A stretch of DNA of 64,000 nucleotides from assembly GCA_963674695.2 (NCBI GenBank), contig CAXXGI010000003.1, positions 448,001 to 512,000 on the forward strand, read 5' to 3'. The position numbers were made by a program, and so were the translations under genes. How positions within the stretch are numbered: the first letter of the stretch is position 1; the number at the start of each line of letters is the position of its first letter. The notes below the pieces were generated by a model. The model saw only the letters and a list, made by a program, of their open reading frames with translations. It did not search any database and was not told the DNA's origin. The DNA comes from a bacterium (GTDB lineage: Bacteria > UBA10199 > 2-02-FULL-44-16 > JAAZCA01). This document shows positions 1 through 64,000 of this stretch, one piece after another.

Positions 1-429
1 GAGCAGATGATCGATATAGCGCGTCGCCGCCTGTTCCACGCGGCCGGCGATGAAGTGTGGCGTGTCCTCCAAGATCCAGACATAGCCGCTGACCTTCGAC
101 ATGATCTCGGTCGGAATCTCCTGAACCGTGTGCTTGCTCGTCATGATGAAGATCGGAATCTTGTCGTTGCGCGCGCGAATGGCATCGATGACATTCGTGG
201 CGTGATGACCTTTGGATTCGCCCGTCAGATCCCAGTCGAGCAGGATCGCGCAACACATCGTGTGCGAGAGAAAGATGGCGATGCCGTCGCGCGCGGTCGA
301 AGCGGTGGAGATTGAAAACTCCTCTTCCTCGAGACGCTCCATGACCTCGGCGATGCCGTGACCCGGGGCATTGTTCTGTCCCATGTCGCTATCGATGATG
401 ACGATATGAAAATCGCGGTGATTGAGCAT
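1..429 (-). CDS. Orn/Lys/Arg decarboxylase (PLP-dependent), N-terminal wing domain; runs off window edge
   Basis: Manual translation from ATG at 429 (RBS GAGGAAG): MLNHRDFHIVIIDSD...AILLDWDL...IRARNDKIPIFIMT...GYVWILEDTPHFIAGRV, typical of the receiver-like wing domain; directly downstream of an APC antiporter. Confidence 0.8.
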   Translation of the reverse strand, partial: MLNHRDFHIVIIDSDMGQNNAPGHGIAEVMERLEEEEFSISTASTARDGIAIFLSHTMCCAILLDWDLTGESKGHHATNVIDAIRARNDKIPIFIMTSKHTVQEIPTEIMSKVSGYVWILEDTPHFIAGRVEQAATRYIDHLL

Positions 430-448
430 GTCTCTTCCTCCTGAGTGT

Positions 449-1858
449 TTATCCCTTTGGGACCCAACTCGGTTTGCGAAATGCGTGCACGATCAGCGGA
501 ACGATGCAGGTGAGGACGATTCCCACCACCAGAAAAGCGATATAGCGAAAAGGACTTTCCGAGCCGGTCGGCGGAATGAAGCCGACGATGATGGCGAGCG
601 TTGCCCCCGCGATGCCGAGCCCCGCGACGATCCACATGCCGAAATTTCCCAGTGGAACGCGATAGGCGCGCGTGACGTCGGCGTGCGTGTAGCGCAAGCG
701 AATCGCCGAGATGAACATGAGCACGTACATGATCAGGTAGAGCTGGATGGTCAGTGCCGTGAGGATCCAGAAGGAGGCGCTCACCGACGGCATGAAGAGA
801 AAGACCATCGCGAGCACCGAGACGATGATCGCCTGCAGGATCAGAAGGGGGGCCGGCATGCCGTGGCGATTGGTGCGCTGAAAGAGCGGCGGCAGATCGC
901 CGTGCTCGGCGGTGGCCAGAAGCCCCTTGCTCGGTCCCACGATCCAGGTCGAGACCATGCCGAGCGCGCCCGCGGCGGTGAGCAGGGCGATGATCGGCAC
1001 GACCCAGGTGATGTGATAGGCGCGGAAGAACTGTTCGAAGGCCTCCATGACGCCGGCGGTCAGGCTGATCTGGTCCTTGGGCACGACAAACGAGATCGCC
1101 AACGATCCGAAGACGGTGATTACCAGGATGATGATTGCCGAGAGAAAGATCGCTCGCGGATAGTCGCGCTGCGGGTCTTTCACCTCCTGCGCGTGCACGG
1201 CCGACATCTCCATGCCGGCCAGTGCCAACAGCACCGCGACCAGATAGGTGAGATTCCCCATCTTGGTCAGATCCGGGATGAGGGCGCTCATCGAGAAGGG
1301 AATCTGCAGATCGTTGCCCTGTGCCAGCCAGACGATCCCCATGATGATGATGAGCGAACCGGGGATGATCGTTCCGGCGATGACGCCGACGGTGGAGATC
1401 AGCCCGCTGGCCTTCATGCCCAAGAGGTTGAGCAGCGTGAATCCCCAGAAGGCGACGAGGATGACGCCCAGGGCGAAGAATTTGTTGGAGGCCAGCTCCG
1501 GGTTGAAGACATAGGCGATGGTCGAGGCGGTAAACGACAGTATCGTTGGATACCAGATGACGTTTTCAAACCACTGCAGCCAGATGGCCAGAAATCCCCA
1601 ACGGGGTCCGAGCCCCTCCTTCACCCAGATGTAGACGCCGCCGGTTTGCGGCCAGCCGGTGGCGAGCTCTGCGGAGACGAGTGAGGTCGGGATGAAGAAA
1701 ACGATGCTGGCGACGGCGAAATAGAAGATGAGACTCCAGCCATATTCCGACATCGTGGCGAAGTTCTTGAGCGTGGCGATGGCCGCCACATTGATCATGG
1801 CGAGCGTGAAGACGGAGAGGACGCGACGATTCGAACCGTTTCCGCTGGCCATAGGCAT
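449..1858 (-). CDS. APC-family amino acid antiporter (GadC-like)
   Basis: About 12 hydrophobic segments; motifs SAELATGWPQTGGVYIWV and GMEMSAVHAQEVKDPQRDYPRA. Confidence 0.9.
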   Translation of the reverse strand: MPMASGNGSNRRVLSVFTLAMINVAAIATLKNFATMSEYGWSLIFYFAVASIVFFIPTSLVSAELATGWPQTGGVYIWVKEGLGPRWGFLAIWLQWFENVIWYPTILSFTASTIAYVFNPELASNKFFALGVILVAFWGFTLLNLLGMKASGLISTVGVIAGTIIPGSLIIIMGIVWLAQGNDLQIPFSMSALIPDLTKMGNLTYLVAVLLALAGMEMSAVHAQEVKDPQRDYPRAIFLSAIIILVITVFGSLAISFVVPKDQISLTAGVMEAFEQFFRAYHITWVVPIIALLTAAGALGMVSTWIVGPSKGLLATAEHGDLPPLFQRTNRHGMPAPLLILQAIIVSVLAMVFLFMPSVSASFWILTALTIQLYLIMYVLMFISAIRLRYTHADVTRAYRVPLGNFGMWIVAGLGIAGATLAIIVGFIPPTGSESPFRYIAFLVVGIVLTCIVPLIVHAFRKPSWVPKG

Positions 1859-2163
1859 TTCCCCCAGAGTGATTTCTCATTTCGTATCATACCTCTGTGG
1901 GAAATGCATCTCTATGTCTCCGGTGTGATTGGTTTTTTTGGATTTCGGGAAGGCGCGAGAAGCGGGGCGTTATGCGACGAGAGCCGATTTCTTGACGCCC
2001 ATGGGTGGCCCCTCACACGTGCTTCCACAGATGGCGATATCGAAATGCCGTAGGGCTCGCAGATGGCGATATAGCGGATGATGCGACTCACATAAATCGT
2101 GCTCGGTGCCGTTATTTTGGCATGAGTATTGCTCATAGAGATCGTGGTGCAAAAGGGGGCAGC

Positions 2164-5100
2164 ATGGACACCATTCATATGCGATTCATTCATCACATCC
2201 TTCGTTCCTTTCTCTCGATCATCATCGCAACGCTTATCACGCTCGGGGCCGCGATCACCGTGCGCGCCGCCGATGAAGTGCAGCCGCAGATCGATGTGCG
2301 GGCGATCTGTAAAACCGTCATGGACGAGGCCTCTTGTGCCAAGATCGAGAATATTCTGCGCAGCGGGTTTGTGCCGGTCTGGGCGATCAACGATGCGGGC
2401 GATGCGATTATGGTCGATGTGGTCTTTGACGGCAGCGTGAAGTTCCCCGAGGCGGCGGTGCTTCTGCGACAGGCCGGTGCTGTCGTCGAACAGGAGAAAT
2501 TCTTCTATGGCCGACGCATTCGCGCGAAGGTTTCCATCCCTGAGGAATACACGGTCCTGCTGCGCCTCATGCGCGGCGATACGGTTTCGGCCTCCGACCT
2601 GACGGCACTGGTCGTGGCGATCACGCATCTGTCCCCCCTGAATCCGAAGGCCGGGGTGAAGCCATATCTGGAGAAAATCGTTCAGAAACTGATCGGTTCG
2701 GTGAAGGCGGTTGCGCGTCTGAGCAGCGTGGCCCATATCGATCCCAAACCGACGCCGCCGCAGAACGAGAATGCGACGGCAGCACAACTCTCCCATATCG
2801 ACCTCATTCGCGATCCGGCCTCCTTCGATTTCGGCGATGGTTTCCCCTGGCCGAACGGCCTCACCGGCGGACTGCTCCTGTCCCCCGTGTCTATCGGCGT
2901 CTGGGACAGCGGGAAGGTCGACATCGATCACCGCGATTTCGGCGAACGCGTGACGGTCGTGGCGACGGATTATGCAGTGTCGGAACACTCCACCCACGTC
3001 TCCGGGACGATCGCCGGCGCGGGCGACGCGAACAGTGTGGGCGGCATGGCGCCCGAGGCGATCATCTATTCCTATTCGTATGGGGATCGCGATCTCTATG
3101 TGGGTGGAAATCCATATGTGCCCCCAGACGTCCCGCAGGAGATGAGCGACGCGGCGGTTGGAAAGCCCTCAAGCATTCTCGACGACCATCACGTGACGCT
3201 CTCGAACAACTCCTGGGGACGCGTCGTGGGGTTAAAGGGCGGTGACTGTGGTTATCCGAACTGGTCCGACTTCGGCGCCTATGATGGTCGGACACGTGCA
3301 TACGATGAGTTGGCGCGCAGCCGGTATCAGCTGCTGATCGTCAAATCCTCGGGCAACGATGGCAACGATAAGTTGACGGTGGATGTTGATCCGGACGAGG
3401 ATGACTATGATGAAAAAGTCAGGAAAGCGAAGAAGGAGAAGATCCGCTCCTGTTTCAGCGTGCCCGATACCGATCCGTTTGGCCTCATCGCCGCGGCGGC
3501 CTATCTCGTCTTCGAGAGCACCTACTGCGGTCCGGCGCGGATCTCCAATTCGCAGTGCGGTGATGCCTGGGACGGCGATCGGGATGTCTATGATGGCGTC
3601 CTCTGGAGCAGTCGTTATTACGATACGATCCCGCCCTGGGGCGTGGCCAAGAACGTCCTCACCGTCGGGGCGGTGCAGGATGACCTGGCGATCACCTCGT
3701 TCAGCTCTTCGGGTCCCACCAACGATGGGCGGATCAAACCGGATATCGTCGCCAACGGTCAGGGCCTTCGCTCGACGCTCCCCGGCGGTGGCTATGGATG
3801 GATGAGCGGGACGTCGATGTCCTCGCCGGTGGTCACCGGTGCGCTCGCGCTCCTGCAGGAGGCCTATCGGGGATACTTCAACGTGAGTCGTCCGCAGAGC
3901 TACATCATGAAGGCGCTCCTCATCCAGACGGCACAGGATCGCGGGCAGACCGGTCCCGACTTCTTCTATGGCCATGGCCTGCTCGATGCCGGAGCGGCCG
4001 TGCAGCTTTTGAAGGATCAGCGCGCCACGCTCGATGCGGGGGCGCTGGCCGGACTCGGCGATTCCTACACGCAGATCCTGCGCGCTTCGATCTCGAACGT
4101 CGGCGATCGCGTGGAGAAGGTGATCAACGTCGAGGCCTGGCCGACCGGTGGCCTCAAGGCCACGCTCGTCTGGCTCGATCCGGCCGGCAGCACGAGCGAC
4201 TGGACGAAGGTCCTGGTCAACGACCTGGATGTCGTGCTCACCGGTCCGGATGGAGAGAAGTATTATCCCTACACGATGCCGTATGCGCGCAAGGCTCATG
4301 AGAAGAAGTACTATAACGATAACGCCGTCCGCGATGCGCCCAATCATACCGACAATGTCGAGGTGATCGAGGTACGCAATCGTCCAGCGAGCTGGCAGGG
4401 GAAGTGGACGATTGCGGTGACGGCAAAAAAGAAGGAGGCGGGGGCGCAGTACTTCGCGCTCATCGCCAACGCGCCGATGACCGATGCCGGCACATCGTTT
4501 TCGCTCTCGCCGATGATCTACACCATCTTTGAGGTGGGGGAACGGGTCAAGAATGATCTTGAAAATCGGCGTGTGCGCACGACCGGTGATCAGGTTCACG
4601 TCTGGGTCGAAGTGCCGGATGCGAATCCGGATGATCCGCCGATTGTCACCGGACGACTCGACGGTAGTGCGTCGTCGACCGCGAACGAAAACATGGTGAT
4701 GGGACGGTACTTCGAAGTGCCGATCGCTTCGATCACGGAGGGGGAGCACGAATTCGTCATCGAAGCGGTGAGTGCGAGCGGCATCCGGCATGGGGCGACC
4801 GATCCCTATGCCGTTGTGCGCGACACCGCGCCGCCGCAGATCGAGGTGCTTTCCCATGCAGAGGGTTCGCATCGGGTGACCGAAACCCGGCAGACGATCG
4901 ATTTTGGCGTGACCGATGCGGGGCCGATCGAGAACGTGCGCTGCATCATGATCGGTCAGACCATCACTGCGACGGTGATCGAAGAGGGTCGTTTCTCCTG
5001 CACGATCGCCCTCGATGCCACGCGCATCGATGAAGAACAGCCCGTTACTATCAGCGCGCGCGACGATCTGAGCAACAGCGCGACGAAGAGCGTTTCATTT

Positions 5101-6297
5101 ATCCTCGTCGATGAAGAGGCGCCGGAGATCAGCGTGACTGCGCCGACCGATTCCGGTTCGTATATCTCGAACATCGGCGAAGAGCCGATGCTGACGATCA
5201 GCGGGAAGGCGCAGGACAACGTTGTGGTCGCGCACATCGAATATCTCGTCTTGAAGCGGAGTTGCCCGGAACGTTGCGAGGGGGAAGCCTGGATCGATGC
5301 TGGCGTGAGCCCTGGCGGGTCCTGGTCCTTTCCCGTCGATTTGGGTGATCGTGGGCCATATTGTGTTATCGTTCGTGCCGTCGATTCCAGCGGCAACAGC
5401 GATGAGGGTTCCTGCGCGATGCTCTCCATTCGTCGCTATACGCCCGATGCGCCAGTCGTCACGATCGATGCGCCAGCCTCACCTGACGAGGGTCGCGTAA
5501 GGCTCACCGGTCGCGCGGTCGATCCGGATGGAAATGAGCGCGGCATCGCCTCGATGCAATGGCGCGTTCGTGCGCCGAACGGAACGATTTCTTCGCTCGC
5601 CGATGTCGATGATCGGCGCGACGATGGCGAGCATGCGCAGCTCTTTTCGCTGCCGCTTCAACTGTCCGAGGGGATCAGTACCGTGACGATCATCGCCGTC
5701 GATGCCGATGGCCAGGAGGGTGCGGCCGATGTTGTCATCGATGTGCCGATCGTCGATCGCACGCCGCCGACGGTGACGATCACCGCACCGGAGGAGGGCT
5801 CTCATTCATCCGTCACGCGCGTGCGCGTGGAGGGGACGGCCACCGATGATGTCGCGATCGATCGGGTGGAAGTGCGCGTGAACGAGGGCGATCCGATTCT
5901 GGCGACCATCGATGGCGACCGGTTCTGGATCGAGGGCGTGTCGCTCATGACCGGTTCGAATACGATCACCGTCACCGCATTCGATACCGCTGACGAACCG
6001 CATTCGACCAGCGCGCAGGTCACGGTGACCTACGGCAAGTCGATCGTCGTCGGTGATGACGATGATGATGACACGGGCGATGATGACGACGATGATGTCA
6101 TCGATGACCAGCCGCGCGATGAGAACCCGGAACCGATCGAGGAACCCTCTCCGGAAGATGAGACGGGCGAACAGCCGGATTGGTTCACCTCCGGCCAGGA
6201 TGGCGACGACGACAGTGAACCGGAGCGAACCATGGCACCGCGCTCTCGCGCCAAGTCGGCATTCGGATGCAGTCTGATTATCCCCGAAGCCGATTGA
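2164..6297 (+). CDS. Secreted S8 (subtilisin-like) serine protease with C-terminal Ig-like repeats and acidic tail
   Basis: Signal peptide; catalytic motifs GVWDSG, EHSTHVSGTIAG, SGTSMSSP; AKNVLTVGA and GRIKPDIVANG; repeated D-x-x-P-P-x-(I/V)-x-I Ig-like starts; start set at ATG 2164 after AAGGGGG. Confidence 0.9.
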   Translation: MDTIHMRFIHHILRSFLSIIIATLITLGAAITVRAADEVQPQIDVRAICKTVMDEASCAKIENILRSGFVPVWAINDAGDAIMVDVVFDGSVKFPEAAVLLRQAGAVVEQEKFFYGRRIRAKVSIPEEYTVLLRLMRGDTVSASDLTALVVAITHLSPLNPKAGVKPYLEKIVQKLIGSVKAVARLSSVAHIDPKPTPPQNENATAAQLSHIDLIRDPASFDFGDGFPWPNGLTGGLLLSPVSIGVWDSGKVDIDHRDFGERVTVVATDYAVSEHSTHVSGTIAGAGDANSVGGMAPEAIIYSYSYGDRDLYVGGNPYVPPDVPQEMSDAAVGKPSSILDDHHVTLSNNSWGRVVGLKGGDCGYPNWSDFGAYDGRTRAYDELARSRYQLLIVKSSGNDGNDKLTVDVDPDEDDYDEKVRKAKKEKIRSCFSVPDTDPFGLIAAAAYLVFESTYCGPARISNSQCGDAWDGDRDVYDGVLWSSRYYDTIPPWGVAKNVLTVGAVQDDLAITSFSSSGPTNDGRIKPDIVANGQGLRSTLPGGGYGWMSGTSMSSPVVTGALALLQEAYRGYFNVSRPQSYIMKALLIQTAQDRGQTGPDFFYGHGLLDAGAAVQLLKDQRATLDAGALAGLGDSYTQILRASISNVGDRVEKVINVEAWPTGGLKATLVWLDPAGSTSDWTKVLVNDLDVVLTGPDGEKYYPYTMPYARKAHEKKYYNDNAVRDAPNHTDNVEVIEVRNRPASWQGKWTIAVTAKKKEAGAQYFALIANAPMTDAGTSFSLSPMIYTIFEVGERVKNDLENRRVRTTGDQVHVWVEVPDANPDDPPIVTGRLDGSASSTANENMVMGRYFEVPIASITEGEHEFVIEAVSASGIRHGATDPYAVVRDTAPPQIEVLSHAEGSHRVTETRQTIDFGVTDAGPIENVRCIMIGQTITATVIEEGRFSCTIALDATRIDEEQPVTISARDDLSNSATKSVSFILVDEEAPEISVTAPTDSGSYISNIGEEPMLTISGKAQDNVVVAHIEYLVLKRSCPERCEGEAWIDAGVSPGGSWSFPVDLGDRGPYCVIVRAVDSSGNSDEGSCAMLSIRRYTPDAPVVTIDAPASPDEGRVRLTGRAVDPDGNERGIASMQWRVRAPNGTISSLADVDDRRDDGEHAQLFSLPLQLSEGISTVTIIAVDADGQEGAADVVIDVPIVDRTPPTVTITAPEEGSHSSVTRVRVEGTATDDVAIDRVEVRVNEGDPILATIDGDRFWIEGVSLMTGSNTITVTAFDTADEPHSTSAQVTVTYGKSIVVGDDDDDDTGDDDDDDVIDDQPRDENPEPIEEPSPEDETGEQPDWFTSGQDGDDDSEPERTMAPRSRAKSAFGCSLIIPEAD

Positions 6298-6343
6298 ACC
6301 TTGTCGTTTGACATCGACCGTGGGCTCGCTTACACACTCGATT

Positions 6344-7039
6344 ATGGCACACGACAAAATCGAGAAGAGTTGTGAGGAGGCGGTGGCCGACATTGGCGAC
6401 GGCGCCTCCGTCATGGTCGGCGGATTCTCCGGGCGCGGCACGCCCTCGAACCTCCTGCTCGCTCTTCGTGCGCGCGGCCTCAAAGACCTCATTATCATTC
6501 GAAACGACGCCAGCGGCGGGTGGAAGAACCCGATCGATATCGATATTCTGCTCGAGGCGGGTCAGGTGAAGAAGGTGGTCACCTGCTTCGCCGTCTTCGG
6601 CAGTCCCAAGAAGATCAGTGCCCTGGAGCAGGCCGTCCTCGATGGCAGGACCGAGCTCGAACTCGTGCCGCAGGGGACGCTCGCCGAGCGTATCCGTGCA
6701 GGCGGTGCCGGCATCGGTGCGTTCTACACGCCGGTCGGCGTGGGTACGCTCGCCGCCGAGGGAAAAGAGGTGCGTGACATCGGCGGTCGCGAGATGCTCT
6801 TGGAACACGCACTCACGGCCGATTTTTCCCTCATCAAGGCTCATCGCTCGGATCGCATCGGCAATCTCGTCTATCGGAGGAGCACGTGCAATTTCAATCC
6901 GCACATGGCGATGGCCGCGAAGACGACCATTTGTGAGGCGGAGAACATCGTCGAAACGGGCGAGATCGATCCCGATCTGGTCATGACGCCCAGCATCTTC
7001 GTCCACCGCGTCGTGCACGTGCCCAGGAGCGCATCATGA
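6344..7039 (+). CDS. 3-oxoacid CoA-transferase subunit A
   Basis: MVGGFSGRGTP and ELVPQGTLAERIRAGGAGIGAFYTP motifs. Confidence 0.92.
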   Translation: MAHDKIEKSCEEAVADIGDGASVMVGGFSGRGTPSNLLLALRARGLKDLIIIRNDASGGWKNPIDIDILLEAGQVKKVVTCFAVFGSPKKISALEQAVLDGRTELELVPQGTLAERIRAGGAGIGAFYTPVGVGTLAAEGKEVRDIGGREMLLEHALTADFSLIKAHRSDRIGNLVYRRSTCNFNPHMAMAAKTTICEAENIVETGEIDPDLVMTPSIFVHRVVHVPRSAS

Positions 7040-7698
7040 AGGAACCCCTTTCACGCGAAGCCATGGCCACCCGCGTCGGCATCGAACTCGAGGACGGTTT
7101 TTACGTCAATCTCGGCATCGGCATGCCCATGCTCGTGGCTGAGCACATCCTGCCGGGCCGTCGCGTCCTCTTTCAGGCCGAGAACGGTGTCTTGGGCGTG
7201 GGTCCCTATCCGTCCGAGGATGCCATCGATCCCGATCTGGGCAACGCGGGCGATCAGGACATCACGCTTGTTCCGGGTGCCTGCACCTTCGACAGCATCA
7301 TCTCGTTCGGCATGATCGTGGGCGGGCATCTCGACGTGACGGTCTTGGGCGCGTTCCAGGTTTCGGCGAAGGGGGATCTGGCCAACTGGAAGCTGCCGCA
7401 GCGCACGGTGGGGAGCTACGGCGGCGCGATGGATCTCGCGGTGGGCGCCAAGCGCGTGATCGCGCTGATGCAGCATGTGACGCGCGATGGCGATCCGCGC
7501 GTGGTGACCTCCTGTAGTTATCCGCTCACCGCACCGCAGTGTGTCTCCATGATCGTCACCGACCTGGCTGTGATCGACGTTCTTCCAGAAGGACTCCTGC
7601 TGCGCGAGGTGGCTCCGGGCTGGACGGCCGCCGAGGTTCAGGAGCGAACGGAGGCGCCGCTCATCGTCGATCGCGTGAAGGAGTGGAAGACGATATGA
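7036..7698 (+). CDS. 3-oxoacid CoA-transferase subunit B
   Basis: YVNLGIGMP, QAENG (catalytic Glu), GDLANW, GGAMDL; ATGA overlap with subunit A. Confidence 0.92.
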   Translation: MKEPLSREAMATRVGIELEDGFYVNLGIGMPMLVAEHILPGRRVLFQAENGVLGVGPYPSEDAIDPDLGNAGDQDITLVPGACTFDSIISFGMIVGGHLDVTVLGAFQVSAKGDLANWKLPQRTVGSYGGAMDLAVGAKRVIALMQHVTRDGDPRVVTSCSYPLTAPQCVSMIVTDLAVIDVLPEGLLLREVAPGWTAAEVQERTEAPLIVDRVKEWKTI

Positions 7699-8459
7699 TC
7701 ATCAATATCATTCTCTTCATCATCATTATATTGATCTCCTTCGTCGTCGTGCGCATCGGCGCGATCGCCTTCGAGATCACGGGCATGGACTGGGATCAGG
7801 CGAAATTTCAGGCACTCTCCTGTTTTACCGGCACCGGCTTTACCACGCGCGAGGCGGAGATGGTCACCGTCGTTCCGCAGCGACGGCGGATCGCGACGTT
7901 TCTGATGATCTTGGGAAACGCTGGGTTCGTCACGTTGATCGCCGCGTTGGTCAATACCATGCGTCCGTCGACGTTCGTCGATGCCATCGAGATCCCCTTC
8001 ATCCATCGCCTCATTCCGGTGAGTTTGATGCCCTGGATCAAACTGGTTTTTTTGCTCCTGATGATCTTCGGCATCTACAAGCTCCTGACGAGCACGCGCC
8101 TGAGCCGTCGGATAACCATCATGTTGCGTGAGCGGATCATTCGTCGAAAAATCATCAAACCGACGACGCTTCAGGAGATGCTCGTCGGAACCGAGGGGTA
8201 TGGGGTCTCAACCATCGAGGTGGACACGAGAAGTCACATGCTCAACCAAAGCATTAAGGAATCAGATCTAAAGGAGCATGATATAATCATTCTTGCCGTC
8301 GAGCGTAAGGGGGCTATCATTCCAAACCCTGCGGCCGAGACGCGTATCCTGCTGCGCGACAAGCTCATCTGTTTTGGGAAGCTCGACAATATACGGAAGG
8401 AGGTCTATCCGGATATCTTGGAGAATGTCTCCGGTGAGGGGCCATCCACGTCATCATAG
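7695..8459 (+). CDS. Membrane protein with C-terminal TrkA-C (RCK-C) domain
   Basis: AKFQALSCFTGTGFTTREAE channel-like motif, TM segments, C-terminal IILAVERKG...IPNP...DKLICFG. Confidence 0.8.
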   Translation: MIINIILFIIIILISFVVVRIGAIAFEITGMDWDQAKFQALSCFTGTGFTTREAEMVTVVPQRRRIATFLMILGNAGFVTLIAALVNTMRPSTFVDAIEIPFIHRLIPVSLMPWIKLVFLLLMIFGIYKLLTSTRLSRRITIMLRERIIRRKIIKPTTLQEMLVGTEGYGVSTIEVDTRSHMLNQSIKESDLKEHDIIILAVERKGAIIPNPAAETRILLRDKLICFGKLDNIRKEVYPDILENVSGEGPSTSS

Positions 8460-8613
8460 AGCGGGGTGTTCGTGATCGAGGGTGAACGGATCCCCTGCTG
8501 ATGCCGTCAAATGGGGGTTTGGTGTGAAAAGGCCGTGAGAAGGCAAATAAATGCCTCCTTTTGGTCTTTTTTGCTTGAATGTGGTCAAGGCGTTCGTATA
8601 TACACCCCCTCCT

Positions 8614-9261
8614 ATGAAAAATACATCTCACTTCATCTTCGATCTCGATGGAACCGTCGTCAACCCCGGCACCGCTATTCCTCGTTGTATCAACTATGCG
8701 TTGCAGAAGCAGGGGGTAAAATCTGTTCCCATCGAGCGGCTCAAGCGCTACATCGGCTTCAACCTCGAGGGGATCTTCTCCGAGATCACCAAGCGGCGCG
8801 ACAAGCGTTTCCTCAAACAGTGCGTCGAGGCCTACCGCGAGCGCTTCCACAAAGAGGGGATCGCTGAGCATCGCCTCTATCCGGGTATCGTGGGTCTGCT
8901 CGAGGCCGCTGCCGATAAGGGGACGATGATCGTCGCCTCGATCAAGCCGAAGGTCTCCTGCGACATGGTTCTCGATCATCTCGGCATCAAGCCGATGTTC
9001 ACGTCGGTTTATGGCAGCGAGCTCTCGGGAAAATTGGCGAATAAGAACGATCTGATCAAGCATATCATGAAGACCGAGCGCATCCGGGCCGCGACCGTCA
9101 TCGGCGATCGGGGGCAGGATATCGAGGCCGCGAAGAAATGTTCCTGCACCACGATCGGTGTCTCCTATGGCTATGGCACGAAGGAAGAGCTCGTCAGTGC
9201 CGGTGCTGATTGTATCGCGGAGACGGTCGGCGAGCTGCGGCAGTATCTGATCACAACATGA
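8614..9261 (+). CDS. HAD-family hydrolase (phosphoglycolate phosphatase-like)
   Basis: FDLDGT motif I; IGDRGQDI motif; GVSYGYG. Confidence 0.88.
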   Translation: MKNTSHFIFDLDGTVVNPGTAIPRCINYALQKQGVKSVPIERLKRYIGFNLEGIFSEITKRRDKRFLKQCVEAYRERFHKEGIAEHRLYPGIVGLLEAAADKGTMIVASIKPKVSCDMVLDHLGIKPMFTSVYGSELSGKLANKNDLIKHIMKTERIRAATVIGDRGQDIEAAKKCSCTTIGVSYGYGTKEELVSAGADCIAETVGELRQYLITT

Positions 9262-10067
9262 ACGCATGTGATTCTACAAAAGTGAATGCCCTCGAACGGC
9301 GCCTCCAGCAGATGGAGAGCGCCGTCGTTGCGTTTTCGGGCGGCGTCGATTCCTCCGTGCTGCTGGCGATGGCCGAAAGGGTTTTGCCCGGTCGTCTGCT
9401 CGCGGCGACGGCTTCGTCGGCGAGCTTTCCGATGGCCGATGGGGAGGCGGTGGTTCGTTTTTGCGTCGAGCGCGGCATTGAACATCGGTTTGTTCAGACG
9501 CATGAATTCGAGGATCCTTCATTTACGGCAAACCCGGCGGATCGTTGCTATCATTGTAAACGACACCTCTATGCGGCCTTTGTCGCCGAGGCCGATCGCA
9601 GGGGATATCGATATGTCATCGAGGGGACCAACGCCTCGGATTTGCTCGGCCATCGGCCGGGAAACCGGGCTTCGCGTGAAAATGAGCGAATCGCAACGCC
9701 GCTCATCGACGCGGGGCTCACCAAGGCCGATGTTCGTGTCCTTGCCCGCGAGCTGGGTTTGCCGACAGCGGATAAACCCGCGGCGGCCTGTTTGGCATCG
9801 CGCGTGCCGACCGGAGAGCCGATCACGGAAGCGCTGCTGCGTCGCATCGATTGCGCCGAAGATGTGGTTCGAAGCTGCGGCATACGCCAGGTGCGCGTGC
9901 GGCATCAGGGCGATACCGCTCGCATCGAGGTCGGTCGGGATGAGCTGGGCATCTGCATCGAGCGGTGCGCCGAGATCGTGGCGAAGGTGCGCGAAGAGGG
10001 GTGGCGGTATGTGACGTTGGATCTCGAGGGCTATCGTCCCTCGGAACCATACACGAGGAACGCATGA
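9258..10067 (+). CDS. larE: ATP-dependent sacrificial sulfur transferase LarE
   Basis: PP-loop AFSGGVDS, RCYHCK, EGTNASDL...HRPG, ACLASR, QVRVRH. Confidence 0.88.
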   Translation: MNACDSTKVNALERRLQQMESAVVAFSGGVDSSVLLAMAERVLPGRLLAATASSASFPMADGEAVVRFCVERGIEHRFVQTHEFEDPSFTANPADRCYHCKRHLYAAFVAEADRRGYRYVIEGTNASDLLGHRPGNRASRENERIATPLIDAGLTKADVRVLARELGLPTADKPAAACLASRVPTGEPITEALLRRIDCAEDVVRSCGIRQVRVRHQGDTARIEVGRDELGICIERCAEIVAKVREEGWRYVTLDLEGYRPSEPYTRNA

Positions 10068-10825
10068 ATCAGACGATGCTTCGACATCTGTTGGAAGCGG
10101 TGGCTCAGGGAGGCATTCGTCCCGATGAGGCGGTTGAGCGCCTGCGCGAGATGCCCTATGCGGATCTGGAGGTGGCGAAGTTCGACGGTCATCGGATGCT
10201 GCGCAATGGTTTTTCAGAGACGGTGCTCTGCGAGGGGAAGCGGCCCGAACATCTTGTGCAGATCATCGAAGGGGTCGTCGAGCGGGGCCACAACCTCCTC
10301 GGCACGCGATTGACCGAGCAGACCGTTCACCTGATCCGCGAAACATTTCCGCAGGCCGATGTCGATGAGGTCAGTCGCACCTTTTGTATCACCCCGCACA
10401 CGATCGAACCGGTGCACAAGGAGTTGGCGATCGTCTGTGCCGGGACCGCGGATATTCCGATCGCCGAAGAGGCGCGGCGCTGTGCGGCTTTCTTCGGCAT
10501 CGAAGGAACGCGCCACTACGATGTCGGCGTGGCGGGGTTGCATCGATTGCTCAATATTCTTCCCGATCTGCGCCGCGCCGATCTCCTCATCGTCGTTGCC
10601 GGCATGGAGGGGGCACTCCCCAGCGTCGTGGGCGGTCTCATCTCGGTGCCGATCATCGCCGTGCCGACGAGCATCGGATATGGGGCGGGGCAGGGCGGCA
10701 TCGCCGCATTGCTCGGCATGCTCTCGAGCTGTTCCGAAGGGATCACGGTCGTCAACATCGATAACGGCTTCGGTGCCGCCTGTGCGGCACGGCGCATCCT
10801 CTGCAACTGTAACGATCAGCGCTGA
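10064..10825 (+). CDS. larB: Nickel pincer cofactor biosynthesis protein LarB
   Basis: AGTADIPIAEEA, DVGVAGLHRL, VAGMEGAL, AVPTSIGYG, VVNIDNGFGAA. Confidence 0.9.
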   Translation: MNQTMLRHLLEAVAQGGIRPDEAVERLREMPYADLEVAKFDGHRMLRNGFSETVLCEGKRPEHLVQIIEGVVERGHNLLGTRLTEQTVHLIRETFPQADVDEVSRTFCITPHTIEPVHKELAIVCAGTADIPIAEEARRCAAFFGIEGTRHYDVGVAGLHRLLNILPDLRRADLLIVVAGMEGALPSVVGGLISVPIIAVPTSIGYGAGQGGIAALLGMLSSCSEGITVVNIDNGFGAACAARRILCNCNDQR

Positions 10826-10951
10826 TCGGTACGTTCTCATTATTCCTTTTTCCCCTTCAGATATGCGGTGATTGGGAGCGAATGTGATCGCTCTCAATCG
10901 CATCGTTGCCGCCGAAGTTATGTATAAGTACATATAATTTTTAAAAAAAGT

Positions 10952-10980
10952 TTGACGCAAACCTGCTAATTCATTATAAT
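10952..10980 (+). promoter_or_regulatory. Near-consensus sigma70 promoter for the histone-like gene
   Basis: TTGACG-17 nt-TATAAT preceded by an A/T tract (UP-element-like). Confidence 0.75.
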
Positions 10981-11038
10981 TTATCATGAAATTCAGAACC
11001 GCTTGAAAACAAACATTTTTTTCAACAAGGGGGAAATC

Positions 11039-11275
11039 ATGGTAAAGCGGAAAAAGAAAGTAGCGAAGAAGAAAAAGATCGTGAAGAAGAAAAAGATCGT
11101 GAAGAAGAAAAAGATCGTGAAGAAGAAAAAAGTAGCGAAGAAAAAAGTAGCGAAGAAAAAAGTAGCGAAGAAGAAAGTTGCAAAGAAAAAGGTAGCGAAG
11201 AAAAAAAAGAAAGTCGCCAAGAAGAAGGTCGTGCGTCGCAAGAAAAAGGCTCCGGCGAAGGCGAAGAAGAAATAA
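11039..11275 (+). CDS. Lys-rich histone H1-like / Hc2-like nucleoid protein
   Basis: 78 aa of KKK(K)VA/KKKKIV repeats; own promoter, RBS AAGGGGG and terminator. Confidence 0.75.
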   Translation: MVKRKKKVAKKKKIVKKKKIVKKKKIVKKKKVAKKKVAKKKVAKKKVAKKKVAKKKKKVAKKKVVRRKKKAPAKAKKK

Positions 11276-11296
11276 GAACGTGTCATATGCAGATGG

Positions 11297-11328
11297 AAGC
11301 GGGGGGCCACAAGCCCCCCGCTTTTTTT
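11297..11328 (+). terminator. Rho-independent terminator
   Basis: AAGCGGGGGGC-CACAA-GCCCCCCGCTT followed by T-run. Confidence 0.9.
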
Positions 11329-11457
11329 GGTGTTTGTAATGAACCAGGCGGCTGTAGAACCCTCAGTGCGAACCAATTTCCCTTGTTCCCCTTGGGCAAA
11401 TATGGTACCCGCCACACACTTTTTCCGATCTCTTGAGGTCAGGATGGGAGGCGAGGC

Positions 11458-12009
11458 ATGTCACAGTATGTTCCGAGCAAGCTTTTTTTGACGAAGGGGG
11501 TAGGGCGCCACCGGGAGAAATTGCAGAGCTTTGAGATGGCTCTGCGGCAAGCGCGCATCGCCCAGTTCAACTTGGTGCGCGTTTCGAGTATTCTGCCTCC
11601 ACACTGCGAGATTCTCCAGCGCAGCGAAGGGGTGTCGCACCTTCGTCCCGGACAGGTCGTGCACTGTGTGATGTCCGATTGCGCGACCAACGAACCGAAT
11701 CGGTTGATGGCCGCCTCCGTTGGCCTCTCGGTTCCCAAGAACACCGAAAATCACGGGTATCTCTCCGAGCATCACGCCTTCGGCCAGAACGAGAAACAGG
11801 CTGGCGATTATGCCGAGGACCTTGCGGCCGAGATGCTGGCGACGATTCTTGGCGTTTCTTTCGATCCGGACAAGTCCTGGAACGAGCGCAAGGGGACCTG
11901 GGCGATCTCCGGCGACATCGTGCGGACGCAGAACGTGACGCAGTCAGCTGTCGGCGAGAAGAAGGGGTTGTGGACGACCGTCCTCGCCGGCGCGATTTTC
12001 ATCCCGTAG
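11458..12009 (+). CDS. pdaD: Pyruvoyl-dependent arginine decarboxylase
   Basis: SFEMALR..IAQFNLVRVSSILPP (Ser-Ser autocleavage site), GYLSEHH, AEDLAAEMLAT; adjacent to agmatinase. Confidence 0.88.
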   Translation: MSQYVPSKLFLTKGVGRHREKLQSFEMALRQARIAQFNLVRVSSILPPHCEILQRSEGVSHLRPGQVVHCVMSDCATNEPNRLMAASVGLSVPKNTENHGYLSEHHAFGQNEKQAGDYAEDLAAEMLATILGVSFDPDKSWNERKGTWAISGDIVRTQNVTQSAVGEKKGLWTTVLAGAIFIP

Positions 12010-12030
12010 CACCCGAAAAGAGGGGGCTCG

Positions 12031-12906
12031 ATGCTCTCGACGACGCCGTTTCTCGGAATTCCTCAACAACCCGAAGACTATGACGCTGCGCGGATCATCG
12101 TGCTGCCGATTCCGTATGAAGCGACGGTGAGCTATGGTCGTGGAACGGCGCGCGGTCCGCAGGCGGTCATCGATGCTTCTGCACAGGTGGAGCTCTTCGA
12201 CCATGAGATCGATCGCGATGCGAGCGACATCGGCATCATCACCTTCGAAGCATTGCGCGTGGGTGGCCTCGTGCCGGATATGCTCTCGAAGCGCATCGGT
12301 TCGATCTTAGCCCCACTGCTCGACCAAGGAAAAGTGCCGCTGTCGATCGGGGGCGAACATTCCATCACCCCGGCGATCGTCGAACACGTACATGCGGCCA
12401 TTCCCGACATCACGGTCGTGCAGCTCGATGCCCATGCGGATCTGCGCCAGGAATATGAGGGAGAACGCATGAGCCATGCCTGTGCGATGGCTCGCGTGCG
12501 CGACATCTGCCCCGCCGTGCAGGTGGGCATTCGCTCCCTTTCGGAGGAGGAGTATCGGTGGATCGAGCGGGATCGTCTGCCGGTCTTCTTTGCGGATCGG
12601 ATGCAGGATGGTGATGGGTGGATGGATGAAGCCATCGCTGCCATTGGGACGGAGAAGATCTATCTCTCCATCGATGTCGATGCCTTCGATGCTTCGATTA
12701 TGCCGGCGACAGGAACGCCCGAGCCGGGCGGGATGAACTGGTATCAGGTGACAACATTTTTGAAGAAACTTCTGGCCCGCAAACGCGCGGTCGGCATCGA
12801 TCTGATGGAACTGGCTCCGGTGCCCGCACTGCATGCCTGCGATTTTCTCGTCGCAAAACTCGCCTACAAGTGCATCGGCTATTACGCTCAATCTCTTCGC
12901 GAATAA
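12031..12906 (+). CDS. speB: Agmatinase
   Basis: GGEHSIT, DAHADLR, SHAC, SIDVDAFD, TGTPEPGG. Confidence 0.92.
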   Translation: MLSTTPFLGIPQQPEDYDAARIIVLPIPYEATVSYGRGTARGPQAVIDASAQVELFDHEIDRDASDIGIITFEALRVGGLVPDMLSKRIGSILAPLLDQGKVPLSIGGEHSITPAIVEHVHAAIPDITVVQLDAHADLRQEYEGERMSHACAMARVRDICPAVQVGIRSLSEEEYRWIERDRLPVFFADRMQDGDGWMDEAIAAIGTEKIYLSIDVDAFDASIMPATGTPEPGGMNWYQVTTFLKKLLARKRAVGIDLMELAPVPALHACDFLVAKLAYKCIGYYAQSLRE

Positions 12907-12915
12907 TCCGTTCTT

Positions 12916-13107
12916 CTAATGCACGGATTGTCCGAGACGCTTGGAGAGCGAGCAGATCGCATCCTGCTGTTCGAGGAGGCGATTGGCCACATCGAACTCG
13001 AAACTCTCCAGGTTGATTCCGGTCTCGATGAGCAGATGGGCGAATTTCTCGCTATCCACGGTCTCATCGAGGACTTCCAGGCAAAGCGCCTTCAATGCGT
13101 GATCCAT
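12916..13107 (-). CDS. Small hypothetical protein
   Basis: 63-aa ORF MDHALKALCLE... with RBS AGGGGGG; convergent on speB. Confidence 0.5.
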   Translation of the reverse strand: MDHALKALCLEVLDETVDSEKFAHLLIETGINLESFEFDVANRLLEQQDAICSLSKRLGQSVH

Positions 13108-13464
13108 AAATCCCCCCCTGATGGATCCGTTTCTCCTCCCCCCCATACACCCGCTGCTTTGCCGAACCAGCGGAACGAAGGAGAAACCGGCATTTGGAAT
13201 ACTCAAAGAACAAACAATGCATCATTTACATATAATTAATTATAACTGAGGCATATTTTAGTGTCTTATATGTGCAAGTCAAGGATATATATGTCACTTT
13301 AACGAAAAACTCGCAAATCATGGCTATGAATTATGATGCGAAGAGCGTGGATTTGCCCCAGAAGCGCTGTGGAACCGGTATTTCGCTTGAGCCATGCCGA
13401 TGTATCTGTTATCTCTTCGATATTATTGGTTTTTAGGGAGACCTTCGCGGAAGGAGTTCCACAG

Positions 13465-14955
13465 ATGCGTAAGGCAGGACTCATGATGATCATCATTCTG
13501 GCAACGATCGCCGCCAGCGCGGGCCGGGCATCGGCCTACGATCTCAAGAAGCATGTCGTGAGCTATACGTTGCCCAACGGGATGCGGTGGCTCTTCGTTC
13601 GCCGCACGCAGGCGCCGGTCTTCTCCGGCGTGGTCATGGTGCGCGTCGGCGGTATCGACGAGCAGCCGGGCAAGACGGGGCTCGCGCACATGTTCGAGCA
13701 TATGGCCTTCAAGGGATCGCAGCGGTTGGGGACGCGCGACTACGTTCAGGAGAAACCGATCCTCGATCGCATCGAGGTGGTGGGGCGTGAACTCACCGAT
13801 GAGGAACAGAAGAAGCGTCCCGATCGCAATCGGGTCAAAAAACTCAGCCGCGAACTGGCCGCTCTTCAGAAGGAGGCCTCACAGTTTCAAATTCGCAATG
13901 AGATCTGGGAGGTAATGAATCGCAACGGGGCGGCGGATCTCAATGCCTATACGAGCAAGGATGTGACGGCGTATTTTGCCAGCATGCCGATCAACCGCCT
14001 AGAGCTCTGGGCGCGCGTGACGGCAGAGATGGCCTTCGATCCGGCGATGCGCGAGTTCTATACGGAGCGCAGCGTGGTTGCCGAAGAGCGACGCACCGCC
14101 GTCGAGAATGATCCGAACGGGGCCCTTCAGGAGGAACTGTTGGCACTTGCCTTCGACGGTGGCCCCTACAGCATTTCGACTATCGGATATGAACGCGATG
14201 TGAACGGGCTCACCATCGAAGATGCGCGTGATTTTCACCAGCGCTATTACGTTCCCTCGAACATGATCGGCGTGCTCGTCGGCGATTTTTCCATCGGCAA
14301 GGCCAAGCGCATCGTGCGTCGTGTCTTCGGTCGATATGCCGCCAGGTCTCCCGAGCCGCTTCCGCATCTGATCGGCACGACGCAAGGGGGGCTTTCGAAA
14401 CGTTTTTCCTTCAACGCGCAGCCGGCGTTGGCACTGGCTTGGCACAAGCCGACGCTTCCGAACGCGACCGAGTATCCCTTCGACGTTATCACGGCACTGT
14501 TGTGCGACGGTCGCGCCAGCCGTTTGGAGCAGCGGCTCATCTATGACAAGCGCCTGGCCAAGGATATCTATTGCTCCGATGGCTATCCGGGCTCCAGGCT
14601 CGACAACCTCTTTGTCATCTGGATCGAGCCGCTGGGTGGAGTGACCCCCGCGCGCCTGTTTCGTGAGGTGAGCGCTGAGATCGCGCGGTTGCGGGACGAA
14701 CCGGTGGGGGAGGCGGAGCTCAATCGCGTTCGCAAGCAGGTGACGGCGGGGCTCGTCTTCGCGCTCGATGAGAACATGCAGTTGGCACAAGCGCTGGCGC
14801 GCTTCGAGACGACCTTCGGAGATTGGCAGATCCTGGCCGACTATCCGCGACGGATTGCGGCGGTGACGCCAGAAGAGGTGCAACGCGTCGCCAAAACCTA
14901 TCTCATCCCCTCCAACCGCATCGTGGTCGAACGGCTGAAAGGGAGGGCGCGATGA
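13465..14955 (+). CDS. M16 zinc peptidase, catalytic subunit
   Basis: Signal peptide; GLAHMFEHMAFKGS (HXXEH); LNAYTS. Confidence 0.92.
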   Translation: MRKAGLMMIIILATIAASAGRASAYDLKKHVVSYTLPNGMRWLFVRRTQAPVFSGVVMVRVGGIDEQPGKTGLAHMFEHMAFKGSQRLGTRDYVQEKPILDRIEVVGRELTDEEQKKRPDRNRVKKLSRELAALQKEASQFQIRNEIWEVMNRNGAADLNAYTSKDVTAYFASMPINRLELWARVTAEMAFDPAMREFYTERSVVAEERRTAVENDPNGALQEELLALAFDGGPYSISTIGYERDVNGLTIEDARDFHQRYYVPSNMIGVLVGDFSIGKAKRIVRRVFGRYAARSPEPLPHLIGTTQGGLSKRFSFNAQPALALAWHKPTLPNATEYPFDVITALLCDGRASRLEQRLIYDKRLAKDIYCSDGYPGSRLDNLFVIWIEPLGGVTPARLFREVSAEIARLRDEPVGEAELNRVRKQVTAGLVFALDENMQLAQALARFETTFGDWQILADYPRRIAAVTPEEVQRVAKTYLIPSNRIVVERLKGRAR

Positions 14956-16322
14956 GACGTCTGGGATCGATCCTTGTTTTCGTACTCCTGCTCGTGGCGA
15001 TGGCCTTCCGCGTCCATGCCGACGACTCCTTTCTCAAGGCCTATGAGCGACGTCCATTGCCATCGATCACGCCGCCGCATGTGCGTGTGGAAACGCTCGC
15101 AAACGGCATGCGTTTGTTTCTGCTCGAGGATAAAACCCTCCCGATCGTCAAGGTGCGCGTGATCACCCGCACCGGAAGGATCGCCGATCCTTCGCCGAAG
15201 GTGGGGCTGGCACAGCTCACCGGCATGGTGATGCGCAGCGGCGGGACGAAGTCGCTTTCGCCCGATGCCTTCGATACGGCGGTGGATGAGTTGGGGGCAA
15301 ACCTCTCCTCTTCCATTGGGCTGGATATGGGACAGGCCTCGCTCGAGGTCCTCTCCGACGACATGGCCGCGGGGCTCGATCTTCTCTTCGAAATGATTTT
15401 CCAACCACGATTTGATCCGGGACGAATGCGCGGGGCGCGCCTCAAGATCGAGGAGGCCCAAAGGCGCATCGAGGACGATCCGGGACAACTGGCGGCCGTG
15501 CGCTTTCGCGAGTTAGTCTATGGCACGCAGAGCCCCTGGGCGCGACGTCCGAATAGCGCGACGCTCAAGCGTATTCGTCGCGAGGATCTGAGGGCTTTTC
15601 ATGAGCGGTTCTATCGCACCGACAACATGATACTAGCGGCCGCTGGAAATTTCGATGCGGATGCCTTCATCGCGCTCATTCGCGAGCGCACGGCGGGGGC
15701 GCCAGGCGGAGCGGTGGTACAGCCCGAGATCACGCCGGTGGAACTCGTCTTCGAGGCCGAGACCGAGCGGATCGTGCGCTCGATCTCTCAGGGCTTCATT
15801 CGCATAGGCCATCTCGGGATCAAGCGGCATAATCCGGACAAGTTTGCACTCCTCATTGCGGTCGATATCCTCGGCGGTGGAGGATTCAAGAGTCGCCTCA
15901 TGGAGGATATTCGCACGAAACGGGGGCTGGCCTACAGCATCTTCAGCGCGCTTCATCCGGGAACCGATTATGGACTTTTCACGGTCGGTGTCACCACCAC
16001 CGCTGCTCAGATCGACAAGGTCGTGGGGCTGGTGCGTGAGCACATCGAGCGACTCACCGAGGAGAAGGTTTCCGACGAAGAACTCGCACTCGCCAAACAA
16101 TCGCAGCTGGCCAGCATGGTCTTTGCCTTCGACAGTGCCTTCAAGGTTGCCAATCATCAGGCGACCTATTTCTACTATGGCTATCCTGAGGATTACTGGA
16201 AGGTCTATCGGGACGAAATCGCCCGGGTGACTCGCCAGGATGTGTACCGGGTGGCGCGGAAGTATCTCCATCCGGATGGGCTCAAGAGCGTTATCGTCGG
16301 CCCCCGAGGAAAGGGACGATAG
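14952..16322 (+). CDS. M16 peptidase, non-catalytic partner subunit
   Basis: LANGMRLFL, ILGGGGFKSRLMEDIRTKRGLAYS; lacks HXXEH; ATGA overlap. Confidence 0.88.
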   Translation: MRRLGSILVFVLLLVAMAFRVHADDSFLKAYERRPLPSITPPHVRVETLANGMRLFLLEDKTLPIVKVRVITRTGRIADPSPKVGLAQLTGMVMRSGGTKSLSPDAFDTAVDELGANLSSSIGLDMGQASLEVLSDDMAAGLDLLFEMIFQPRFDPGRMRGARLKIEEAQRRIEDDPGQLAAVRFRELVYGTQSPWARRPNSATLKRIRREDLRAFHERFYRTDNMILAAAGNFDADAFIALIRERTAGAPGGAVVQPEITPVELVFEAETERIVRSISQGFIRIGHLGIKRHNPDKFALLIAVDILGGGGFKSRLMEDIRTKRGLAYSIFSALHPGTDYGLFTVGVTTTAAQIDKVVGLVREHIERLTEEKVSDEELALAKQSQLASMVFAFDSAFKVANHQATYFYYGYPEDYWKVYRDEIARVTRQDVYRVARKYLHPDGLKSVIVGPRGKGR

Positions 16323-16435
16323 GGGACGAGGAATGCTTGATTTTCCTCGAAAGGTCAGGCAGTTGGAGGGTGATCCTTGTATGTCATTCAAGGAATACAT
16401 TAAAAGTGTTTGATGTGAGAGGGTGAAGGAGAACG

Positions 16436-18142
16436 ATGATTAAACGGCATATTGAAGCGATGATTCGAGATGCTTTTGGGCGCGTTCTGACCGAGAGCGA
16501 TCGATCCATCGAGGGTCATCCGGTGATCGAGTTGGCCAAACCCCGCATCGAGTCCCATGGCGATCTCTCCTGCAATGTGGCGATGATGTATGCCAAGCAG
16601 GCCGAAATGAAGCCGCGCGATCTGGCTGAGGCGATCGTCGCTCACTTCAAGGATGAGCAGCAGCTCGTGGCAAAGGCCGAGATCGCCGGGCCGGGATTCA
16701 TCAACCTCACCATCAATCCGACCGCGTATTGGTCGGTCTTGGCGGAAATCGAGCGCCAGGGCGAGCATTTCGGCGAATCGGATACGGGAGGCGGGCGGCG
16801 CGTGCAGGTGGAATTCGTCAGCGCCAACCCGACCGGGCCGCTTCATATCGGTCATGGTCGTGGTGCGGTCTATGGCGATGCGCTGGCGTCGGTGTTGGCG
16901 GCAGCGGGTTTTCAGGTGACCCGCGAGTATTACGTCAACGATACGGGCAACCAGATCCAGACGTTGGGGCGCTCGGTCTGGCTGCGCCTGCAGGAGCTTG
17001 AGGGAAAATCGGTCGCCTTTCCGCAGGAGTGCTATCAGGGCGACTACATCATCGATGTGGCGCGCGATCTGAAGGAGCGGGACGGATGGCAGCTGGCGGA
17101 GATGGATGAGGCCGAGGCCATCACATTCTGTGGCGAGGTCGCCGGCACGCGCATCCTGGCGGAGATCAAGGAGGACTTGGCCGCCACAGGGGTCGTGCAC
17201 GACACCTATTTTCACGAAGAGAACCTCCACACCGATACCGCGGTGGAGCGGACGATCCTCTGGCTGCGCGAGCTTGGCTTTATCTTCGAGCTCGACGGGG
17301 CCCTCTGGTTTCGCACGACCGACTTTGGCGATGACAAGGACCGGGTGCTGCGCAAGAGCGATGGGCTCCTCACCTACTTTGCGGCCGATATCGCTTATCA
17401 CAAGAACAAATACGATCGCGGCTTCGAGCGCATCATCGATATTTGGGGGGCCGATCATGGCGGGTATGTCGCCCGCATGAAGGCGGCGGTGCAGGCGATG
17501 GGGCATGCGCCCGAGAGCTTCGATGCCGTGCTCATTCAGCTGGTGAACTTAAAGCGCGGCGGCGAGTCCGTCTCCATGTCGACGCGCGCGGCCACCTACG
17601 AGACGCTCGCCGATGTGCGTGAGCAGGTCGGGCGCGACGTCTGTCGCTATTTTTTCCTGATGCGTTCACACAATGCCCAGCTCGATTTTGACCTGGAGTT
17701 GGCCAAGCGTCAGACGCCGGATAATCCCGTCTTTTACATCCAATATGCCCATGCTCGCATCTGCAGCATCTTTCGCAAAGCGGCCCAGCGCGGTTTGCGG
17801 GCGGCCGACGTCCGCGCGGTGGATACGGCCCATCTCGACATGCCCGAGGAGGCCGCCCTGGCCCGGATGCTGGGCACCTATCCGGAGGTCATCGCCGAGT
17901 GCGCCGAGGCGCTCGAGCCACACAAACTGGCCTTCTATCTCCTGGAGCTCGCGCGGCAGTTTCAGTCCTACTACAGCCGAGGGCGCGACGACGATCGCTA
18001 TCGGGTGGTCTCCGGCGACGTCGCTCGTTCAGAGGCCAAGCTCTATCTCTTGAAAAATGTACAGCGTGTGTTACAAAACGCATTGAGAATACTGGGCATT
18101 TCCGCACCCGAGGAGATGGCCCGGGAAGACGGTGAACAGTGA
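16436..18142 (+). CDS. argS: Arginine--tRNA ligase
   Basis: VEFVSANPTGPLHIGHGRG (HIGH), WGADHGGY, NPVFYIQYAHARICS. Confidence 0.97.
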   Translation: MIKRHIEAMIRDAFGRVLTESDRSIEGHPVIELAKPRIESHGDLSCNVAMMYAKQAEMKPRDLAEAIVAHFKDEQQLVAKAEIAGPGFINLTINPTAYWSVLAEIERQGEHFGESDTGGGRRVQVEFVSANPTGPLHIGHGRGAVYGDALASVLAAAGFQVTREYYVNDTGNQIQTLGRSVWLRLQELEGKSVAFPQECYQGDYIIDVARDLKERDGWQLAEMDEAEAITFCGEVAGTRILAEIKEDLAATGVVHDTYFHEENLHTDTAVERTILWLRELGFIFELDGALWFRTTDFGDDKDRVLRKSDGLLTYFAADIAYHKNKYDRGFERIIDIWGADHGGYVARMKAAVQAMGHAPESFDAVLIQLVNLKRGGESVSMSTRAATYETLADVREQVGRDVCRYFFLMRSHNAQLDFDLELAKRQTPDNPVFYIQYAHARICSIFRKAAQRGLRAADVRAVDTAHLDMPEEAALARMLGTYPEVIAECAEALEPHKLAFYLLELARQFQSYYSRGRDDDRYRVVSGDVARSEAKLYLLKNVQRVLQNALRILGISAPEEMAREDGEQ

Positions 18143-18193
18143 ACGGTGAACAGTAAGCGGTAAAACAGCATTTGTTCACGGTTTACCGTTCAC
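18130..18193. repeat. Heptamer tandem repeats forming an inverted pair
   Basis: (C[GA]GTGAA)-like x5 followed by complementary ([TGC]GTT[CT]AC) x3. Confidence 0.7.
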
Positions 18194-18201
18194 GAGAAAA
18201 C

Positions 18202-18996
18202 ATGGCTGACTACATGCGCAATTCGAGACGTCGCGAAGAGGGGGACGGGTTTTTCTGCCGTTTCACCTTCGGGCAATTCTTTGCGCTCTTGATCCTCGAG
18301 GTCTTCACCCTCTTTTTCGTCTTCTATCTGGGTGCTCGCTATGGACAGGAGTTTCTGGGCCTGAAGTCGGATGTCACGGTCGTCGAGGGGATGGAGATCG
18401 AAGGAGACGAGGGCGAGGCCGGGGTGATGACCACCTCCGATCCCGAAGTGCGCCGCATGGCTGGAGAACTCATCGCCAAGGCCAAGACTCCGGAGCTCAA
18501 GGAGCGCATTCGGTCGATGATCCACGATGCCCGCGGGGAGAAGCCGGAGCGCATGCCCGAGGTGGTGGGGCGAAACCGCGAAGCCGAGGCTCCTCCCGTC
18601 GTGCCGAAGGATCCGGGCACGCGTGCGGCATCCAGGGCCGATGACGGCTTCGAACCACAGGTGGTGGGAGAGCGCGCGCCCGTTCAGGAGACGCCGCCCC
18701 CGGCGCGTACGGCGCAACAGGATGCCGGCGTGGTGCGCGTCAAATCGGTCGAGAACGCGCGCTATTCGGTGCAGGTCGGTTCCTATCCGCAGATGGGGGA
18801 GGCGACCACCGTCGTGGAACGCTGGAAGGGGAAGGGCTTTCCCGCCTACATGATGATCGCCGATATCCCCGATCGCGGTCGTTGGTATCGCGTGCGCATC
18901 GGCGGGTTCGAGACGCGCAACGATGCGGCTCGTTATCTCAAGGAGTTGCAGACGCGTGAAAACGTCGAAGCGCTGGTGGTACTGAACGAACAATAA
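18202..18996 (+). CDS. SPOR domain cell-division protein
   Basis: N-terminal TM helix, low-complexity linker, C-terminal YSVQVGSY...WYRVRIGGF; follows argS as is common. Confidence 0.88.
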   Translation: MADYMRNSRRREEGDGFFCRFTFGQFFALLILEVFTLFFVFYLGARYGQEFLGLKSDVTVVEGMEIEGDEGEAGVMTTSDPEVRRMAGELIAKAKTPELKERIRSMIHDARGEKPERMPEVVGRNREAEAPPVVPKDPGTRAASRADDGFEPQVVGERAPVQETPPPARTAQQDAGVVRVKSVENARYSVQVGSYPQMGEATTVVERWKGKGFPAYMMIADIPDRGRWYRVRIGGFETRNDAARYLKELQTRENVEALVVLNEQ

Positions 18997-19007
18997 CCTC
19001 TGATGCA

Positions 19008-19077
19008 GTGATTGGTGATTTGTGATTTGTGATGAGTAAGATCGAAGCCAATCACCAGTCACCGGTCACCAGTCACC
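19008..19077. repeat. Heptamer tandem repeats forming an inverted pair
   Basis: (GTGATT[GT])-like x4 followed by ([AG][AG]TCACC) x4. Confidence 0.7.
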
Positions 19078-19087
19078 GTTCCACCAG

Positions 19088-20881
19088 ATGCAATCGCACA
19101 TCCGAAATTTCTGTATCATCGCGCATATCGATCATGGCAAGTCGACGCTCGCCGATCGTCTGCTCGAGGTGACCGGTGCGCTGACTTCGCGCGAACATCG
19201 CGAGCAGTTTCTCGACACCATGGATCTCGAGCGCGAGCGCGGCATCACGATCAAGGCGCAGAGCGTGCGCCTGAACTATCGCGCCAAAGATGGAGTGACC
19301 TACGAACTCAATTTGATCGACACGCCGGGACACGTCGATTTTCACTACGAGGTGAGCCGGTCGTTGGCCGCCTGTGACGGCGCGCTGCTCGTCATCGATG
19401 CGACCCAGGGCGTGCAGGCACAGACGCTCGCCAATGCGTTGCTGGCGATGAACAACAACCTCGAGATCGTTCCCGTCATCAACAAGATCGATCTGCCCAG
19501 CGCCGATGTCGATGCGGTTCGCGCCCAGTGCGAGGATATCCTGGCGCTTCCCGGAGAGGTGGCCATCCCCATCTCGGCAAAGACGGGCGTAGGGATTGAA
19601 GATGTTCTCGAAGCGATCGTCGCACGGTTGCCGGCGCCAAGCGGAGATCCCACAGCAAGGCCGCGCGCCCTCATCTTCGACAGCTGGTTCGACAGCTATA
19701 TGGGCGCGGTCGCCCTCGTTCGCGTCGTGGACGGCACGATCGAAACCGGGATGAAGATTCGGCTCATGCACGCCGACCGCCTCTTCGAGGTGCAGCGCCT
19801 CTCCGTCGCCGATCCCTTTCGCCGCGATGTCGCGCGCCTCGATGCAGGGGATGTGGGCACGGTCATTGCGAACATCAAGACGATCGCCGACGCCCGCGTG
19901 GGCGACACGATCACCTCGGAAGAGAATCCCGCCACCACGCCGCTGGCGGGTTTTAAGGACGTGAAGCCGATGGTCTTTGCCGGTCTCTATCCGACCGATC
20001 CCGGGCAGTACGACGAGTTGCGCGATGCCATGGAGAAACTACGGCTCAACGACGCGGCCTTTCGCTTCGAGCCCGAGAGTTCCACCGCGCTCGGGTTCGG
20101 CTTCCGCGCCGGGTTTTTGGGATCGCTGCATCTCGAGATCGTGCAAGAGCGCTTGGAGCGCGAATACGATCTGACCCTCGTCTCCACCGCGCCGACGGTG
20201 GTCTACGAGGTCCTTCAGACCGACGGCCAGGTTGTGCAGATCGACAACCCCGCGCGCCTGCCCGAGCCGCAGAAGATCGAAGAGGTGCGTGAACCGTATG
20301 CGCGCGCGAAGGTGCTCTGTCCGACCGACACGCTCGGGGGCATCATGCAGGTCTGTCAGGATCGGCGCGGCGAGCAGGTGCATATGGAATATTTTGGCAC
20401 CGATCGTGTGCTCATTGAATATCACATGCCCTTTTCGGAGATGATGTTCGACTTCTTCGACAAGCTCAAATCCGTCTCGCGTGGATACGCCTCGCTCGAC
20501 TACGAGATCATCGGCTATCGCAAGGCCAAGCTCCTCAAACTGACGGTGCTCATCAACGGCGATCCGGTCGACGCGCTCTCGACCATCGTGCATCGAGAGG
20601 ATGCTCCGTACAAGGGGCGCGAGCTCGTGCAGAAGCTGCGCGGCCTCATTCCGCGGCAGATGTATGACGTCGCCATTCAGGCGGCAATCGGCGGGCGGAT
20701 CGTCGCACGCGAGACGGTCAAGGCGATGCGCAAGGACGTGACGGCCAAATGTTATGGGGGCGATATCACGCGCAAACGCAAACTCCTGGAGAAGCAGAAA
20801 GAAGGAAAGAAGCGCATGAAGCGCGTCGGCTCCGTCGACATCCCCCAGGAAGCGTTCTTGAGTGTTCTCAAGGTCAGGTGA
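19088..20881 (+). CDS. lepA: Elongation factor 4
   Basis: [53 protein letters not shown]. Confidence 0.98.
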
Positions 20882-20891
20882 GTCCAAAGGT

Positions 20892-20990
20892 TGTCATCCC
20901 GACCGGAGCCCAGAATTGGGCGTAGTGGAGGGATCCCTTGTTATTTGTCATCCTGAGCGGAGGTCCGAAGGACCAGAGTCGAAGGATCTC
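20892..20990. repeat. Two tandem REP-like palindromes (TGTCATCC...GGATC[CT]C)
   Basis: 20892-20937 and 20946-20990 share ends and have internal hairpins. Confidence 0.7.
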
Positions 20991-21013
20991 GATCGGAATA
21001 GAGGAGCATCTTC

Positions 21014-21763
21014 ATGGCTGATGTCACCGAGAAGACGGTCAAAAAGAAGAAAAAGAGCACCTTCCGCGAATATGTCGAGTCGTTGGGGCTGGCGATCATC
21101 GTGGCCCTCATCATTCGGGCGTTCGTGATCGAGGCGTTCAAAATTCCGTCCGGTTCGATGCTGCCCACGCTCTCGATCGGCGATCATATCTTCGTCAACA
21201 AGTTCGCCTACGGCCTGCGCGTTCCGCTGACGAAGAGACACATCATCGAATTCGACGGACCGGAGCGCGGGGATGTGATCGTCTTCATCTTTCCCGAGGA
21301 CGAGTCCAAGGATTTCATCAAGCGCGTCATCGGAAAACCGGGCGATCAGATCCACATCGAGGGAGAAGGCGTCTGGGTCAATGGCGAGGAGTTGCCTAAA
21401 CGACAGCTCTCGGTGAAGGCCTATCCGAACGATCGCAAACGCCTCGAAGTGCACAACGGCACGGTGAAGACCATTCCCTTCGAGCGCGGATGGCGCGACT
21501 TCGAATTCTCTGAAGAGAAGGTGGGGAAGATCGATCATCTCGTTCAGTATGAGAATTTCCTGGAACGCCCGACCTACGATATCGTCGTCCCGCCGGATCA
21601 CTACTTCGTCATGGGGGACAACCGCGATAACTCCGCCGACAGCCGCGAGTGGGGGTTTGTGCCTGCGGAGAACGTCAAGGGGAAGGCGATGTTCGTCTGG
21701 CTGCCGCTCGACAAAGATCACGGCGGCATCCGCTGGCACGAATTCGGAAGATGGATTGAATGA
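21014..21763 (+). CDS. lepB: Signal peptidase I
   Basis: FKIPSGSMLPTL (Ser), FIKRVIG (Lys), YFVMGDNRDNSADSR. Confidence 0.96.
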   Translation: MADVTEKTVKKKKKSTFREYVESLGLAIIVALIIRAFVIEAFKIPSGSMLPTLSIGDHIFVNKFAYGLRVPLTKRHIIEFDGPERGDVIVFIFPEDESKDFIKRVIGKPGDQIHIEGEGVWVNGEELPKRQLSVKAYPNDRKRLEVHNGTVKTIPFERGWRDFEFSEEKVGKIDHLVQYENFLERPTYDIVVPPDHYFVMGDNRDNSADSREWGFVPAENVKGKAMFVWLPLDKDHGGIRWHEFGRWIE

Positions 21764-21814
21764 TGATCCTGTCATTTGGCGGAAAGAATCCCCTATCTGG
21801 TGGTCTTCTCTTGT

Positions 21815-22597
21815 TCACAATGGAATAGGATGGAAAAGAATCTCTTCAGGGTTATGCTCCGACTGGAAATCGTTGAGATAAATTCTGTAACACTGGTAGA
21901 GTGGATCCATCCCAAATCCTACACTATCCCATAGGCTTTCAACTTCATACATGTTGATGCGATCACACGTTCGGATCCGTTCTTCCCCCGAGTCTTCTTG
22001 AGTGCCCGGCAGACATTCTCCAGGGTCCGTTGATCGGTTGTAATAAAGCCCTGGCGTGGGGTCCACGAGGATCCATCTGCCTATGCCGTCAGGGTGCTCC
22101 TCGACGAATATCTCCAGGAAGGCATGTCCTGCATAGTCACCACCTTCAGTAAGGAAGCTCTTGTCTATGCCTTCCACGAATATGGAAGGAAATCCGCTCG
22201 CTCGTGCGAGTCCAGCAAAGGCTATGGCATTGTCATGACAACTTTTGTACCTTCCATCGGTGAGGATCTGGTCCAGGTCCCTCGTCATTCTTACGCTATC
22301 ATTCGTGTTATCGAGTGTCGGAAGGCTCTGAACTATTTGATTGATGTCACTCAACGCGGCGAGGCTTTTTTCCGGGCGAACCTCTTCAAGCATTTCCCAG
22401 AGTATGGAATTGTTTTTTGCAGTCGTCTCAGCGGATAGGTTTGTAAAGCGATCCCTATCATCATCTGTATTTCTATTCCTTTGAAGCGGATCGCAGGAAT
22501 CACTCTCTTTTTTCTGGGGTCTTGTTCCGGAAGTGCATGCATTCAACAATGCGATAGAGGCAAGGCCAAGCGCGTATGCGAGCAGCGGAACAGGCAT
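21815..22597 (-). CDS. Transglutaminase-like lipoprotein
   Basis: Lipobox LNAC; Cys-His-Asp motifs SCHDNAIAFAGLARASG, GHAFLEIF, WILVDPT; lower GC than neighbours. Confidence 0.75.
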   Translation of the reverse strand: MPVPLLAYALGLASIALLNACTSGTRPQKKESDSCDPLQRNRNTDDDRDRFTNLSAETTAKNNSILWEMLEEVRPEKSLAALSDINQIVQSLPTLDNTNDSVRMTRDLDQILTDGRYKSCHDNAIAFAGLARASGFPSIFVEGIDKSFLTEGGDYAGHAFLEIFVEEHPDGIGRWILVDPTPGLYYNRSTDPGECLPGTQEDSGEERIRTCDRINMYEVESLWDSVGFGMDPLYQCYRIYLNDFQSEHNPEEILFHPIPL

Positions 22598-22758
22598 ATA
22601 TGCTCCATCATTAAAACCGCCCCTTACTCTTATTATCGGCAGAACCTCTTAAATGTTTCGCGTTATTTGGGCACGTGTTTCTCTCACGGAAGGGTTGTCA
22701 TTCCTTAGTGAGTTCGGGGGTTTATAATAGTGCCAGACGAATCAATCCCTGATGCCTG

Positions 22759-23433
22759 TCATCCTTTTTCCGCGATCCAGATCGTATGGCGGGCCGCGCT
22801 CTGGCGACCTTGTGATCGGACCCGAACTTCTTCCACTTCAAATCCGGATTGGCGCAGGGCTTTGGTGAAGGTCGCATCCGGTGTGGCCGACCAGACGGCC
22901 AACACGCCCGTCTCTTGAAGGGCGGCGTGCGATGCCCGGAGTCCATCGTCGGAGTAGAGCCAGTCGTTTCCCCTGTGCGTTAGCCCGTCAGGGCCGTTAT
23001 CGACATCCAGTAGGATGGCGTCGAATGCGGCGCGCTCATTTCTGATGATTTCAGCGACGTCGGCCTCACGGATGCTGACCCGTTCATCCCGAATCGGATG
23101 TCCGGCCAGATGGCCAAGGTGTTCTCGATTCCACGCCACCACCGCCGGGACGAGCTCGGCAACCAGAACCTGCGCGGGGCAGGGGAGTTCGCACAGCGCT
23201 GCGGCCAGGGTGAACCCCAGCCCCAATCCTCCGATCAGCACGCAGGGCTCAGGACGCCCGGCGACTCGCTTGCATGCAAGCCTGCCGAGGGCATCCTCAG
23301 ATTCATGGGAGGAGCTGTTCATGAGCTCGAGCCCATCCACACGGATCGAATAGGCATCGCCTCGCCGGTGGAGGCTGATCTCTCCTGCGTTATCCGGCAT
23401 TTGTGCGCGATCGATCGTTTTCCAGGGGATCAC
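22759..23433 (-). CDS. Spermidine-synthase-like SAM-dependent transferase
   Basis: VLIGGLGLGFT, FDAILLDVDNGP. Confidence 0.8.
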   Translation of the reverse strand: MIPWKTIDRAQMPDNAGEISLHRRGDAYSIRVDGLELMNSSSHESEDALGRLACKRVAGRPEPCVLIGGLGLGFTLAAALCELPCPAQVLVAELVPAVVAWNREHLGHLAGHPIRDERVSIREADVAEIIRNERAAFDAILLDVDNGPDGLTHRGNDWLYSDDGLRASHAALQETGVLAVWSATPDATFTKALRQSGFEVEEVRVRSQGRQSAARHTIWIAEKG

Positions 23434-23619
23434 AGGCGACTCCAAAAGTGATGATCTGTGACACTATATTCATTGAGATGGCATCGCAAGGGGAAGTGAG
23501 CCGGCGCGCGTGCTCAAGCGTTGATGTACGGTCATCTGCGAGTGGTGAAAATTGCCTATACGAAGGCCTCAAAATGATATAGGACGCTCGTTCACCCCAC
23601 TTCAAAAAGGAGTTTTTCA

Positions 23620-24447
23620 ATGGTCAGTGAATACGAACAGGATATTGCCATCTACATCAAGAAGTATAAGAAATTTCTTCCGCTTGTTTTGGTTGGGCTG
23701 ATCGCGCTGTTCGTTCTCGCCGACGGCTTCTTTACGATTCAACCGGGTGAGGTGGGCATCAAAGTTCGATTGGGCAAGATCGTCGATTCCTATTCAGAGG
23801 GTCTCTACTTCAAAATTCCCTTTGTCGAGAAGATCGATCGCTTCAGCATTCGCATCCAACGCGCCGACATCGAGACATCGGCGTTCAGCAATGACATGCA
23901 GACGATCGTCGTCGATATGGTGGTCAACCATCGCATCGAAAAGGGGACGGTCGTCTCGATTTATCGAAACCTCGGTCCGGACTATGTGAAGACGGTCATC
24001 GATCCCATCACCCAGGAGGCGGTGAAGTCTATTACCGCCAAATATTCAGCGGAAAAAATCATTTCGAACCGAGCGGATGTCACGCGGGAAATGGATCAGG
24101 TCGTCAAATCGCGTTTGGAAGAGAAGCAGATTATCGTCACCGATCTGTCCATCACGAATTTCGAATTTACACCGGACTTCCTGAAGTCGGTCGAGGACAA
24201 ACAGATTGCGGAACAGATGGCGAAGAAGGCCGAGAAGGACGTCGAACGCGTCAAGAAGGAGGCCATCCAGGTGATCGAGCGCGCGGGCGCCGAGGCGGAA
24301 TCGCTGCGGCTTCAGCGCGAGGCGGTTTCGGATCAGTTGATCGAACTCAGAAAGGTCGAGGCGCAGATCAAGGCGATCGAGAAGTGGAATGGCGTTCTGC
24401 CCCAGTACACCGGCGGCGGCGCTGTGCCCTTTATCAACGTGAAATAG
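23620..24447 (+). CDS. Prohibitin/SPFH domain protein
   Basis: N-terminal TM, GLYFKIPF, KSVEDKQIAEQ coiled coil, IEKWNGVLP. Confidence 0.9.
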   Translation: MVSEYEQDIAIYIKKYKKFLPLVLVGLIALFVLADGFFTIQPGEVGIKVRLGKIVDSYSEGLYFKIPFVEKIDRFSIRIQRADIETSAFSNDMQTIVVDMVVNHRIEKGTVVSIYRNLGPDYVKTVIDPITQEAVKSITAKYSAEKIISNRADVTREMDQVVKSRLEEKQIIVTDLSITNFEFTPDFLKSVEDKQIAEQMAKKAEKDVERVKKEAIQVIERAGAEAESLRLQREAVSDQLIELRKVEAQIKAIEKWNGVLPQYTGGGAVPFINVK

Positions 24448-24539
24448 AACGGTTTCGCTTCAGTGCAAATGATCAGGGGCATGATCCCTTTGTGCGATGG
24501 GCACAAGGGTTCATGCCCCTGGTTTTTGTCCGCTCATTC

Positions 24540-25430
24540 TCATGTCGGAAGTGTTTGTGTCGCCTGTGGGTCGAGATGGACGTCCATCTGCGGGAAGGCG
24601 ATGACCACGCCAGCTTGTCTCAGGGCTTCATTGACGCGGCATCTGACTTCGCTCTCGTGTTTCCATCGCTGCACCCTGGTCTTTGCCTGGTGGGCAAAAT
24701 AAAGCTGAAATTCCAGTTTGCTCTCGCCATACTTCCAGAAGAGGGTGAAGGGGGTCGGTTTTTCCAGCGTATCTTCACAGGCCATCGCCGCATGTACCAT
24801 GAGCGTTGAAGCCTTCTCGATATCGGACGCATAGGTGATTCCCACATCGATCTTGGTGAGGATGACATCGTCATTGAGCGTCCAATTGGTGATCTTGTTT
24901 TCGAGGAGTTCGCTGTTGGGAAAGAGGACGTGCATATTGTTTGCCGTCATGAGCCTGGTGCTGCGGATGCCGATATCCTCGACGATGCCAGTCGACCCCT
25001 TGACCTCTATGACGTCGTTCACGCGGATCGGTCTCTCCGCCATCAGGATGAAGCCGCCGATGATGTTACTGATGAGGTTCTTGCACCCAAAGCCAAGGCC
25101 CACTGCAAGTCCGCCGCCGAGGAATGCAAATGTGGTGAGCGGAAGTTCGATGGTCCTCATCGCGAGAAAAAATGCCGTGATGACGATGAAGAGGGAGACG
25201 ATCCTCGCGATGACCCCGATGCCCTGCGGATTTATTCGCTGGCTTGAGGCGAGTTGCCTTTTGATGACTCGCCTGACGATGCTCGCGATAATAAAGCCGA
25301 CGATGAGGATGATGAAGGCGGTTATGACCTTTCCCGCCGTTATCGGATCCGTGCGAACGGTCCAGAGCTTAAAGTCCCAGATCCTGTCCAGCCCTTGCCA
25401 TATGGCCCTCATATCAATGGTTGATAACAT
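24540..25430 (-). CDS. Small-conductance mechanosensitive channel (MscS family)
   Basis: GLGFGCKNLISNIIGGFILMAERPIRVND, IGIRST, IAFPQMDVHL. Confidence 0.92.
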   Translation of the reverse strand: MLSTIDMRAIWQGLDRIWDFKLWTVRTDPITAGKVITAFIILIVGFIIASIVRRVIKRQLASSQRINPQGIGVIARIVSLFIVITAFFLAMRTIELPLTTFAFLGGGLAVGLGFGCKNLISNIIGGFILMAERPIRVNDVIEVKGSTGIVEDIGIRSTRLMTANNMHVLFPNSELLENKITNWTLNDDVILTKIDVGITYASDIEKASTLMVHAAMACEDTLEKPTPFTLFWKYGESKLEFQLYFAHQAKTRVQRWKHESEVRCRVNEALRQAGVVIAFPQMDVHLDPQATQTLPT

Positions 25431-25776
25431 GACATCCCCCTTTTGAACGAATCTACCAAATCATCGGGCCTCCGTACATGGCAAAGCGCATGACGGAAGT
25501 AGTGCAATATGAGGTGCAGACGTATAGCCTCGTTCCCCCCGCATCAGACGAAGTAAATTCCAGCACCAATATCGCCCCTGCCGTCAGACGAAGCAAATTT
25601 TGGGATGCGCGGCTGCGAGAGGTATGATTTCTTCGTGAATTCCATGTATTGATCTGAAATCAGCTAGATTCGAGCAAAAATGGGTGTTGGCGGGGGATCC
25701 TCACGCCGACAATGAACAGCGGTGCGTGCTTTGCGCACACCCCCGTCGTGCTTCACAGGAGAGGAAGCGGGTTCGT

Positions 25777-26550
25777 TCATCGGATGTGGGCGGCTACAGA
25801 AACGGGCGAGGCCTGTGGCGGTGGTCGCGTGATACGCGAGGCCATGAAGTCGGTCACCGTACGCCCCATGCGTTGACAGAGCTCTCGATACTGGGCCAGC
25901 ACCCAGTCCGGATCGCCGATGAACGGCGTGTGCGAGATGTTCATGCGCCGACGCTGAAACATCATGGCCTCGACGATCCCTCGATATTCCTGCTGCCGCT
26001 GCGCTGCCGTGCGCCCCAGCGCCAGATACGATGGCGACGGCGTGATGAGCTTGTCGGGCTTTCCGTGGGCGTAATACGCATATGACGACCAGCGGTATTT
26101 TCTCGGATGCTTCACCTTCTTTGCCCGATGCGAGTTTAAGTCGACATAGGCCATGGCCGTAAGCATGTGCTCGTCCGATTTGATGCGAGGGGATTTGAAC
26201 CGATCCATGACCACCTGCCCGCGCCGTCCGAGGCGCTTGTTGACCTGGCGTGCGAATTGGCTGTGAACGGTCTGAAAGAGGCGGGAGAACTGCTCCCGAT
26301 CGGCTAGCGTGCCGATCAGATGCGGATGGTTGTCCATGAAGCTGTAGGCGTGAAACTGTACGCCATATCGGTCCTTATACTTCACCAGCAGGTCATAGTA
26401 GATCTGTTTGGCCCAGTCCCACTTGAGAAGCCAGTCCTGGTTGTGGCACTGCCAGGTGACATGAAAGGCAGCGCCGTCGAAGATGATTTCACATCGGGGG
26501 TGATAGGCCATGCCCTCAAGCGTAGCAATTCGCATGCCATGTTGAATCAA
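25777..26550 (-). mobile_element. REP-associated tyrosine transposase (RAYT, IS200/Y1 HUH family)
   Basis: FHVTWQCHN, YSFMDNHPHL (HUH), RFKS, YVDLN, YRWSSY; start uncertain (26550 or 26511). Confidence 0.85.
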
Positions 26551-26897
26551 CGGAAAAACAGGGGGTTAGCGGATCATCGCTGCCGCAAAATGCTACAGCT
26601 GCAGCAAATGGCGGCACCGTGAGCGAAATGGGCAGGCAGAACATCTGCTCTGTCTCAGGGAGAAAGTTTACTCCGTCTGAGGGGCGGGGCGGGGAAGGCG
26701 GTTTTGGTTGTTCTGTGTTCCGAATTGGTGTTCATGGGGCCGAACACGCCGTTCGAAAATCGGAACAATTTCCACGAAAAAATCACGCAACAAATCTCGA
26801 ATTCTCGCGATAAATCAGGCAGTTTTCGGTTCTTCTCCCATTTGGAACATTTCTTGCTTAGATATGATCGATTGCGCGAAATAAAGGTCGGCCTCCT

Positions 26898-29099
26898 ATG
26901 ATGATCATGAAGCATATCCAAAATCGGAAACCCCTCTTTCTTTATGCGGGAAGTGTAATTGGCGCTACGGTCATTCTGCTGGCCCTCATCATCTGTGAAG
27001 AGTTCCTTTTTTTGGGTCGGTTTCAAGCGGGATCAATCCTCTGTGGAGCGGAGGTTGTATTCTCCCTCTTCACATCAGCCTTTCTCTTTTTCTCATTGCA
27101 TCGAAAAGGCTTCACGAACAGCAAGCGAAATGCGATCGTTTCCCTTGCTCCTTTCTTTTGTTTCCTCGGCATGGCGGATGGTTTTTATTGTTATCGGTAT
27201 TATCTGCACCACTATTCCAATAAGACGGTCGCTTCGTTTCTCCTTGTGACCGTTCCTTATACGCTGTCCTATTTGATGGGGGCGGTGGCCATTATTCTGC
27301 ATGATCCACGCATCTTTAAAAAGTCGATCAAGACGCCATTTGTTTTTATCCCTGTTGCCCTGACCATTCCAGTGTTTCTTCATTGTGCCCATGCTACATT
27401 CCAGGCGAACAATTACAGTCTTCGCGACTTTGGGTTATTGCTCAACACGATAACGTCGTTCATCTTTATTGTTACCTGTATCATCAACCTTCTTGTCAAC
27501 AGGGGAGTACGATGGGCGGTCTTCTGTATCGGCGGCATGACGCTGATTATCGTCAACTGGTCCTTGGGGACAGAATTGATGCAAGGGGCAGAATATCACT
27601 TTGGATATTACGAATATTTCTGGTCATTCGGTGTTTTTCTCTGTGTGATGTCCGCGATATGGTTTCAATCGGAATCGTTGGAAGCTGATGCTGATGATGA
27701 CAGCATTATTCCACAAATGAGAGTAATCGTGTTTGCAGTTATTACCTTCTTTGTCCTCGGTATGGCCATTATTCACCGGTTCCATTTTTCTGCTGTCAAA
27801 ATGATTTCGCTGGGAATAACAATTGGGAGCATCGCTGCGGTCTATGCGGGCGAGATACTGGCGGAGCGTATTGCACATTATTCGTCGCTTATGGGGAGGT
27901 TCGTCAGAGGGAATGCTCATGCGGAGCATTGCGACGATGAGATTAGGGCGATTCCGGTGGAATTGCGCGAGGTATATGAGACGACGTTTCGAGGACAGCT
28001 CGAAATGGAGCGTGTGAAGAGGCAGTCGGAGATGCATATGCAGCAACTTGGAGCGCATGTGGCTCATGATATCCGAAGTCCGATATCTGTTCTCAAGGCG
28101 TTTGTTCAATATGCGTCTGAAACGAATTCTCCCGTAGAGGAAGAGTTTGTCGCGTCGGCGAGAAGGAGTGTTGAAAGAATAGTGAGCATGGCAGGGCAGA
28201 TTCTCGATTATTCAAAGGCTACACATATTTCTCATACAAGTGTCAGGATTGGATCGCTGATAGGCTGCGTGATATCCGATGTAAACGCCTCGAGGAAGAG
28301 TAATATCATCAATTGTGCGTATGATGATATGGAGGCATCTGTCCGTCTGGATCACGGTAAAATGGAAAGGGTGCTCGTAAATATCATTGATAATGCATTG
28401 TCCGCTGTCGATGCTGAAGGAGGGACTGTTCATATCGATACGCGCGTGCGTGATGATGGGCATCTCTCCCTTCGTATTATGGATAACGGACGAGGGATTG
28501 AAGCAAGTCACATGGATAAAGTATTTGATCAGTACTTTACGTATGGGAAAAAACACGGCACCGGGCTTGGGCTGGCGTATTGTAAGCAGGTGGTCGAGGC
28601 ACATGGAGGGACGATTGCGGTGGCCAGCGAGGTAGGGAAGGGGACGACGTTCACGATTCATATCCCGAACTGTGTCGTATCGGGCCGGGAGCGGGACGAT
28701 CGCGTCACGACGAGGGCCGATGTGGTGAGCATCAATGTGAGCCAGAAGAACATCCTCATCGCCGATGACGATGCGGATATCCGCCGACAGTGGAAGCGCA
28801 TCGTCGACGCCCAAGGAGGCTCGATCATCTGTTCGGCCGGGAGCGCCGAAGAGGTGCAGGCGCGAAGCGATATCGATTATGCCGGGATCGACACCGCGAT
28901 CGTCGATTACAACTACGAAGGGTATGCCCTCAACGGTGTGGACCTGGTGGCCTATCTCAAGGGCAAGGGCGTGCGAAATGTCCATCTCTGTACCGGTTTT
29001 CACGACGACGAAGAGATCCGTCGCCGCGCCAAGGAGGCGGGCGCCGATTCCGTTATCCCTAAGCCGATCGACGAGGGGACTGTATCTCGGATGATTTAG
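26898..29099 (+). CDS. Multi-TM hybrid sensor histidine kinase/response regulator
   Basis: About 9 TM segments; H-box VAHDIRSP; NIIDNA, DNGRGI, GTGLGL; receiver ILIADDD...IVDY...IPKP. Confidence 0.92.
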   Translation: MMIMKHIQNRKPLFLYAGSVIGATVILLALIICEEFLFLGRFQAGSILCGAEVVFSLFTSAFLFFSLHRKGFTNSKRNAIVSLAPFFCFLGMADGFYCYRYYLHHYSNKTVASFLLVTVPYTLSYLMGAVAIILHDPRIFKKSIKTPFVFIPVALTIPVFLHCAHATFQANNYSLRDFGLLLNTITSFIFIVTCIINLLVNRGVRWAVFCIGGMTLIIVNWSLGTELMQGAEYHFGYYEYFWSFGVFLCVMSAIWFQSESLEADADDDSIIPQMRVIVFAVITFFVLGMAIIHRFHFSAVKMISLGITIGSIAAVYAGEILAERIAHYSSLMGRFVRGNAHAEHCDDEIRAIPVELREVYETTFRGQLEMERVKRQSEMHMQQLGAHVAHDIRSPISVLKAFVQYASETNSPVEEEFVASARRSVERIVSMAGQILDYSKATHISHTSVRIGSLIGCVISDVNASRKSNIINCAYDDMEASVRLDHGKMERVLVNIIDNALSAVDAEGGTVHIDTRVRDDGHLSLRIMDNGRGIEASHMDKVFDQYFTYGKKHGTGLGLAYCKQVVEAHGGTIAVASEVGKGTTFTIHIPNCVVSGRERDDRVTTRADVVSINVSQKNILIADDDADIRRQWKRIVDAQGGSIICSAGSAEEVQARSDIDYAGIDTAIVDYNYEGYALNGVDLVAYLKGKGVRNVHLCTGFHDDEEIRRRAKEAGADSVIPKPIDEGTVSRMI

Positions 29100-29128
29100 C
29101 GCGTGCACAACGATGAGGAGATATCTCG

Positions 29129-29938
29129 ATGAATCTAGAATCGATACAATGTGATGCGCTGCCCGATGGATACGAAGACGCGTTTTTCGAATCTCTTTTG
29201 TCGCCGGCTCGGATCGAGCTAGAGCCGTGTGTATGGTATGAGGGGGATGAGGCGTTTCGGATATTTACGACGGTTCCCGATGATGTGATCACGGCGGAAT
29301 CGGTTCGTTTCTTTCGAAATCTTCAGGAAGGGCGGGAAAAACAAAAGATCATCAGCTTCTTTGCAAATAGGCCCTTGTCTCTGAACGATGAACTCATGCG
29401 AAATGATGACCATGGGTATGTCAAGATAAGCATGATCAAGAACAGTCCATTTGTGTTTAATGAAAAATCGGTGCCTTGCACGGATTATGGTCTTGAAATG
29501 CGCGAGGGGTATCATGCTCCGTATCATGATCAGATTCTGAAATTATTTCCGGAGGACAGACGTTTTGTTGAACGCGATGCTCGGGTCAAGGCGCTCATGG
29601 GTCATGATGCTCGACTTTATCATTCGTTCGCTCAAGAGAGCGAGCATCTCTATTTTGCGAAAGACGAACGACTCATCTCATTGGTTTCAGTGATGCAGAT
29701 GGATCAGTGTGCCTATCACTACGCCTACAAACTGATAAGTCTTATCTGGATAGCGGAGGGCCTCGATGATGGGGTCAAACGGGGAATCATGCGCTCAATC
29801 TTTGATTGGCTCAACCTGCGTAAGGCTCCATTTTCTGGTGGGATCCTTTACGAAAACAAGCGGTCGATAAAATCGGCTGCACGGAACGCATTTGAACCCT
29901 ACTTCTGTCGCTTCATTCCGTGGGGATTGTTCTTCTAG
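29129..29938 (+). CDS. Hypothetical protein (possible GNAT-like C-terminal fold)
   Basis: Long low-GC ORF with RBS GAGGAG; C-terminal GILYENKRSIKSAARNAF resembles GNAT motif B. Confidence 0.55.
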   Translation: MNLESIQCDALPDGYEDAFFESLLSPARIELEPCVWYEGDEAFRIFTTVPDDVITAESVRFFRNLQEGREKQKIISFFANRPLSLNDELMRNDDHGYVKISMIKNSPFVFNEKSVPCTDYGLEMREGYHAPYHDQILKLFPEDRRFVERDARVKALMGHDARLYHSFAQESEHLYFAKDERLISLVSVMQMDQCAYHYAYKLISLIWIAEGLDDGVKRGIMRSIFDWLNLRKAPFSGGILYENKRSIKSAARNAFEPYFCRFIPWGLFF

Positions 29939-30133
29939 TCCGGATACGGCGGAGTATTGTGTACGTTCTTTAGAGTCCTTTCCACAAAACCCTGAATTCT
30001 TTCATTGACTTGCGAGGGATGGGCGAGCTAGAAGGGGGCCGCTCGATGACGGGGCCTGACCCGGAAATGCGGTGTACGCGCGAGCCCAAGGCCTCCCGAA
30101 TGCAAACGGGGGGCATTTTTCAAGGAGCCCATC

Positions 30134-30667
30134 ATGTCCACAGCCAACCCCCCGGTTTTGCTCACCCAGGCCGACATGGATGCGGCGCTCATCGACGTGG
30201 CCAAGAAGGTCATCAGTGACGGCACGGAGAATGTGGCGCTCGTGGGCATTCGCACACGCGGCGTGCCGCTGGCCGACTGGCTGGCCAAGAAGATCGAGAT
30301 CATCCAGCACAAGCCGATCGATGTCGGCTGCCTCGACATCAACCTCTATCGCGATGACCTTTCTGAAGTGAGCGACAAGCCCATCGTCAAGCCGCCGCAG
30401 CTGCCGTTTTCCATCGCGGGTAAGGGAATCATCCTCGTCGACGACGTGCTCTACACCGGTCGCACCATTCGTGCCGCCATGGACGCGCTCGTCGATCACG
30501 GCCGGCCGAAGTTCATCCGCCTCATGGTGATGGTCGATCGCGGCTGGCGCGAGCTGCCGATCCAGGCCGACTATGTCGCCAAGGCCGTCACCACGACGGC
30601 CACGCAGAACGTCAAGGTGCGCTTCCAAGAGACCGATGGTGTCAACGAAGTCCTGGTGAAGGGGTGA
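30134..30667 (+). CDS. pyrR: Pyrimidine regulatory protein / uracil phosphoribosyltransferase
   Basis: GIRTRGVPLA, LDINLYRDD, ILVDDVLYTGRTIRAAMDA, RELPIQADYV. Confidence 0.95.
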   Translation: MSTANPPVLLTQADMDAALIDVAKKVISDGTENVALVGIRTRGVPLADWLAKKIEIIQHKPIDVGCLDINLYRDDLSEVSDKPIVKPPQLPFSIAGKGIILVDDVLYTGRTIRAAMDALVDHGRPKFIRLMVMVDRGWRELPIQADYVAKAVTTTATQNVKVRFQETDGVNEVLVKG

Positions 30668-30669
30668 CG

Positions 30670-31662
30670 ATGTCCAGCGAACTCTATCATGTCCTGCGAT
30701 CCGACCAGTTCGACCGCCCGATGCTCGACGAAATCTATGAGGTCACCAACCGCCTGCGGCAGGTCGCGCGCAGCAAACGCGGCCGCGATTATCTGCGCAC
30801 GCTCATGTCCGACCGGCGCGCCATGCTCTACTTCACGCAACCGTCGACCCGCACCTTTCTCTCCTTCATCAACGCCTGTCAGATCTTGGGCATCGCCACC
30901 TCCGAGATTCGCGATTCCAACACCTCATCCGAGATGAAAGGGGAGACGCCCGAGGACGCCATCCGCACCTTTTCGAGCTATGTCGATCTGATCATCATGC
31001 GCTCGCAGACGGCAGGCTTGGCCGAACGCATCGCGGGGCTGCTCGACAGCACGCCGCGACGCGTGCCGGTGATCAGCGGCGGTTCCGGAAAGGACGAACA
31101 TCCCACGCAGGCGCTGCTCGACGTCTACACGCTCCGGCGCTCCTTCAAGAAGGTGGGCGGTCTCGAGGGCAAACGCGTGGCGATGGTGGGCGATGTCCTG
31201 CGCGGTCGCACCGTGCGATCGCTCGCGCGCCTCATGCGACACTTTGAAGGCGTGGAGATCGTCTTCGTCTCGCCCGAGCAGCTCAAGATTGCCGATGACC
31301 TGCGCAGCTATCTCACCGAGCACAGCGTTCCCTTTCAGGAGACGGACGCGTTCGAGGATGTGCTGCCCGAGGCGGATGCCATCTATATGACGCGCATCCA
31401 GGACGAGCACGATGCGAAGGGGGAGTCCAAGGCAATCGACTACTCGCGCTTCAGCCTCACCTTCGATCACCTCGAACGATTGAAAAAAGATGCGGTCATC
31501 ATGCATCCGTTGCCGCGGCGGCAGGAGATCGACGTGCGCGTCGATGCCGATCCGCGGGCGAAGTACTGGCGCCAGGAGCGCAACGGCATGTGGACGCGCG
31601 TGGCGCTCATCGCGCGCATCTTTGGCGTGCATCGCGACATCACCGAACCGTTCGGAGGGTAG
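30670..31662 (+). CDS. pyrB: Aspartate carbamoyltransferase
   Basis: PSTRT, HPTQALLD, GRTVRS, YMTRIQ, MHPLPR. Confidence 0.93.
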   Translation: MSSELYHVLRSDQFDRPMLDEIYEVTNRLRQVARSKRGRDYLRTLMSDRRAMLYFTQPSTRTFLSFINACQILGIATSEIRDSNTSSEMKGETPEDAIRTFSSYVDLIIMRSQTAGLAERIAGLLDSTPRRVPVISGGSGKDEHPTQALLDVYTLRRSFKKVGGLEGKRVAMVGDVLRGRTVRSLARLMRHFEGVEIVFVSPEQLKIADDLRSYLTEHSVPFQETDAFEDVLPEADAIYMTRIQDEHDAKGESKAIDYSRFSLTFDHLERLKKDAVIMHPLPRRQEIDVRVDADPRAKYWRQERNGMWTRVALIARIFGVHRDITEPFGG

Positions 31663-31665
31663 GGC

Positions 31666-32949
31666 GTGCGCGCAATCTGCAACGGAAACCTCGTCGATCC
31701 GGCAGGCAAGCTGGATGACGTGCGCAATCTCTTCATCGAGGCGGGGCGCATTGCCGAGGTGAGCGAGCGCGAGCCGGATTCCGGCGATGAGATCATCGAC
31801 GCGACCGGCTGTATCGTGACACCCGGGTTTATCGATCTGCATGTCCATCTGCGTGAGCCGGGATTTGAGTATAAGGAAGATATCGAGACGGGTTCGCGCG
31901 CGGCGGCGGCCGGTGGGTATACGACGATGTGTTGCATGCCCAACACCAAGCCCGCCTGTGACAGCGCCGAGATCGTGCGCAGCATCTGCAATCGCGCGCA
32001 TGAGGTGAACCTGACGCGCGTGATCCCCGTGGGGGCGATCAGCCAGGGGCTTGCCGGAGGGGCGCTCTCCGAGATCGAGGCGATGGCGCGTGAAGGCGTG
32101 AGGGCGCTCTCCGATGACGGTATGGGCGTTCAGAGCGATCTGCTCATGTGCGAGGCCCTGATGTTGGCGAAGGTGCTCGGGCTGGTCGTCATGAGCCACT
32201 CCGAGGCCAAACCCGCTGGGGTCGATGGCATCGTGAACGATGGCGCGCATGCCGCCCGGCTGGGGTTTGCGGGCATTCCGCGGGCGTGGGAGAACGACAT
32301 GATCGTGCGCGATATCGCCCTGGCGCAGGAGACCGGCGCGCGCATGCACCTGGCGCACGTGAGCACGGCCGAGGGGATCGCGGCGGTACGCGCGGCCAAG
32401 GCCGCCGGCGTTGCGGTCACCTGTGAGGTCACGCCGCACCATCTGTTGCTGACCGAGGATGATCTCGACCGCCTGGGCGCGATGGGAAAGATGAAGCCGC
32501 CGCTGCGCACGAGCGCCGATGTCGAGGCGCTCATTGCGGGTCTTATCGACGGCACGGTCGATGCGATCGCCACGGATCACGCCCCGCATGCGGCGGATGA
32601 GAAGAAGGATCTGGCCAGCGCGGCCTTTGGCGTCATCGGCATGGAGACCGCCTTTGCCGTCTGTCATGACCGACTGGTGGAAAGGGGAATCATCACGCTT
32701 GCGCGCCTGATCGAACTCTTCACCGCGGGCCCGGCGCGTGTCCTTCCGGGCACGGGCGGAACGCTCGACGTGGGCGCGAGCGCGGATGTGACGATCGTCG
32801 ATCCGAAGCAGAGTTGGACCATCGACCCGGAGGCCTTTGCCTCGAAGGCGCGCAACACGCCCTTCGCGGGATGGACGGTGCAGGGCAGGGTGGTTCGCAC
32901 GATTCGCGATGGACGGGATATGTATAATCTGACGTGTCCGAATGGGTAG
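31666..32949 (+). CDS. pyrC: Dihydroorotase
   Basis: DLHVHLREPG, MPNT, EVTPHHL, ATDHAPH, NTPF. Confidence 0.94.
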   Translation: MRAICNGNLVDPAGKLDDVRNLFIEAGRIAEVSEREPDSGDEIIDATGCIVTPGFIDLHVHLREPGFEYKEDIETGSRAAAAGGYTTMCCMPNTKPACDSAEIVRSICNRAHEVNLTRVIPVGAISQGLAGGALSEIEAMAREGVRALSDDGMGVQSDLLMCEALMLAKVLGLVVMSHSEAKPAGVDGIVNDGAHAARLGFAGIPRAWENDMIVRDIALAQETGARMHLAHVSTAEGIAAVRAAKAAGVAVTCEVTPHHLLLTEDDLDRLGAMGKMKPPLRTSADVEALIAGLIDGTVDAIATDHAPHAADEKKDLASAAFGVIGMETAFAVCHDRLVERGIITLARLIELFTAGPARVLPGTGGTLDVGASADVTIVDPKQSWTIDPEAFASKARNTPFAGWTVQGRVVRTIRDGRDMYNLTCPNG

Positions 32950-32952
32950 GTC

Positions 32953-33016
32953 GAGATTCCCGCGTTCGCGGGAATGACACCCCTTGCATTGTCATCTCCG
33001 TGAAAACGGGGATCTC
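32953..33016. repeat. Inverted pair of REP-like palindromes (ATTCCC-N8-GGGAAT type)
   Basis: GAGATTCCCGCGTTCGCGGGAATGACA (32953-32979) and TGTCATCTCCGTGAAAACGGGGATCTC (32990-33016). Confidence 0.75.
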
Positions 33017-33057
33017 GATGTAGTTGCCCGGGAATGACGACGGAAAAAGTGAAACCA

Positions 33058-33954
33058 ATGGTTGAAAAGAAACTTATCAAGAAAGGGTCGAAAAACGGTG
33101 CTATTGCCGTCACCGATCCGTTGCAGCGATACCTCCAGGAGGTGCATGCCTATCCGATGCTCACCCCTGAGGAAGAGGTGGAACTTGCGCGCCGCTATCA
33201 TGAGGAAGGTGACATCGAGGCGGCCAAGAAACTCGTGACCACGCACCTGCGACTCGTGGCCAAGATCGCCATGGAGTATCGCAACGCCTACCACAACGTC
33301 TTGGACCTCATCCAGGAGGGGAACGTCGGCCTGATGCAGGCCGTGGCCCACTTCAGCACGGAGGGGGGCGCGCGCCTCGGCCATTACGCCTCCTGGTGGA
33401 TTCGGTCCTTTATTCTCAAGTACATCCTCGAGAACTTTCGTCTCATCAAGCTGGGGACGACCAAGGAGCAGAAGAAGCTCTTCTACAATTTGATGCGCGA
33501 AAAAGAGCGGATCGAGAAGATGGGATATTATGCGACGTCGAGTGAGCTTTCTCGGCGGCTCGGCGTCGATGAAAAGAAGGTCATCGACATGGAGCATCGT
33601 CTGACCACGCCGGAATATTCGATGCACGCCCCGGTCGGCTCCGGCGATGGCGAAGCGCTACTAGAGGATTTCCTGCCGGTCGATGATGCCCAGCCGGATG
33701 AGCACGTCGCTCGGGAAGAGACGCGTGATCTGCTGGCACAGAAGTTTAAGGAGTTCGCCGGGGGCTTGAACGAGCGCGACCTGAAGATCTTCGAGGAGCG
33801 GCTCATGGCGGAACTTCCGCTCACGCTCAAGGAGATCGCCGAGGAATATGGCATCACAAAGGAGCGGGTACGCCAGCTCGAGGCGCGTCTCATCGGGGGG
33901 CTCAAGGCGTTCTTGCAGGAGAGCGGCATTGACGAAGGGACGCTGCAGTTCTAG
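33058..33954 (+). CDS. rpoH: RNA polymerase sigma factor, sigma-32 family
   Basis: LRLVAKIA, DLIQEGNVGLM, RpoH-box-like KLGTTKEQKKLFYNL, TKERVRQLE. Confidence 0.85.
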   Translation: MVEKKLIKKGSKNGAIAVTDPLQRYLQEVHAYPMLTPEEEVELARRYHEEGDIEAAKKLVTTHLRLVAKIAMEYRNAYHNVLDLIQEGNVGLMQAVAHFSTEGGARLGHYASWWIRSFILKYILENFRLIKLGTTKEQKKLFYNLMREKERIEKMGYYATSSELSRRLGVDEKKVIDMEHRLTTPEYSMHAPVGSGDGEALLEDFLPVDDAQPDEHVAREETRDLLAQKFKEFAGGLNERDLKIFEERLMAELPLTLKEIAEEYGITKERVRQLEARLIGGLKAFLQESGIDEGTLQF

Positions 33955-33987
33955 AGAGGCCCTGGCTGCATTCGGGGTGGGGAGATC

Positions 33988-34014
33988 GAGATTCCCGCTT
34001 TCGTGGGAATGACA
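33988..34014. repeat. REP-like palindrome
   Basis: GAGATTCCCGCTTTCGTGGGAATGACA, near-identical to 32953-32979. Confidence 0.75.
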
Positions 34015-34052
34015 TCGATTGTCAGTAATGCAGAAAAAGAGTTGCGTGAAAG

Positions 34053-34080
34053 ATGTTACATAATATATCTTATACGACGT
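34053..34080 (-). other. dif-like XerC/XerD recombination site at the prophage boundary
   Basis: Minus strand ACGTCGTATAA-GATATA-TTATGTAACAT vs E. coli dif GGTGCGCATAA-TGTATA-TTATGTTAAAT: same 11-6-11 layout; gene orientation flips here. Confidence 0.8.
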
Positions 34081-34098
34081 CCGCAGTACGAACAAAAA

Positions 34099-34194
34099 TA
34101 ATCACAACAACGCACAGACTTGCGACAGACACCCGCTAAGATGGTGTCGCGGCCCTTGCGGGCAATCCATGCGTTGTTGTGATTAGCGGGTGTC
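34099..34194 (-). ncRNA. Candidate structured element (pseudoknot-like) adjacent to dif
   Basis: Perfect 16-bp pairing 34099-34114/34170-34185 and 12-bp pairing 34128-34139/34183-34194 interleaved; GCAA tetraloop hairpin on the minus strand. Confidence 0.45.
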
Positions 34195-34235
34195 ATATTT
34201 ATTTTGTTACTCCCCTGAAAAACAAAACTCAAGAG

Positions 34236-34403
34236 CTATTTTCTCTCGGGCCACTTTTTTCCCTCACGCCGCATACGTTCCATGAGCGATTGGATGCAAT
34301 AGTTGTTCGCCGATTGGAGGGCGGCCCTGGCCGCGCGATTGACCGACTCTAGCTCTGCCGGTGTAACTCTGACGTGAATTGTCTTCTTGTCTCGTTCCCG
34401 CAT
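34236..34403 (-). CDS. Ribbon-helix-helix (Arc-like) DNA-binding protein
   Basis: KTIHVRVTPAELESVNRAARAALQSANNYC pattern; RBS GGAGGG; TTGACG upstream. Confidence 0.65.
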   Translation of the reverse strand: MRERDKKTIHVRVTPAELESVNRAARAALQSANNYCIQSLMERMRREGKKWPERK

Positions 34404-34538
34404 CTCGTCCCTCCGATGTACGAATACTTCCACAGTAGGCCCACAGCGTCAACAAAAAAGCGCATGAGCCCTCCGCTGACCATGGCATTACAATGGCATT
34501 TAATGGGGGTTACAGTGAAATCATATTTTTTCGGGAAT

Positions 34539-34757
34539 TTAGCTGTTCTCCGCAACCGCGAGCTGCGCCCAATGCTCGGACTCCAGTCGGGCGTGATAAT
34601 GCGCGATGAGAGCTCCCAGGGCGATCTCTGCGTCGATATTGCCATGCACGGCGTTCCGGGCCTGGTCGATGAGCCTCTGCTCCTCAATCTCTCTCCGGTT
34701 TCGGGGGGACGACTCCACCTGCCCGCCGTCGTGGTTGTTGTATTTACCGATGCTCAT
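34539..34757 (-). CDS. Phage hypothetical protein
   Basis: 72-aa ORF overlapping the end of the spanin-like gene. Confidence 0.45.
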   Translation of the reverse strand: MSIGKYNNHDGGQVESSPRNRREIEEQRLIDQARNAVHGNIDAEIALGALIAHYHARLESEHWAQLAVAENS

Positions 34758-35001
34758 TCCAGACCGGCTCTTTCTCAACCTTGATGATATATGTTTTCAC
34801 GTTCTCATCATTGATAAGCACGGGGACAATCGTCACCTCGCACCATTCCTCGCCGTCGATAACGTGACAATTCCGCACCTGCACAGGCAATAAATCCGGC
34901 CTACGGTGCATCGGGCGCTTCGTCAGGCCAGCTGGACAACATCCGAGCAGCATCATCAGCAGGCACAAAGCCAGACAGGATTTTATAAACACGTTTATCA
35001 T
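34744..35001 (-). CDS. Putative outer-membrane spanin (Rz1-like lipoprotein)
   Basis: Lipobox LLGC, Pro-containing; starts inside the preceding TM gene in the lysis cassette. Confidence 0.6.
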   Translation of the reverse strand: MINVFIKSCLALCLLMMLLGCCPAGLTKRPMHRRPDLLPVQVRNCHVIDGEEWCEVTIVPVLINDENVKTYIIKVEKEPVWNEHR

Positions 35002-35221
35002 GGGCCACCTCGATCTCTTCCTGGTCCTCAGTCGATTCGTTGATTTCCGTGATTTGTTTGGTGGCGGTCGTTTCTTGTCGCGCTACATTCCGGTTGTGTT
35101 CGTATTGACAACCCTTCAGAAAGCCCGCAAAGAAAATGCCCGCAGCAATAGCCATGCAGATCGTATATTTGTTGACGAGCAGTTCCTTCGCGGTTTTCCC
35201 TGCAAGAATTGAAAATATCAT
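34901..35221 (-). CDS. Putative inner-membrane spanin (Rz-like)
   Basis: N-terminal TM then helical periplasmic region; follows holin; overlaps the lipoprotein gene. Confidence 0.6.
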   Translation of the reverse strand: MIFSILAGKTAKELLVNKYTICMAIAAGIFFAGFLKGCQYEHNRNVARQETTATKQITEINESTEDQEEIEVAHDKRVYKILSGFVPADDAARMLSSWPDEAPDAP

Positions 35222-35412
35222 TTCGCCTGTTCCTTCTTCGCCAGCCCGCGACTGATCGTATATGCGGACGTTGTGATGCCCATAATCGTAGACGCGACGA
35301 TCATTGCAGCGGCGGCATGACCGGAATAGATGCCCGCGAGAGCCGTAAACATCGCACCGAGATTGACAAAAACTGTAATCCAAAATTCAGAAGTCTTTGC
35401 GCCAGCTCGCAT
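35218..35412 (-). CDS. Putative holin
   Basis: 64 aa, two TM helices, KTSEFW start, basic C-terminus; next to endolysin. Confidence 0.65.
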   Translation of the reverse strand: MRAGAKTSEFWITVFVNLGAMFTALAGIYSGHAAAAMIVASTIMGITTSAYTISRGLAKKEQAK

Positions 35413-35421
35413 AGGTCCCCC

Positions 35422-35784
35422 TCAAGGCAACTGAAAATGACAGTCTTCCATGCGCAGATTTATCAACCCAAGACTGTTCCCAATCTCGACGGCCCTCTTC
35501 CATGCTGGGCCTTTCGTGTTCCAGTCGAGTTTGCCGCCGACCGAGATCGCAATGTCGAACGCCATTGCTGGCAATGAGTTGTGCCGACTCTTCCCAGGTT
35601 TGCAGCGCGTAAGTATCTTTCCCGATTTTGTTCTGCCCTGTGCGTATAGCTCCGCCTGCTCTTCGTTCGATCTGTGAGTGCACGTCAGGAATGCGTCATA
35701 TCCGGCTTCGTCCATCATTGCGTCCATCTTCGCCCACGCCGCCTTCAGTTTCGGAGCCAAGAGATTTGGGTTTCGACTGGCCAT
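35422..35784 (-). CDS. Endolysin, M15 family L-Ala-D-Glu peptidase
   Basis: HRSNEEQAELYAQGRT, SRHN...AFDI, DCHFQL. Confidence 0.85.
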   Translation of the reverse strand: MASRNPNLLAPKLKAAWAKMDAMMDEAGYDAFLTCTHRSNEEQAELYAQGRTKSGKILTRCKPGKSRHNSLPAMAFDIAISVGGKLDWNTKGPAWKRAVEIGNSLGLINLRMEDCHFQLP

Positions 35785-35786
35785 AT

Positions 35787-36005
35787 TCACGTTCCCCGCT
35801 TCATCCACTCCTTCAGCCACAACAACACAAACCCAACCATCGCTGCGACAAACGCAATCGCCCCTGTGATCCGGTGTCGCCACTGTGTGTTTTTCTTCAC
35901 GGCATCACACACCCCGTCGATCTTTTCGCCCATCGCATCGACGGACGCCTTCATGCTTCCTATCTTTTCCGATATATCAATGAGGATAACGCGCTCGTCG
36001 GTCAT
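35787..36005 (-). CDS. Small coiled-coil/C-terminal TM phage protein (lysis-associated)
   Basis: Heptad-like N-terminus plus one TM helix, just upstream of endolysin. Confidence 0.55.
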   Translation of the reverse strand: MTDERVILIDISEKIGSMKASVDAMGEKIDGVCDAVKKNTQWRHRITGAIAFVAAMVGFVLLWLKEWMKRGT

Positions 36006-37648
36006 AACACCGCCTTGTAGATTGAATGATTCCCGCTCACGTCTGAATAGGATATTTTTGTTCCGACGGTTAGGACTCTGAAGCTGATATATTTTATGGA
36101 GGTATATGAAGTATCTGTCGCGGATAACTGCTCTATATCATCAACATAGACCTTCATAACTCCCGCGGCTGATATTGTCCAAGTGTGTTTATGCCAAGCA
36201 TCCATCGTAAAAACGCCACCTGTAACTAGATAGTTCATTTCTTTTCTCAAAGCTATTGAACCATTGCTGTATGTAACATTGTAATTTGTTCCGGTTGATA
36301 TATCGTCAATCACTTCCTCGCTCAGTTGAAAATATACCTGAGCACCAAACGGAGTTGGCATTTTCATCCAGAATTCGAACCTTCCATGCAACGCCTCCGT
36401 TGGAGTTTGCCCGAATACAGAAATCGGCATGCTGAAATTACCAATAGATACATTTTCAATCGCTTTCACATCCGCGCCGTTAATTGAATCGGTTGAGATT
36501 CGCCATAAGCCAGAATCAATAGTAAATGGTGTGTTTTCTAAAAACCCTCCAGTTCTGGTTGATGCTGAAACATGAGCACCCCAATCGGTTTTCCACGATT
36601 CAGGGTAAATCTTTCCAACCTCGACCACGTTCACGTTATCGAACCACACGCTGTTAATGGTCGTTCCGTTATAATAAAATTGTACGCTCGCATTTGTCGC
36701 AACGAATGTTTCGTCAAACGATTGAAACGACGCATCGGTTGTGCCAACCCACAGGGTGGCGCCAGAATACACGCGAGGGGGCACCGTTCCGTTCCCACGA
36801 GCTTTGCCTGTCACTCGATACGTTTTGCCGACTTCAAGAAATGACTGATACGCCCCGGGGTTGTTCGCGCCGGTTCCAGTGATTTTCAACGACCGCGTCC
36901 CGCTATATTTTATAGTGGTGTCTTTTGTTAGGTCTCCGCTTCCGCAGGCCAGCCATGACGCAACACCAGCCGCTTCCATATCGCCGTCGGCAATTTCGTT
37001 TGGGTCGGATTGTTTTGCTTTCGCAGTCGCCTTCTGCGGCCACCGCATTCCCTCCATCTCATCTTGTACATCAGAGATTTCGGTGTCAGTTAAAATCCGA
37101 TTTACAATGACGATCCATGCAATCAGACCGTCATACGTTCTCGTCCCGTCCGATCTATTCCCGACAATCACATTCGTGGTCCCCGCTGCTGGCGTTCCGC
37201 TCGCGGAATCGGAGACTGTTTCGATGGCGTCTTTGAAGATGTTTACGACGCCCGCGCTGGTTCTGGTAATCCCGATCACAACGGGTGTGCCATAGTCTAT
37301 GGCGCAATTCGCCGTAACGGTTCCACCGCCATTCGACGACACATTGACGGCGCTCAAGTCCGGCGTCTGGACAATGAATTTGCCATTATCCAAAAATTTA
37401 CCGTAACCATTTTGGCCTTTGGATCTGGCATTTATTTTAAAAACAACGGATATGTCCCCCGCTCCGATGAAATCAGCGCCAAGGTCGATGCCCCCAGCGA
37501 CACCGTCGAAGTTCCACCCGAGTCTGGAAAACGATAGACTGTTGGGCGTTCCGTCTTTGGTGCTACCAAAATCAAGACAGCATCCAGATCGGCCGTCGTG
37601 ATACGAAAGAAGTGCACCCTCGTTTTTAAGCTTCTGGATTGTGCTCAT
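36002..37648 (-). CDS. Putative receptor-binding/tail protein with LamG-like and carbohydrate-binding domains
   Basis: WNFDG...YDGLIAWIVIVNRILTDTEI (LamG-like); IADGDMEA...GTRSLKIT...WFDNVNV (CBM4/9-like). Confidence 0.7.
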   Translation of the reverse strand: MSTIQKLKNEGALLSYHDGRSGCCLDFGSTKDGTPNSLSFSRLGWNFDGVAGGIDLGADFIGAGDISVVFKINARSKGQNGYGKFLDNGKFIVQTPDLSAVNVSSNGGGTVTANCAIDYGTPVVIGITRTSAGVVNIFKDAIETVSDSASGTPAAGTTNVIVGNRSDGTRTYDGLIAWIVIVNRILTDTEISDVQDEMEGMRWPQKATAKAKQSDPNEIADGDMEAAGVASWLACGSGDLTKDTTIKYSGTRSLKITGTGANNPGAYQSFLEVGKTYRVTGKARGNGTVPPRVYSGATLWVGTTDASFQSFDETFVATNASVQFYYNGTTINSVWFDNVNVVEVGKIYPESWKTDWGAHVSASTRTGGFLENTPFTIDSGLWRISTDSINGADVKAIENVSIGNFSMPISVFGQTPTEALHGRFEFWMKMPTPFGAQVYFQLSEEVIDDISTGTNYNVTYSNGSIALRKEMNYLVTGGVFTMDAWHKHTWTISAAGVMKVYVDDIEQLSATDTSYTSIKYISFRVLTVGTKISYSDVSGNHSIYKAVL

Positions 37649-37823
37649 CGTTTACCTCGTGGACAATCGCCATGATTTCGCTGATTTTGTAATGCTCGTT
37701 GTTGGCTATCGGACCGAATATGTATTTCGTTTCGATTGACCTCCCCAACGCAACGAGATCACAACCAACCTCATAAGCGTCATCGATGTGACCTTTGATT
37801 TCTGCTCTCTTTGCTTCGTCCAT
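37626..37823 (-). CDS. Phage hypothetical protein
   Basis: 65-aa ORF with strong RBS GAGGAGGAG. Confidence 0.6.
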   Translation of the reverse strand: MDEAKRAEIKGHIDDAYEVGCDLVALGRSIETKYIFGPIANNEHYKISEIMAIVHEVNDEHNPEA

Positions 37824-37832
37824 AACTCCTCC

Positions 37833-38651
37833 TCACAGAGCCTTCTTGCGCTCATATAAAATTACAGTGTTCGTCGCTCCGCTCGCTACGACCACCCAAC
37901 GATAGCGCCTGTAGTTTAGGTTTGCTTTCGATGCAGTGATGAGCAGTGTTCCATTCGTTACGGTAAGGCTAGCAACCTCAGCATCAACGAGCGAATCGTC
38001 ATCATGGAACTTGATTGCGTTAAAGTCGGCAGTGGCGGCGTCTTCATCGTTCGACACTTCCAGCGTCAATGTCAGAGTTCCATCTGCATCGATGAATTTT
38101 CCAGTCGCGGAAATGTCTTTATACCCATCCATCGTGCCGCCAGTTGCGCTTGGGTAATAATGCGTTGCGGCGGATATGTTCGTCGTATCAACCAAACAGA
38201 CCGGAGTGTGCTGCGCCGAAAGGGGATCTGTTTCGGTGTTACGATTTGAGGTTGTGACAGCAGTGTACGCCTTGTCCGGCCCAATGACCGTGACAACGTA
38301 TTCGTCGGTTGCGGCAAAGGTCGCACCGGCGACGGTAAGAACACCTGCGGCGTAACTGAACGCACTTCCCGTAGGCGAGTACGTCACTGCTTTATCTGCG
38401 CTGACCTGCACTTTCACGCTCACAAACTGCACCGTCGTTGGGGTGTACGGCAACCCGGATAGCGTGATCGTCTCGGCGCTTGTATATGCAACCGTGAAAT
38501 CCTCCGGGCTACGATACGTCGCATCGCCCCCGCCCCCACCACCGGTGGAAACGTCTGCGTTGCCCAGATCAACAGCAACTGCACATTGCCCGTCTTCCCG
38601 TTCCCTGAATTTACTAAATTCCCTTGAATCCATGTCACTCGGTAACGTCAT
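37833..38651 (-). CDS. Putative virion structural protein
   Basis: Thr/Ala/Val-rich beta-type composition in the tail region. Confidence 0.55.
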   Translation of the reverse strand: MTLPSDMDSREFSKFREREDGQCAVAVDLGNADVSTGGGGGGDATYRSPEDFTVAYTSAETITLSGLPYTPTTVQFVSVKVQVSADKAVTYSPTGSAFSYAAGVLTVAGATFAATDEYVVTVIGPDKAYTAVTTSNRNTETDPLSAQHTPVCLVDTTNISAATHYYPSATGGTMDGYKDISATGKFIDADGTLTLTLEVSNDEDAATADFNAIKFHDDDSLVDAEVASLTVTNGTLLITASKANLNYRRYRWVVVASGATNTVILYERKKAL

Positions 38652-38761
38652 TTCGTGCCTCCTTTACTTCGCCGCTAGTTATCTAATTGATATTATTACC
38701 CTATTAAATCCTTGAATGTAGGCCCCGTCTAGGGGTAGTGTCCTCGACAGGAGGCCTTCCA

Positions 38762-39319
38762 ATGAAAAAGCTTATCTGCATTGCCCTTGTATCCATATTC
38801 GTTTCAGCGTGTGGCTCCGGTGGTTCAACGGCGCCGTCTTCATCGCCGTCAGGTGATGTGTCCGCATCCTTGCCCGATATTATCGATCAAATATCGGATG
38901 GTATTTTCAAGTATGCCGATCCATCACTCTACAGAGGCACATACTACAAGGCCAGCAACCCGACCGATACGTGCAGCAGCGACGGTGGAGTTATGCCAGC
39001 CACCATTGAAATCGCTGCCATGACAAACGGCTCAATGGTAATGATCTATGACGAATTTCAAGAAACGCTTGGTTCAATTCCTCAAACCGAATTTGATTTC
39101 TATGTCTTTGAAGGCCTTTACTCCGGGTATTCTTGCCTGTACGCCATGAGCAGCATGAACAGGTCGGGCACCATCGATAAGGCGGTTGCCTATTGCGAAG
39201 ACGCTGATTCGACCTTGTCGTGCGCCGTTGGATACGAGCGCGCTTCCGCTTACGACTTTACAACCACGACAATTAAAGGCGATCCAACAAATGCCTTTAA
39301 GAGCCTTGAGGACTTTTGA
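38762..39319 (+). CDS. Lipoprotein moron, opposite strand to the phage late operon
   Basis: MKKLICIALVSIFVSAC lipobox, Ser/Gly linker, RBS AGGAGG. Confidence 0.75.
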   Translation: MKKLICIALVSIFVSACGSGGSTAPSSSPSGDVSASLPDIIDQISDGIFKYADPSLYRGTYYKASNPTDTCSSDGGVMPATIEIAAMTNGSMVMIYDEFQETLGSIPQTEFDFYVFEGLYSGYSCLYAMSSMNRSGTIDKAVAYCEDADSTLSCAVGYERASAYDFTTTTIKGDPTNAFKSLEDF

Positions 39320-39391
39320 TTTTCAAAGAGCTATGGGCTATATAATCGCAATCATCGCCGGACTTCTCGTTGCCTGGTTTTTCGTCCAGGA

Positions 39392-40813
39392 CTAGTATTG
39401 CCTCGACGCGCCATATTGCTTTACAAGCCCCATCTTCATTGAGCGCCCCAGAACATTGAACAACATCTTCCTGAATGTTGGGTGTGCCATCAAATCAGCG
39501 TAAATAGTTTCTCCGCCCTTCTTTGAAACTATCTTGTCTAGCTGTGTAGCAAGGTATGACTTCACGGGGAACGAACGCCCTGCCTTCTGCGCCATCGCTG
39601 CAGTTACTGCGCCGCCCATGTCACCCGTTGCGGCATAGCCCAACGCCCCAGCGCCACCAGTTGACATTGGGTGTGCAACCATCACGGCTCCGTTTTTCAA
39701 ATCCTTTGCCATGGAGTTGGAAACGACATCCACAAGTTCATTGTAAATATGATATTCCTTGTTTAGAAACGATGCTTCAGGGACGATCTTGTTGATTTCC
39801 GCCCTAAGTCCATCCGCAACCCCTTTAGACCATTCACGCTCAACCGCGGCCACTGCGTCAACATTGCCCAACTGCTGCGCGTTATATATAGATTTCGCAC
39901 GGTCTGCATGAAGTCGCTTAATGATGTTGGCCTCCATTGGATTCAATATCTTGCTATTTGGTTTTATCAGCTCCCGCGTTGGAACATATGAGAACTCATG
40001 GCGCGCGTGCTTACCAAGAAACTCCGCTTCTTTTCGTTCCAGTAGCTTCAACCCCTTCAAATCGTTGAGCCTCGTTAGCTTTTGGCGGACTGGCTGCAAT
40101 GATTGCATGATTTTGTGTGGATCAATTGAAGCCTGCGACGCCTCATTCAGCACTGTGTCTAGCTGCTGGCCAACGAGCTTTTTGTCGCGAACAACCCTGT
40201 TTAAAACATTGCGTTTCATACCGTAAACGCCCCGCTTTGCGGCCTCCTGTCCCAATGTCAGCTCACCCTTCACGATGTTTCCAGCGATTTCCTTTGTGGG
40301 AGTAGGGAACGCAGACGTTGCCAATCTTTGCTGCAATGGCTTGACGTAGTTCTTCGCACCGAATCGGCCAGCAATTTTCATTGCTTGACCAACGGGGAGT
40401 GCTTCTGCTGCCATGCTTGCTGATCCTGTTTGGGCCGCCCTTCCGATCGTTTCGCGCATTCCTTTCGGCTTATGCCACCCAAGAGCTTGACGAATCGCAT
40501 CTTCTGCGACTTGCCCCCCTGCACCACCAAGGCCAGCACCGGCGACACCAAAAAGTGGTGCGGTTACGGGCGACCCAAGACCTCCACCCGCAGGGAGCCC
40601 AGCCATTCCACCCAGAACAGCACCCCCAACATACCCCGCCATCGGCAGTTGCCCGCTCAAGAGATTTCTATCGGCCCAACCGCCTTTGTCGAAAGCGCCA
40701 GCGTCCTTATCGACCAATCCTCGACGCCGGGCCTCGGCAAGAAGTTGCTTTTTGCCTTCTGGCAATTTCCCACGCTTTTCAAGCTCGACCATTATTTGAA
40801 TTTTATTGGCCAT
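39392..40813 (-). CDS. Putative ejection / internal virion protein
   Basis: Gly/Ala-rich hydrophobic stretches, helical; last of four such genes. Confidence 0.6.
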   Translation of the reverse strand: MANKIQIMVELEKRGKLPEGKKQLLAEARRRGLVDKDAGAFDKGGWADRNLLSGQLPMAGYVGGAVLGGMAGLPAGGGLGSPVTAPLFGVAGAGLGGAGGQVAEDAIRQALGWHKPKGMRETIGRAAQTGSASMAAEALPVGQAMKIAGRFGAKNYVKPLQQRLATSAFPTPTKEIAGNIVKGELTLGQEAAKRGVYGMKRNVLNRVVRDKKLVGQQLDTVLNEASQASIDPHKIMQSLQPVRQKLTRLNDLKGLKLLERKEAEFLGKHARHEFSYVPTRELIKPNSKILNPMEANIIKRLHADRAKSIYNAQQLGNVDAVAAVEREWSKGVADGLRAEINKIVPEASFLNKEYHIYNELVDVVSNSMAKDLKNGAVMVAHPMSTGGAGALGYAATGDMGGAVTAAMAQKAGRSFPVKSYLATQLDKIVSKKGGETIYADLMAHPTFRKMLFNVLGRSMKMGLVKQYGASRQY

Positions 40814-41628
40814 TATTCACCCAATTGTTTCATGAGTTCTTCATCTGACATAGCAGAAATGCCGTTGTCTTGAGAGCCAGACCCGCCAAGTTCAACGCGC
40901 TTTCCAATCAAGTCTGTAAAAAGACTGTTCAAAAGCGAAACGCTTTCTTGCCTAACTTCTGACTGTGGGTGCACTAACCCCTTCAACGCATCGAGCGCCA
41001 TTTTCGTTTCCTTCTCTCCCGCGTTTCCAACGTCGCCCATTGCCCGCCTCAATAGTGGGCCGCTTATATTCAGCACGTTGTTATATGCTTCCCTCTGAGG
41101 CAACTGGCCAAATCCTTCCATCGCTGAATTCATCGGACCTTGTAACCGTTTGCCAACAAAACCGGACGAAGATGGGATTCTTTTGGCTGCCTTTACAAAC
41201 GTATTCAACATGCCGACGACTGCCTTTTGCGTATTCTGCAAATCAGACTTCGTGCCCATGAAAGCGTTTCTTGTTTTAATGAACTGGTTCGCCATGTCCA
41301 AGTTGCCATTGACGGCTTTAAGCAATTCGCCATATTTTATGTCAGCAACTGGTTTACCGAGCATCGTGACTTCATTATAAAAATCGTTGTACGCTTTTTC
41401 CTTAAATTTCTTGCCCACCTCTGCCTTTGCAGATGCAGCAGCGGTTGCTTTTGCCGCAGCGACATCCGCTTCTGCTGAAGGGCTGACGAATGTCGGACCT
41501 GTCTTTGAAAAGCGTGTCATCACGGGGGCGGCGCCACGCTCACTGGGCATCTGAAAAGTAGACTTCGGCGCGGTTTGAGTAACGGTCCGCACACGTTTTT
41601 TTTCACTCGGCATCATAAAATCAGCCAT
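40813..41628 (-). CDS. Putative ejection / internal virion protein
   Basis: Helical Ala/Lys-rich; C-terminal ISAMSDEEL; translationally coupled. Confidence 0.55.
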   Translation of the reverse strand: MADFMMPSEKKRVRTVTQTAPKSTFQMPSERGAAPVMTRFSKTGPTFVSPSAEADVAAAKATAAASAKAEVGKKFKEKAYNDFYNEVTMLGKPVADIKYGELLKAVNGNLDMANQFIKTRNAFMGTKSDLQNTQKAVVGMLNTFVKAAKRIPSSSGFVGKRLQGPMNSAMEGFGQLPQREAYNNVLNISGPLLRRAMGDVGNAGEKETKMALDALKGLVHPQSEVRQESVSLLNSLFTDLIGKRVELGGSGSQDNGISAMSDEELMKQLGE

Positions 41629-41631
41629 AAT

Positions 41632-42078
41632 TTACCCCCCTTGACGGGTGAACCCCTTTTCTTTCAGCCAATCGACATCCTCTTGAGTGCCCGGAACCTT
41701 TTTCATTCCATTTGAATGCACCCACACACCGAATGGCGCTTCTCTCCCGACTCCTTCATTCGCGATAATCGTTCCGACTCCTCTGTCAACTGGTGGAGCA
41801 TCATTCGGACCTGCGAGTCCCGGCATTCGTGGAAAAGTTCCACCGCCTGACCCCATCGGGGAGCCACCCACCATGCCCATCATTTGAGACATAAATGGAT
41901 TTTTCATTTCTTGATAAATTGCCCTGTCCTCTGGCGACAGATTCTTGAACATCTCAAGTTCACTCTTGAGCTTTGCAAGTGCGTTCTCGCGTTGCATTTT
42001 ATTCCCCATTGCCTGGGAAACACCCTGCCCAAATCCGCCGCCGATCTGTGCGCCCATTTGGGCCCATCTGCTAGGCAT
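41632..42078 (-). CDS. Putative ejection / internal virion protein
   Basis: N-terminal MGAQIGGGFGQG typical of pilot-type proteins. Confidence 0.55.
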   Translation of the reverse strand: MPSRWAQMGAQIGGGFGQGVSQAMGNKMQRENALAKLKSELEMFKNLSPEDRAIYQEMKNPFMSQMMGMVGGSPMGSGGGTFPRMPGLAGPNDAPPVDRGVGTIIANEGVGREAPFGVWVHSNGMKKVPGTQEDVDWLKEKGFTRQGG

Positions 42079-43585
42079 GATAACCCTCCATTATTGACGG
42101 GATCGTTGAACCCAATTTCACCCCGTTGACGTAGTAAAAACCGCAGTCCGTCAGTATGTCGTGCGTGCAGGTTGAATCGCTGCTCACAACATCCGTTCCA
42201 ACGAGATTGTCAAAGTACGGGTGGCCGTCACTCATCACAACATCGCCCGTGTCAAACTTATGGAGGTAGAACTTGTGATTTTCAGGCCGCAAGCAACAGC
42301 TTGTTGCGAGAACCTTCCCACCCTTCACGGAGTCGCCGGGCCTGACGTCCTCTACGTTTTTAGATCCGTCGTCCGTTTCAATCTTCGTTCCCTTTGGCAG
42401 GCAGAACATGCCCATACCTAGACCTGCTCCGATTCCACCCGCGATCCCACCCGCGGCGCTCCCAATGAGCCCTGGGCTTCCCTGACTTCCAGGTTGTCCG
42501 CCAGTGGAAAGTTGGTACAGCCGGAAGAGGTCGTTCATTGGCTGACGCTGCATTTCGTTTTGCAATCCATACTCCCCGAGGGCCAACTGACGGGCACCCG
42601 TCTGCTGATTAAACGCCTGATTCTGCTGCTGTAGTTGCTGCTGGCGCTTCTGTAAGGCCGTCTGCGCCAAGAACTGAGCTTGCTGATCCGATGCGCCCTG
42701 CTGACGGAAAAGTTCCTCCGCCTGGGCTTGCTGACGGGCGAAATCGGACTGCTGCTGCATCCCCTGCTGTTGCGTGTTTAGGTTTGCGCCGAACTGAAAT
42801 GCCCCAAGCTGCTGCTGCCCCTGCTGCGCTGCCAACTGTGATGCGATGTCCGCAAGTCGGTTGCTCTGCCGATCACGTTGAGTCATTATCGCCTTGGTGG
42901 TTCCGCCAGTCGTCAACATCCCCCTTGCGTTCATGTCCTCAAGAATTCCAGCTCGCTCATCGGTGCCTTCGCGCTGAGTGAGACGCTTTGCAATATCGTA
43001 TTGTGGCGTGAACGAATCGCCGACCGCTTTCATCGGGTCGAACCCCTGAAAGTCCCAGTTGTAGCCCTGGAATTGGAACGGGTTGCGAGATTGAAAGTTG
43101 ACGTCGAAATCTGGGAGCTGCGACGCTTCCGCTATTGCATTCGCGTTCTGCTGATTTGCAATATCTTCGTTGAGTCCCTTTTCCCTTGCCGATTGAAACA
43201 TCCGACCAAGGCCACTAAATGGCCCCTTGTATTTCGTGCTCGGGTCATTTGCCGTATTGATATTCGATAGCTGCGATTGAAGATCACCAAGACGCTGCTG
43301 GCCTTCTAGCAAGTGGCTTCCCGAAAAGGTGGTCGGTGTCAGTTGACCTGAAATGGCCTGTCCGGGTGTGAATCGATTTGCAGATGCAGGGGAAATAGTC
43401 CCGAGCTGTCCCGCATAGCTATTCATCTGCGGGTACAGATCGGGATACATCCCCATGAACTGCGAAAGCATGTAATCGTTCAGCATGCCGCCCTGGGTAT
43501 CCCACCCTGGGCCTCTGAACGCTTGCGGATCACTTCCACCACTACCAAACAGCATGTCGGTTATGAAGCCTGCGCCTCCGAACAT
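42071..43585 (-). CDS. Putative ejection protein with C-terminal Hint (Hedgehog/intein) domain
   Basis: Gln-rich helical body, Gly-zipper GLIGSAAGGIAGGIGAGLGMGMF, then CLPKGTKI...VEDVRPGDSV...SDGHPY...THDIL...YYVNGV. Confidence 0.75.
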   Translation of the reverse strand: MFGGAGFITDMLFGSGGSDPQAFRGPGWDTQGGMLNDYMLSQFMGMYPDLYPQMNSYAGQLGTISPASANRFTPGQAISGQLTPTTFSGSHLLEGQQRLGDLQSQLSNINTANDPSTKYKGPFSGLGRMFQSAREKGLNEDIANQQNANAIAEASQLPDFDVNFQSRNPFQFQGYNWDFQGFDPMKAVGDSFTPQYDIAKRLTQREGTDERAGILEDMNARGMLTTGGTTKAIMTQRDRQSNRLADIASQLAAQQGQQQLGAFQFGANLNTQQQGMQQQSDFARQQAQAEELFRQQGASDQQAQFLAQTALQKRQQQLQQQNQAFNQQTGARQLALGEYGLQNEMQRQPMNDLFRLYQLSTGGQPGSQGSPGLIGSAAGGIAGGIGAGLGMGMFCLPKGTKIETDDGSKNVEDVRPGDSVKGGKVLATSCCLRPENHKFYLHKFDTGDVVMSDGHPYFDNLVGTDVVSSDSTCTHDILTDCGFYYVNGVKLGSTIPSIMEGYHA

Positions 43586-44136
43586 TTCGGCCCGTCTTCC
43601 TCCGACACAGGAGCCGACACTCCCCTTTTGTGCAATTTATTGAAAGCGCCCTTCGTGACAGAGTATCTTTTCACGTCGTGAAACTCGCCATCCGCATAAA
43701 CCTCGTTTTCGAACGTCCCATCTTGCTTGAACCCCACCTTTTCAAGCAGTCCGATCGACGCTTCGTTGTCTGCGCGCGGCGTGCCGATGATCTTGTAGAA
43801 GTTCATCGAGTTCATGACATAATTGCACATGAGTACGAACGCGCCATAGAACAGCCCGTTACGCTGATGTGCCTTGTCGATCATTCCATGAATGTGCAAA
43901 TTCCTGTGCCTCTCCTTGATCTCCGATAGCACAATGATTCCGTAAACCTCATCAGGAACCTCTGTATTTACGATCACGAAAGCATTTCTGACGTCCCTCG
44001 ACATCGAAAGCGTGAACGGCTCGGAATTGCCGAAGAACATTTCGTAATCACCTGAATGATTCCACCGATACACGTGCCCCGCATGAAACTGCGGCTCATA
44101 TGGAATCAGCATCACTTTGTTATTTGAAAGTCGCAT
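43561..44136 (-). CDS. GNAT acetyltransferase (RimJ/RimL-like)
   Basis: HQRNGL, DNEASIGLLEKVGFKQDGT, GEFHDV. Confidence 0.82.
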   Translation of the reverse strand: MRLSNNKVMLIPYEPQFHAGHVYRWNHSGDYEMFFGNSEPFTLSMSRDVRNAFVIVNTEVPDEVYGIIVLSEIKERHRNLHIHGMIDKAHQRNGLFYGAFVLMCNYVMNSMNFYKIIGTPRADNEASIGLLEKVGFKQDGTFENEVYADGEFHDVKRYSVTKGAFNKLHKRGVSAPVSEEDGPKCSEAQAS

Positions 44137-44145
44137 TAATATCCC

Positions 44146-45135
44146 TCACAGGTCTAGCCAGCTCCCGAATGCTGCCCTAACGAGACTTCCACTGCCACCG
44201 GCATTTGCTGCGTGCGATGCGTCCCCACCGTATCCGCCGCATCCGAACGATCCGCCGCCGCCACCACCAGCATTCGAGCCCGCCCCATCAACGCCTGCAC
44301 TTCCGCCCTGAGTTGTAAAGGAAAGGCTCCCTGTATAAGCTCCGTTCGTTCCGGTGTCTATTGTCGGGGCGATTAGGATGATAGTTCCACCACCGCCGCC
44401 ACCACCGCCCTTGTGACTGGAACCAGCACCACCACTTCCGCCACTGCACTTTATGCCGTAGTAATCCAACGATATTGATGATTTGCTGACAACCACAACA
44501 AGGCCACCAGCACCACCGCCGCACCCCGCAGCAGAAGCACCACCGCCTCTTCCTGTATCTCCGCTTGCGTCTATGTAGTTCAACACGACATCGCCACCGG
44601 CGATGATGACAAATGTTCCGGAACCGTGGGAATATGCGTTTGACGAAGCCCACGCGTTCCCTTGCCCAAGGCCACCAGCGCCAGCATGTTCAAACCCAGA
44701 ATATAAAGATGTCGCCATAAGGTGATTTGTGCCTGACTGATACGCGCTCGGAATCGATATTGCATCGCCGCCAGCCCCGCGAGTTCCAGCGGCACCGGCA
44801 GCGCCATCGGTAGCATCGCCCCACCCGTCAACGCCGTAGACATTGCTGTTCACCGTGTTTGAAGATAACGAAATAAAACCATTTGAAGCACCAGCAAGTG
44901 CGCCAACGGTAACATCACCCTGTACCCTCCACACTACCCGTTGCGCTTTCCATGGGTTAACGGCGGCAGTCGTTCTCAAATAAATGCCAGATCCAGTTGC
45001 GACGTTCACGCTCGTGTAATCTCTCGATGTTGCTGTGTCGGTAACTCCTGGCGCACCGCTGGACTCATTTAATGCACCATCGGACCCATCACCGCAATAC
45101 CACTCGTTCATGTCACCAACTCTCAGCCTCACCAT
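44146..45135 (-). CDS. Gly-rich tail fibre-like protein
   Basis: GDGSDGAL start and many GGGGGG-hydrophobic repeats; real start may be 45111. Confidence 0.6.
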   Translation of the reverse strand: MVRLRVGDMNEWYCGDGSDGALNESSGAPGVTDTATSRDYTSVNVATGSGIYLRTTAAVNPWKAQRVVWRVQGDVTVGALAGASNGFISLSSNTVNSNVYGVDGWGDATDGAAGAAGTRGAGGDAISIPSAYQSGTNHLMATSLYSGFEHAGAGGLGQGNAWASSNAYSHGSGTFVIIAGGDVVLNYIDASGDTGRGGGASAAGCGGGAGGLVVVVSKSSISLDYYGIKCSGGSGGAGSSHKGGGGGGGGTIILIAPTIDTGTNGAYTGSLSFTTQGGSAGVDGAGSNAGGGGGGSFGCGGYGGDASHAANAGGSGSLVRAAFGSWLDL

Positions 45136-45827
45136 ATCAACTCCATCGATATAATCCGAAATACTTGTGCGCCCGAGGTCTTTTCGATCTTCCCGACTAT
45201 AACATCTCCGACAGCAACCGCGGTTGAGTTGATTTCCCCACTTGTATCAGTGACAGCAATTGCCTCACTGTAATCAAACTCGTCTGCGGCAGCAATTGAC
45301 ACAATGCTTGTTCCGCTTGCAGTTTCAGTGTTTATGCTCGTGTCGATAACGTCGCCTTCATCGATGAGGCCGACCCAACTATCAAACTCGTGCGTTATCG
45401 CCGCAGCATTTGCATCGGTGAATCCGATCCGCAACTTCAACTGCGTACCGACCTTGTACTCGTAAGGAACAACGGTCTTAAAGGTAATCTGATCGTCGTT
45501 GGACATATCCACCGTGGTTACATAGTAATCCTCACCACCGATAGTAAGGGTGTATGCACTAGATGAAGGCTCCGTTCCGCCGTCGCCATAACCAATCGTT
45601 TCGATCCTCTTGCGCCCGTGCGCCGTCGTTATCGTCGCATTGGACAGTGTAGAGGCCCCAGAGAACACATGCGCGCCGATCCAATCGTAATCGTCCGTCA
45701 GGTCCATGTTGTCGGCGTCAATGGTGCCGTTCTGAAGATTATAAAGCTCATCGAACCGTGCATTGACTTCCAGCGCGTCGGCGACGGTGCCGTTCGTAAA
45801 TGTATATGGATCTGATTTAATCGCCAT
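45129..45827 (-). CDS. Tail fibre/connector protein
   Basis: PYTFTNGTVADALEVNARFDEL N-terminus typical of podophage fibre anchors. Confidence 0.6.
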   Translation of the reverse strand: MAIKSDPYTFTNGTVADALEVNARFDELYNLQNGTIDADNMDLTDDYDWIGAHVFSGASTLSNATITTAHGRKRIETIGYGDGGTEPSSSAYTLTIGGEDYYVTTVDMSNDDQITFKTVVPYEYKVGTQLKLRIGFTDANAAAITHEFDSWVGLIDEGDVIDTSINTETASGTSIVSIAAADEFDYSEAIAVTDTSGEINSTAVAVGDVIVGKIEKTSGAQVFRIISMELIW

Positions 45828-45838
45828 CGCAAAACCCC

Positions 45839-46300
45839 TTACTGATATTTTATGCGAACACCGTGCATATCAGAATTCATGTCAGTTGATGTCATGCTCA
45901 AATAATAACCGTAATTCATGTAATCCAATTCAACGTTAAGAGACATTGTTTTCACAACGTCTGCATTGGCAGCGGAATGCGTATAGTTAATATGATCTAT
46001 CTCTGTTTGCGTTCCGTCGATGTAAGCCAGTTTATAAAAATACACATTGTACGTTTCGAGATTCAGAGCCTGAAACGACCAGTCGATTGATAGTATCGAC
46101 GCGCCGTCACTCAACACAACCTCCTGGTCCGTGTCGCCAGATATAAACCTAAATGTCCCACCTCCCGGATATGTTGCATATTTTCCCTTAATCATCTGTG
46201 CATATAAAACGACGTACCACTTGCGCATCCTAACAAAGAAATCTGGATATTCTCCTGCGTCACGAGGTTCATTCGGTGGCGTTCCTATCTCGAATATCAT
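45839..46300 (-). CDS. Phage tail-region hypothetical protein
   Basis: ATGA overlap with the upstream gene; start MIFEIG at 46300. Confidence 0.5.
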   Translation of the reverse strand: MIFEIGTPPNEPRDAGEYPDFFVRMRKWYVVLYAQMIKGKYATYPGGGTFRFISGDTDQEVVLSDGASILSIDWSFQALNLETYNVYFYKLAYIDGTQTEIDHINYTHSAANADVVKTMSLNVELDYMNYGYYLSMTSTDMNSDMHGVRIKYQ

Positions 46301-47886
46301 TCCACATACTCCGGCTGTGACCCAAGATCGGTGACTCCGATTATCATTTCGTCCACCTTCATAGCTTCGCTTGCCGACGAATGACTCATCTGCGTCAGCA
46401 CCCAACGCCCAGAGATGGCCCTTTCTCCATCTGAAGGAGTCAATCTGCATCTGGTGTACTTCGTCGCGGGTGATGACCAATTATCAGTACCCCAAACAAG
46501 CGTGCCCCACATTCCGCCGGATGCTGCAATTGAGATTGCCGCCGCGCCGGACATTCGTTGTGTCGCAGCCGTAACCGTCATGTTCGTTGCGGATGACTGC
46601 GTGGTCTGCACGTTCAGGTCGGTCAATAACTTGACGTGGCTCGGGGAACCGAAATCAATCTTGCCTGTCTGCCATTTGCTGACGATCGTTTTTGAGTCTT
46701 CATCAAGTAATCCATAATCCTGCCGAAGCGCAAAACCGTTATAGTCACCAGTGACTGGCATCTTCAAACCAGAGGCGCTTTCAAATATCGCCATAGCGTT
46801 TGCATTTATGCCGACATGATAAAGGTTAGAACTCAATGTGCGGCCAGTCTTCTCGTCCGAGAAGTTATCGTTGAAATAATCGTAAACCATGATCTGGCTG
46901 TGCGTGGAATCAGACCCAAGTGACATCGAAAGCCAATACTGATTCAACCCTGTGTAATTCATACTTGAACACACGTTGTGTCGCGATCGGCTCATCGTGT
47001 CATAGAGCGGCTTTGCCGGGTCGCCCAACTGAATCAGGTTCTTTGTCCCGTTGAATCCCTTGATCGTCCCTTCGGTGGAGAGAAAGACAAGAATGTTCCC
47101 GTACCGTCTGGACTCAACCTCACGAATCGAGTATCCGGATGCGCAGCCCTCACCCGAAACGATTGTCTCGGTGTACATGTCGCGCGCAGGACTCGACCCG
47201 GAAATGGCATATATTCCGCTTGGCTTGAATACGATTACACGGTCGGCATAAATCGCATGCCCCGTTATGTTCTCACCACCGCCGGAAAACCTCACCACGT
47301 CATTGAGAAGATCCCAACTTTCACCATCTCGAAGACCGGACAGGTAAACAAAGTCATCCACCACGACCCACAGCTTATTCTTGTGAACAAGTGGCCACTT
47401 GAAATATTCTGGAGGAGAGCCACCAAGGTCTGCGGCATCTCCCGTGCCTGTCCATTTGATCGCCGCTGCATCGCCTTCCTTGCATCCGATGATAATTTCA
47501 TTCGCCGCCCCAGAATCGTAGAACGTGGCGAATGAGGCCAGCTTGTCTGCGTCGTCCGTGAGCGTAACCGACCCCGTCTTGTCCACCCAAGCCCCAGCGG
47601 TCAAATGCTTGAAAGCGTCGCCGCCCATGCCGACCTGATACAGCGTCCCGCCCAGCTTCGTGCTGTACAGCCCGACAAGAGGCTTTGCAGTCGTGTCCGT
47701 CTTCTCCTTGAACGCAACAGCGTTGAGCTTTGTGGAGCCTTTGCGCTGCGAGACAGCTTCCTCGCCGATATTCACATTCTGAAGGCCGGAAGACTCCCAA
47801 AGATGAATTGCCGTGTCTGAAATCTTGGTATTCAGCCCAAGAAATCGTTCAATCCGAACCGGAGTTGTGGTTTTCTCCTGGCCCAT
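46297..47886 (-). CDS. Tail nozzle / DNA stabilization protein (P22 gp10- or T7 gp12-like)
   Basis: FLGLNT start, RKGS, beta-propeller-like repeats, position after the adaptor. Confidence 0.65.
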   Translation of the reverse strand: MGQEKTTTPVRIERFLGLNTKISDTAIHLWESSGLQNVNIGEEAVSQRKGSTKLNAVAFKEKTDTTAKPLVGLYSTKLGGTLYQVGMGGDAFKHLTAGAWVDKTGSVTLTDDADKLASFATFYDSGAANEIIIGCKEGDAAAIKWTGTGDAADLGGSPPEYFKWPLVHKNKLWVVVDDFVYLSGLRDGESWDLLNDVVRFSGGGENITGHAIYADRVIVFKPSGIYAISGSSPARDMYTETIVSGEGCASGYSIREVESRRYGNILVFLSTEGTIKGFNGTKNLIQLGDPAKPLYDTMSRSRHNVCSSMNYTGLNQYWLSMSLGSDSTHSQIMVYDYFNDNFSDEKTGRTLSSNLYHVGINANAMAIFESASGLKMPVTGDYNGFALRQDYGLLDEDSKTIVSKWQTGKIDFGSPSHVKLLTDLNVQTTQSSATNMTVTAATQRMSGAAAISIAASGGMWGTLVWGTDNWSSPATKYTRCRLTPSDGERAISGRWVLTQMSHSSASEAMKVDEMIIGVTDLGSQPEYVE

Positions 47887-48851
47887 TACGTCCTCGGAAA
47901 GTTTGACGGAAACTGCGCAACCGGCAAGGAACTGCTGAGGCTGAACGAGTTCAACGACCAGACACCGGAAGGCTGTTTGTCGTCTGCAATCATGTCCTTT
48001 ATTCGCAGCTTAAACTCCTCATACGTCGTCCGAAACATTGAATCGTTGTTCAAATGCTTGAAGCAGCGCGCAATCGCATAAAGCTCCGGCACGTCATGAT
48101 ACTTTTCGGGGATTAGCGAGATGTCATCGTTCGCCGACAACGTTTGCAACGCCATCGTGAAGTCATAGTAAATCGTGTCCACGGAGTCGGGAACGCTGTA
48201 GAGCGACACCATCGGGTGCGAAACCGACCTATCCTTCGGGGCAATGGCAACATTCGTCACCGCAGCCGCGTTCGATGTGACCGTCACCGTTCCCACTGAC
48301 CCGGCGCTCTTGGATAGGCTCATCACCTTTGTGTAGGAATGCGTTGAGCTGACAGGCGTTGTGCCGTTCAGCGTAACCGTCTCTGGCACGAACACCCCGG
48401 ACCCGTTTAGCCCCTGGATGTTCACAACGACAGCGGTATCAGAATCGCTCGTGGACACGAACGACAACACAGAAGCCGCAGACGGCTGATTCTGCACCGG
48501 TGAGTACCCAACCAGGCGGTACAGATACGCATCCCCTGTGGACTCTGCACCTGGATCAAACCGCCTGAATTCTGCTTCGGTCTGATTGTCGAGGTGTCGC
48601 GGGGTGTCCGTACTGTACATCGTGATAATCTTTGACGTGTCCACAAGCGGGCTCAAGGCATACGTCTGAGTATCTGCCGCCGTGGTGAGCGTATAGCCGT
48701 ATTGGCGAAGCCACGACCACCCCTGCCGCTTCCCAGACGAAGACCCAACGATCTTCTGTCCACGGTCAAGCCAACGGATAATGATCGAGTCAATATCCGT
48801 GATCGGATGACACTCGGCGTTCACGTTTTTGACCTGCTCCGCTACGTTCAT
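47886..48851 (-). CDS. Head-tail adaptor protein
   Basis: IIRWLDRGQ...WSWL...YAL; LIPEKYHD; position after capsid genes. Confidence 0.65.
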   Translation of the reverse strand: MNVAEQVKNVNAECHPITDIDSIIIRWLDRGQKIVGSSSGKRQGWSWLRQYGYTLTTAADTQTYALSPLVDTSKIITMYSTDTPRHLDNQTEAEFRRFDPGAESTGDAYLYRLVGYSPVQNQPSAASVLSFVSTSDSDTAVVVNIQGLNGSGVFVPETVTLNGTTPVSSTHSYTKVMSLSKSAGSVGTVTVTSNAAAVTNVAIAPKDRSVSHPMVSLYSVPDSVDTIYYDFTMALQTLSANDDISLIPEKYHDVPELYAIARCFKHLNNDSMFRTTYEEFKLRIKDMIADDKQPSGVWSLNSFSLSSSLPVAQFPSNFPRT

Positions 48852-49144
48852 TTTCCATGTTCCTTCGTGATGTGCATCTTCATGCCTTTTTCAGTTGCGC
48901 AGACATATCCGCACAGCTTGCACTTGAATTTTTCGACACCAGAGCCAGCAACAGGCGATTCCGGCATCTTCTCCGGCTCCTTGACCTCCGGAGTCTTCTC
49001 CGGATCGAGCGGCTCTCCTGGGGCTGCCTGTGCAGTCACCGGTGCCCCGTCCTCAGCGGGCGGACGCCAGAAATCATATCCATGGGGCGGCATGGCTTTC
49101 TCAACCTTCGGGTCTCTGAAAAAATCCGGTGTATCGTATCCCAT
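48848..49144 (-). CDS. Small protein with C-terminal C2H2 zinc finger
   Basis: FKCKLCGYVCATEKGMKMHITKEH; RBS AAGGAGG. Confidence 0.7.
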   Translation of the reverse strand: MGYDTPDFFRDPKVEKAMPPHGYDFWRPPAEDGAPVTAQAAPGEPLDPEKTPEVKEPEKMPESPVAGSGVEKFKCKLCGYVCATEKGMKMHITKEHGK

Positions 49145-49172
49145 TGTTCCTCCTTTAATCGGTTTGCGAGAC

Positions 49173-49200
49173 GGAGCCCCGGGGGAGGGCTGGGGGCTCC
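49173..49200 (-). terminator. GC-rich hairpin after the capsid genes (possible terminator or processing site)
   Basis: GGAGCCCC...GGGGCTCC; no clear U-tract. Confidence 0.4.
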
Positions 49201-49217
49201 GCCCTAAAACCGCTCGA

Positions 49218-49997
49218 CTATGCAGCCGAGGTGCCCAGCTTGAAAGCCTGGCCACAGAACAGATCAACAACGGCTTTGCGAGCCACAGTATCCGAAGTCA
49301 GCGCGCATTTTAGCGCACCGATTCTCAGCTCCGCAGCGTCCGCAGCGCCATCATTCACGACAGCCGCATCAGCAACCACGGATTCGTTGATAACGAGAGC
49401 CGTGCCGGCAGCAACAGCATCAACGCCGGGGTGAACACCGAAGAACTGCACCCAACCGTAGTCATACTGATCGGGAGCACCCATCACGACACCAGCGACC
49501 ATATGGGCCGCATCACCGTCGGCTGAATCGTCCACTGCCCACGGCAGATAAATGACGAAATCGTCATTCACCGCAGGAGCGACCGAAAAAGCATCTGCCG
49601 TGGCAATCGTCACCAGGGTTGCTGTGTTGGCAACAACGATGCCTGACTCCCCTTCAGGAGCCGCACCGGCACCGCCGGCGTCATCAAGACAAACGAGCAG
49701 ACCATCAACGTAAATGTCAGCGGTAAGCCCGGACGTGGTGATTGACGTTGTGGTGCCAGCGGTGATGTTGTTAATCGCCTTCACGGCAATGTATGACTGC
49801 AACTGCCCTGCCGTTGCACCGCCGCTCTGGTCGAAACGCACATACTGGAACCCGCGCAATCCAAACTGCGGGTGCTGATCCCATCTGACACAGCCCTTGA
49901 CCTCCTTGGGCGTAGAACCAACCTCATCCAACAATGTTGCCCAGCCCATACGCTTGTTCGCGTACTGCTGTGAAATTGTACTCGCTGCGATGGTCAT
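49218..49997 (-). CDS. Putative capsid decoration/cement protein
   Basis: FQYVRF, YGWVQFFG, Ala-rich; follows major capsid gene. Confidence 0.6.
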   Translation of the reverse strand: MTIAASTISQQYANKRMGWATLLDEVGSTPKEVKGCVRWDQHPQFGLRGFQYVRFDQSGGATAGQLQSYIAVKAINNITAGTTTSITTSGLTADIYVDGLLVCLDDAGGAGAAPEGESGIVVANTATLVTIATADAFSVAPAVNDDFVIYLPWAVDDSADGDAAHMVAGVVMGAPDQYDYGWVQFFGVHPGVDAVAAGTALVINESVVADAAVVNDGAADAAELRIGALKCALTSDTVARKAVVDLFCGQAFKLGTSAA

Positions 49998-50023
49998 TTC
50001 TGACCTCCTTTCATGGTTTCAGG

Positions 50024-50971
50024 TTATGCCGTCACTCCGCACATCACGCCGCACGCCGCAGCCCGGTCAGTCGTAAACTGGGCGTATAGAAGATACTTCG
50101 CGGCGCTGTAATCACCGTCTGCGGGCTCGATGAATTTCCCGATCGTGAAATTGTAATCTTCGTGGATGTACAGTTTCAGGTGGCGGGTGTTGAGGAGGTA
50201 AATCTTTCCGGACGGGCAGTTGTCGTCAAAAATGACGTCAATCCCCTGGAACTTCAGCGCCTGAAAACCAAGATCGGCAAGCTTCGGGTTCTGGTACTGA
50301 GCCTTGCCCTGGGCAATGTTCTCAAGATACCCAAAGTTCGTGTCGTCCATGACGATGATGTCCGGCTTGTTCGTGCCTCGCGTGAGGCTGCGAATCATCG
50401 TGGACATCTTCGGAACGAGATAAGTTCCGTATGAACCGACCGAGTCATCAACCTTGTTGCGCCAGAAAGCGTTTGTAGCGCGGTTGATTCCACCGAGTGT
50501 TCCGGTGGTCGGGTCGACGTCAACGAGAGCCTGCAAACCGAGAATGTCCTTGCCACCGTTCCCGGTTCCATCACCGAACATCATGACAGACACCTTATCT
50601 GCCATAGAAAGCTCGGCTTGCTCCTTCAACGTCTCAAGGATGCTGATCTGCTTTTCACGACCGGCGTTTCTCGCCCGGGTAATTCCGTCGATTGAAATCG
50701 GGCAGACGGTCTGCTTCCAGTTGAACTCCGCCGCCGTGATTCCACCGGGATCGGAGATGTCAATCGTGTCGCGACCGGCATAGCTCTGTGCGTTGGCCTT
50801 CTTGTAGAGTAGATCGCGCTGGATCTTGTCACCGCCATCGAGCTTGATCGCCTTCTTTAAAACCAAATACTTATACAGAGGAATATTGTTGCTGATATTA
50901 TCAGCCATAGTCTTCTGCAAATTGTTGAATGTCGTCGATGCAACCGCATCAAAATTTGGGTTTCCTGGCAT
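50024..50971 (-). CDS. Major capsid protein (HK97 fold)
   Basis: MADNISNNIPL, GDGTGNGGKDILGL, GGINRATNAFWRN, ALKFQGIDVIFD, IYLLNT. Confidence 0.88.
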   Translation of the reverse strand: MPGNPNFDAVASTTFNNLQKTMADNISNNIPLYKYLVLKKAIKLDGGDKIQRDLLYKKANAQSYAGRDTIDISDPGGITAAEFNWKQTVCPISIDGITRARNAGREKQISILETLKEQAELSMADKVSVMMFGDGTGNGGKDILGLQALVDVDPTTGTLGGINRATNAFWRNKVDDSVGSYGTYLVPKMSTMIRSLTRGTNKPDIIVMDDTNFGYLENIAQGKAQYQNPKLADLGFQALKFQGIDVIFDDNCPSGKIYLLNTRHLKLYIHEDYNFTIGKFIEPADGDYSAAKYLLYAQFTTDRAAACGVMCGVTA

Positions 50972-51019
50972 TGCTTCCTGCCGTGTCCCGATACACTTTC
51001 TTTCCCCCGACAGTTAGGG

Positions 51020-51739
51020 TTATCCGCCGGCAAGTTCTGCTTCAGCTTGCGCGAATGCCTCAGCTACGCTCATCGCATGACCGTTTCCAGAAGTTGAAGG
51101 GGCAGAATTCGGAGCCGAAGCCGGGGTATTCTTGTCCTTGTTCCCGATCTCCGCGTAAATCTTGTCCTTCATCTCCTGTTCGATCTTCGCACGATCTACA
51201 GGGTTCGTCGCATTCCACGCGCTCTCTAAATCGAGAGCCGGAGACTGCGCCATCAGGTCAAGAACCTTGTTGCCCTGCACCTGACCCGTAATCGGGTCCT
51301 TGTAATCGTACTTGCTCCAATCATCGCCGAACTTCGCCTTGCCAACCTCGTATTGCTGCTTGTAGGCTGCCGCAAACTGCTGCTGTACCAGCGGTTGAAG
51401 AACCTTCTTTTCAATGTCCGAACGAATTGCTTGCGCGCCCTCGTAACCGAACTGCTCAACCATCGCATCGTGCTCCTGCTGCGTCATCGGCTGCGGTGCG
51501 TGCGAGGTTTGAGGAATCGATTGTACGCGCTGCAAAAGCCCTTCGTTTCGTGTGCGGAGTTCTTCGGCCTCAGACTCTAACGAGTTCTTTTGATCGTTGA
51601 TCTCCTTGAACCGTTCGTATGGAACCGGACCAGGCGTTTCAGTGTTTTGCGTCCCTGCGGACGGCGCTGGATCGGTCACTGGTTCGACTACTACTGGTTC
51701 GGGCGCTGACGGGGCTCCCTCTGTGTTTACGTCTGTCAT
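51020..51739 (-). CDS. Capsid scaffolding protein
   Basis: VPYERFKEIN coiled coil, acidic; between portal and capsid. Confidence 0.75.
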   Translation of the reverse strand: MTDVNTEGAPSAPEPVVVEPVTDPAPSAGTQNTETPGPVPYERFKEINDQKNSLESEAEELRTRNEGLLQRVQSIPQTSHAPQPMTQQEHDAMVEQFGYEGAQAIRSDIEKKVLQPLVQQQFAAAYKQQYEVGKAKFGDDWSKYDYKDPITGQVQGNKVLDLMAQSPALDLESAWNATNPVDRAKIEQEMKDKIYAEIGNKDKNTPASAPNSAPSTSGNGHAMSVAEAFAQAEAELAGG

Positions 51740-53646
51740 ACTGCACCTCCTGGACCCATCGGTCCCTGAACTGGTGATGGAGCCACAGGACTACCCTGCG
51801 GCCCCGCCCCTGGCGCTGGTAATGGCGCAGGGGTAGGCTGTTCAGCCCCTTTAAAAGACTGACCAGTCATGGGCATCGGCGGCGCACTCGCTGCCTCTGC
51901 CATTTGGTTTGCTTGCATCTGGGCCTCGAACATCTTGTGACCCAAAATGTGGATGATGTTCTCGTTGTTCCCGTTCGATTCCTGCTCGTGAATCATCCGG
52001 TGCTTCTTGTGATTCTCGTTGATCTTCGGCGCAATGTACGAGCCCGCGTTCAATAGCCGCGATTCTTCCATCGGATTATCTTTCTTCATCGTGAGGTTGT
52101 CGTTTCGCACGTCAAACACCTCGACCGCTTCGTTAAGGACTTCTTCAATATCCAGTCCAGGCATGAGGTTCCCGGTAGCCACAAACTTCATGAACCCCTG
52201 GAATTTCGCCATGCGGGTCTGGTCATTGTCCGGCATGGTTGACCCGGCCTTGATCCTGACCTTGAGCTTCTTTGAAATATCCTTCTTGGTAATCTTGAGG
52301 AATGGATGCTTCGCGGTCCCCTCGATCGTTTCGCCGAGACGGTCCTGATAATCCATGAACTTGTTGTCGGTCATGCCTGTCAGGGCGACAGTCTTCGTTG
52401 CGCTGTAGTTTTTCTGCATCAACTGAATCCACTTTCCGGCAATGGATGCAATCACCTCTTCAAGCCGCTCAAGGTTCTCGCTCGAAATCTCCTGCGCGGC
52501 CATCTCGACGGCCTTAACTTCCGTTGCTGTTTTTTCACCGGAGGTCTGACGCGGTGCTTGCTTGCTTATTGTCTGGATGTCCTGACGAACTGCTTGCTCT
52601 GCGGCAAAAAGCTGCGGGTCAAGGGCTGCGTGCGTGAGTGGTTCTACATCCTGACTCGCACCAAGTTCAACAACGACCGAATCATCACTCGACTTCAACT
52701 GCGCCTTCTGCGTCTCGTCCAGATCGCCACGGGCCTTATATTTCGAATTCCCCTTCTTCGCATGGTTCAAAAGCATCGTCCGGAACGTCGCGAGCTCAAT
52801 TAGTTGGTCACGCCAGAAGAAATAATCTGATTTTGTATCAGGGCGGTCCGGGATGTCGTTGTATTCGAGGAAATCATACATCGTATCGAACGGATAAGTC
52901 TTGCTCTCCGGTTTCTTCACGAACTTATCGATCCCCTCGACGATTACGCAAACCTTTCCATTCTTCCGGTCTTCAATCTCGTAATAGGTACCATACTGAA
53001 AATCGCTTTTAACTTCGTTCCCGTAGTCATCCAGGTCCTTTGATCCCTTGTCCGACTTCGTAACCGTGATGTCGCTCCGCTTCTTAATCCAGAACTTCTC
53101 GGCGATGTCGGATACCTTCGACTCGATCTCATGTGCAATCCACGGGGACGTTTTCCAGCTCGTGGCACTCGGGTCTTTGAGCAATTGCTTCAACGGCACC
53201 CGATCGGTTCGCACGTCGTCATTCTTGACGCGATCGTCCCACTCGTCCTTTACGAAGTTCTTCTTGAAGTTGAAGTACGTCTTGAACCCGCAAACACCGT
53301 AGAACTTCGTGCTCTTGATCCCATCCCGCATCAGCGATTTCATCTTCAACTCGGGCCATTTGATATTGACCGCAAGCTCGGCGCGCTCCGCGTCCTGCTC
53401 GGCGCCGGGCTCGTCGGGATCGATAAATATCTTGGGATTTCGGGAATAGTATTCAGGGACGGACTGCTTCATGTCGACGTAGACGAGATTTACCGCCACG
53501 CCGTCAACAAAGCCCGCTTTTGATGGAATCTTGCCTTCGTAGTGCTCGACGGACTTATCACCGTCTTTGAGCACTGGCTTTCGCGCTTCCTTCGCAAGCG
53601 AAATGCGGGCCTTCCAAACGTCGTATTGTTCTTTTAGCGTTGCTAT
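51736..53646 (-). CDS. Portal protein (open frame extends to an ATA codon at 53646; first standard start is GTG 53574)
   Basis: About 630 aa after terminase; KTATEV motif; Pro/Gln-rich tail; position before scaffold. Confidence 0.8.
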   Translation of the reverse strand: MATLKEQYDVWKARISLAKEARKPVLKDGDKSVEHYEGKIPSKAGFVDGVAVNLVYVDMKQSVPEYYSRNPKIFIDPDEPGAEQDAERAELAVNIKWPELKMKSLMRDGIKSTKFYGVCGFKTYFNFKKNFVKDEWDDRVKNDDVRTDRVPLKQLLKDPSATSWKTSPWIAHEIESKVSDIAEKFWIKKRSDITVTKSDKGSKDLDDYGNEVKSDFQYGTYYEIEDRKNGKVCVIVEGIDKFVKKPESKTYPFDTMYDFLEYNDIPDRPDTKSDYFFWRDQLIELATFRTMLLNHAKKGNSKYKARGDLDETQKAQLKSSDDSVVVELGASQDVEPLTHAALDPQLFAAEQAVRQDIQTISKQAPRQTSGEKTATEVKAVEMAAQEISSENLERLEEVIASIAGKWIQLMQKNYSATKTVALTGMTDNKFMDYQDRLGETIEGTAKHPFLKITKKDISKKLKVRIKAGSTMPDNDQTRMAKFQGFMKFVATGNLMPGLDIEEVLNEAVEVFDVRNDNLTMKKDNPMEESRLLNAGSYIAPKINENHKKHRMIHEQESNGNNENIIHILGHKMFEAQMQANQMAEAASAPPMPMTGQSFKGAEQPTPAPLPAPGAGPQGSPVAPSPVQGPMGPGGAV

Positions 53647-53687
53647 GACTCAACTGCTGCCACCCGACCGACTTGCTTTCCCCCGAC

Positions 53688-54011
53688 CTACGGTTTCTGC
53701 GCACCAATAAACACCAGAGCCTTGATCCCCTCGACAAGTGGCAGGCGCCGCGTGTACTCTTCCGGACTCTTCACGCGCGCTTTCAAGCACTCCAACTCCG
53801 AAGCGTAGAGGTTCGCCTTGATCTTATCAAGATCGTAACTATCGCAGTTCATTGCGAAGCAATCCTTGCACATTCCGACGATCGTTCTTTGCCCGCCGTC
53901 ACGGATGATGTGCACGTTTCTCCCGGCGAGGTCGATTCCCTGTGAAAGTTCCTCAACCGTCCACCGTGGTTCGCCGCAATTTACGCATCCGCCTTGCCAT
54001 TGTTTCGGCAT
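53688..54011 (-). CDS. Hypothetical Zn-ribbon protein
   Basis: CVNC...CKDC pairs. Confidence 0.5.
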   Translation of the reverse strand: MPKQWQGGCVNCGEPRWTVEELSQGIDLAGRNVHIIRDGGQRTIVGMCKDCFAMNCDSYDLDKIKANLYASELECLKARVKSPEEYTRRLPLVEGIKALVFIGAQKP

Positions 54012-54235
54012 GTGACACCGTCTTTCAAGTAGAACAAAACATGCTGACAAACCGGACACACCACCTTTGAACCAAGTTCCGGCAATAAATATCCGCTCAA
54101 TGAGACAAGACTCCTCTCGTCCAATATAGATTCACGTCCGATTTCACGCCACCCTCTGACATAAAATAGGTCGAGTTCGCAATTCGGGCAGTCAATGACT
54201 CCATGTGTGGAATGGATATAAACATCAGCTCTCAT
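53981..54235 (-). CDS. Hypothetical Zn-ribbon protein
   Basis: CPNC...CPVC pairs; RBS GAGG. Confidence 0.5.
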   Translation of the reverse strand: MRADVYIHSTHGVIDCPNCELDLFYVRGWREIGRESILDERSLVSLSGYLLPELGSKVVCPVCQHVLFYLKDGVTCRNNGKADA

Positions 54236-54302
54236 GTATTGCCTCGCTCTGATCGGGGGGGCTGGGGTGTCGGGTTCCCCTGCCCGCCTAGGATGTCCCC
54301 GA

Positions 54303-55694
54303 TCACAACGCCCCAATTCTCCGGGGTTTCAATTTCTCCTCACGTTCCGCCTGTCGTTCCGCCGCTTCCATCATCGTCATTTTCTTGTCCTGGTTCTTCC
54401 ACAACGGCGGCCGACTCATCAGTCCAAGCCTACAGCTTTCAAGCGCGTGATCGACACAGTCATCAGCAATATCCTCGACGTTTCTTTTGCTGTGATATGC
54501 TGACGTTAATTCCTCAATCAAATTCACGCATTGATTCGATATGTGCCACCACGAAGACTTCCCCCCCTGATAGTCTCGAAGTCTCAAGTAATCCCTCATC
54601 CGCGACCAGCCATCAATGCGCGACGAATCGCCCATCACCATCGGCACGCCGTTTTCGGCCCAAATGTCAGACCGTTTGACACTGGCCAACTTTCCATGTT
54701 TCCAATGCTCCACCTTGACCGGAAAGCTCTGTGGATCGCCGACAGTGTATTTGACGTCTTCGCTTTCCGCTGTGTAGCTGGCGACCTCTTGAGCGGCGAC
54801 GATGTCGTGCTTTTCGGTTTCATAATATTCCCGATACGTGTAAATGTGCTGATCCGGTCCTATCGCGTGCCAATAAACAGCCATCGGACTCGTGTATCCC
54901 CAATCTACTGTCCTGAACCGTGGCCAACTTTCAAGGATGCGAATATCAGCAGGGCTGTAAACGTGATGAACCCGATCAAACTCTGTGAAGTACGCCCCTT
55001 CGAATACATCCCAATTTCCATCTCTCCACGCTGATCGAAGAGGCTCCGGCAGACCGTTTAAAAAGTTCAGGTAATCCGGATCCTTTTTCATCAGCGTGGG
55101 GTTGTCTGTCACCTTCCCCGGAATGAATATTCTCGTCCTGCCAGTCACGGGATCAACGTATTTCGTCCCAGGTGGCGCGATCGATACGAACCGACCCTTG
55201 ACCCATCCGTGCCCAGGACCGCCAGGGTTCGACGTGTTGAACACCCTTGCGTCAATGCCATCAACCGTGGAGCGACAGGAGCTTATCAGCTTCAGGTAGC
55301 GTTTCTCGCTCGGTATCTGCGTCAACTCCTCGATCAACATCCGCTGATATTCATGCCCCTGGTACTTCTCGTAGGCGTTCTCGTCCTTGAGGTGGCCCGT
55401 CCTGATCTTCGCTCCGGAAGGAAACCTGATTTCCGCCGGTTGACCGATCACTTCGCCACCGCTTGACGCGTACATGAACCGTGCGCGGTCCAGCCAATCC
55501 CTCAAATCGTCCGCGTTCTTGCGGATCACCAACCCCCTGTATCGAGGGAACCGAATCGGCTTGGTCATCCACACGATTCCCCCATCCGTCTTCCCTGGCC
55601 CCCTTGCCCCCCCATAGAGGAGTTCAAACGCCACGGTCCGTAACGCCATCTCTTGCGGTCCGGGGTGAGGCTTCCATGTCAAAGAGCTACTCAT
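54303..55694 (-). CDS. terL: Terminase large subunit
   Basis: Walker A YGGARGPGKT, Walker B MLIEE, TSNPGGPGHGWVK, nuclease VDWG and DHALESCR. Confidence 0.95.
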   Translation of the reverse strand: MSSSLTWKPHPGPQEMALRTVAFELLYGGARGPGKTDGGIVWMTKPIRFPRYRGLVIRKNADDLRDWLDRARFMYASSGGEVIGQPAEIRFPSGAKIRTGHLKDENAYEKYQGHEYQRMLIEELTQIPSEKRYLKLISSCRSTVDGIDARVFNTSNPGGPGHGWVKGRFVSIAPPGTKYVDPVTGRTRIFIPGKVTDNPTLMKKDPDYLNFLNGLPEPLRSAWRDGNWDVFEGAYFTEFDRVHHVYSPADIRILESWPRFRTVDWGYTSPMAVYWHAIGPDQHIYTYREYYETEKHDIVAAQEVASYTAESEDVKYTVGDPQSFPVKVEHWKHGKLASVKRSDIWAENGVPMVMGDSSRIDGWSRMRDYLRLRDYQGGKSSWWHISNQCVNLIEELTSAYHSKRNVEDIADDCVDHALESCRLGLMSRPPLWKNQDKKMTMMEAAERQAEREEKLKPRRIGAL

Positions 55695-56130
55695 CTTCCT
55701 TCGGCACGTAGAGTACTATCCCAACAGGTCTATCGGGATCGCCGGACAATTCGCTTTTGTCCGTCCACTTGTGCATATTCTTCAATGCAAAAATCGTTGC
55801 GGAAGGAACGAGCGAACCGGACATCATCCCACAGACCATCTTGTTCAATTGAATATCCTTGGCCATTTTATATGCCATGGAAAATTCGTCATGTTTTCCG
55901 CACCATTCAATCAACGTCCCGGTGTGAACGCCTATTTTGTCAGCGAAACCCTCGAAGAAGTTTGGAAGCTCACCGAGCTTGTGTTCGGTGACGTTGCCCT
56001 CATACGAAAACAGCTTGTAGACATCTTCCCCACCATCGCGCATGTGGTCGATAAGCTGCTGGCAATACTCTGGCTTGTATTTAGTGGGGCGACCAACCGG
56101 ACGTTTGCTCTTTTTCGGTTTATTGCTCAA
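55687..56130 (-). CDS. terS: Terminase small subunit
   Basis: GRPTKYKPEYC, HTH GFADKIGVHTGTLIEW...EFSMA, IFALKN; TTG start after GAGAGG; overlaps terL. Confidence 0.82.
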   Translation of the reverse strand: MSNKPKKSKRPVGRPTKYKPEYCQQLIDHMRDGGEDVYKLFSYEGNVTEHKLGELPNFFEGFADKIGVHTGTLIEWCGKHDEFSMAYKMAKDIQLNKMVCGMMSGSLVPSATIFALKNMHKWTDKSELSGDPDRPVGIVLYVPKEDE

Positions 56131-56255
56131 AGTACCTCTCCCGCGTTTCGCAGGAAAGGGCGGGCATCTCACCGTGGGGGTAAATTGAAATGCTGACGAG
56201 CGTGCCCGGTTCCCTTCCCACACATCAGAGATTAGCACGCCGTCAAGAATAACGC

Positions 56256-56471
56256 CTATGGGATTGAATGGTAGAGTGTGGTTTTGTTCGGTAGGTTTTT
56301 TGATTTCACGATGTTTTTGTCCATCCACTTCACAAGATCGCATTCCTCAACGACGATCCTTCCGTTGATTCGCTTGATTGGGAGCGGGCTGCTTTCATGC
56401 CACCGCCTCACGGTTTCCCAGCTTCGCCCGACTCTCTTTCCTATACCCTTCCATCCCCACAGTAAGCTCAT
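56256..56471 (-). CDS. Small HTH (Xis/MerR-like) DNA-binding protein
   Basis: GWKGIGKRVGRSWETVRRW...LPIKRING...LVKW. Confidence 0.7.
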   Translation of the reverse strand: MSLLWGWKGIGKRVGRSWETVRRWHESSPLPIKRINGRIVVEECDLVKWMDKNIVKSKNLPNKTTLYHSIP

Positions 56472-56734
56472 ATCAACCCCCCAGGTCCTATAGCAATCGT
56501 CACTTTCTCCAAACCAACCTCCATTCGGATTCTACGAATCATGGCTTCGATGTTTTCGGAAACTGACAGTCTGCCATCCCAACGTCCTCCGATGCGTATC
56601 TCGTCGATACACCGCTCGCGCTCTATTGCAACGGCTTTGGCAATAGCCTCATCCCAACATTCCTGGCATGGCATATGGATCGGAGCGTTTGCAATACTGC
56701 CTCCACAATGTCTTGTGCATCTTGTCTCACTCAT
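56468..56734 (-). CDS. Phage hypothetical protein (ERERC module)
   Basis: AVAIERERC motif; RBS GGGGAG. Confidence 0.55.
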   Translation of the reverse strand: MSETRCTRHCGGSIANAPIHMPCQECWDEAIAKAVAIERERCIDEIRIGGRWDGRLSVSENIEAMIRRIRMEVGLEKVTIAIGPGGLI

Positions 56735-56809
56735 CACTCCCCCTTGCGGCATCAACTCGTTTTCGTATGCTCTCCACCTGTTCTTCTTTCTGTGTCATTG
56801 CCCCCCCCC

Positions 56810-57124
56810 TCATTCCTCACGGCCACTTTGTCCAGTGAGAAGCTCAATTTGCTGGGCAACTCTCTGAAATCCAGTCTGCTTATTCTTGACAGACTGCTCA
56901 TTCAGCGTCGAAAGGTGCTGCAACAATTGCCCCTGAATCTTTCCGAGTTCCGCATATAGGTTCGTCATGAAAGCAATGAGGCCCGCAAGCTGTTTGTCGG
57001 CTTTAAGAACCGCGTTGTCCTCGGACTCTTGTATTTCAAGTCGAAGTCCTCCGTTTATCCGTCTTTGCTGTTCCAAGCACTGTTCCAACCAGCAGATCTT
57101 TTTTTCATAGACTTTATTTTCCAT
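56810..57124 (-). CDS. Phage hypothetical coiled-coil protein
   Basis: RBS GGAGG; heptad pattern. Confidence 0.55.
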   Translation of the reverse strand: MENKVYEKKICWLEQCLEQQRRINGGLRLEIQESEDNAVLKADKQLAGLIAFMTNLYAELGKIQGQLLQHLSTLNEQSVKNKQTGFQRVAQQIELLTGQSGREE

Positions 57125-57150
57125 GGTTCCTCCCTTTTTTCTTTGGATCA

Positions 57151-57381
57151 TTAAAGTATCATCACCTCTGCCGGATAAAGTATTGGTACACCGATCAAAC
57201 TTATATCAAGCAACGTACCCTCATAACCTACCGGACACCTAGCAACGTCTCTCAACCACCTCGCAACATCTTCGCGGTTTCCTTTCGAGGTCAGTATTGC
57301 TTTCGGCCTAAGCCCTCTTTCCAGTTCAAAATGCCTGCACGACTTAATTAAATCCTCGAGATTGTTTATTTCGAGAGACAT
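57151..57381 (-). CDS. Phage hypothetical protein
   Basis: RBS GGGGAG; abuts upstream stop. Confidence 0.5.
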   Translation of the reverse strand: MSLEINNLEDLIKSCRHFELERGLRPKAILTSKGNREDVARWLRDVARCPVGYEGTLLDISLIGVPILYPAEVMIL

Positions 57382-57858
57382 TCACTCCCCCTTTCGGATC
57401 GCTTCCAGTACGGCAGAGCAACATCCGCACAGCGCATTGTACTCATCGATTGTGAGTACAACGACGTTTCCTGCGCTGTTGTGTCCTGGATTTACGTCAT
57501 TGATAATAAGTCTGGTTTCTTCAGCCCACAACACTTCCACTTTCCTCATACACCGCTCCCTCTCTGCCGCTACACCACGACTCCACGCAAGCGAGCAATT
57601 CAACTCATAATCAGCAGCCCATCGTTTGAGATTTTTTGCCATTTCTTTATCCATCACTTCCATTTTCTGTACTTCTTTCATCAGCCGATCGATCTCCTCA
57701 CGCATCCGCTCCTCTGTCCTGCACATCTCGGCCAGGTATGGGCATGTTGATATGCAGTTGTTCGTTGGTTTATCCGTCGCTCCCTTACTCGTATTGCGGC
57801 GGCTATACTCAAACCCAGCCTGTGCTATCGTTTCGGCTAACGGCTTGTCACTATCCAT
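57382..57858 (-). CDS. Phage hypothetical protein (mosaic, ERERC module)
   Basis: Shares a 109-bp block with 58074-58364; AAERERC; ends IRKGE. Confidence 0.6.
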   Translation of the reverse strand: MDSDKPLAETIAQAGFEYSRRNTSKGATDKPTNNCISTCPYLAEMCRTEERMREEIDRLMKEVQKMEVMDKEMAKNLKRWAADYELNCSLAWSRGVAAERERCMRKVEVLWAEETRLIINDVNPGHNSAGNVVVLTIDEYNALCGCCSAVLEAIRKGE

Positions 57859-58207
57859 CGCTCCCCCCTTCTAATTCGATCCACGATCAGCTGCGCTTCG
57901 TTATCGGACGAACACAGCCCGAAGATGATCGAGCAGCACCGCTCACGCTCTTTGGCAGCTGCCTCTTTCGTTATCTTCTCTTCGTGTTCGCAGATACATA
58001 GCATCTGTTCATAATTCTCGTCGTTCATATAATCGGAACCGCATTTTGGGCATCTTCCATACATAACTACCTCCTATCGCTCGCGCTCGGCCTCCTTCTC
58101 TTTCAGCAGCCGATCGATCTCATCACGCAGCCGCTCCTCTGTCCTACACATCTCGGCCAGGTATGGGCATGTCGATATGCAGTTGTTCGTTGGTTTATCC
58201 GTCGCTC
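57674..58207. repeat. 109-bp direct repeat (57674-57782 and 58099-58207)
   Basis: 5 mismatches by manual alignment. Confidence 0.9.
57837..58064 (-). CDS. Phage hypothetical protein (Zn-ribbon-like start plus ERERC module)
   Basis: CPKC; ERERCCSIIFGLCSSDNEAQ. Confidence 0.6.
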   Translation of the reverse strand: MYGRCPKCGSDYMNDENYEQMLCICEHEEKITKEAAAKERERCCSIIFGLCSSDNEAQLIVDRIRRGERWIVTSR

Positions 58208-58454
58208 TCTGATTGTTTTCGATTGCTTCCGATGCGATGGCGCATAGTTTTTCTATAAGCCTTTCTGGATTTACCACAACATCCGTCAGAGGATTCCATG
58301 TATCGTCCGTTCCCCTATCTCCTATTGCCGCCATAATAGCTTCTCTGATTTCCTTATCCATCACTCCCCCTTTCTGATTCTATCTACGATCCGTTGCGCC
58401 TCGTTGTCCGACGAACACAGCCCAAAGATGATCGAGCAGCACCGCTCACGCTCT
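57852..58454. repeat. 100-bp direct repeat (57852-57951 and 58355-58454)
   Basis: About 11 mismatches by manual alignment; spans gene end, RBS and next start. Confidence 0.88.
58074..58364 (-). CDS. Phage hypothetical protein (mosaic)
   Basis: ATDKPTNNCISTCPYLAEMCRTEE block; ends AERER. Confidence 0.6.
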   Translation of the reverse strand: MMDKEIREAIMAAIGDRGTDDTWNPLTDVVVNPERLIEKLCAIASEAIENNQRATDKPTNNCISTCPYLAEMCRTEERLRDEIDRLLKEKEAERER

Positions 58455-58576
58455 GTTGCGACGGCATCACATATTGCCTCCAAGCAAAATGACGAAGACA
58501 GCATTTGTCCAGGCTGCACTTTATCCCCGTCGAGATAGTTATTCTCGAACCACTTTTTAAGCTCATCGTGTGTCAT
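58361..58576 (-). CDS. Phage hypothetical protein (ERERC module)
   Basis: Start MTHDELK; ERERCCSIIFGLCSSDNEAQ...IRKGE. Confidence 0.6.
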   Translation of the reverse strand: MTHDELKKWFENNYLDGDKVQPGQMLSSSFCLEAICDAVATERERCCSIIFGLCSSDNEAQRIVDRIRKGE

Positions 58577-58611
58577 TTCTTCATCTCCCTCTCCAGATCC
58601 TCCAACGCCCT

Positions 58612-64000: not shown

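Follow-up and report, generated by a model that had tools for sequence, protein, structure and literature searches.

How does a tailed prophage in which no integrase is visible come to begin exactly at a dif-like site of its host chromosome? The question is raised by the window analysed here, a stretch of 64,000 nucleotides (G000:C3:448001-512000) from a genome of 3.03 Mb in three contigs (G000, hereafter the source genome). An earlier note on this DNA had drawn attention to an 11-6-11 site between the host gene rpoH and the lysis end of a phage, and had proposed that the phage integrates at dif, either through host XerCD or through an Xer-like recombinase of its own. The analysis reported here places the prophage within dif, bounded by dif on one side and by a dif-like site on the other, as Xer-exploiting elements (IMEX) are. 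As an integrase-less prophage lies exactly in dif and is bounded in this manner, it probably borrows the XerC and XerD proteins of its host.

The chromosomal dif site and its surroundings

The 28-mer located at window positions 34053-34080 reads, on the + strand, ATGTTACATAA-TATATC-TTATACGACGT, an 11-6-11 arrangement with inverted inner arms. The left arm as written is taken here to be the XerD side, and the right arm the XerC side, by analogy with published dif sites. The site claimed by the earlier note is therefore present, the string given there being the reverse complement of the + strand. Its 11-6-11 form agrees with that of the Vibrio dif motif in the accessible text of PMC12715192. When the family core was used to scan the whole source genome with a tolerance of five mismatches, the matches obtained were dif itself, a partial copy at C3:517067 and three five-mismatch matches of random appearance. 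A looser dif-type scan of the same genome gave no better site. The possibility that a better dif lies elsewhere, which the earlier note had considered, finds no candidate in the source genome by either scan.

Comparison with related genomes leads to the same site. Of the 93 class genomes, 26 contain a 15-base pattern made up of the central region with the arm next to it; the 25 others have it in a single copy each, and the source genome is the only one of those searched that contains two (a control with the reversed pattern gave 3 matches). Eleven rpoH loci were fetched from relatives. A site with up to six mismatches is found just downstream of rpoH in eight of them, and in six rpoH, dif and shc (squalene-hopene cyclase) are adjacent, with no insert between them; rpoH is hence syntenic with dif and shc in these relatives. 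The sites of the relatives have in common an inner ACATAA, a central TATA(T/C)(C/G) and TTAT.CGAC, while the flanks vary. The sequence at 34053-34080 is the chromosomal dif, and it is single in the source genome. It has rpoH on its left and the phage endolysin on its right, in agreement with the placement given earlier. The proteins that act on such a site are encoded by the host: XerD (L024:651-1616) and XerC (L025:1300-2382) score above the NCBIfam equivalog cut-offs (TIGR02225, 357 bits; TIGR02224, 337 bits), and an FtsK with a gamma domain is present (FtsK_gamma, 111.6 bits). A REP-like palindromic repeat of the host also occurs in this region; many copies of it, with 91-97% identity, are present in the source genome and across the class, and it inflates contig depth.

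The polarity of the chromosome around the site was analyzed next to the site itself. The KOPS-like octamer GGGNAGGG is found on contig C3 in 70 + copies versus 18 - copies up to the site, and in 4 + versus 29 - copies between 517 and 700 kb. Twelve consecutive + copies precede dif and 11 consecutive - copies follow the prophage, the maximum of the cumulative polarity being at window position 32883 (C3:480,883), 1.2 kb from dif. The earlier note had listed octamers, found by eye, that point to the site from both sides. A full scan bore out every position given, that is, 10688, 18829, 23177, 28635 and 32883 on the + strand, 42023, 54278 and 56212 on the - strand, and the contrary copy at 49182; two + copies (11498 and 31657) had been missed. 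A de novo search for skewed octamers yielded no motif clearly better than GGGNAGGG. Up to C3:480 kb most long ORFs belong to the + strand, and between 480 and 660 kb the - strand has the majority, so that the flip in gene strand reported for this site corresponds to a switch of the long-ORF bias at C3:480 kb.

GC skew was considered as well. In G068, a genome of another family assembled as a single 2.75-Mb contig, the homologous dif is located at 2,615,273, within the 5-kb bin in which the GC skew changes sign: 24 positive bins precede the dif bin, and with it begins a run of 12 negative bins. In the source genome, raw GC skew falls through the prophage and then, between 520 and about 600 kb (roughly 80 kb), regains weakly positive values. 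With the prophage removed, the maximum lies about 85 kb from dif; judged by skew alone, the terminus would be located near C3:600 kb. Hence, concerning the polarity expected by the earlier note, convergence of the octamers and of the gene strand on the site stands, whereas the terminus indicated by raw GC skew in the source genome lies at that distance from it. As a separate observation, the stretch of C3 between 520 and 600 kb has its genes on the - strand, yet its + strand is G-rich.

Limits and gene content of the prophage

The limits of the prophage are given by a 15-bp att core, TATATCTTATACGAC, which occurs at window positions 34064-34078 and again, as a direct repeat, at G000:C3:517073-517087 (L001:5073-5087). 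From the start-to-start spacing of these repeats, the prophage is 35,009 bp long; the chance expectation for the repeat is about 6e-5. The copy belonging to attR lies 5 kb past the end of the window, 59 bp upstream of shc. The prophage extends 5,087 bases past that end, and L001 coordinates are used there (Table 1). It fills exactly the gap between rpoH-dif and shc that is empty in relatives, and since these genes and dif are contiguous in the six loci mentioned above, the host/phage junction falls exactly at the site. The comparison with prophage-free relatives that the earlier note had suggested thus puts the junction where it had been claimed to be.

Table 1. Features of the prophage and of its host flanks, in window coordinates and, beyond the window, in L001 coordinates.
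Feature	Position	Strand	Evidence or remark
Host rpoH (sigma-32)	33034..33954	+	Sigma70 r1_2, r2 and r4 domains; relatives named sigma-32 in their source; last host gene before dif
Host REP-like palindromic repeat	33985..34017	none	ATTCCC-N8-GGGAAT type; outside the phage
dif = attL	34053..34080	none	XerD-side arm ATGTTACATAA, host; TATATC; XerC-side arm TTATACGACGT, outer bases phage-derived
Branched hairpin of ~90 nt with U run	34099..34185	-	Terminator-like; end of late operon, 18 nt from the att site
65-aa RHH-like protein	34236..34433	-	Terminal phage gene, attL end; Pfam NikA-like, 25.8 bits, below the cut-off of 27
Putative lipoprotein, spanin-like, lysis cassette	34744..35001	-	Lipobox-like N-terminus only; no family match
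160-aa lysis-region protein	34901..35383	-	No family match; 41% homologue in viral record G098
Endolysin	35422..35883	-	PHROG 465 and others, E = 4e-15
Tail-fibre-like protein	36002..37648	-	CBM_4_9 and Laminin_G_3 domains
Orphan lipoprotein (moron), 193 aa	38738..39319	+	Lipobox in translation; homologue only itself
Head-tail adaptor-like protein (weak)	47886..48851	-	SU10_adaptor, 23.7 bits, below cut-off; syntenic in G098, G099 and G051
Major capsid protein	50024..50971	-	Weak sub-threshold SU10_MCP; 50 IMG/VR relatives, up to 65% identity
Portal-like protein	51736..53574	-	Position between terminase and capsid; no family match; syntenic homologues in G098 (62%) and G051 (37%)
Terminase large subunit	54303..55694	-	PHROG 979 (E = 1e-37), PHROG 2
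Terminase small subunit	55687..56343	-	PHROG 3064, 309
RtcB RNA ligase	61167..62441	-	Pfam E = 7e-113; PHROG 1075
DUF1064/Holliday-junction-resolvase-like nuclease	62730..63128	-	
Beta-solenoid repeat protein	63074..64000, runs off window	-	367 aa in full
4-Cys protein, 223 aa	L001:197-868	-	
Replication initiator	L001:869-1654	-	
AAA_24/Sak4-like ATPase	L001:2616-3728	-	
Zinc-ribbon protein	L001:4146-4448	-	
ORF123	L001:4452-4823	-	Terminal phage gene, attR end
attR	L001:5062-5089, beyond window		AGCGGTGTTTT-TATATC-TTATACGACCC
Host shc	L001:5146-7227	+	

The two junctions differ in a characteristic manner. The site at attR has in common with dif the 6-bp central region and 9 bases of the XerC-side arm, and its XerD-side arm matches that of dif at 2 of 11 positions. 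Reading from the XerD-side arm into the central region, attL and attR become identical precisely at the border, with the first central base. The central region is the place of Xer strand exchange, according to the accessible text of PMC6744903. The repeat at the far end, which the earlier note had left to be inspected, is hence a part of dif (central region and XerC-side arm) and not an unrelated att sequence. By analogy, we infer that attP would combine a complete XerC-type arm and the same 6-bp central region with unrelated sequence in the place of the XerD-type arm. The outer bases CC of attR are the host's own, as seen in the locus of a relative (L010).

The phage flank at the attR end comprises about 240 bp without a convincing ORF, in which GAGCGGT(G)TTTT and CAAACTCAAGA occur twice each. 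At the attL end, the hairpin includes perfect inverted repeats of 16 and 12 nt and has a predicted fold of -61.6 kcal/mol (z = -5.6); it matched no Rfam family. In contigs from three public runs (X1, X2 and X3), only the integrated attL is bridged, with 0 differences, and neither an attP nor an empty site appeared; in run X1 the host flank and the prophage are on one 24.8-kb contig. Among the matches listed, no loose end at the att core was found in the contigs of X1-X3; as contigs drop rare variants, this is uninformative on excision. Exact patterns of the phage-side att flanks had 0 matches in viral_contigs and 0 in metagenome_contigs.

Nearly all genes of the prophage point one way, all its long ORFs are intact, and about half of the ORFs are without a family match. 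In the order of transcription, on the - strand, ORF123 is followed by small ORFs including the zinc-ribbon one, the AAA_24/Sak4-like ATPase, the replication initiator, the 4-Cys protein and the beta-solenoid protein; then by the DUF1064 nuclease, RtcB, the small and large terminase subunits (TerS, TerL), the portal-like protein, the capsid and adaptor-like proteins; and finally by a GNAT acetyltransferase, the CBM/LamG fibre-like protein, the endolysin with the lysis-region proteins, and the 65-aa RHH-like protein. When used in tblastn, the large terminase matched 740 phage records, with a best identity of 40%, from Caudoviricetes. Because of these terminase matches and of a capsid related to 50 IMG/VR records, the genes mark the prophage as the putative genome of a tailed phage (Caudoviricetes) of a new lineage. 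The genes related to morphology give sub-threshold SU10 matches for capsid and adaptor, a fibre-like CBM/LamG protein, and a portal recognized by synteny.

Other proteins of the prophage are less informative. The beta-solenoid protein is a member of a phage family with NSQVG-type solenoid repeats. The 4-Cys protein has four invariant cysteines and a confident model (pLDDT 88). A fold search with this model, at E <= 0.001, matched no solved structure and hence no recombinase; its highest TM-score was 0.26, to the lambda P loader. PDB sequence searches with these two proteins gave nothing useful. Relatives of the zinc-ribbon ORF were found neither in viral nor in metagenome contigs. The AAA_24 relatives, from one genome contig and 5 IMG/VR records, have only the AAA_24 gene in common with the prophage. 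No partition genes were found among the prophage ORFs scanned through Pfam, and no repressor or lysogeny module was recognized in them with Pfam and PHROGs. As no such module is recognized and the genes point nearly all one way, the phage might even be of a lytic type and have been captured by accident.

Recombinases, related elements and possible mechanisms

Which enzyme, then, may have inserted the prophage? Six-frame searches of the source genome gave five matches for PF00589 and four for PF00239, none of them within C3:482-517 kb, the extent of the prophage. No recombinase, integrase, transposase or resolvase was detected in 48 ORFs compared with Pfam, in 30 queries against PHROGs or in 7 against NCBIfam. 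The remark in the earlier note that no integrase is visible thus holds, by both the six-frame and the per-ORF searches, for the part of the prophage inside the window and for the 5 kb beyond it. An Xer-like recombinase of the phage itself, the other option in that note, is left unsupported, there being no tyrosine or serine recombinase in the 35 kb, and host XerCD, which is present, remains as the candidate. No match to DUF3653 (PF12375), the domain of XafT, was obtained at E <= 1 anywhere in the source genome, so that the sole route known to activate recombination at an attP whose XerD arm is poor is lacking.

Attention was hence paid to the terminal gene of the attR end, ORF123. It belongs to no known family, its predicted fold (pLDDT 58, low) is without a match, and the protein atlas gave no usable match. 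A predicted complex of ORF123 with XerD and XerC scored 0.17, compared with a mark of 0.32, which, in a prediction without controls, counts neither for nor against contact. Whether queried with one protein sequence or with a profile, the 93 genomes yielded the gene in the same 3 (G000, G012 and G086), always beside dif or a dif-like site. The family has 29 invariant positions, including an ERRVRR motif, and its profile has no match in viral_contigs.

Both further genomes contain the junction. In G012, which belongs to the same family and another genus, rpoH on contig C73 is followed by a full site, ACCTTACATAA-TATACC-TTCTACGACGT, by an RHH homologue (48-51% identical and containing one in-frame TGA) and by a dif-proximal endolysin homologue (65.5%), after which the contig ends. 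Its contig C9 carries shc, a dif-like site ACTAGCTATAA-TATACC-TTATCCGACTT, a homologue of ORF123 (40-42%) and a zinc-ribbon ORF before the contig end. In G086, a member of another family, the site that comes after shc is AATGCGCATAA-TGTATC-TTTTATCTCTT, with an ORF123 homologue (49-52%) 150 bp on, where the contig ends; at this site, with arms assigned by analogy, the XerC arm and the central region are intact and the XerD arm is degenerate. The known phage ends of G012 gave no match to PF00589, and capsid and terminase queries from the source genome had no counterparts in the G012 and G086 assemblies. The elements of both genomes are known from ends of 0.5-3.8 kb only, and the G012 assembly is of 3.6 Mb with 5% contamination. 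The integrated junction, as judged from these ends, is recurrent in three genomes, the elements of G012 and G086 being at most candidates for tailed phages without an integrase.

A search of the 93 genomes with the terminase revealed one related prophage, in G051. Its capsid (51%), portal (37%), terminase (49-52%) and AAA_24 protein (46%) are related to those of the prophage studied here and are in the same order. A tyrosine integrase lies directly beside tRNA-Gly(CCC) in this prophage, with a 16-bp att repeat 37 kb away; it is an ordinary integrase/tRNA phage. Given a relative with an integrase/tRNA module, the integrase-free module at dif looks like the outcome of a module exchange. The closest viral relatives by capsid, G098 and G099, have no PF00589 match and no convincing dif-like site.

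Taken together, we consider it likely, by analogy with known elements, that the tailed phage integrates via host XerCD, between an attP that mimics dif and dif itself. This integration reading, already present in the earlier note, is supported by the anatomy of the att sites, by the lack of a phage recombinase, by the presence of XerC and XerD in the host and by the two further genomes. Against it speak the absence of DUF3653 from the source genome, the want of a recognizable repressor or lysogeny module, the course of raw GC skew beyond the prophage, and the fact that G098 and G099, themselves without an integrase match, show no recognizable dif-like site. A temperate tailed phage without a recombinase of its own would carry an attP that mimics the host dif, and host XerC and XerD would recombine it with the dif located between rpoH and shc on the chromosome. 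Of the two products, attL would be a dif that is complete and presumably functional, on whose XerC side the phage lies. Through its poor XerD-side arm, attR would prevent loss of the prophage when FtsK activates the resolution of dimers at attL, by analogy with TLCphi and with the gonococcal island, for which this has been proposed in the accessible text of PMC6744903. Since a tailed phage must excise or make unit-length genomes, and XafT is absent, a phage-encoded factor of a new family may be supposed. ORF123, by position and conservation, would be the best candidate for such a factor, and the RHH protein the second; either could regulate or activate the reaction and excision. It is possible, though somewhat doubtful, that the attP with its dead XerD arm, ORF123 and the RHH gene form a portable, integrase-free lysogeny module. 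One of the two proteins would then activate Xer recombination or give it direction, as a new kind of factor with no relation to XafT or FtsK-gamma, and would enable a 35-kb phage to integrate at dif and to excise with host XerCD only, and the module would have replaced the integrase/tRNA module of the sister phage.

Other explanations were weighed against this one. The phage may encode a dif-targeting recombinase of an undescribed family, possibly involving ORF123, with host XerCD uninvolved. This would agree with the large share of ORFs without a family match (about half), as well as with the constant position of ORF123 at the site, its 29 invariant positions and its lack of a recognizable fold. 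We regard it nevertheless as unlikely: six reading frames give no signal of a tyrosine or serine recombinase, and ORF123, with 123 aa, is below the size of any known recombinase catalytic domain. Moreover, identity stops at the Xer cleavage border and the XerC-type arm is kept, and a foreign enzyme needs neither. Recurrence of the integrase-less junction in G012 and G086, of different genera and families, with the same terminal gene 130-370 bp from the site, bears on another scenario, namely, that an integrase-dependent phage had an attB overlapping dif by chance, and that an integrase/lysogeny module by attR was later deleted, locking the prophage in. The recurrence speaks against it, and so do the intactness of all long prophage ORFs and an identity boundary lying exactly at the Xer cleavage position. 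Such a loss is in our opinion most improbable, even if both the G051 prophage and the viral record G044 have their integrase on the AAA_24 side, which in the source genome is the attR side, and even if the lack of a recognizable repressor fits the loss of a whole lysogeny module.

Plasmids are known to use Xer sites (PMC6744903, accessible text), and the phage has a replication initiator and an AAA_24 ATPase with no lysogeny module recognized. It could accordingly be pictured as a plasmid-like or lytic replicon with a dif-like site that serves for the resolution of multimers by XerCD, integration at dif being an occasional by-product. No partition genes were found among the ORFs scanned, however, and the degenerate arm is the XerD-side one, as in IMEXs. 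Furthermore, integrated copies are found at the same place in three genomes, and host flank and prophage share one 24.8-kb contig in run X1. All this makes a replicon of that kind highly unlikely.

If integration through host XerCD is true, members of the most abundant phage class can do without an integrase, and prophage finders anchored on integrases will miss such prophages or misplace their bounds. It would also mean that a 35-kb insert adjoins a site that every cell needs for chromosome segregation. It would raise the question of how a site with a dead XerD arm recombines, and then excises, without XafT, the ORF123 family being a candidate. In addition, dif, KOPS and XerCD biology is extended to a poorly known uncultured phylum (93 species-level genomes).

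Comparison with known Xer-exploiting systems

The closest parallels are found among elements that exploit Xer recombination. In the attP of TLCphi, a satellite of Vibrio cholerae and a TLC-type IMEX, the XerC arm and the central region are good, but the XerD arm is far from canonical and binds XerD poorly, and the XerD-side flank is devoid of ORFs (accessible text of PMC6744903). The prophage described here resembles it, as far as that text goes, in being located at dif without an integrase, in its degenerate XerD arm, and in the flank of about 240 bp without a convincing ORF. They differ in that TLCphi is a small satellite whose replication relies on an HUH endonuclease and which requires XafT (HTH plus DUF3653), while the prophage is a 35-kb terminase/capsid phage without DUF3653. 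The mechanism would be IMEX-like, and the DUF3653 factor, the defining TLC-type feature that was tested, is absent from the source genome. The gonococcal genetic island (GGI) lies between dif and a site resembling dif, the XerD arm of which is degenerate, and has no XafT (PMC6744903, accessible text); the prophage is bounded in the same manner and likewise has no XafT. The GGI, however, is a secretion-system island that propagates without excision, whereas a tailed phage must excise or make unit genomes.

Neither the filamentous phages of the CTXphi/VGJphi type nor the dif-type double jelly-roll phages of Vibrio have an integrase; they rely on XerC/D at dif, the dif motif being regenerated at one junction, and fixed "terminal gene pairs" flank attP in Vibrio IMEX phages (accessible text of PMC12715192). 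By their position, ORF123 and the RHH gene are the counterpart of such pairs, although unrelated to rstR and xafT as these appear there. In the same 2025 survey of Vibrio, the IMEX phages, as far as its accessible text describes them, are non-tailed and smaller than 16 kb and are contrasted with "Int-encoding tailed phages"; the prophage, in contrast, is of 35 kb and has TerS/TerL packaging. Unlike in Vibrio IMEX phages, there is no tandem array in the source genome, the 15-base pattern being present in two copies only. The G051 prophage has the structural module and AAA_24 in common with the one at dif, but it carries an integrase/tRNA module, has neither ORF123 nor the RHH gene and is located away from dif.

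In the literature, as far as its open text goes, Xer exploitation has been described for filamentous phages, gokushoviruses, tailless double jelly-roll phages, satellites and islands, that is, for small non-tailed elements. No tailed phage that exploits Xer at dif is described in the accessible parts of the open full-text literature, supplementary tables and subscription journals being outside the scope of the search. As judged from the genes, what appears to be new here is a tailed dsDNA phage as the carrier, together with a putative accessory gene family, that of ORF123.

Structure and repeats at the two attachment sites

At the attL end, 18 nt from the att site, lies a branched hairpin of about 90 nt with a U run, the structure of which is strong (z = -5.6). 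No Rfam family matched it. It may be either just the terminator of the late operon or an accessory structure of attP. At attR, GAGCGGTGTTTT occupies the position of the XerD arm on the phage side, and a near copy of this sequence lies 97 bp upstream; CAAACTCAAGA is present twice on the same side, the copies being 21 bp apart. Both pairs may be bound by an accessory protein.

Coordinates of the features described (L001, DNA following the window end; L095, part of contig G012:C73)
Feature	Position	Strand	Remark
REP-like palindromic repeat	window 32951-33021 and 33985-34017		ATTCCC-N8-GGGAAT type
Branched hairpin	window 34099-34185	-	
RtcB RNA ligase	window 61167-62441	-	full-length; Pfam E = 7e-113
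CAAACTCAAGA copies	L001:4984-4994 and 5005-5015		
GAGCGGTGTTTT and its near copy	L001:5061-5080 and 4964-4983		
Giant ORF, 2,705 aa	L001:10031-18148 (G000:C3:522031-530148)	-	about 5 kb past the prophage
RHH homologue of G012	L095:3556-3729		adjoins dif
Related prophage of G051, 37 kb	G051:C195:45739-82753 (L021-L023, L026)		integrated at tRNA-Gly(CCC)

Host flanks and the G012 assembly

Beyond the prophage and outside the window, at G000:C3:520000-600000, the - strand holds most of the long ORFs, including a giant one, and 14 copies of GGGNAGGG versus a single copy on the + strand. Despite this, the GC skew of the + strand is weakly positive there, so that over the approximately 80 kb adjoining dif, skew and the other polarity markers are discordant. 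On the rpoH side, a REP-like palindromic repeat is found beside rpoH and dif; further copies are numerous across the source genome, and several families of the class also carry it, with 91–97% identity. When metagenome contigs are placed, this repeat gives rise to spurious joints and depth peaks.

The assembly of the relative G012 is of 3.6 Mb, with 5% contamination, and that of its genus-mate G007 is of 1.8 Mb; 16 matches to the tyrosine recombinase profile PF00589 were obtained in the whole G012 assembly. G012 may be a composite bin, and the evidential weight of its two contig ends is therefore limited. Its homologue of the ribbon-helix-helix-like (RHH) protein, adjoining dif, contains one in-frame TGA, and may be either a pseudogene or the product of an assembly error.

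RtcB and the related prophage

The prophage encodes a full-length RtcB RNA ligase; we speculate that it could counter host defences that cleave tRNA. In the genome G051 of the same class, a related prophage is integrated at a tRNA gene; it encodes a tyrosine integrase, and its att repeat of 16 bp reads CCCTCAGCTTGGGAAG.

Follow-up and report, generated by a model that had tools for sequence, protein, structure and literature searches.

A very small, conserved Hint domain at the C-terminus of a probable podovirus DNA-ejection protein

The 504-aa open reading frame described here belongs to a prophage in a 64,000-nucleotide stretch of bacterial DNA (the window, numbered from its first letter) and carries at its C-terminus a real, conserved and very small variant of the Hint domain, a variant that occurs on phage virion proteins. 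The ORF is probably that of a podovirus DNA-ejection protein, on the basis of synteny and without a direct family match, and its Hint has the look of a cap that is optional and can be removed, not of a lipid-attaching enzyme in the Hedgehog style. On balance we favour the reading that it is a catalytically intact minimal Hint which serves the ejection protein as a self-removing pro-domain, the cap being released by hydrolysis. This would add a predicted self-processing step to the podovirus DNA-ejection machinery, one undescribed in the open-licence literature that was searched. That literature, judged mostly from listings and the opening lines of abstracts and set apart from subscription papers such as the original BIL studies, yielded no description of Hint domains in ejection proteins, nor do the available portions of PMC5259590 and PMC7824862 describe one. 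The features concerned are collected in Table 1.

Table 1. Features of the window that concern the 504-aa ORF, its C-terminal domain and its neighbours
Feature	Position	Strand	Basis
Podovirus-type head-tail module, terminase small/large to nozzle-slot ORF	46297..56343	-	Genomic context of the 504-aa ORF
GNAT-fold gene, usual podovirus slot before the ejection genes	43561..44136	-	Pfam Acetyltransf_3, E 3.2e-9; phrog_651 (head morphogenesis), E 3e-4
504-aa ORF, putative first DNA-ejection protein (T7 gp14 / P22 gp7 slot), with C-terminal mini-Hint	42071..43585	-	Synteny
N-terminal body, residues 1-371, Gln/Gly-rich, mostly long-helical	42473..43585	-	Low-confidence model, pLDDT 62.5
Gly/Ala-rich uncharged hydrophobic segment, Gly372-Phe394; predicted new C-terminus, candidate membrane-inserting tail	42404..42472	-	Hydropathy
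Mini-Hint domain, 99 aa, Cys395-Ser493	42107..42403	-	AlphaFold model, VIA-align, Foldseek, family alignment
Cys395, Hint Cys1, predicted nucleophile; predicted scissile bond Phe394-Cys395	42401..42403	-	Cys in 58/58
Block B, Ser452-x-x-His455 (B7, B10)	42221..42232	-	Ser/Thr 58/58, His 58/58
Asp476, block F4	42158..42160	-	58/58; Ala in this column in Drosophila Hedgehog, aligned by eye
Ser493-Thr494; Ser aligned with the intein terminal Asn and with Hedgehog Cys143, then Thr at +1	42104..42109	-	Counts over 58 domains
Next three ORFs downstream (148, 271, 473 aa), probably encoding the rest of the ejection proteins	39392..42078	-	Position only

Prophage setting and identity of the 504-aa protein

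The prophage lies downstream of host housekeeping genes, on the minus strand, and extends from about 34.9 kb to where the window ends. Its head genes run in the order small terminase, large terminase, a 612-aa ORF of portal size, a scaffold-like ORF, the major capsid protein, an SU10-type adaptor and a 529-aa ORF in the nozzle slot; three ORFs, the GNAT gene, the 504-aa ORF and the ORFs of 148, 271 and 473 aa come next, and tail-fibre-like and lysis genes after them. The same gene order is found on two GTDB contigs from Bdellovibrionota bins (L001 and L002), where the orthologue of the 504-aa protein is Hint-less and is followed by a 160-aa ORF and then by a protein of 1,260-1,362 aa with an N-terminal lytic transglycosylase, a likeness to T7 gp16. 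In the window and at both related loci the gene is placed between the nozzle and GNAT genes and the larger ejection proteins, and the order seen in L001 and L002 supports the identification of its product as an ejection protein.

That identification, made already in the preliminary description, is upheld by synteny and not by family membership. The N-terminal part gave no significant match to gp14, gp7 or other families, and a fold search with its helical, low-confidence model (pLDDT 62.5) gave nothing at E ≤ 0.001, so that the identity rests on gene position; the one Atlas lead, sub-threshold at 0.86, is to a cluster in which 18% of the members carry P22_gp7, and the whole protein was unmatched among 50,697 cultured-phage records. 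The conserved core, at about residues 190-362, is common to the Hint-less orthologues. Hydropathy averaged over 19 residues is highest in the protein at residue 378 (KD 1.47), and the natural C-terminus of the Hint-less orthologues is as hydrophobic as the Gly372-Phe394 segment. Proteins of the T7 gp14 slot are described as inserting into the outer membrane and as the first to exit (PMC8954989, excerpt).

The GNAT gene overlaps the start of the 504-aa ORF by 25 bp, as had been noted, and the two had been suggested to form a two-enzyme maturation system. This partnership is unsupported, since a GNAT orthologue (31% and 27% identical to that of the window) also precedes the Hint-less orthologue in L001 and L002, the two loci found. 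A GNAT beside internal virion genes has already been noted in cobaviruses and likened to T7 gp13 (PMC6775973, in the part available), and the neighbour in the window matches the gp13 slot and is not specific to the Hint.

The single lytic-transglycosylase protein of L001 (11216-14998) and L002 (11493-15581) corresponds in position to a pair of ORFs in the window, 271 and 473 aa long (39392-41628, minus strand). A family search with the ORF cluster downstream of the 504-aa ORF found no transglycosylase match, a PHROG search with its three ORFs found no match, and the 148-aa ORF is not alignable with its positional counterpart in L001. A 193-aa lipoprotein-like ORF (38738-39319, plus strand) lies on the opposite strand, with the ejection genes on one side of it and the tail-fibre genes on the other; family searches gave no match to it, and it is possibly a lysogen-expressed accessory gene. 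An RtcB-family RNA ligase gene stands among small early-type prophage genes (61167-62441, minus strand); a 6-bp unit is repeated about 30 times inside the prophage (58991-59171), and a 27-bp unit recurs in 23.9 copies at 63167-63810, where the minus strand encodes a protein of 9-residue repeats.

Fold and conservation of the mini-Hint domain

The last 110 residues of the ORF (42074-42403) begin with Cys395, immediately after the Gly-rich hydrophobic segment, and contain all five of the Hint blocks previously quoted for them (A, N2, B, F and G); the His-Asn end of inteins is missing, as had also been claimed, and just 10 residues remain after Thr494. The sole Hint family matched is Pfam Hint_2 (PF13403), over residues 1-26 only (26 of 147 model positions), with E 1.4e-4 and 22.7 bits, below the cut-off of 28.4. 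NCBIfam, PHROG and PDB sequences gave no match; a PDB sequence search with the domain alone returned nothing at E ≤ 1, and one with the domain profile just weak block-A matches to the VMA1 intein.

The AlphaFold model, built from 24 sequences, is nearly all beta strand and has a mean pLDDT of 92.2. Compared by VIA-align with 48,161 chains, it aligned at Z ≥ 8 with 26, every one of them of Hint fold, the best at Z 12.6 (rmsd 1.9 Å, 96 residues aligned) against Z 3.0 for the best unrelated chain. Foldseek, run on the PDB and on viral models, agrees, the top viral row being a phage protein of 360 aa whose sole annotation is Hint. The comparison of a predicted structure with known Hint folds, which the preliminary description had proposed, was thus run with a confident outcome, and on the model the C-terminal 99 residues of the ORF are a Hint domain. 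The fold does not single out Hedgehog, as the scores of the MchDnaB1 intein (Z 12.6), gp41-1 (11.8), Hedgehog-C (11.8), the Clostridium BIL (11.2) and Tetrahymena BIL2 (11.2) are nearly tied.

A word-seeded search found 23 homologues among 553 candidates, and an exhaustive domain search of 1.84 billion representatives gave 63 matches, 44 of them at E ≤ 1e-10 (all counted as 50%-identity representatives). Altogether 85 proteins were compared; 59 match the domain from end to end, and residue counts use 58, as one is without its first residue. Cys1, Ser/Thr58 (B7), His61 (B10) and Asp82 (F4) are invariant in all 58, so that the Cys, His and Asp on which the original assignment leaned are conserved throughout. 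At position 99, 57 domains have Ser and one has Thr, and at position 100 (+1) 55 have Thr, two Ser and one Ala; the register of position 99 against the intein terminal Asn and Hedgehog Cys143 is taken from the range ends of the VIA-align matches and a by-eye comparison. Residues particular to this family are Arg39 (Arg433 of the window protein; 48/58), His43 (His437; 52/58) and His48 (His442; 47/58). The core, thought from the start to be unusually short at about 99 residues, is so across the family, with 99-102 residues to position 99 in 54 of the 59 homologues, those with the end located, and 1-19 residues after it in 53 of these 54. The mini-Hint is often better conserved than the N-part of the same protein; it is 55-67% identical to that of the window in proteins, P0011 and P0012 among them, whose N-parts barely align. 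The 50,697 cultured-phage records gave only partial N-terminal matches to the domain, none covering 80%, and of 10 stretches picked out in GTDB by Hint-derived patterns none was confirmed.

The same mini-Hint is met in other surroundings. P0058 and P0063, of about 250 aa, have it at the C-terminal end behind an unrelated N-terminal domain, and in P0067 (1,726 aa; residues 1134-1234) and P0069 (1,384 aa; from residue 775) it is internal, in a Ser/Gly-rich linker and with a Cys-rich stretch after it; here, without a terminal Asn, it would split rather than splice its host protein. P0067 also has a YQBQ-like C-terminus and an additional, endonuclease-bearing intein. Longer Hint variants with ends similar to the mini-Hint are found in P0080, P0081 and P0083; two of these proteins are membrane-anchored, lie at or near the Hint_2 cut-off and end in Gly-Ser-Thr, and one is Gln-rich and resembles ejection proteins. 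Databases already label some phage proteins 'Hint', and an Atlas cluster of viral proteins 396 aa long, with a Hint family among its annotations, resembles the N-part at 0.85, no more than a lead; on these two grounds the arrangement may extend beyond the present family.

Optional occurrence and possible function

A search with residues 150-394 found 13 relatives, nine of them Hint-less, and a profile of nine Hint-less proteins gave 39 matches. Among 111 proteins surveyed, 62 have the N-terminal core, 27 with the Hint and 35 without it, a ratio that reflects the queries and not nature. The mini-Hint is an optional module of the ejection protein. P0005, which has it, and P0026, which does not, are 97% identical over 337 aa, near-identical alleles that put a natural control at hand, and the Hint-less genes of L001 and L002 have real stops at the DNA level, no frame there giving a Hint. 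A quickly built tree of 54 N-parts, from which six weak matches and two probable fragments were omitted, requires at least four changes of Hint state, forced by well-supported branches; being midpoint-rooted, it cannot tell gain from loss.

The 35 Hint-less N-core proteins end in the same hydrophobic segment, most of them at the equivalent position. Mean hydropathy of the last 20 residues is 1.01 before the predicted cut (21 proteins) and 1.02 at the natural end (34 proteins), for strong core matches and with P0109 left out, this protein and P0110 looking like fragments. Counted from the last conserved Pro-x-x-Asp-Leu motif, the predicted cut lies at 40-48 residues in 18 of the 19 Hint-bearing proteins with the motif found; the natural end of the Hint-less proteins lies at 40-49 in 23 of 34 and at 56-68 in 10, the one remaining being a mis-hit.

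The favoured reading, a self-removing pro-domain, builds on the fold, the conservation, the optional occurrence and the gene context, which were established directly, and on a predicted cut position that matches the natural end of most orthologues. From Hint chemistry, Cys395, aided by Ser452/His455 and Asp476, would turn the Phe394-Cys395 bond into a thioester. The acyl-shift residues are all intact, and the self-cleavage proposed earlier for this bond is counted as likely. The acyl group may then move to Ser493 or Thr494 as a branched ester, like that of Hedgehog with Cys143. As there is neither an Asn to cyclise nor a sterol-binding region, splicing and cholesterol transfer would not be available, and water or a small thiol would most likely free the 394-residue protein with its free hydrophobic C-terminus, the same predicted product that Hint-less orthologues yield by stopping there. 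Hydrolysis is preferred because a simple stop codon at this point has repeatedly proved acceptable in evolution instead of the Hint. More speculatively, the soluble domain might keep the uncharged, membrane-inserting tail covered while the protein is still in the cell that produces it, and might be shed before the ejection protein threads through the tail channel.

Against this reading, the Hint-less orthologues make the cap dispensable and leave its benefit unexplained, and the ten Hint-less proteins with the longer distance from the motif end beyond the predicted cut. Cys1 is preceded by a bulky residue where Hedgehog has Gly, and the acyl shift could be slower for it. Ser493/Thr494, Arg433, His437 and His442 are conserved beyond what simple hydrolysis might require, a pattern in the alignment that suits a ligation reaction.

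Such a reaction is the basis of a second reading, which we regard as unlikely though worth keeping: the thioester, or a Ser/Thr branched ester, would be resolved by a specific nucleophile (an amine, a polyamine, a phospholipid head group, a lysine of a partner ejection protein or a component of the host envelope), the membrane-inserting tail being capped or cross-linked by it and the Hint-less lineages managing uncapped. Ser493 occupies the place of Cys143 of Hedgehog, a residue that enters a branched intermediate ahead of ligation (PMC12054796, excerpt), and an uncharged hydrophobic segment nearly always precedes the domain, in differing N-parts. The question is kept open by the conservation of the near-invariant Ser-Thr and of the Arg/His/His set and by retention of the domain over deep divergence, though one stop codon would delete it. 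However, no adduct-recognition region follows the domain, just the short tails of 1-19 residues in 53 of 54; Asp or His is found in one of 58 domains at each of the three candidate columns for Asp46; and near-identical orthologues occur without the Hint. The chemical capping first suggested for the C-terminus survives here as a covalent rival; as an obligatory step it is weakened because 35 of the 62 N-core relatives, without a Hint, end in the same hydrophobic segment. A doubtful version makes the mini-Hint a phage-encoded ligase, whose spring-loaded thioester or Ser/Thr ester, at the C-terminus of an ejection protein that forms the outer-membrane pore, would be discharged onto lipid, amine or host envelope and would covalently anchor the DNA conduit; if true, a 99-residue Hint on a virion protein would carry out a modification of the Hedgehog kind with no sterol-recognition region.

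It is improbable that the domain is mostly a passenger, selfish or neutral, that derives from an intein, sits where virion genes vary at their 3' end and is conserved only for efficient self-removal. Its patchy presence, with the changes of state on the N-part tree, and its occurrence on unrelated proteins, C-terminal in P0058 and P0063 and internal in P0067 and P0069, would fit this, but it has no endonuclease to drive its spread, and though a single stop codon suffices for loss, it is kept in 44 proteins at E ≤ 1e-10 among the 50%-identity representatives. Least probable of the four is a domain that stays on in the virion as a packaging or binding handle, to be cut, if at all, only on ejection: the bulky residue before Cys1, and the extra conserved His that could bind a metal keeping the domain inactive (Zn binding is mentioned for the Hedgehog Hint in the part of PMC9163320 available), speak for it, but all the acyl-shift residues are invariant, and a channel of about 30 Å (PMC8954989, excerpt) would hardly suit a folded beta disc.

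Comparison with Hedgehog, inteins, BILs and other self-cleaving domains

The description of the domain as Hedgehog-type stands in part. The mini-Hint resembles the Hog domain in fold (1at0: Z 11.8, rmsd 2.5, 98 aligned), in Cys1, in T/S-x-x-H and in its predicted removal from the C-terminus of a functional protein; at the Cys143 position none of the 58 domains has Cys, but the Ser (or Thr) there may act as a hydroxyl nucleophile. Protist, moss and algal Hog domains also have Ser, Thr or Asp at that position (PMC2362128, in part), and it is possible that the Ser keeps a Hedgehog-like relay. It differs in having no sterol-recognition region, no conserved Asp46/His and no Gly before Cys1, in its intein-like F4 Asp and in being about 45 residues shorter. 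Drosophila Hedgehog (supplement S17 of PMC2362128, seen in excerpt) aligns with the family by eye without a gap over the last 17 residues and has Ala opposite Asp82. No adduct- or sterol-recognition region was found, the window protein ending 10 residues after Thr494, and the rare Asp or His noted above for Asp46 refers to Hint positions 36, 37 and 38, in a register set by eye against a published alignment; a substitute role of His437 or His442 is possible. Cholesterol transfer by Hedgehog requires both Asp46 and the sterol-recognition region (excerpts of PMC9163320 and PMC12054796), and since both are missing, Hog membership fails on two features, with fold scores that do not favour Hedgehog either. 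Sterol transfer is rejected for the mini-Hint, which is without the recognition region.

With the mini-inteins (gp41-1, MchDnaB1, Mtu RecA) the domain shares the fold (Z 11-12.6), Cys1, B7, B10, the F4 Asp and the +1 Thr; unlike them it has no terminal Asn/Gln, hence no splicing, and no C-extein. A class 1 intein or A-type BIL is rejected, since Ser/Thr stands in all 58 domains where the C-terminal (His)-Asn/Gln would be. The smallest intein, according to the available part of PMC12245125, is gp41-1 with 125 aa; with the mini-Hint, whose activity is predicted, the apparent lower size limit for a functional Hint would drop to about 99 residues. The mixture of intein-like features (F4 Asp, +1 Thr) with a Hedgehog-like one (a possible nucleophile at the Cys143 position) makes the family a test case for the branched intermediate recently proposed in non-splicing Hints. 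If active, the domain could serve as a small self-cleaving tag or as a thioester generator, one that accepts bulky residues ahead of the cut.

B-type BILs are without intein block G, cleave without splicing and lie in variable parts of non-conserved proteins, a location that the mini-Hint shares (excerpts of PMC4031507 and PMC7765530). The family likewise combines intein N-terminal motifs with a non-intein block G, and has the Hint fold, Cys1 and the B-block His without a His-Asn end. Hint_2, which we take to correspond to BIL-B, is a model of 147 positions against the 99 aa of the mini-Hint, whose match is confined to 26 residues and scores below the cut-off; the mini-Hint also differs in sitting on phage virion proteins and in its own conserved Arg/His/His strand. 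Going by the motifs, an N-cleaving Hint like the B-type BILs fits better than Hedgehog and best among the classes described, but as the Hint_2 profile match is too weak the domain is not filed as a B-type BIL. Vint was rejected as well: there is no VWA match upstream, and the Atlas look-alikes have Vint on only 11% and 62% of their members.

The peptidase S74 chaperone of phage tail fibres offers a functional analogy, being likewise small, C-terminal and able to detach itself from virion proteins of low complexity (PMC7824862, excerpt). Its fold is unrelated and its chemistry is of the Ser-Lys type; none of the 62 N-core proteins showed an S74 domain in place of the Hint (searches of 156-882 aa, word-sharing candidates). 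Among ejection proteins the nearest counterparts are T7 gp14 and P22 gp7, which share with the 504-aa protein the slot after the nozzle and GNAT genes and, in L001 and L002, before the large lytic-transglycosylase protein, as well as a helical make-up with a hydrophobic segment. The window protein is larger, and it has no detectable match to either in sequence or fold. P22 gp7 is trimmed by proteolysis as well (PMC8402733, in part), with the difference that the cut there is N-terminal and made by a host protease, not by the protein's own C-terminal domain.
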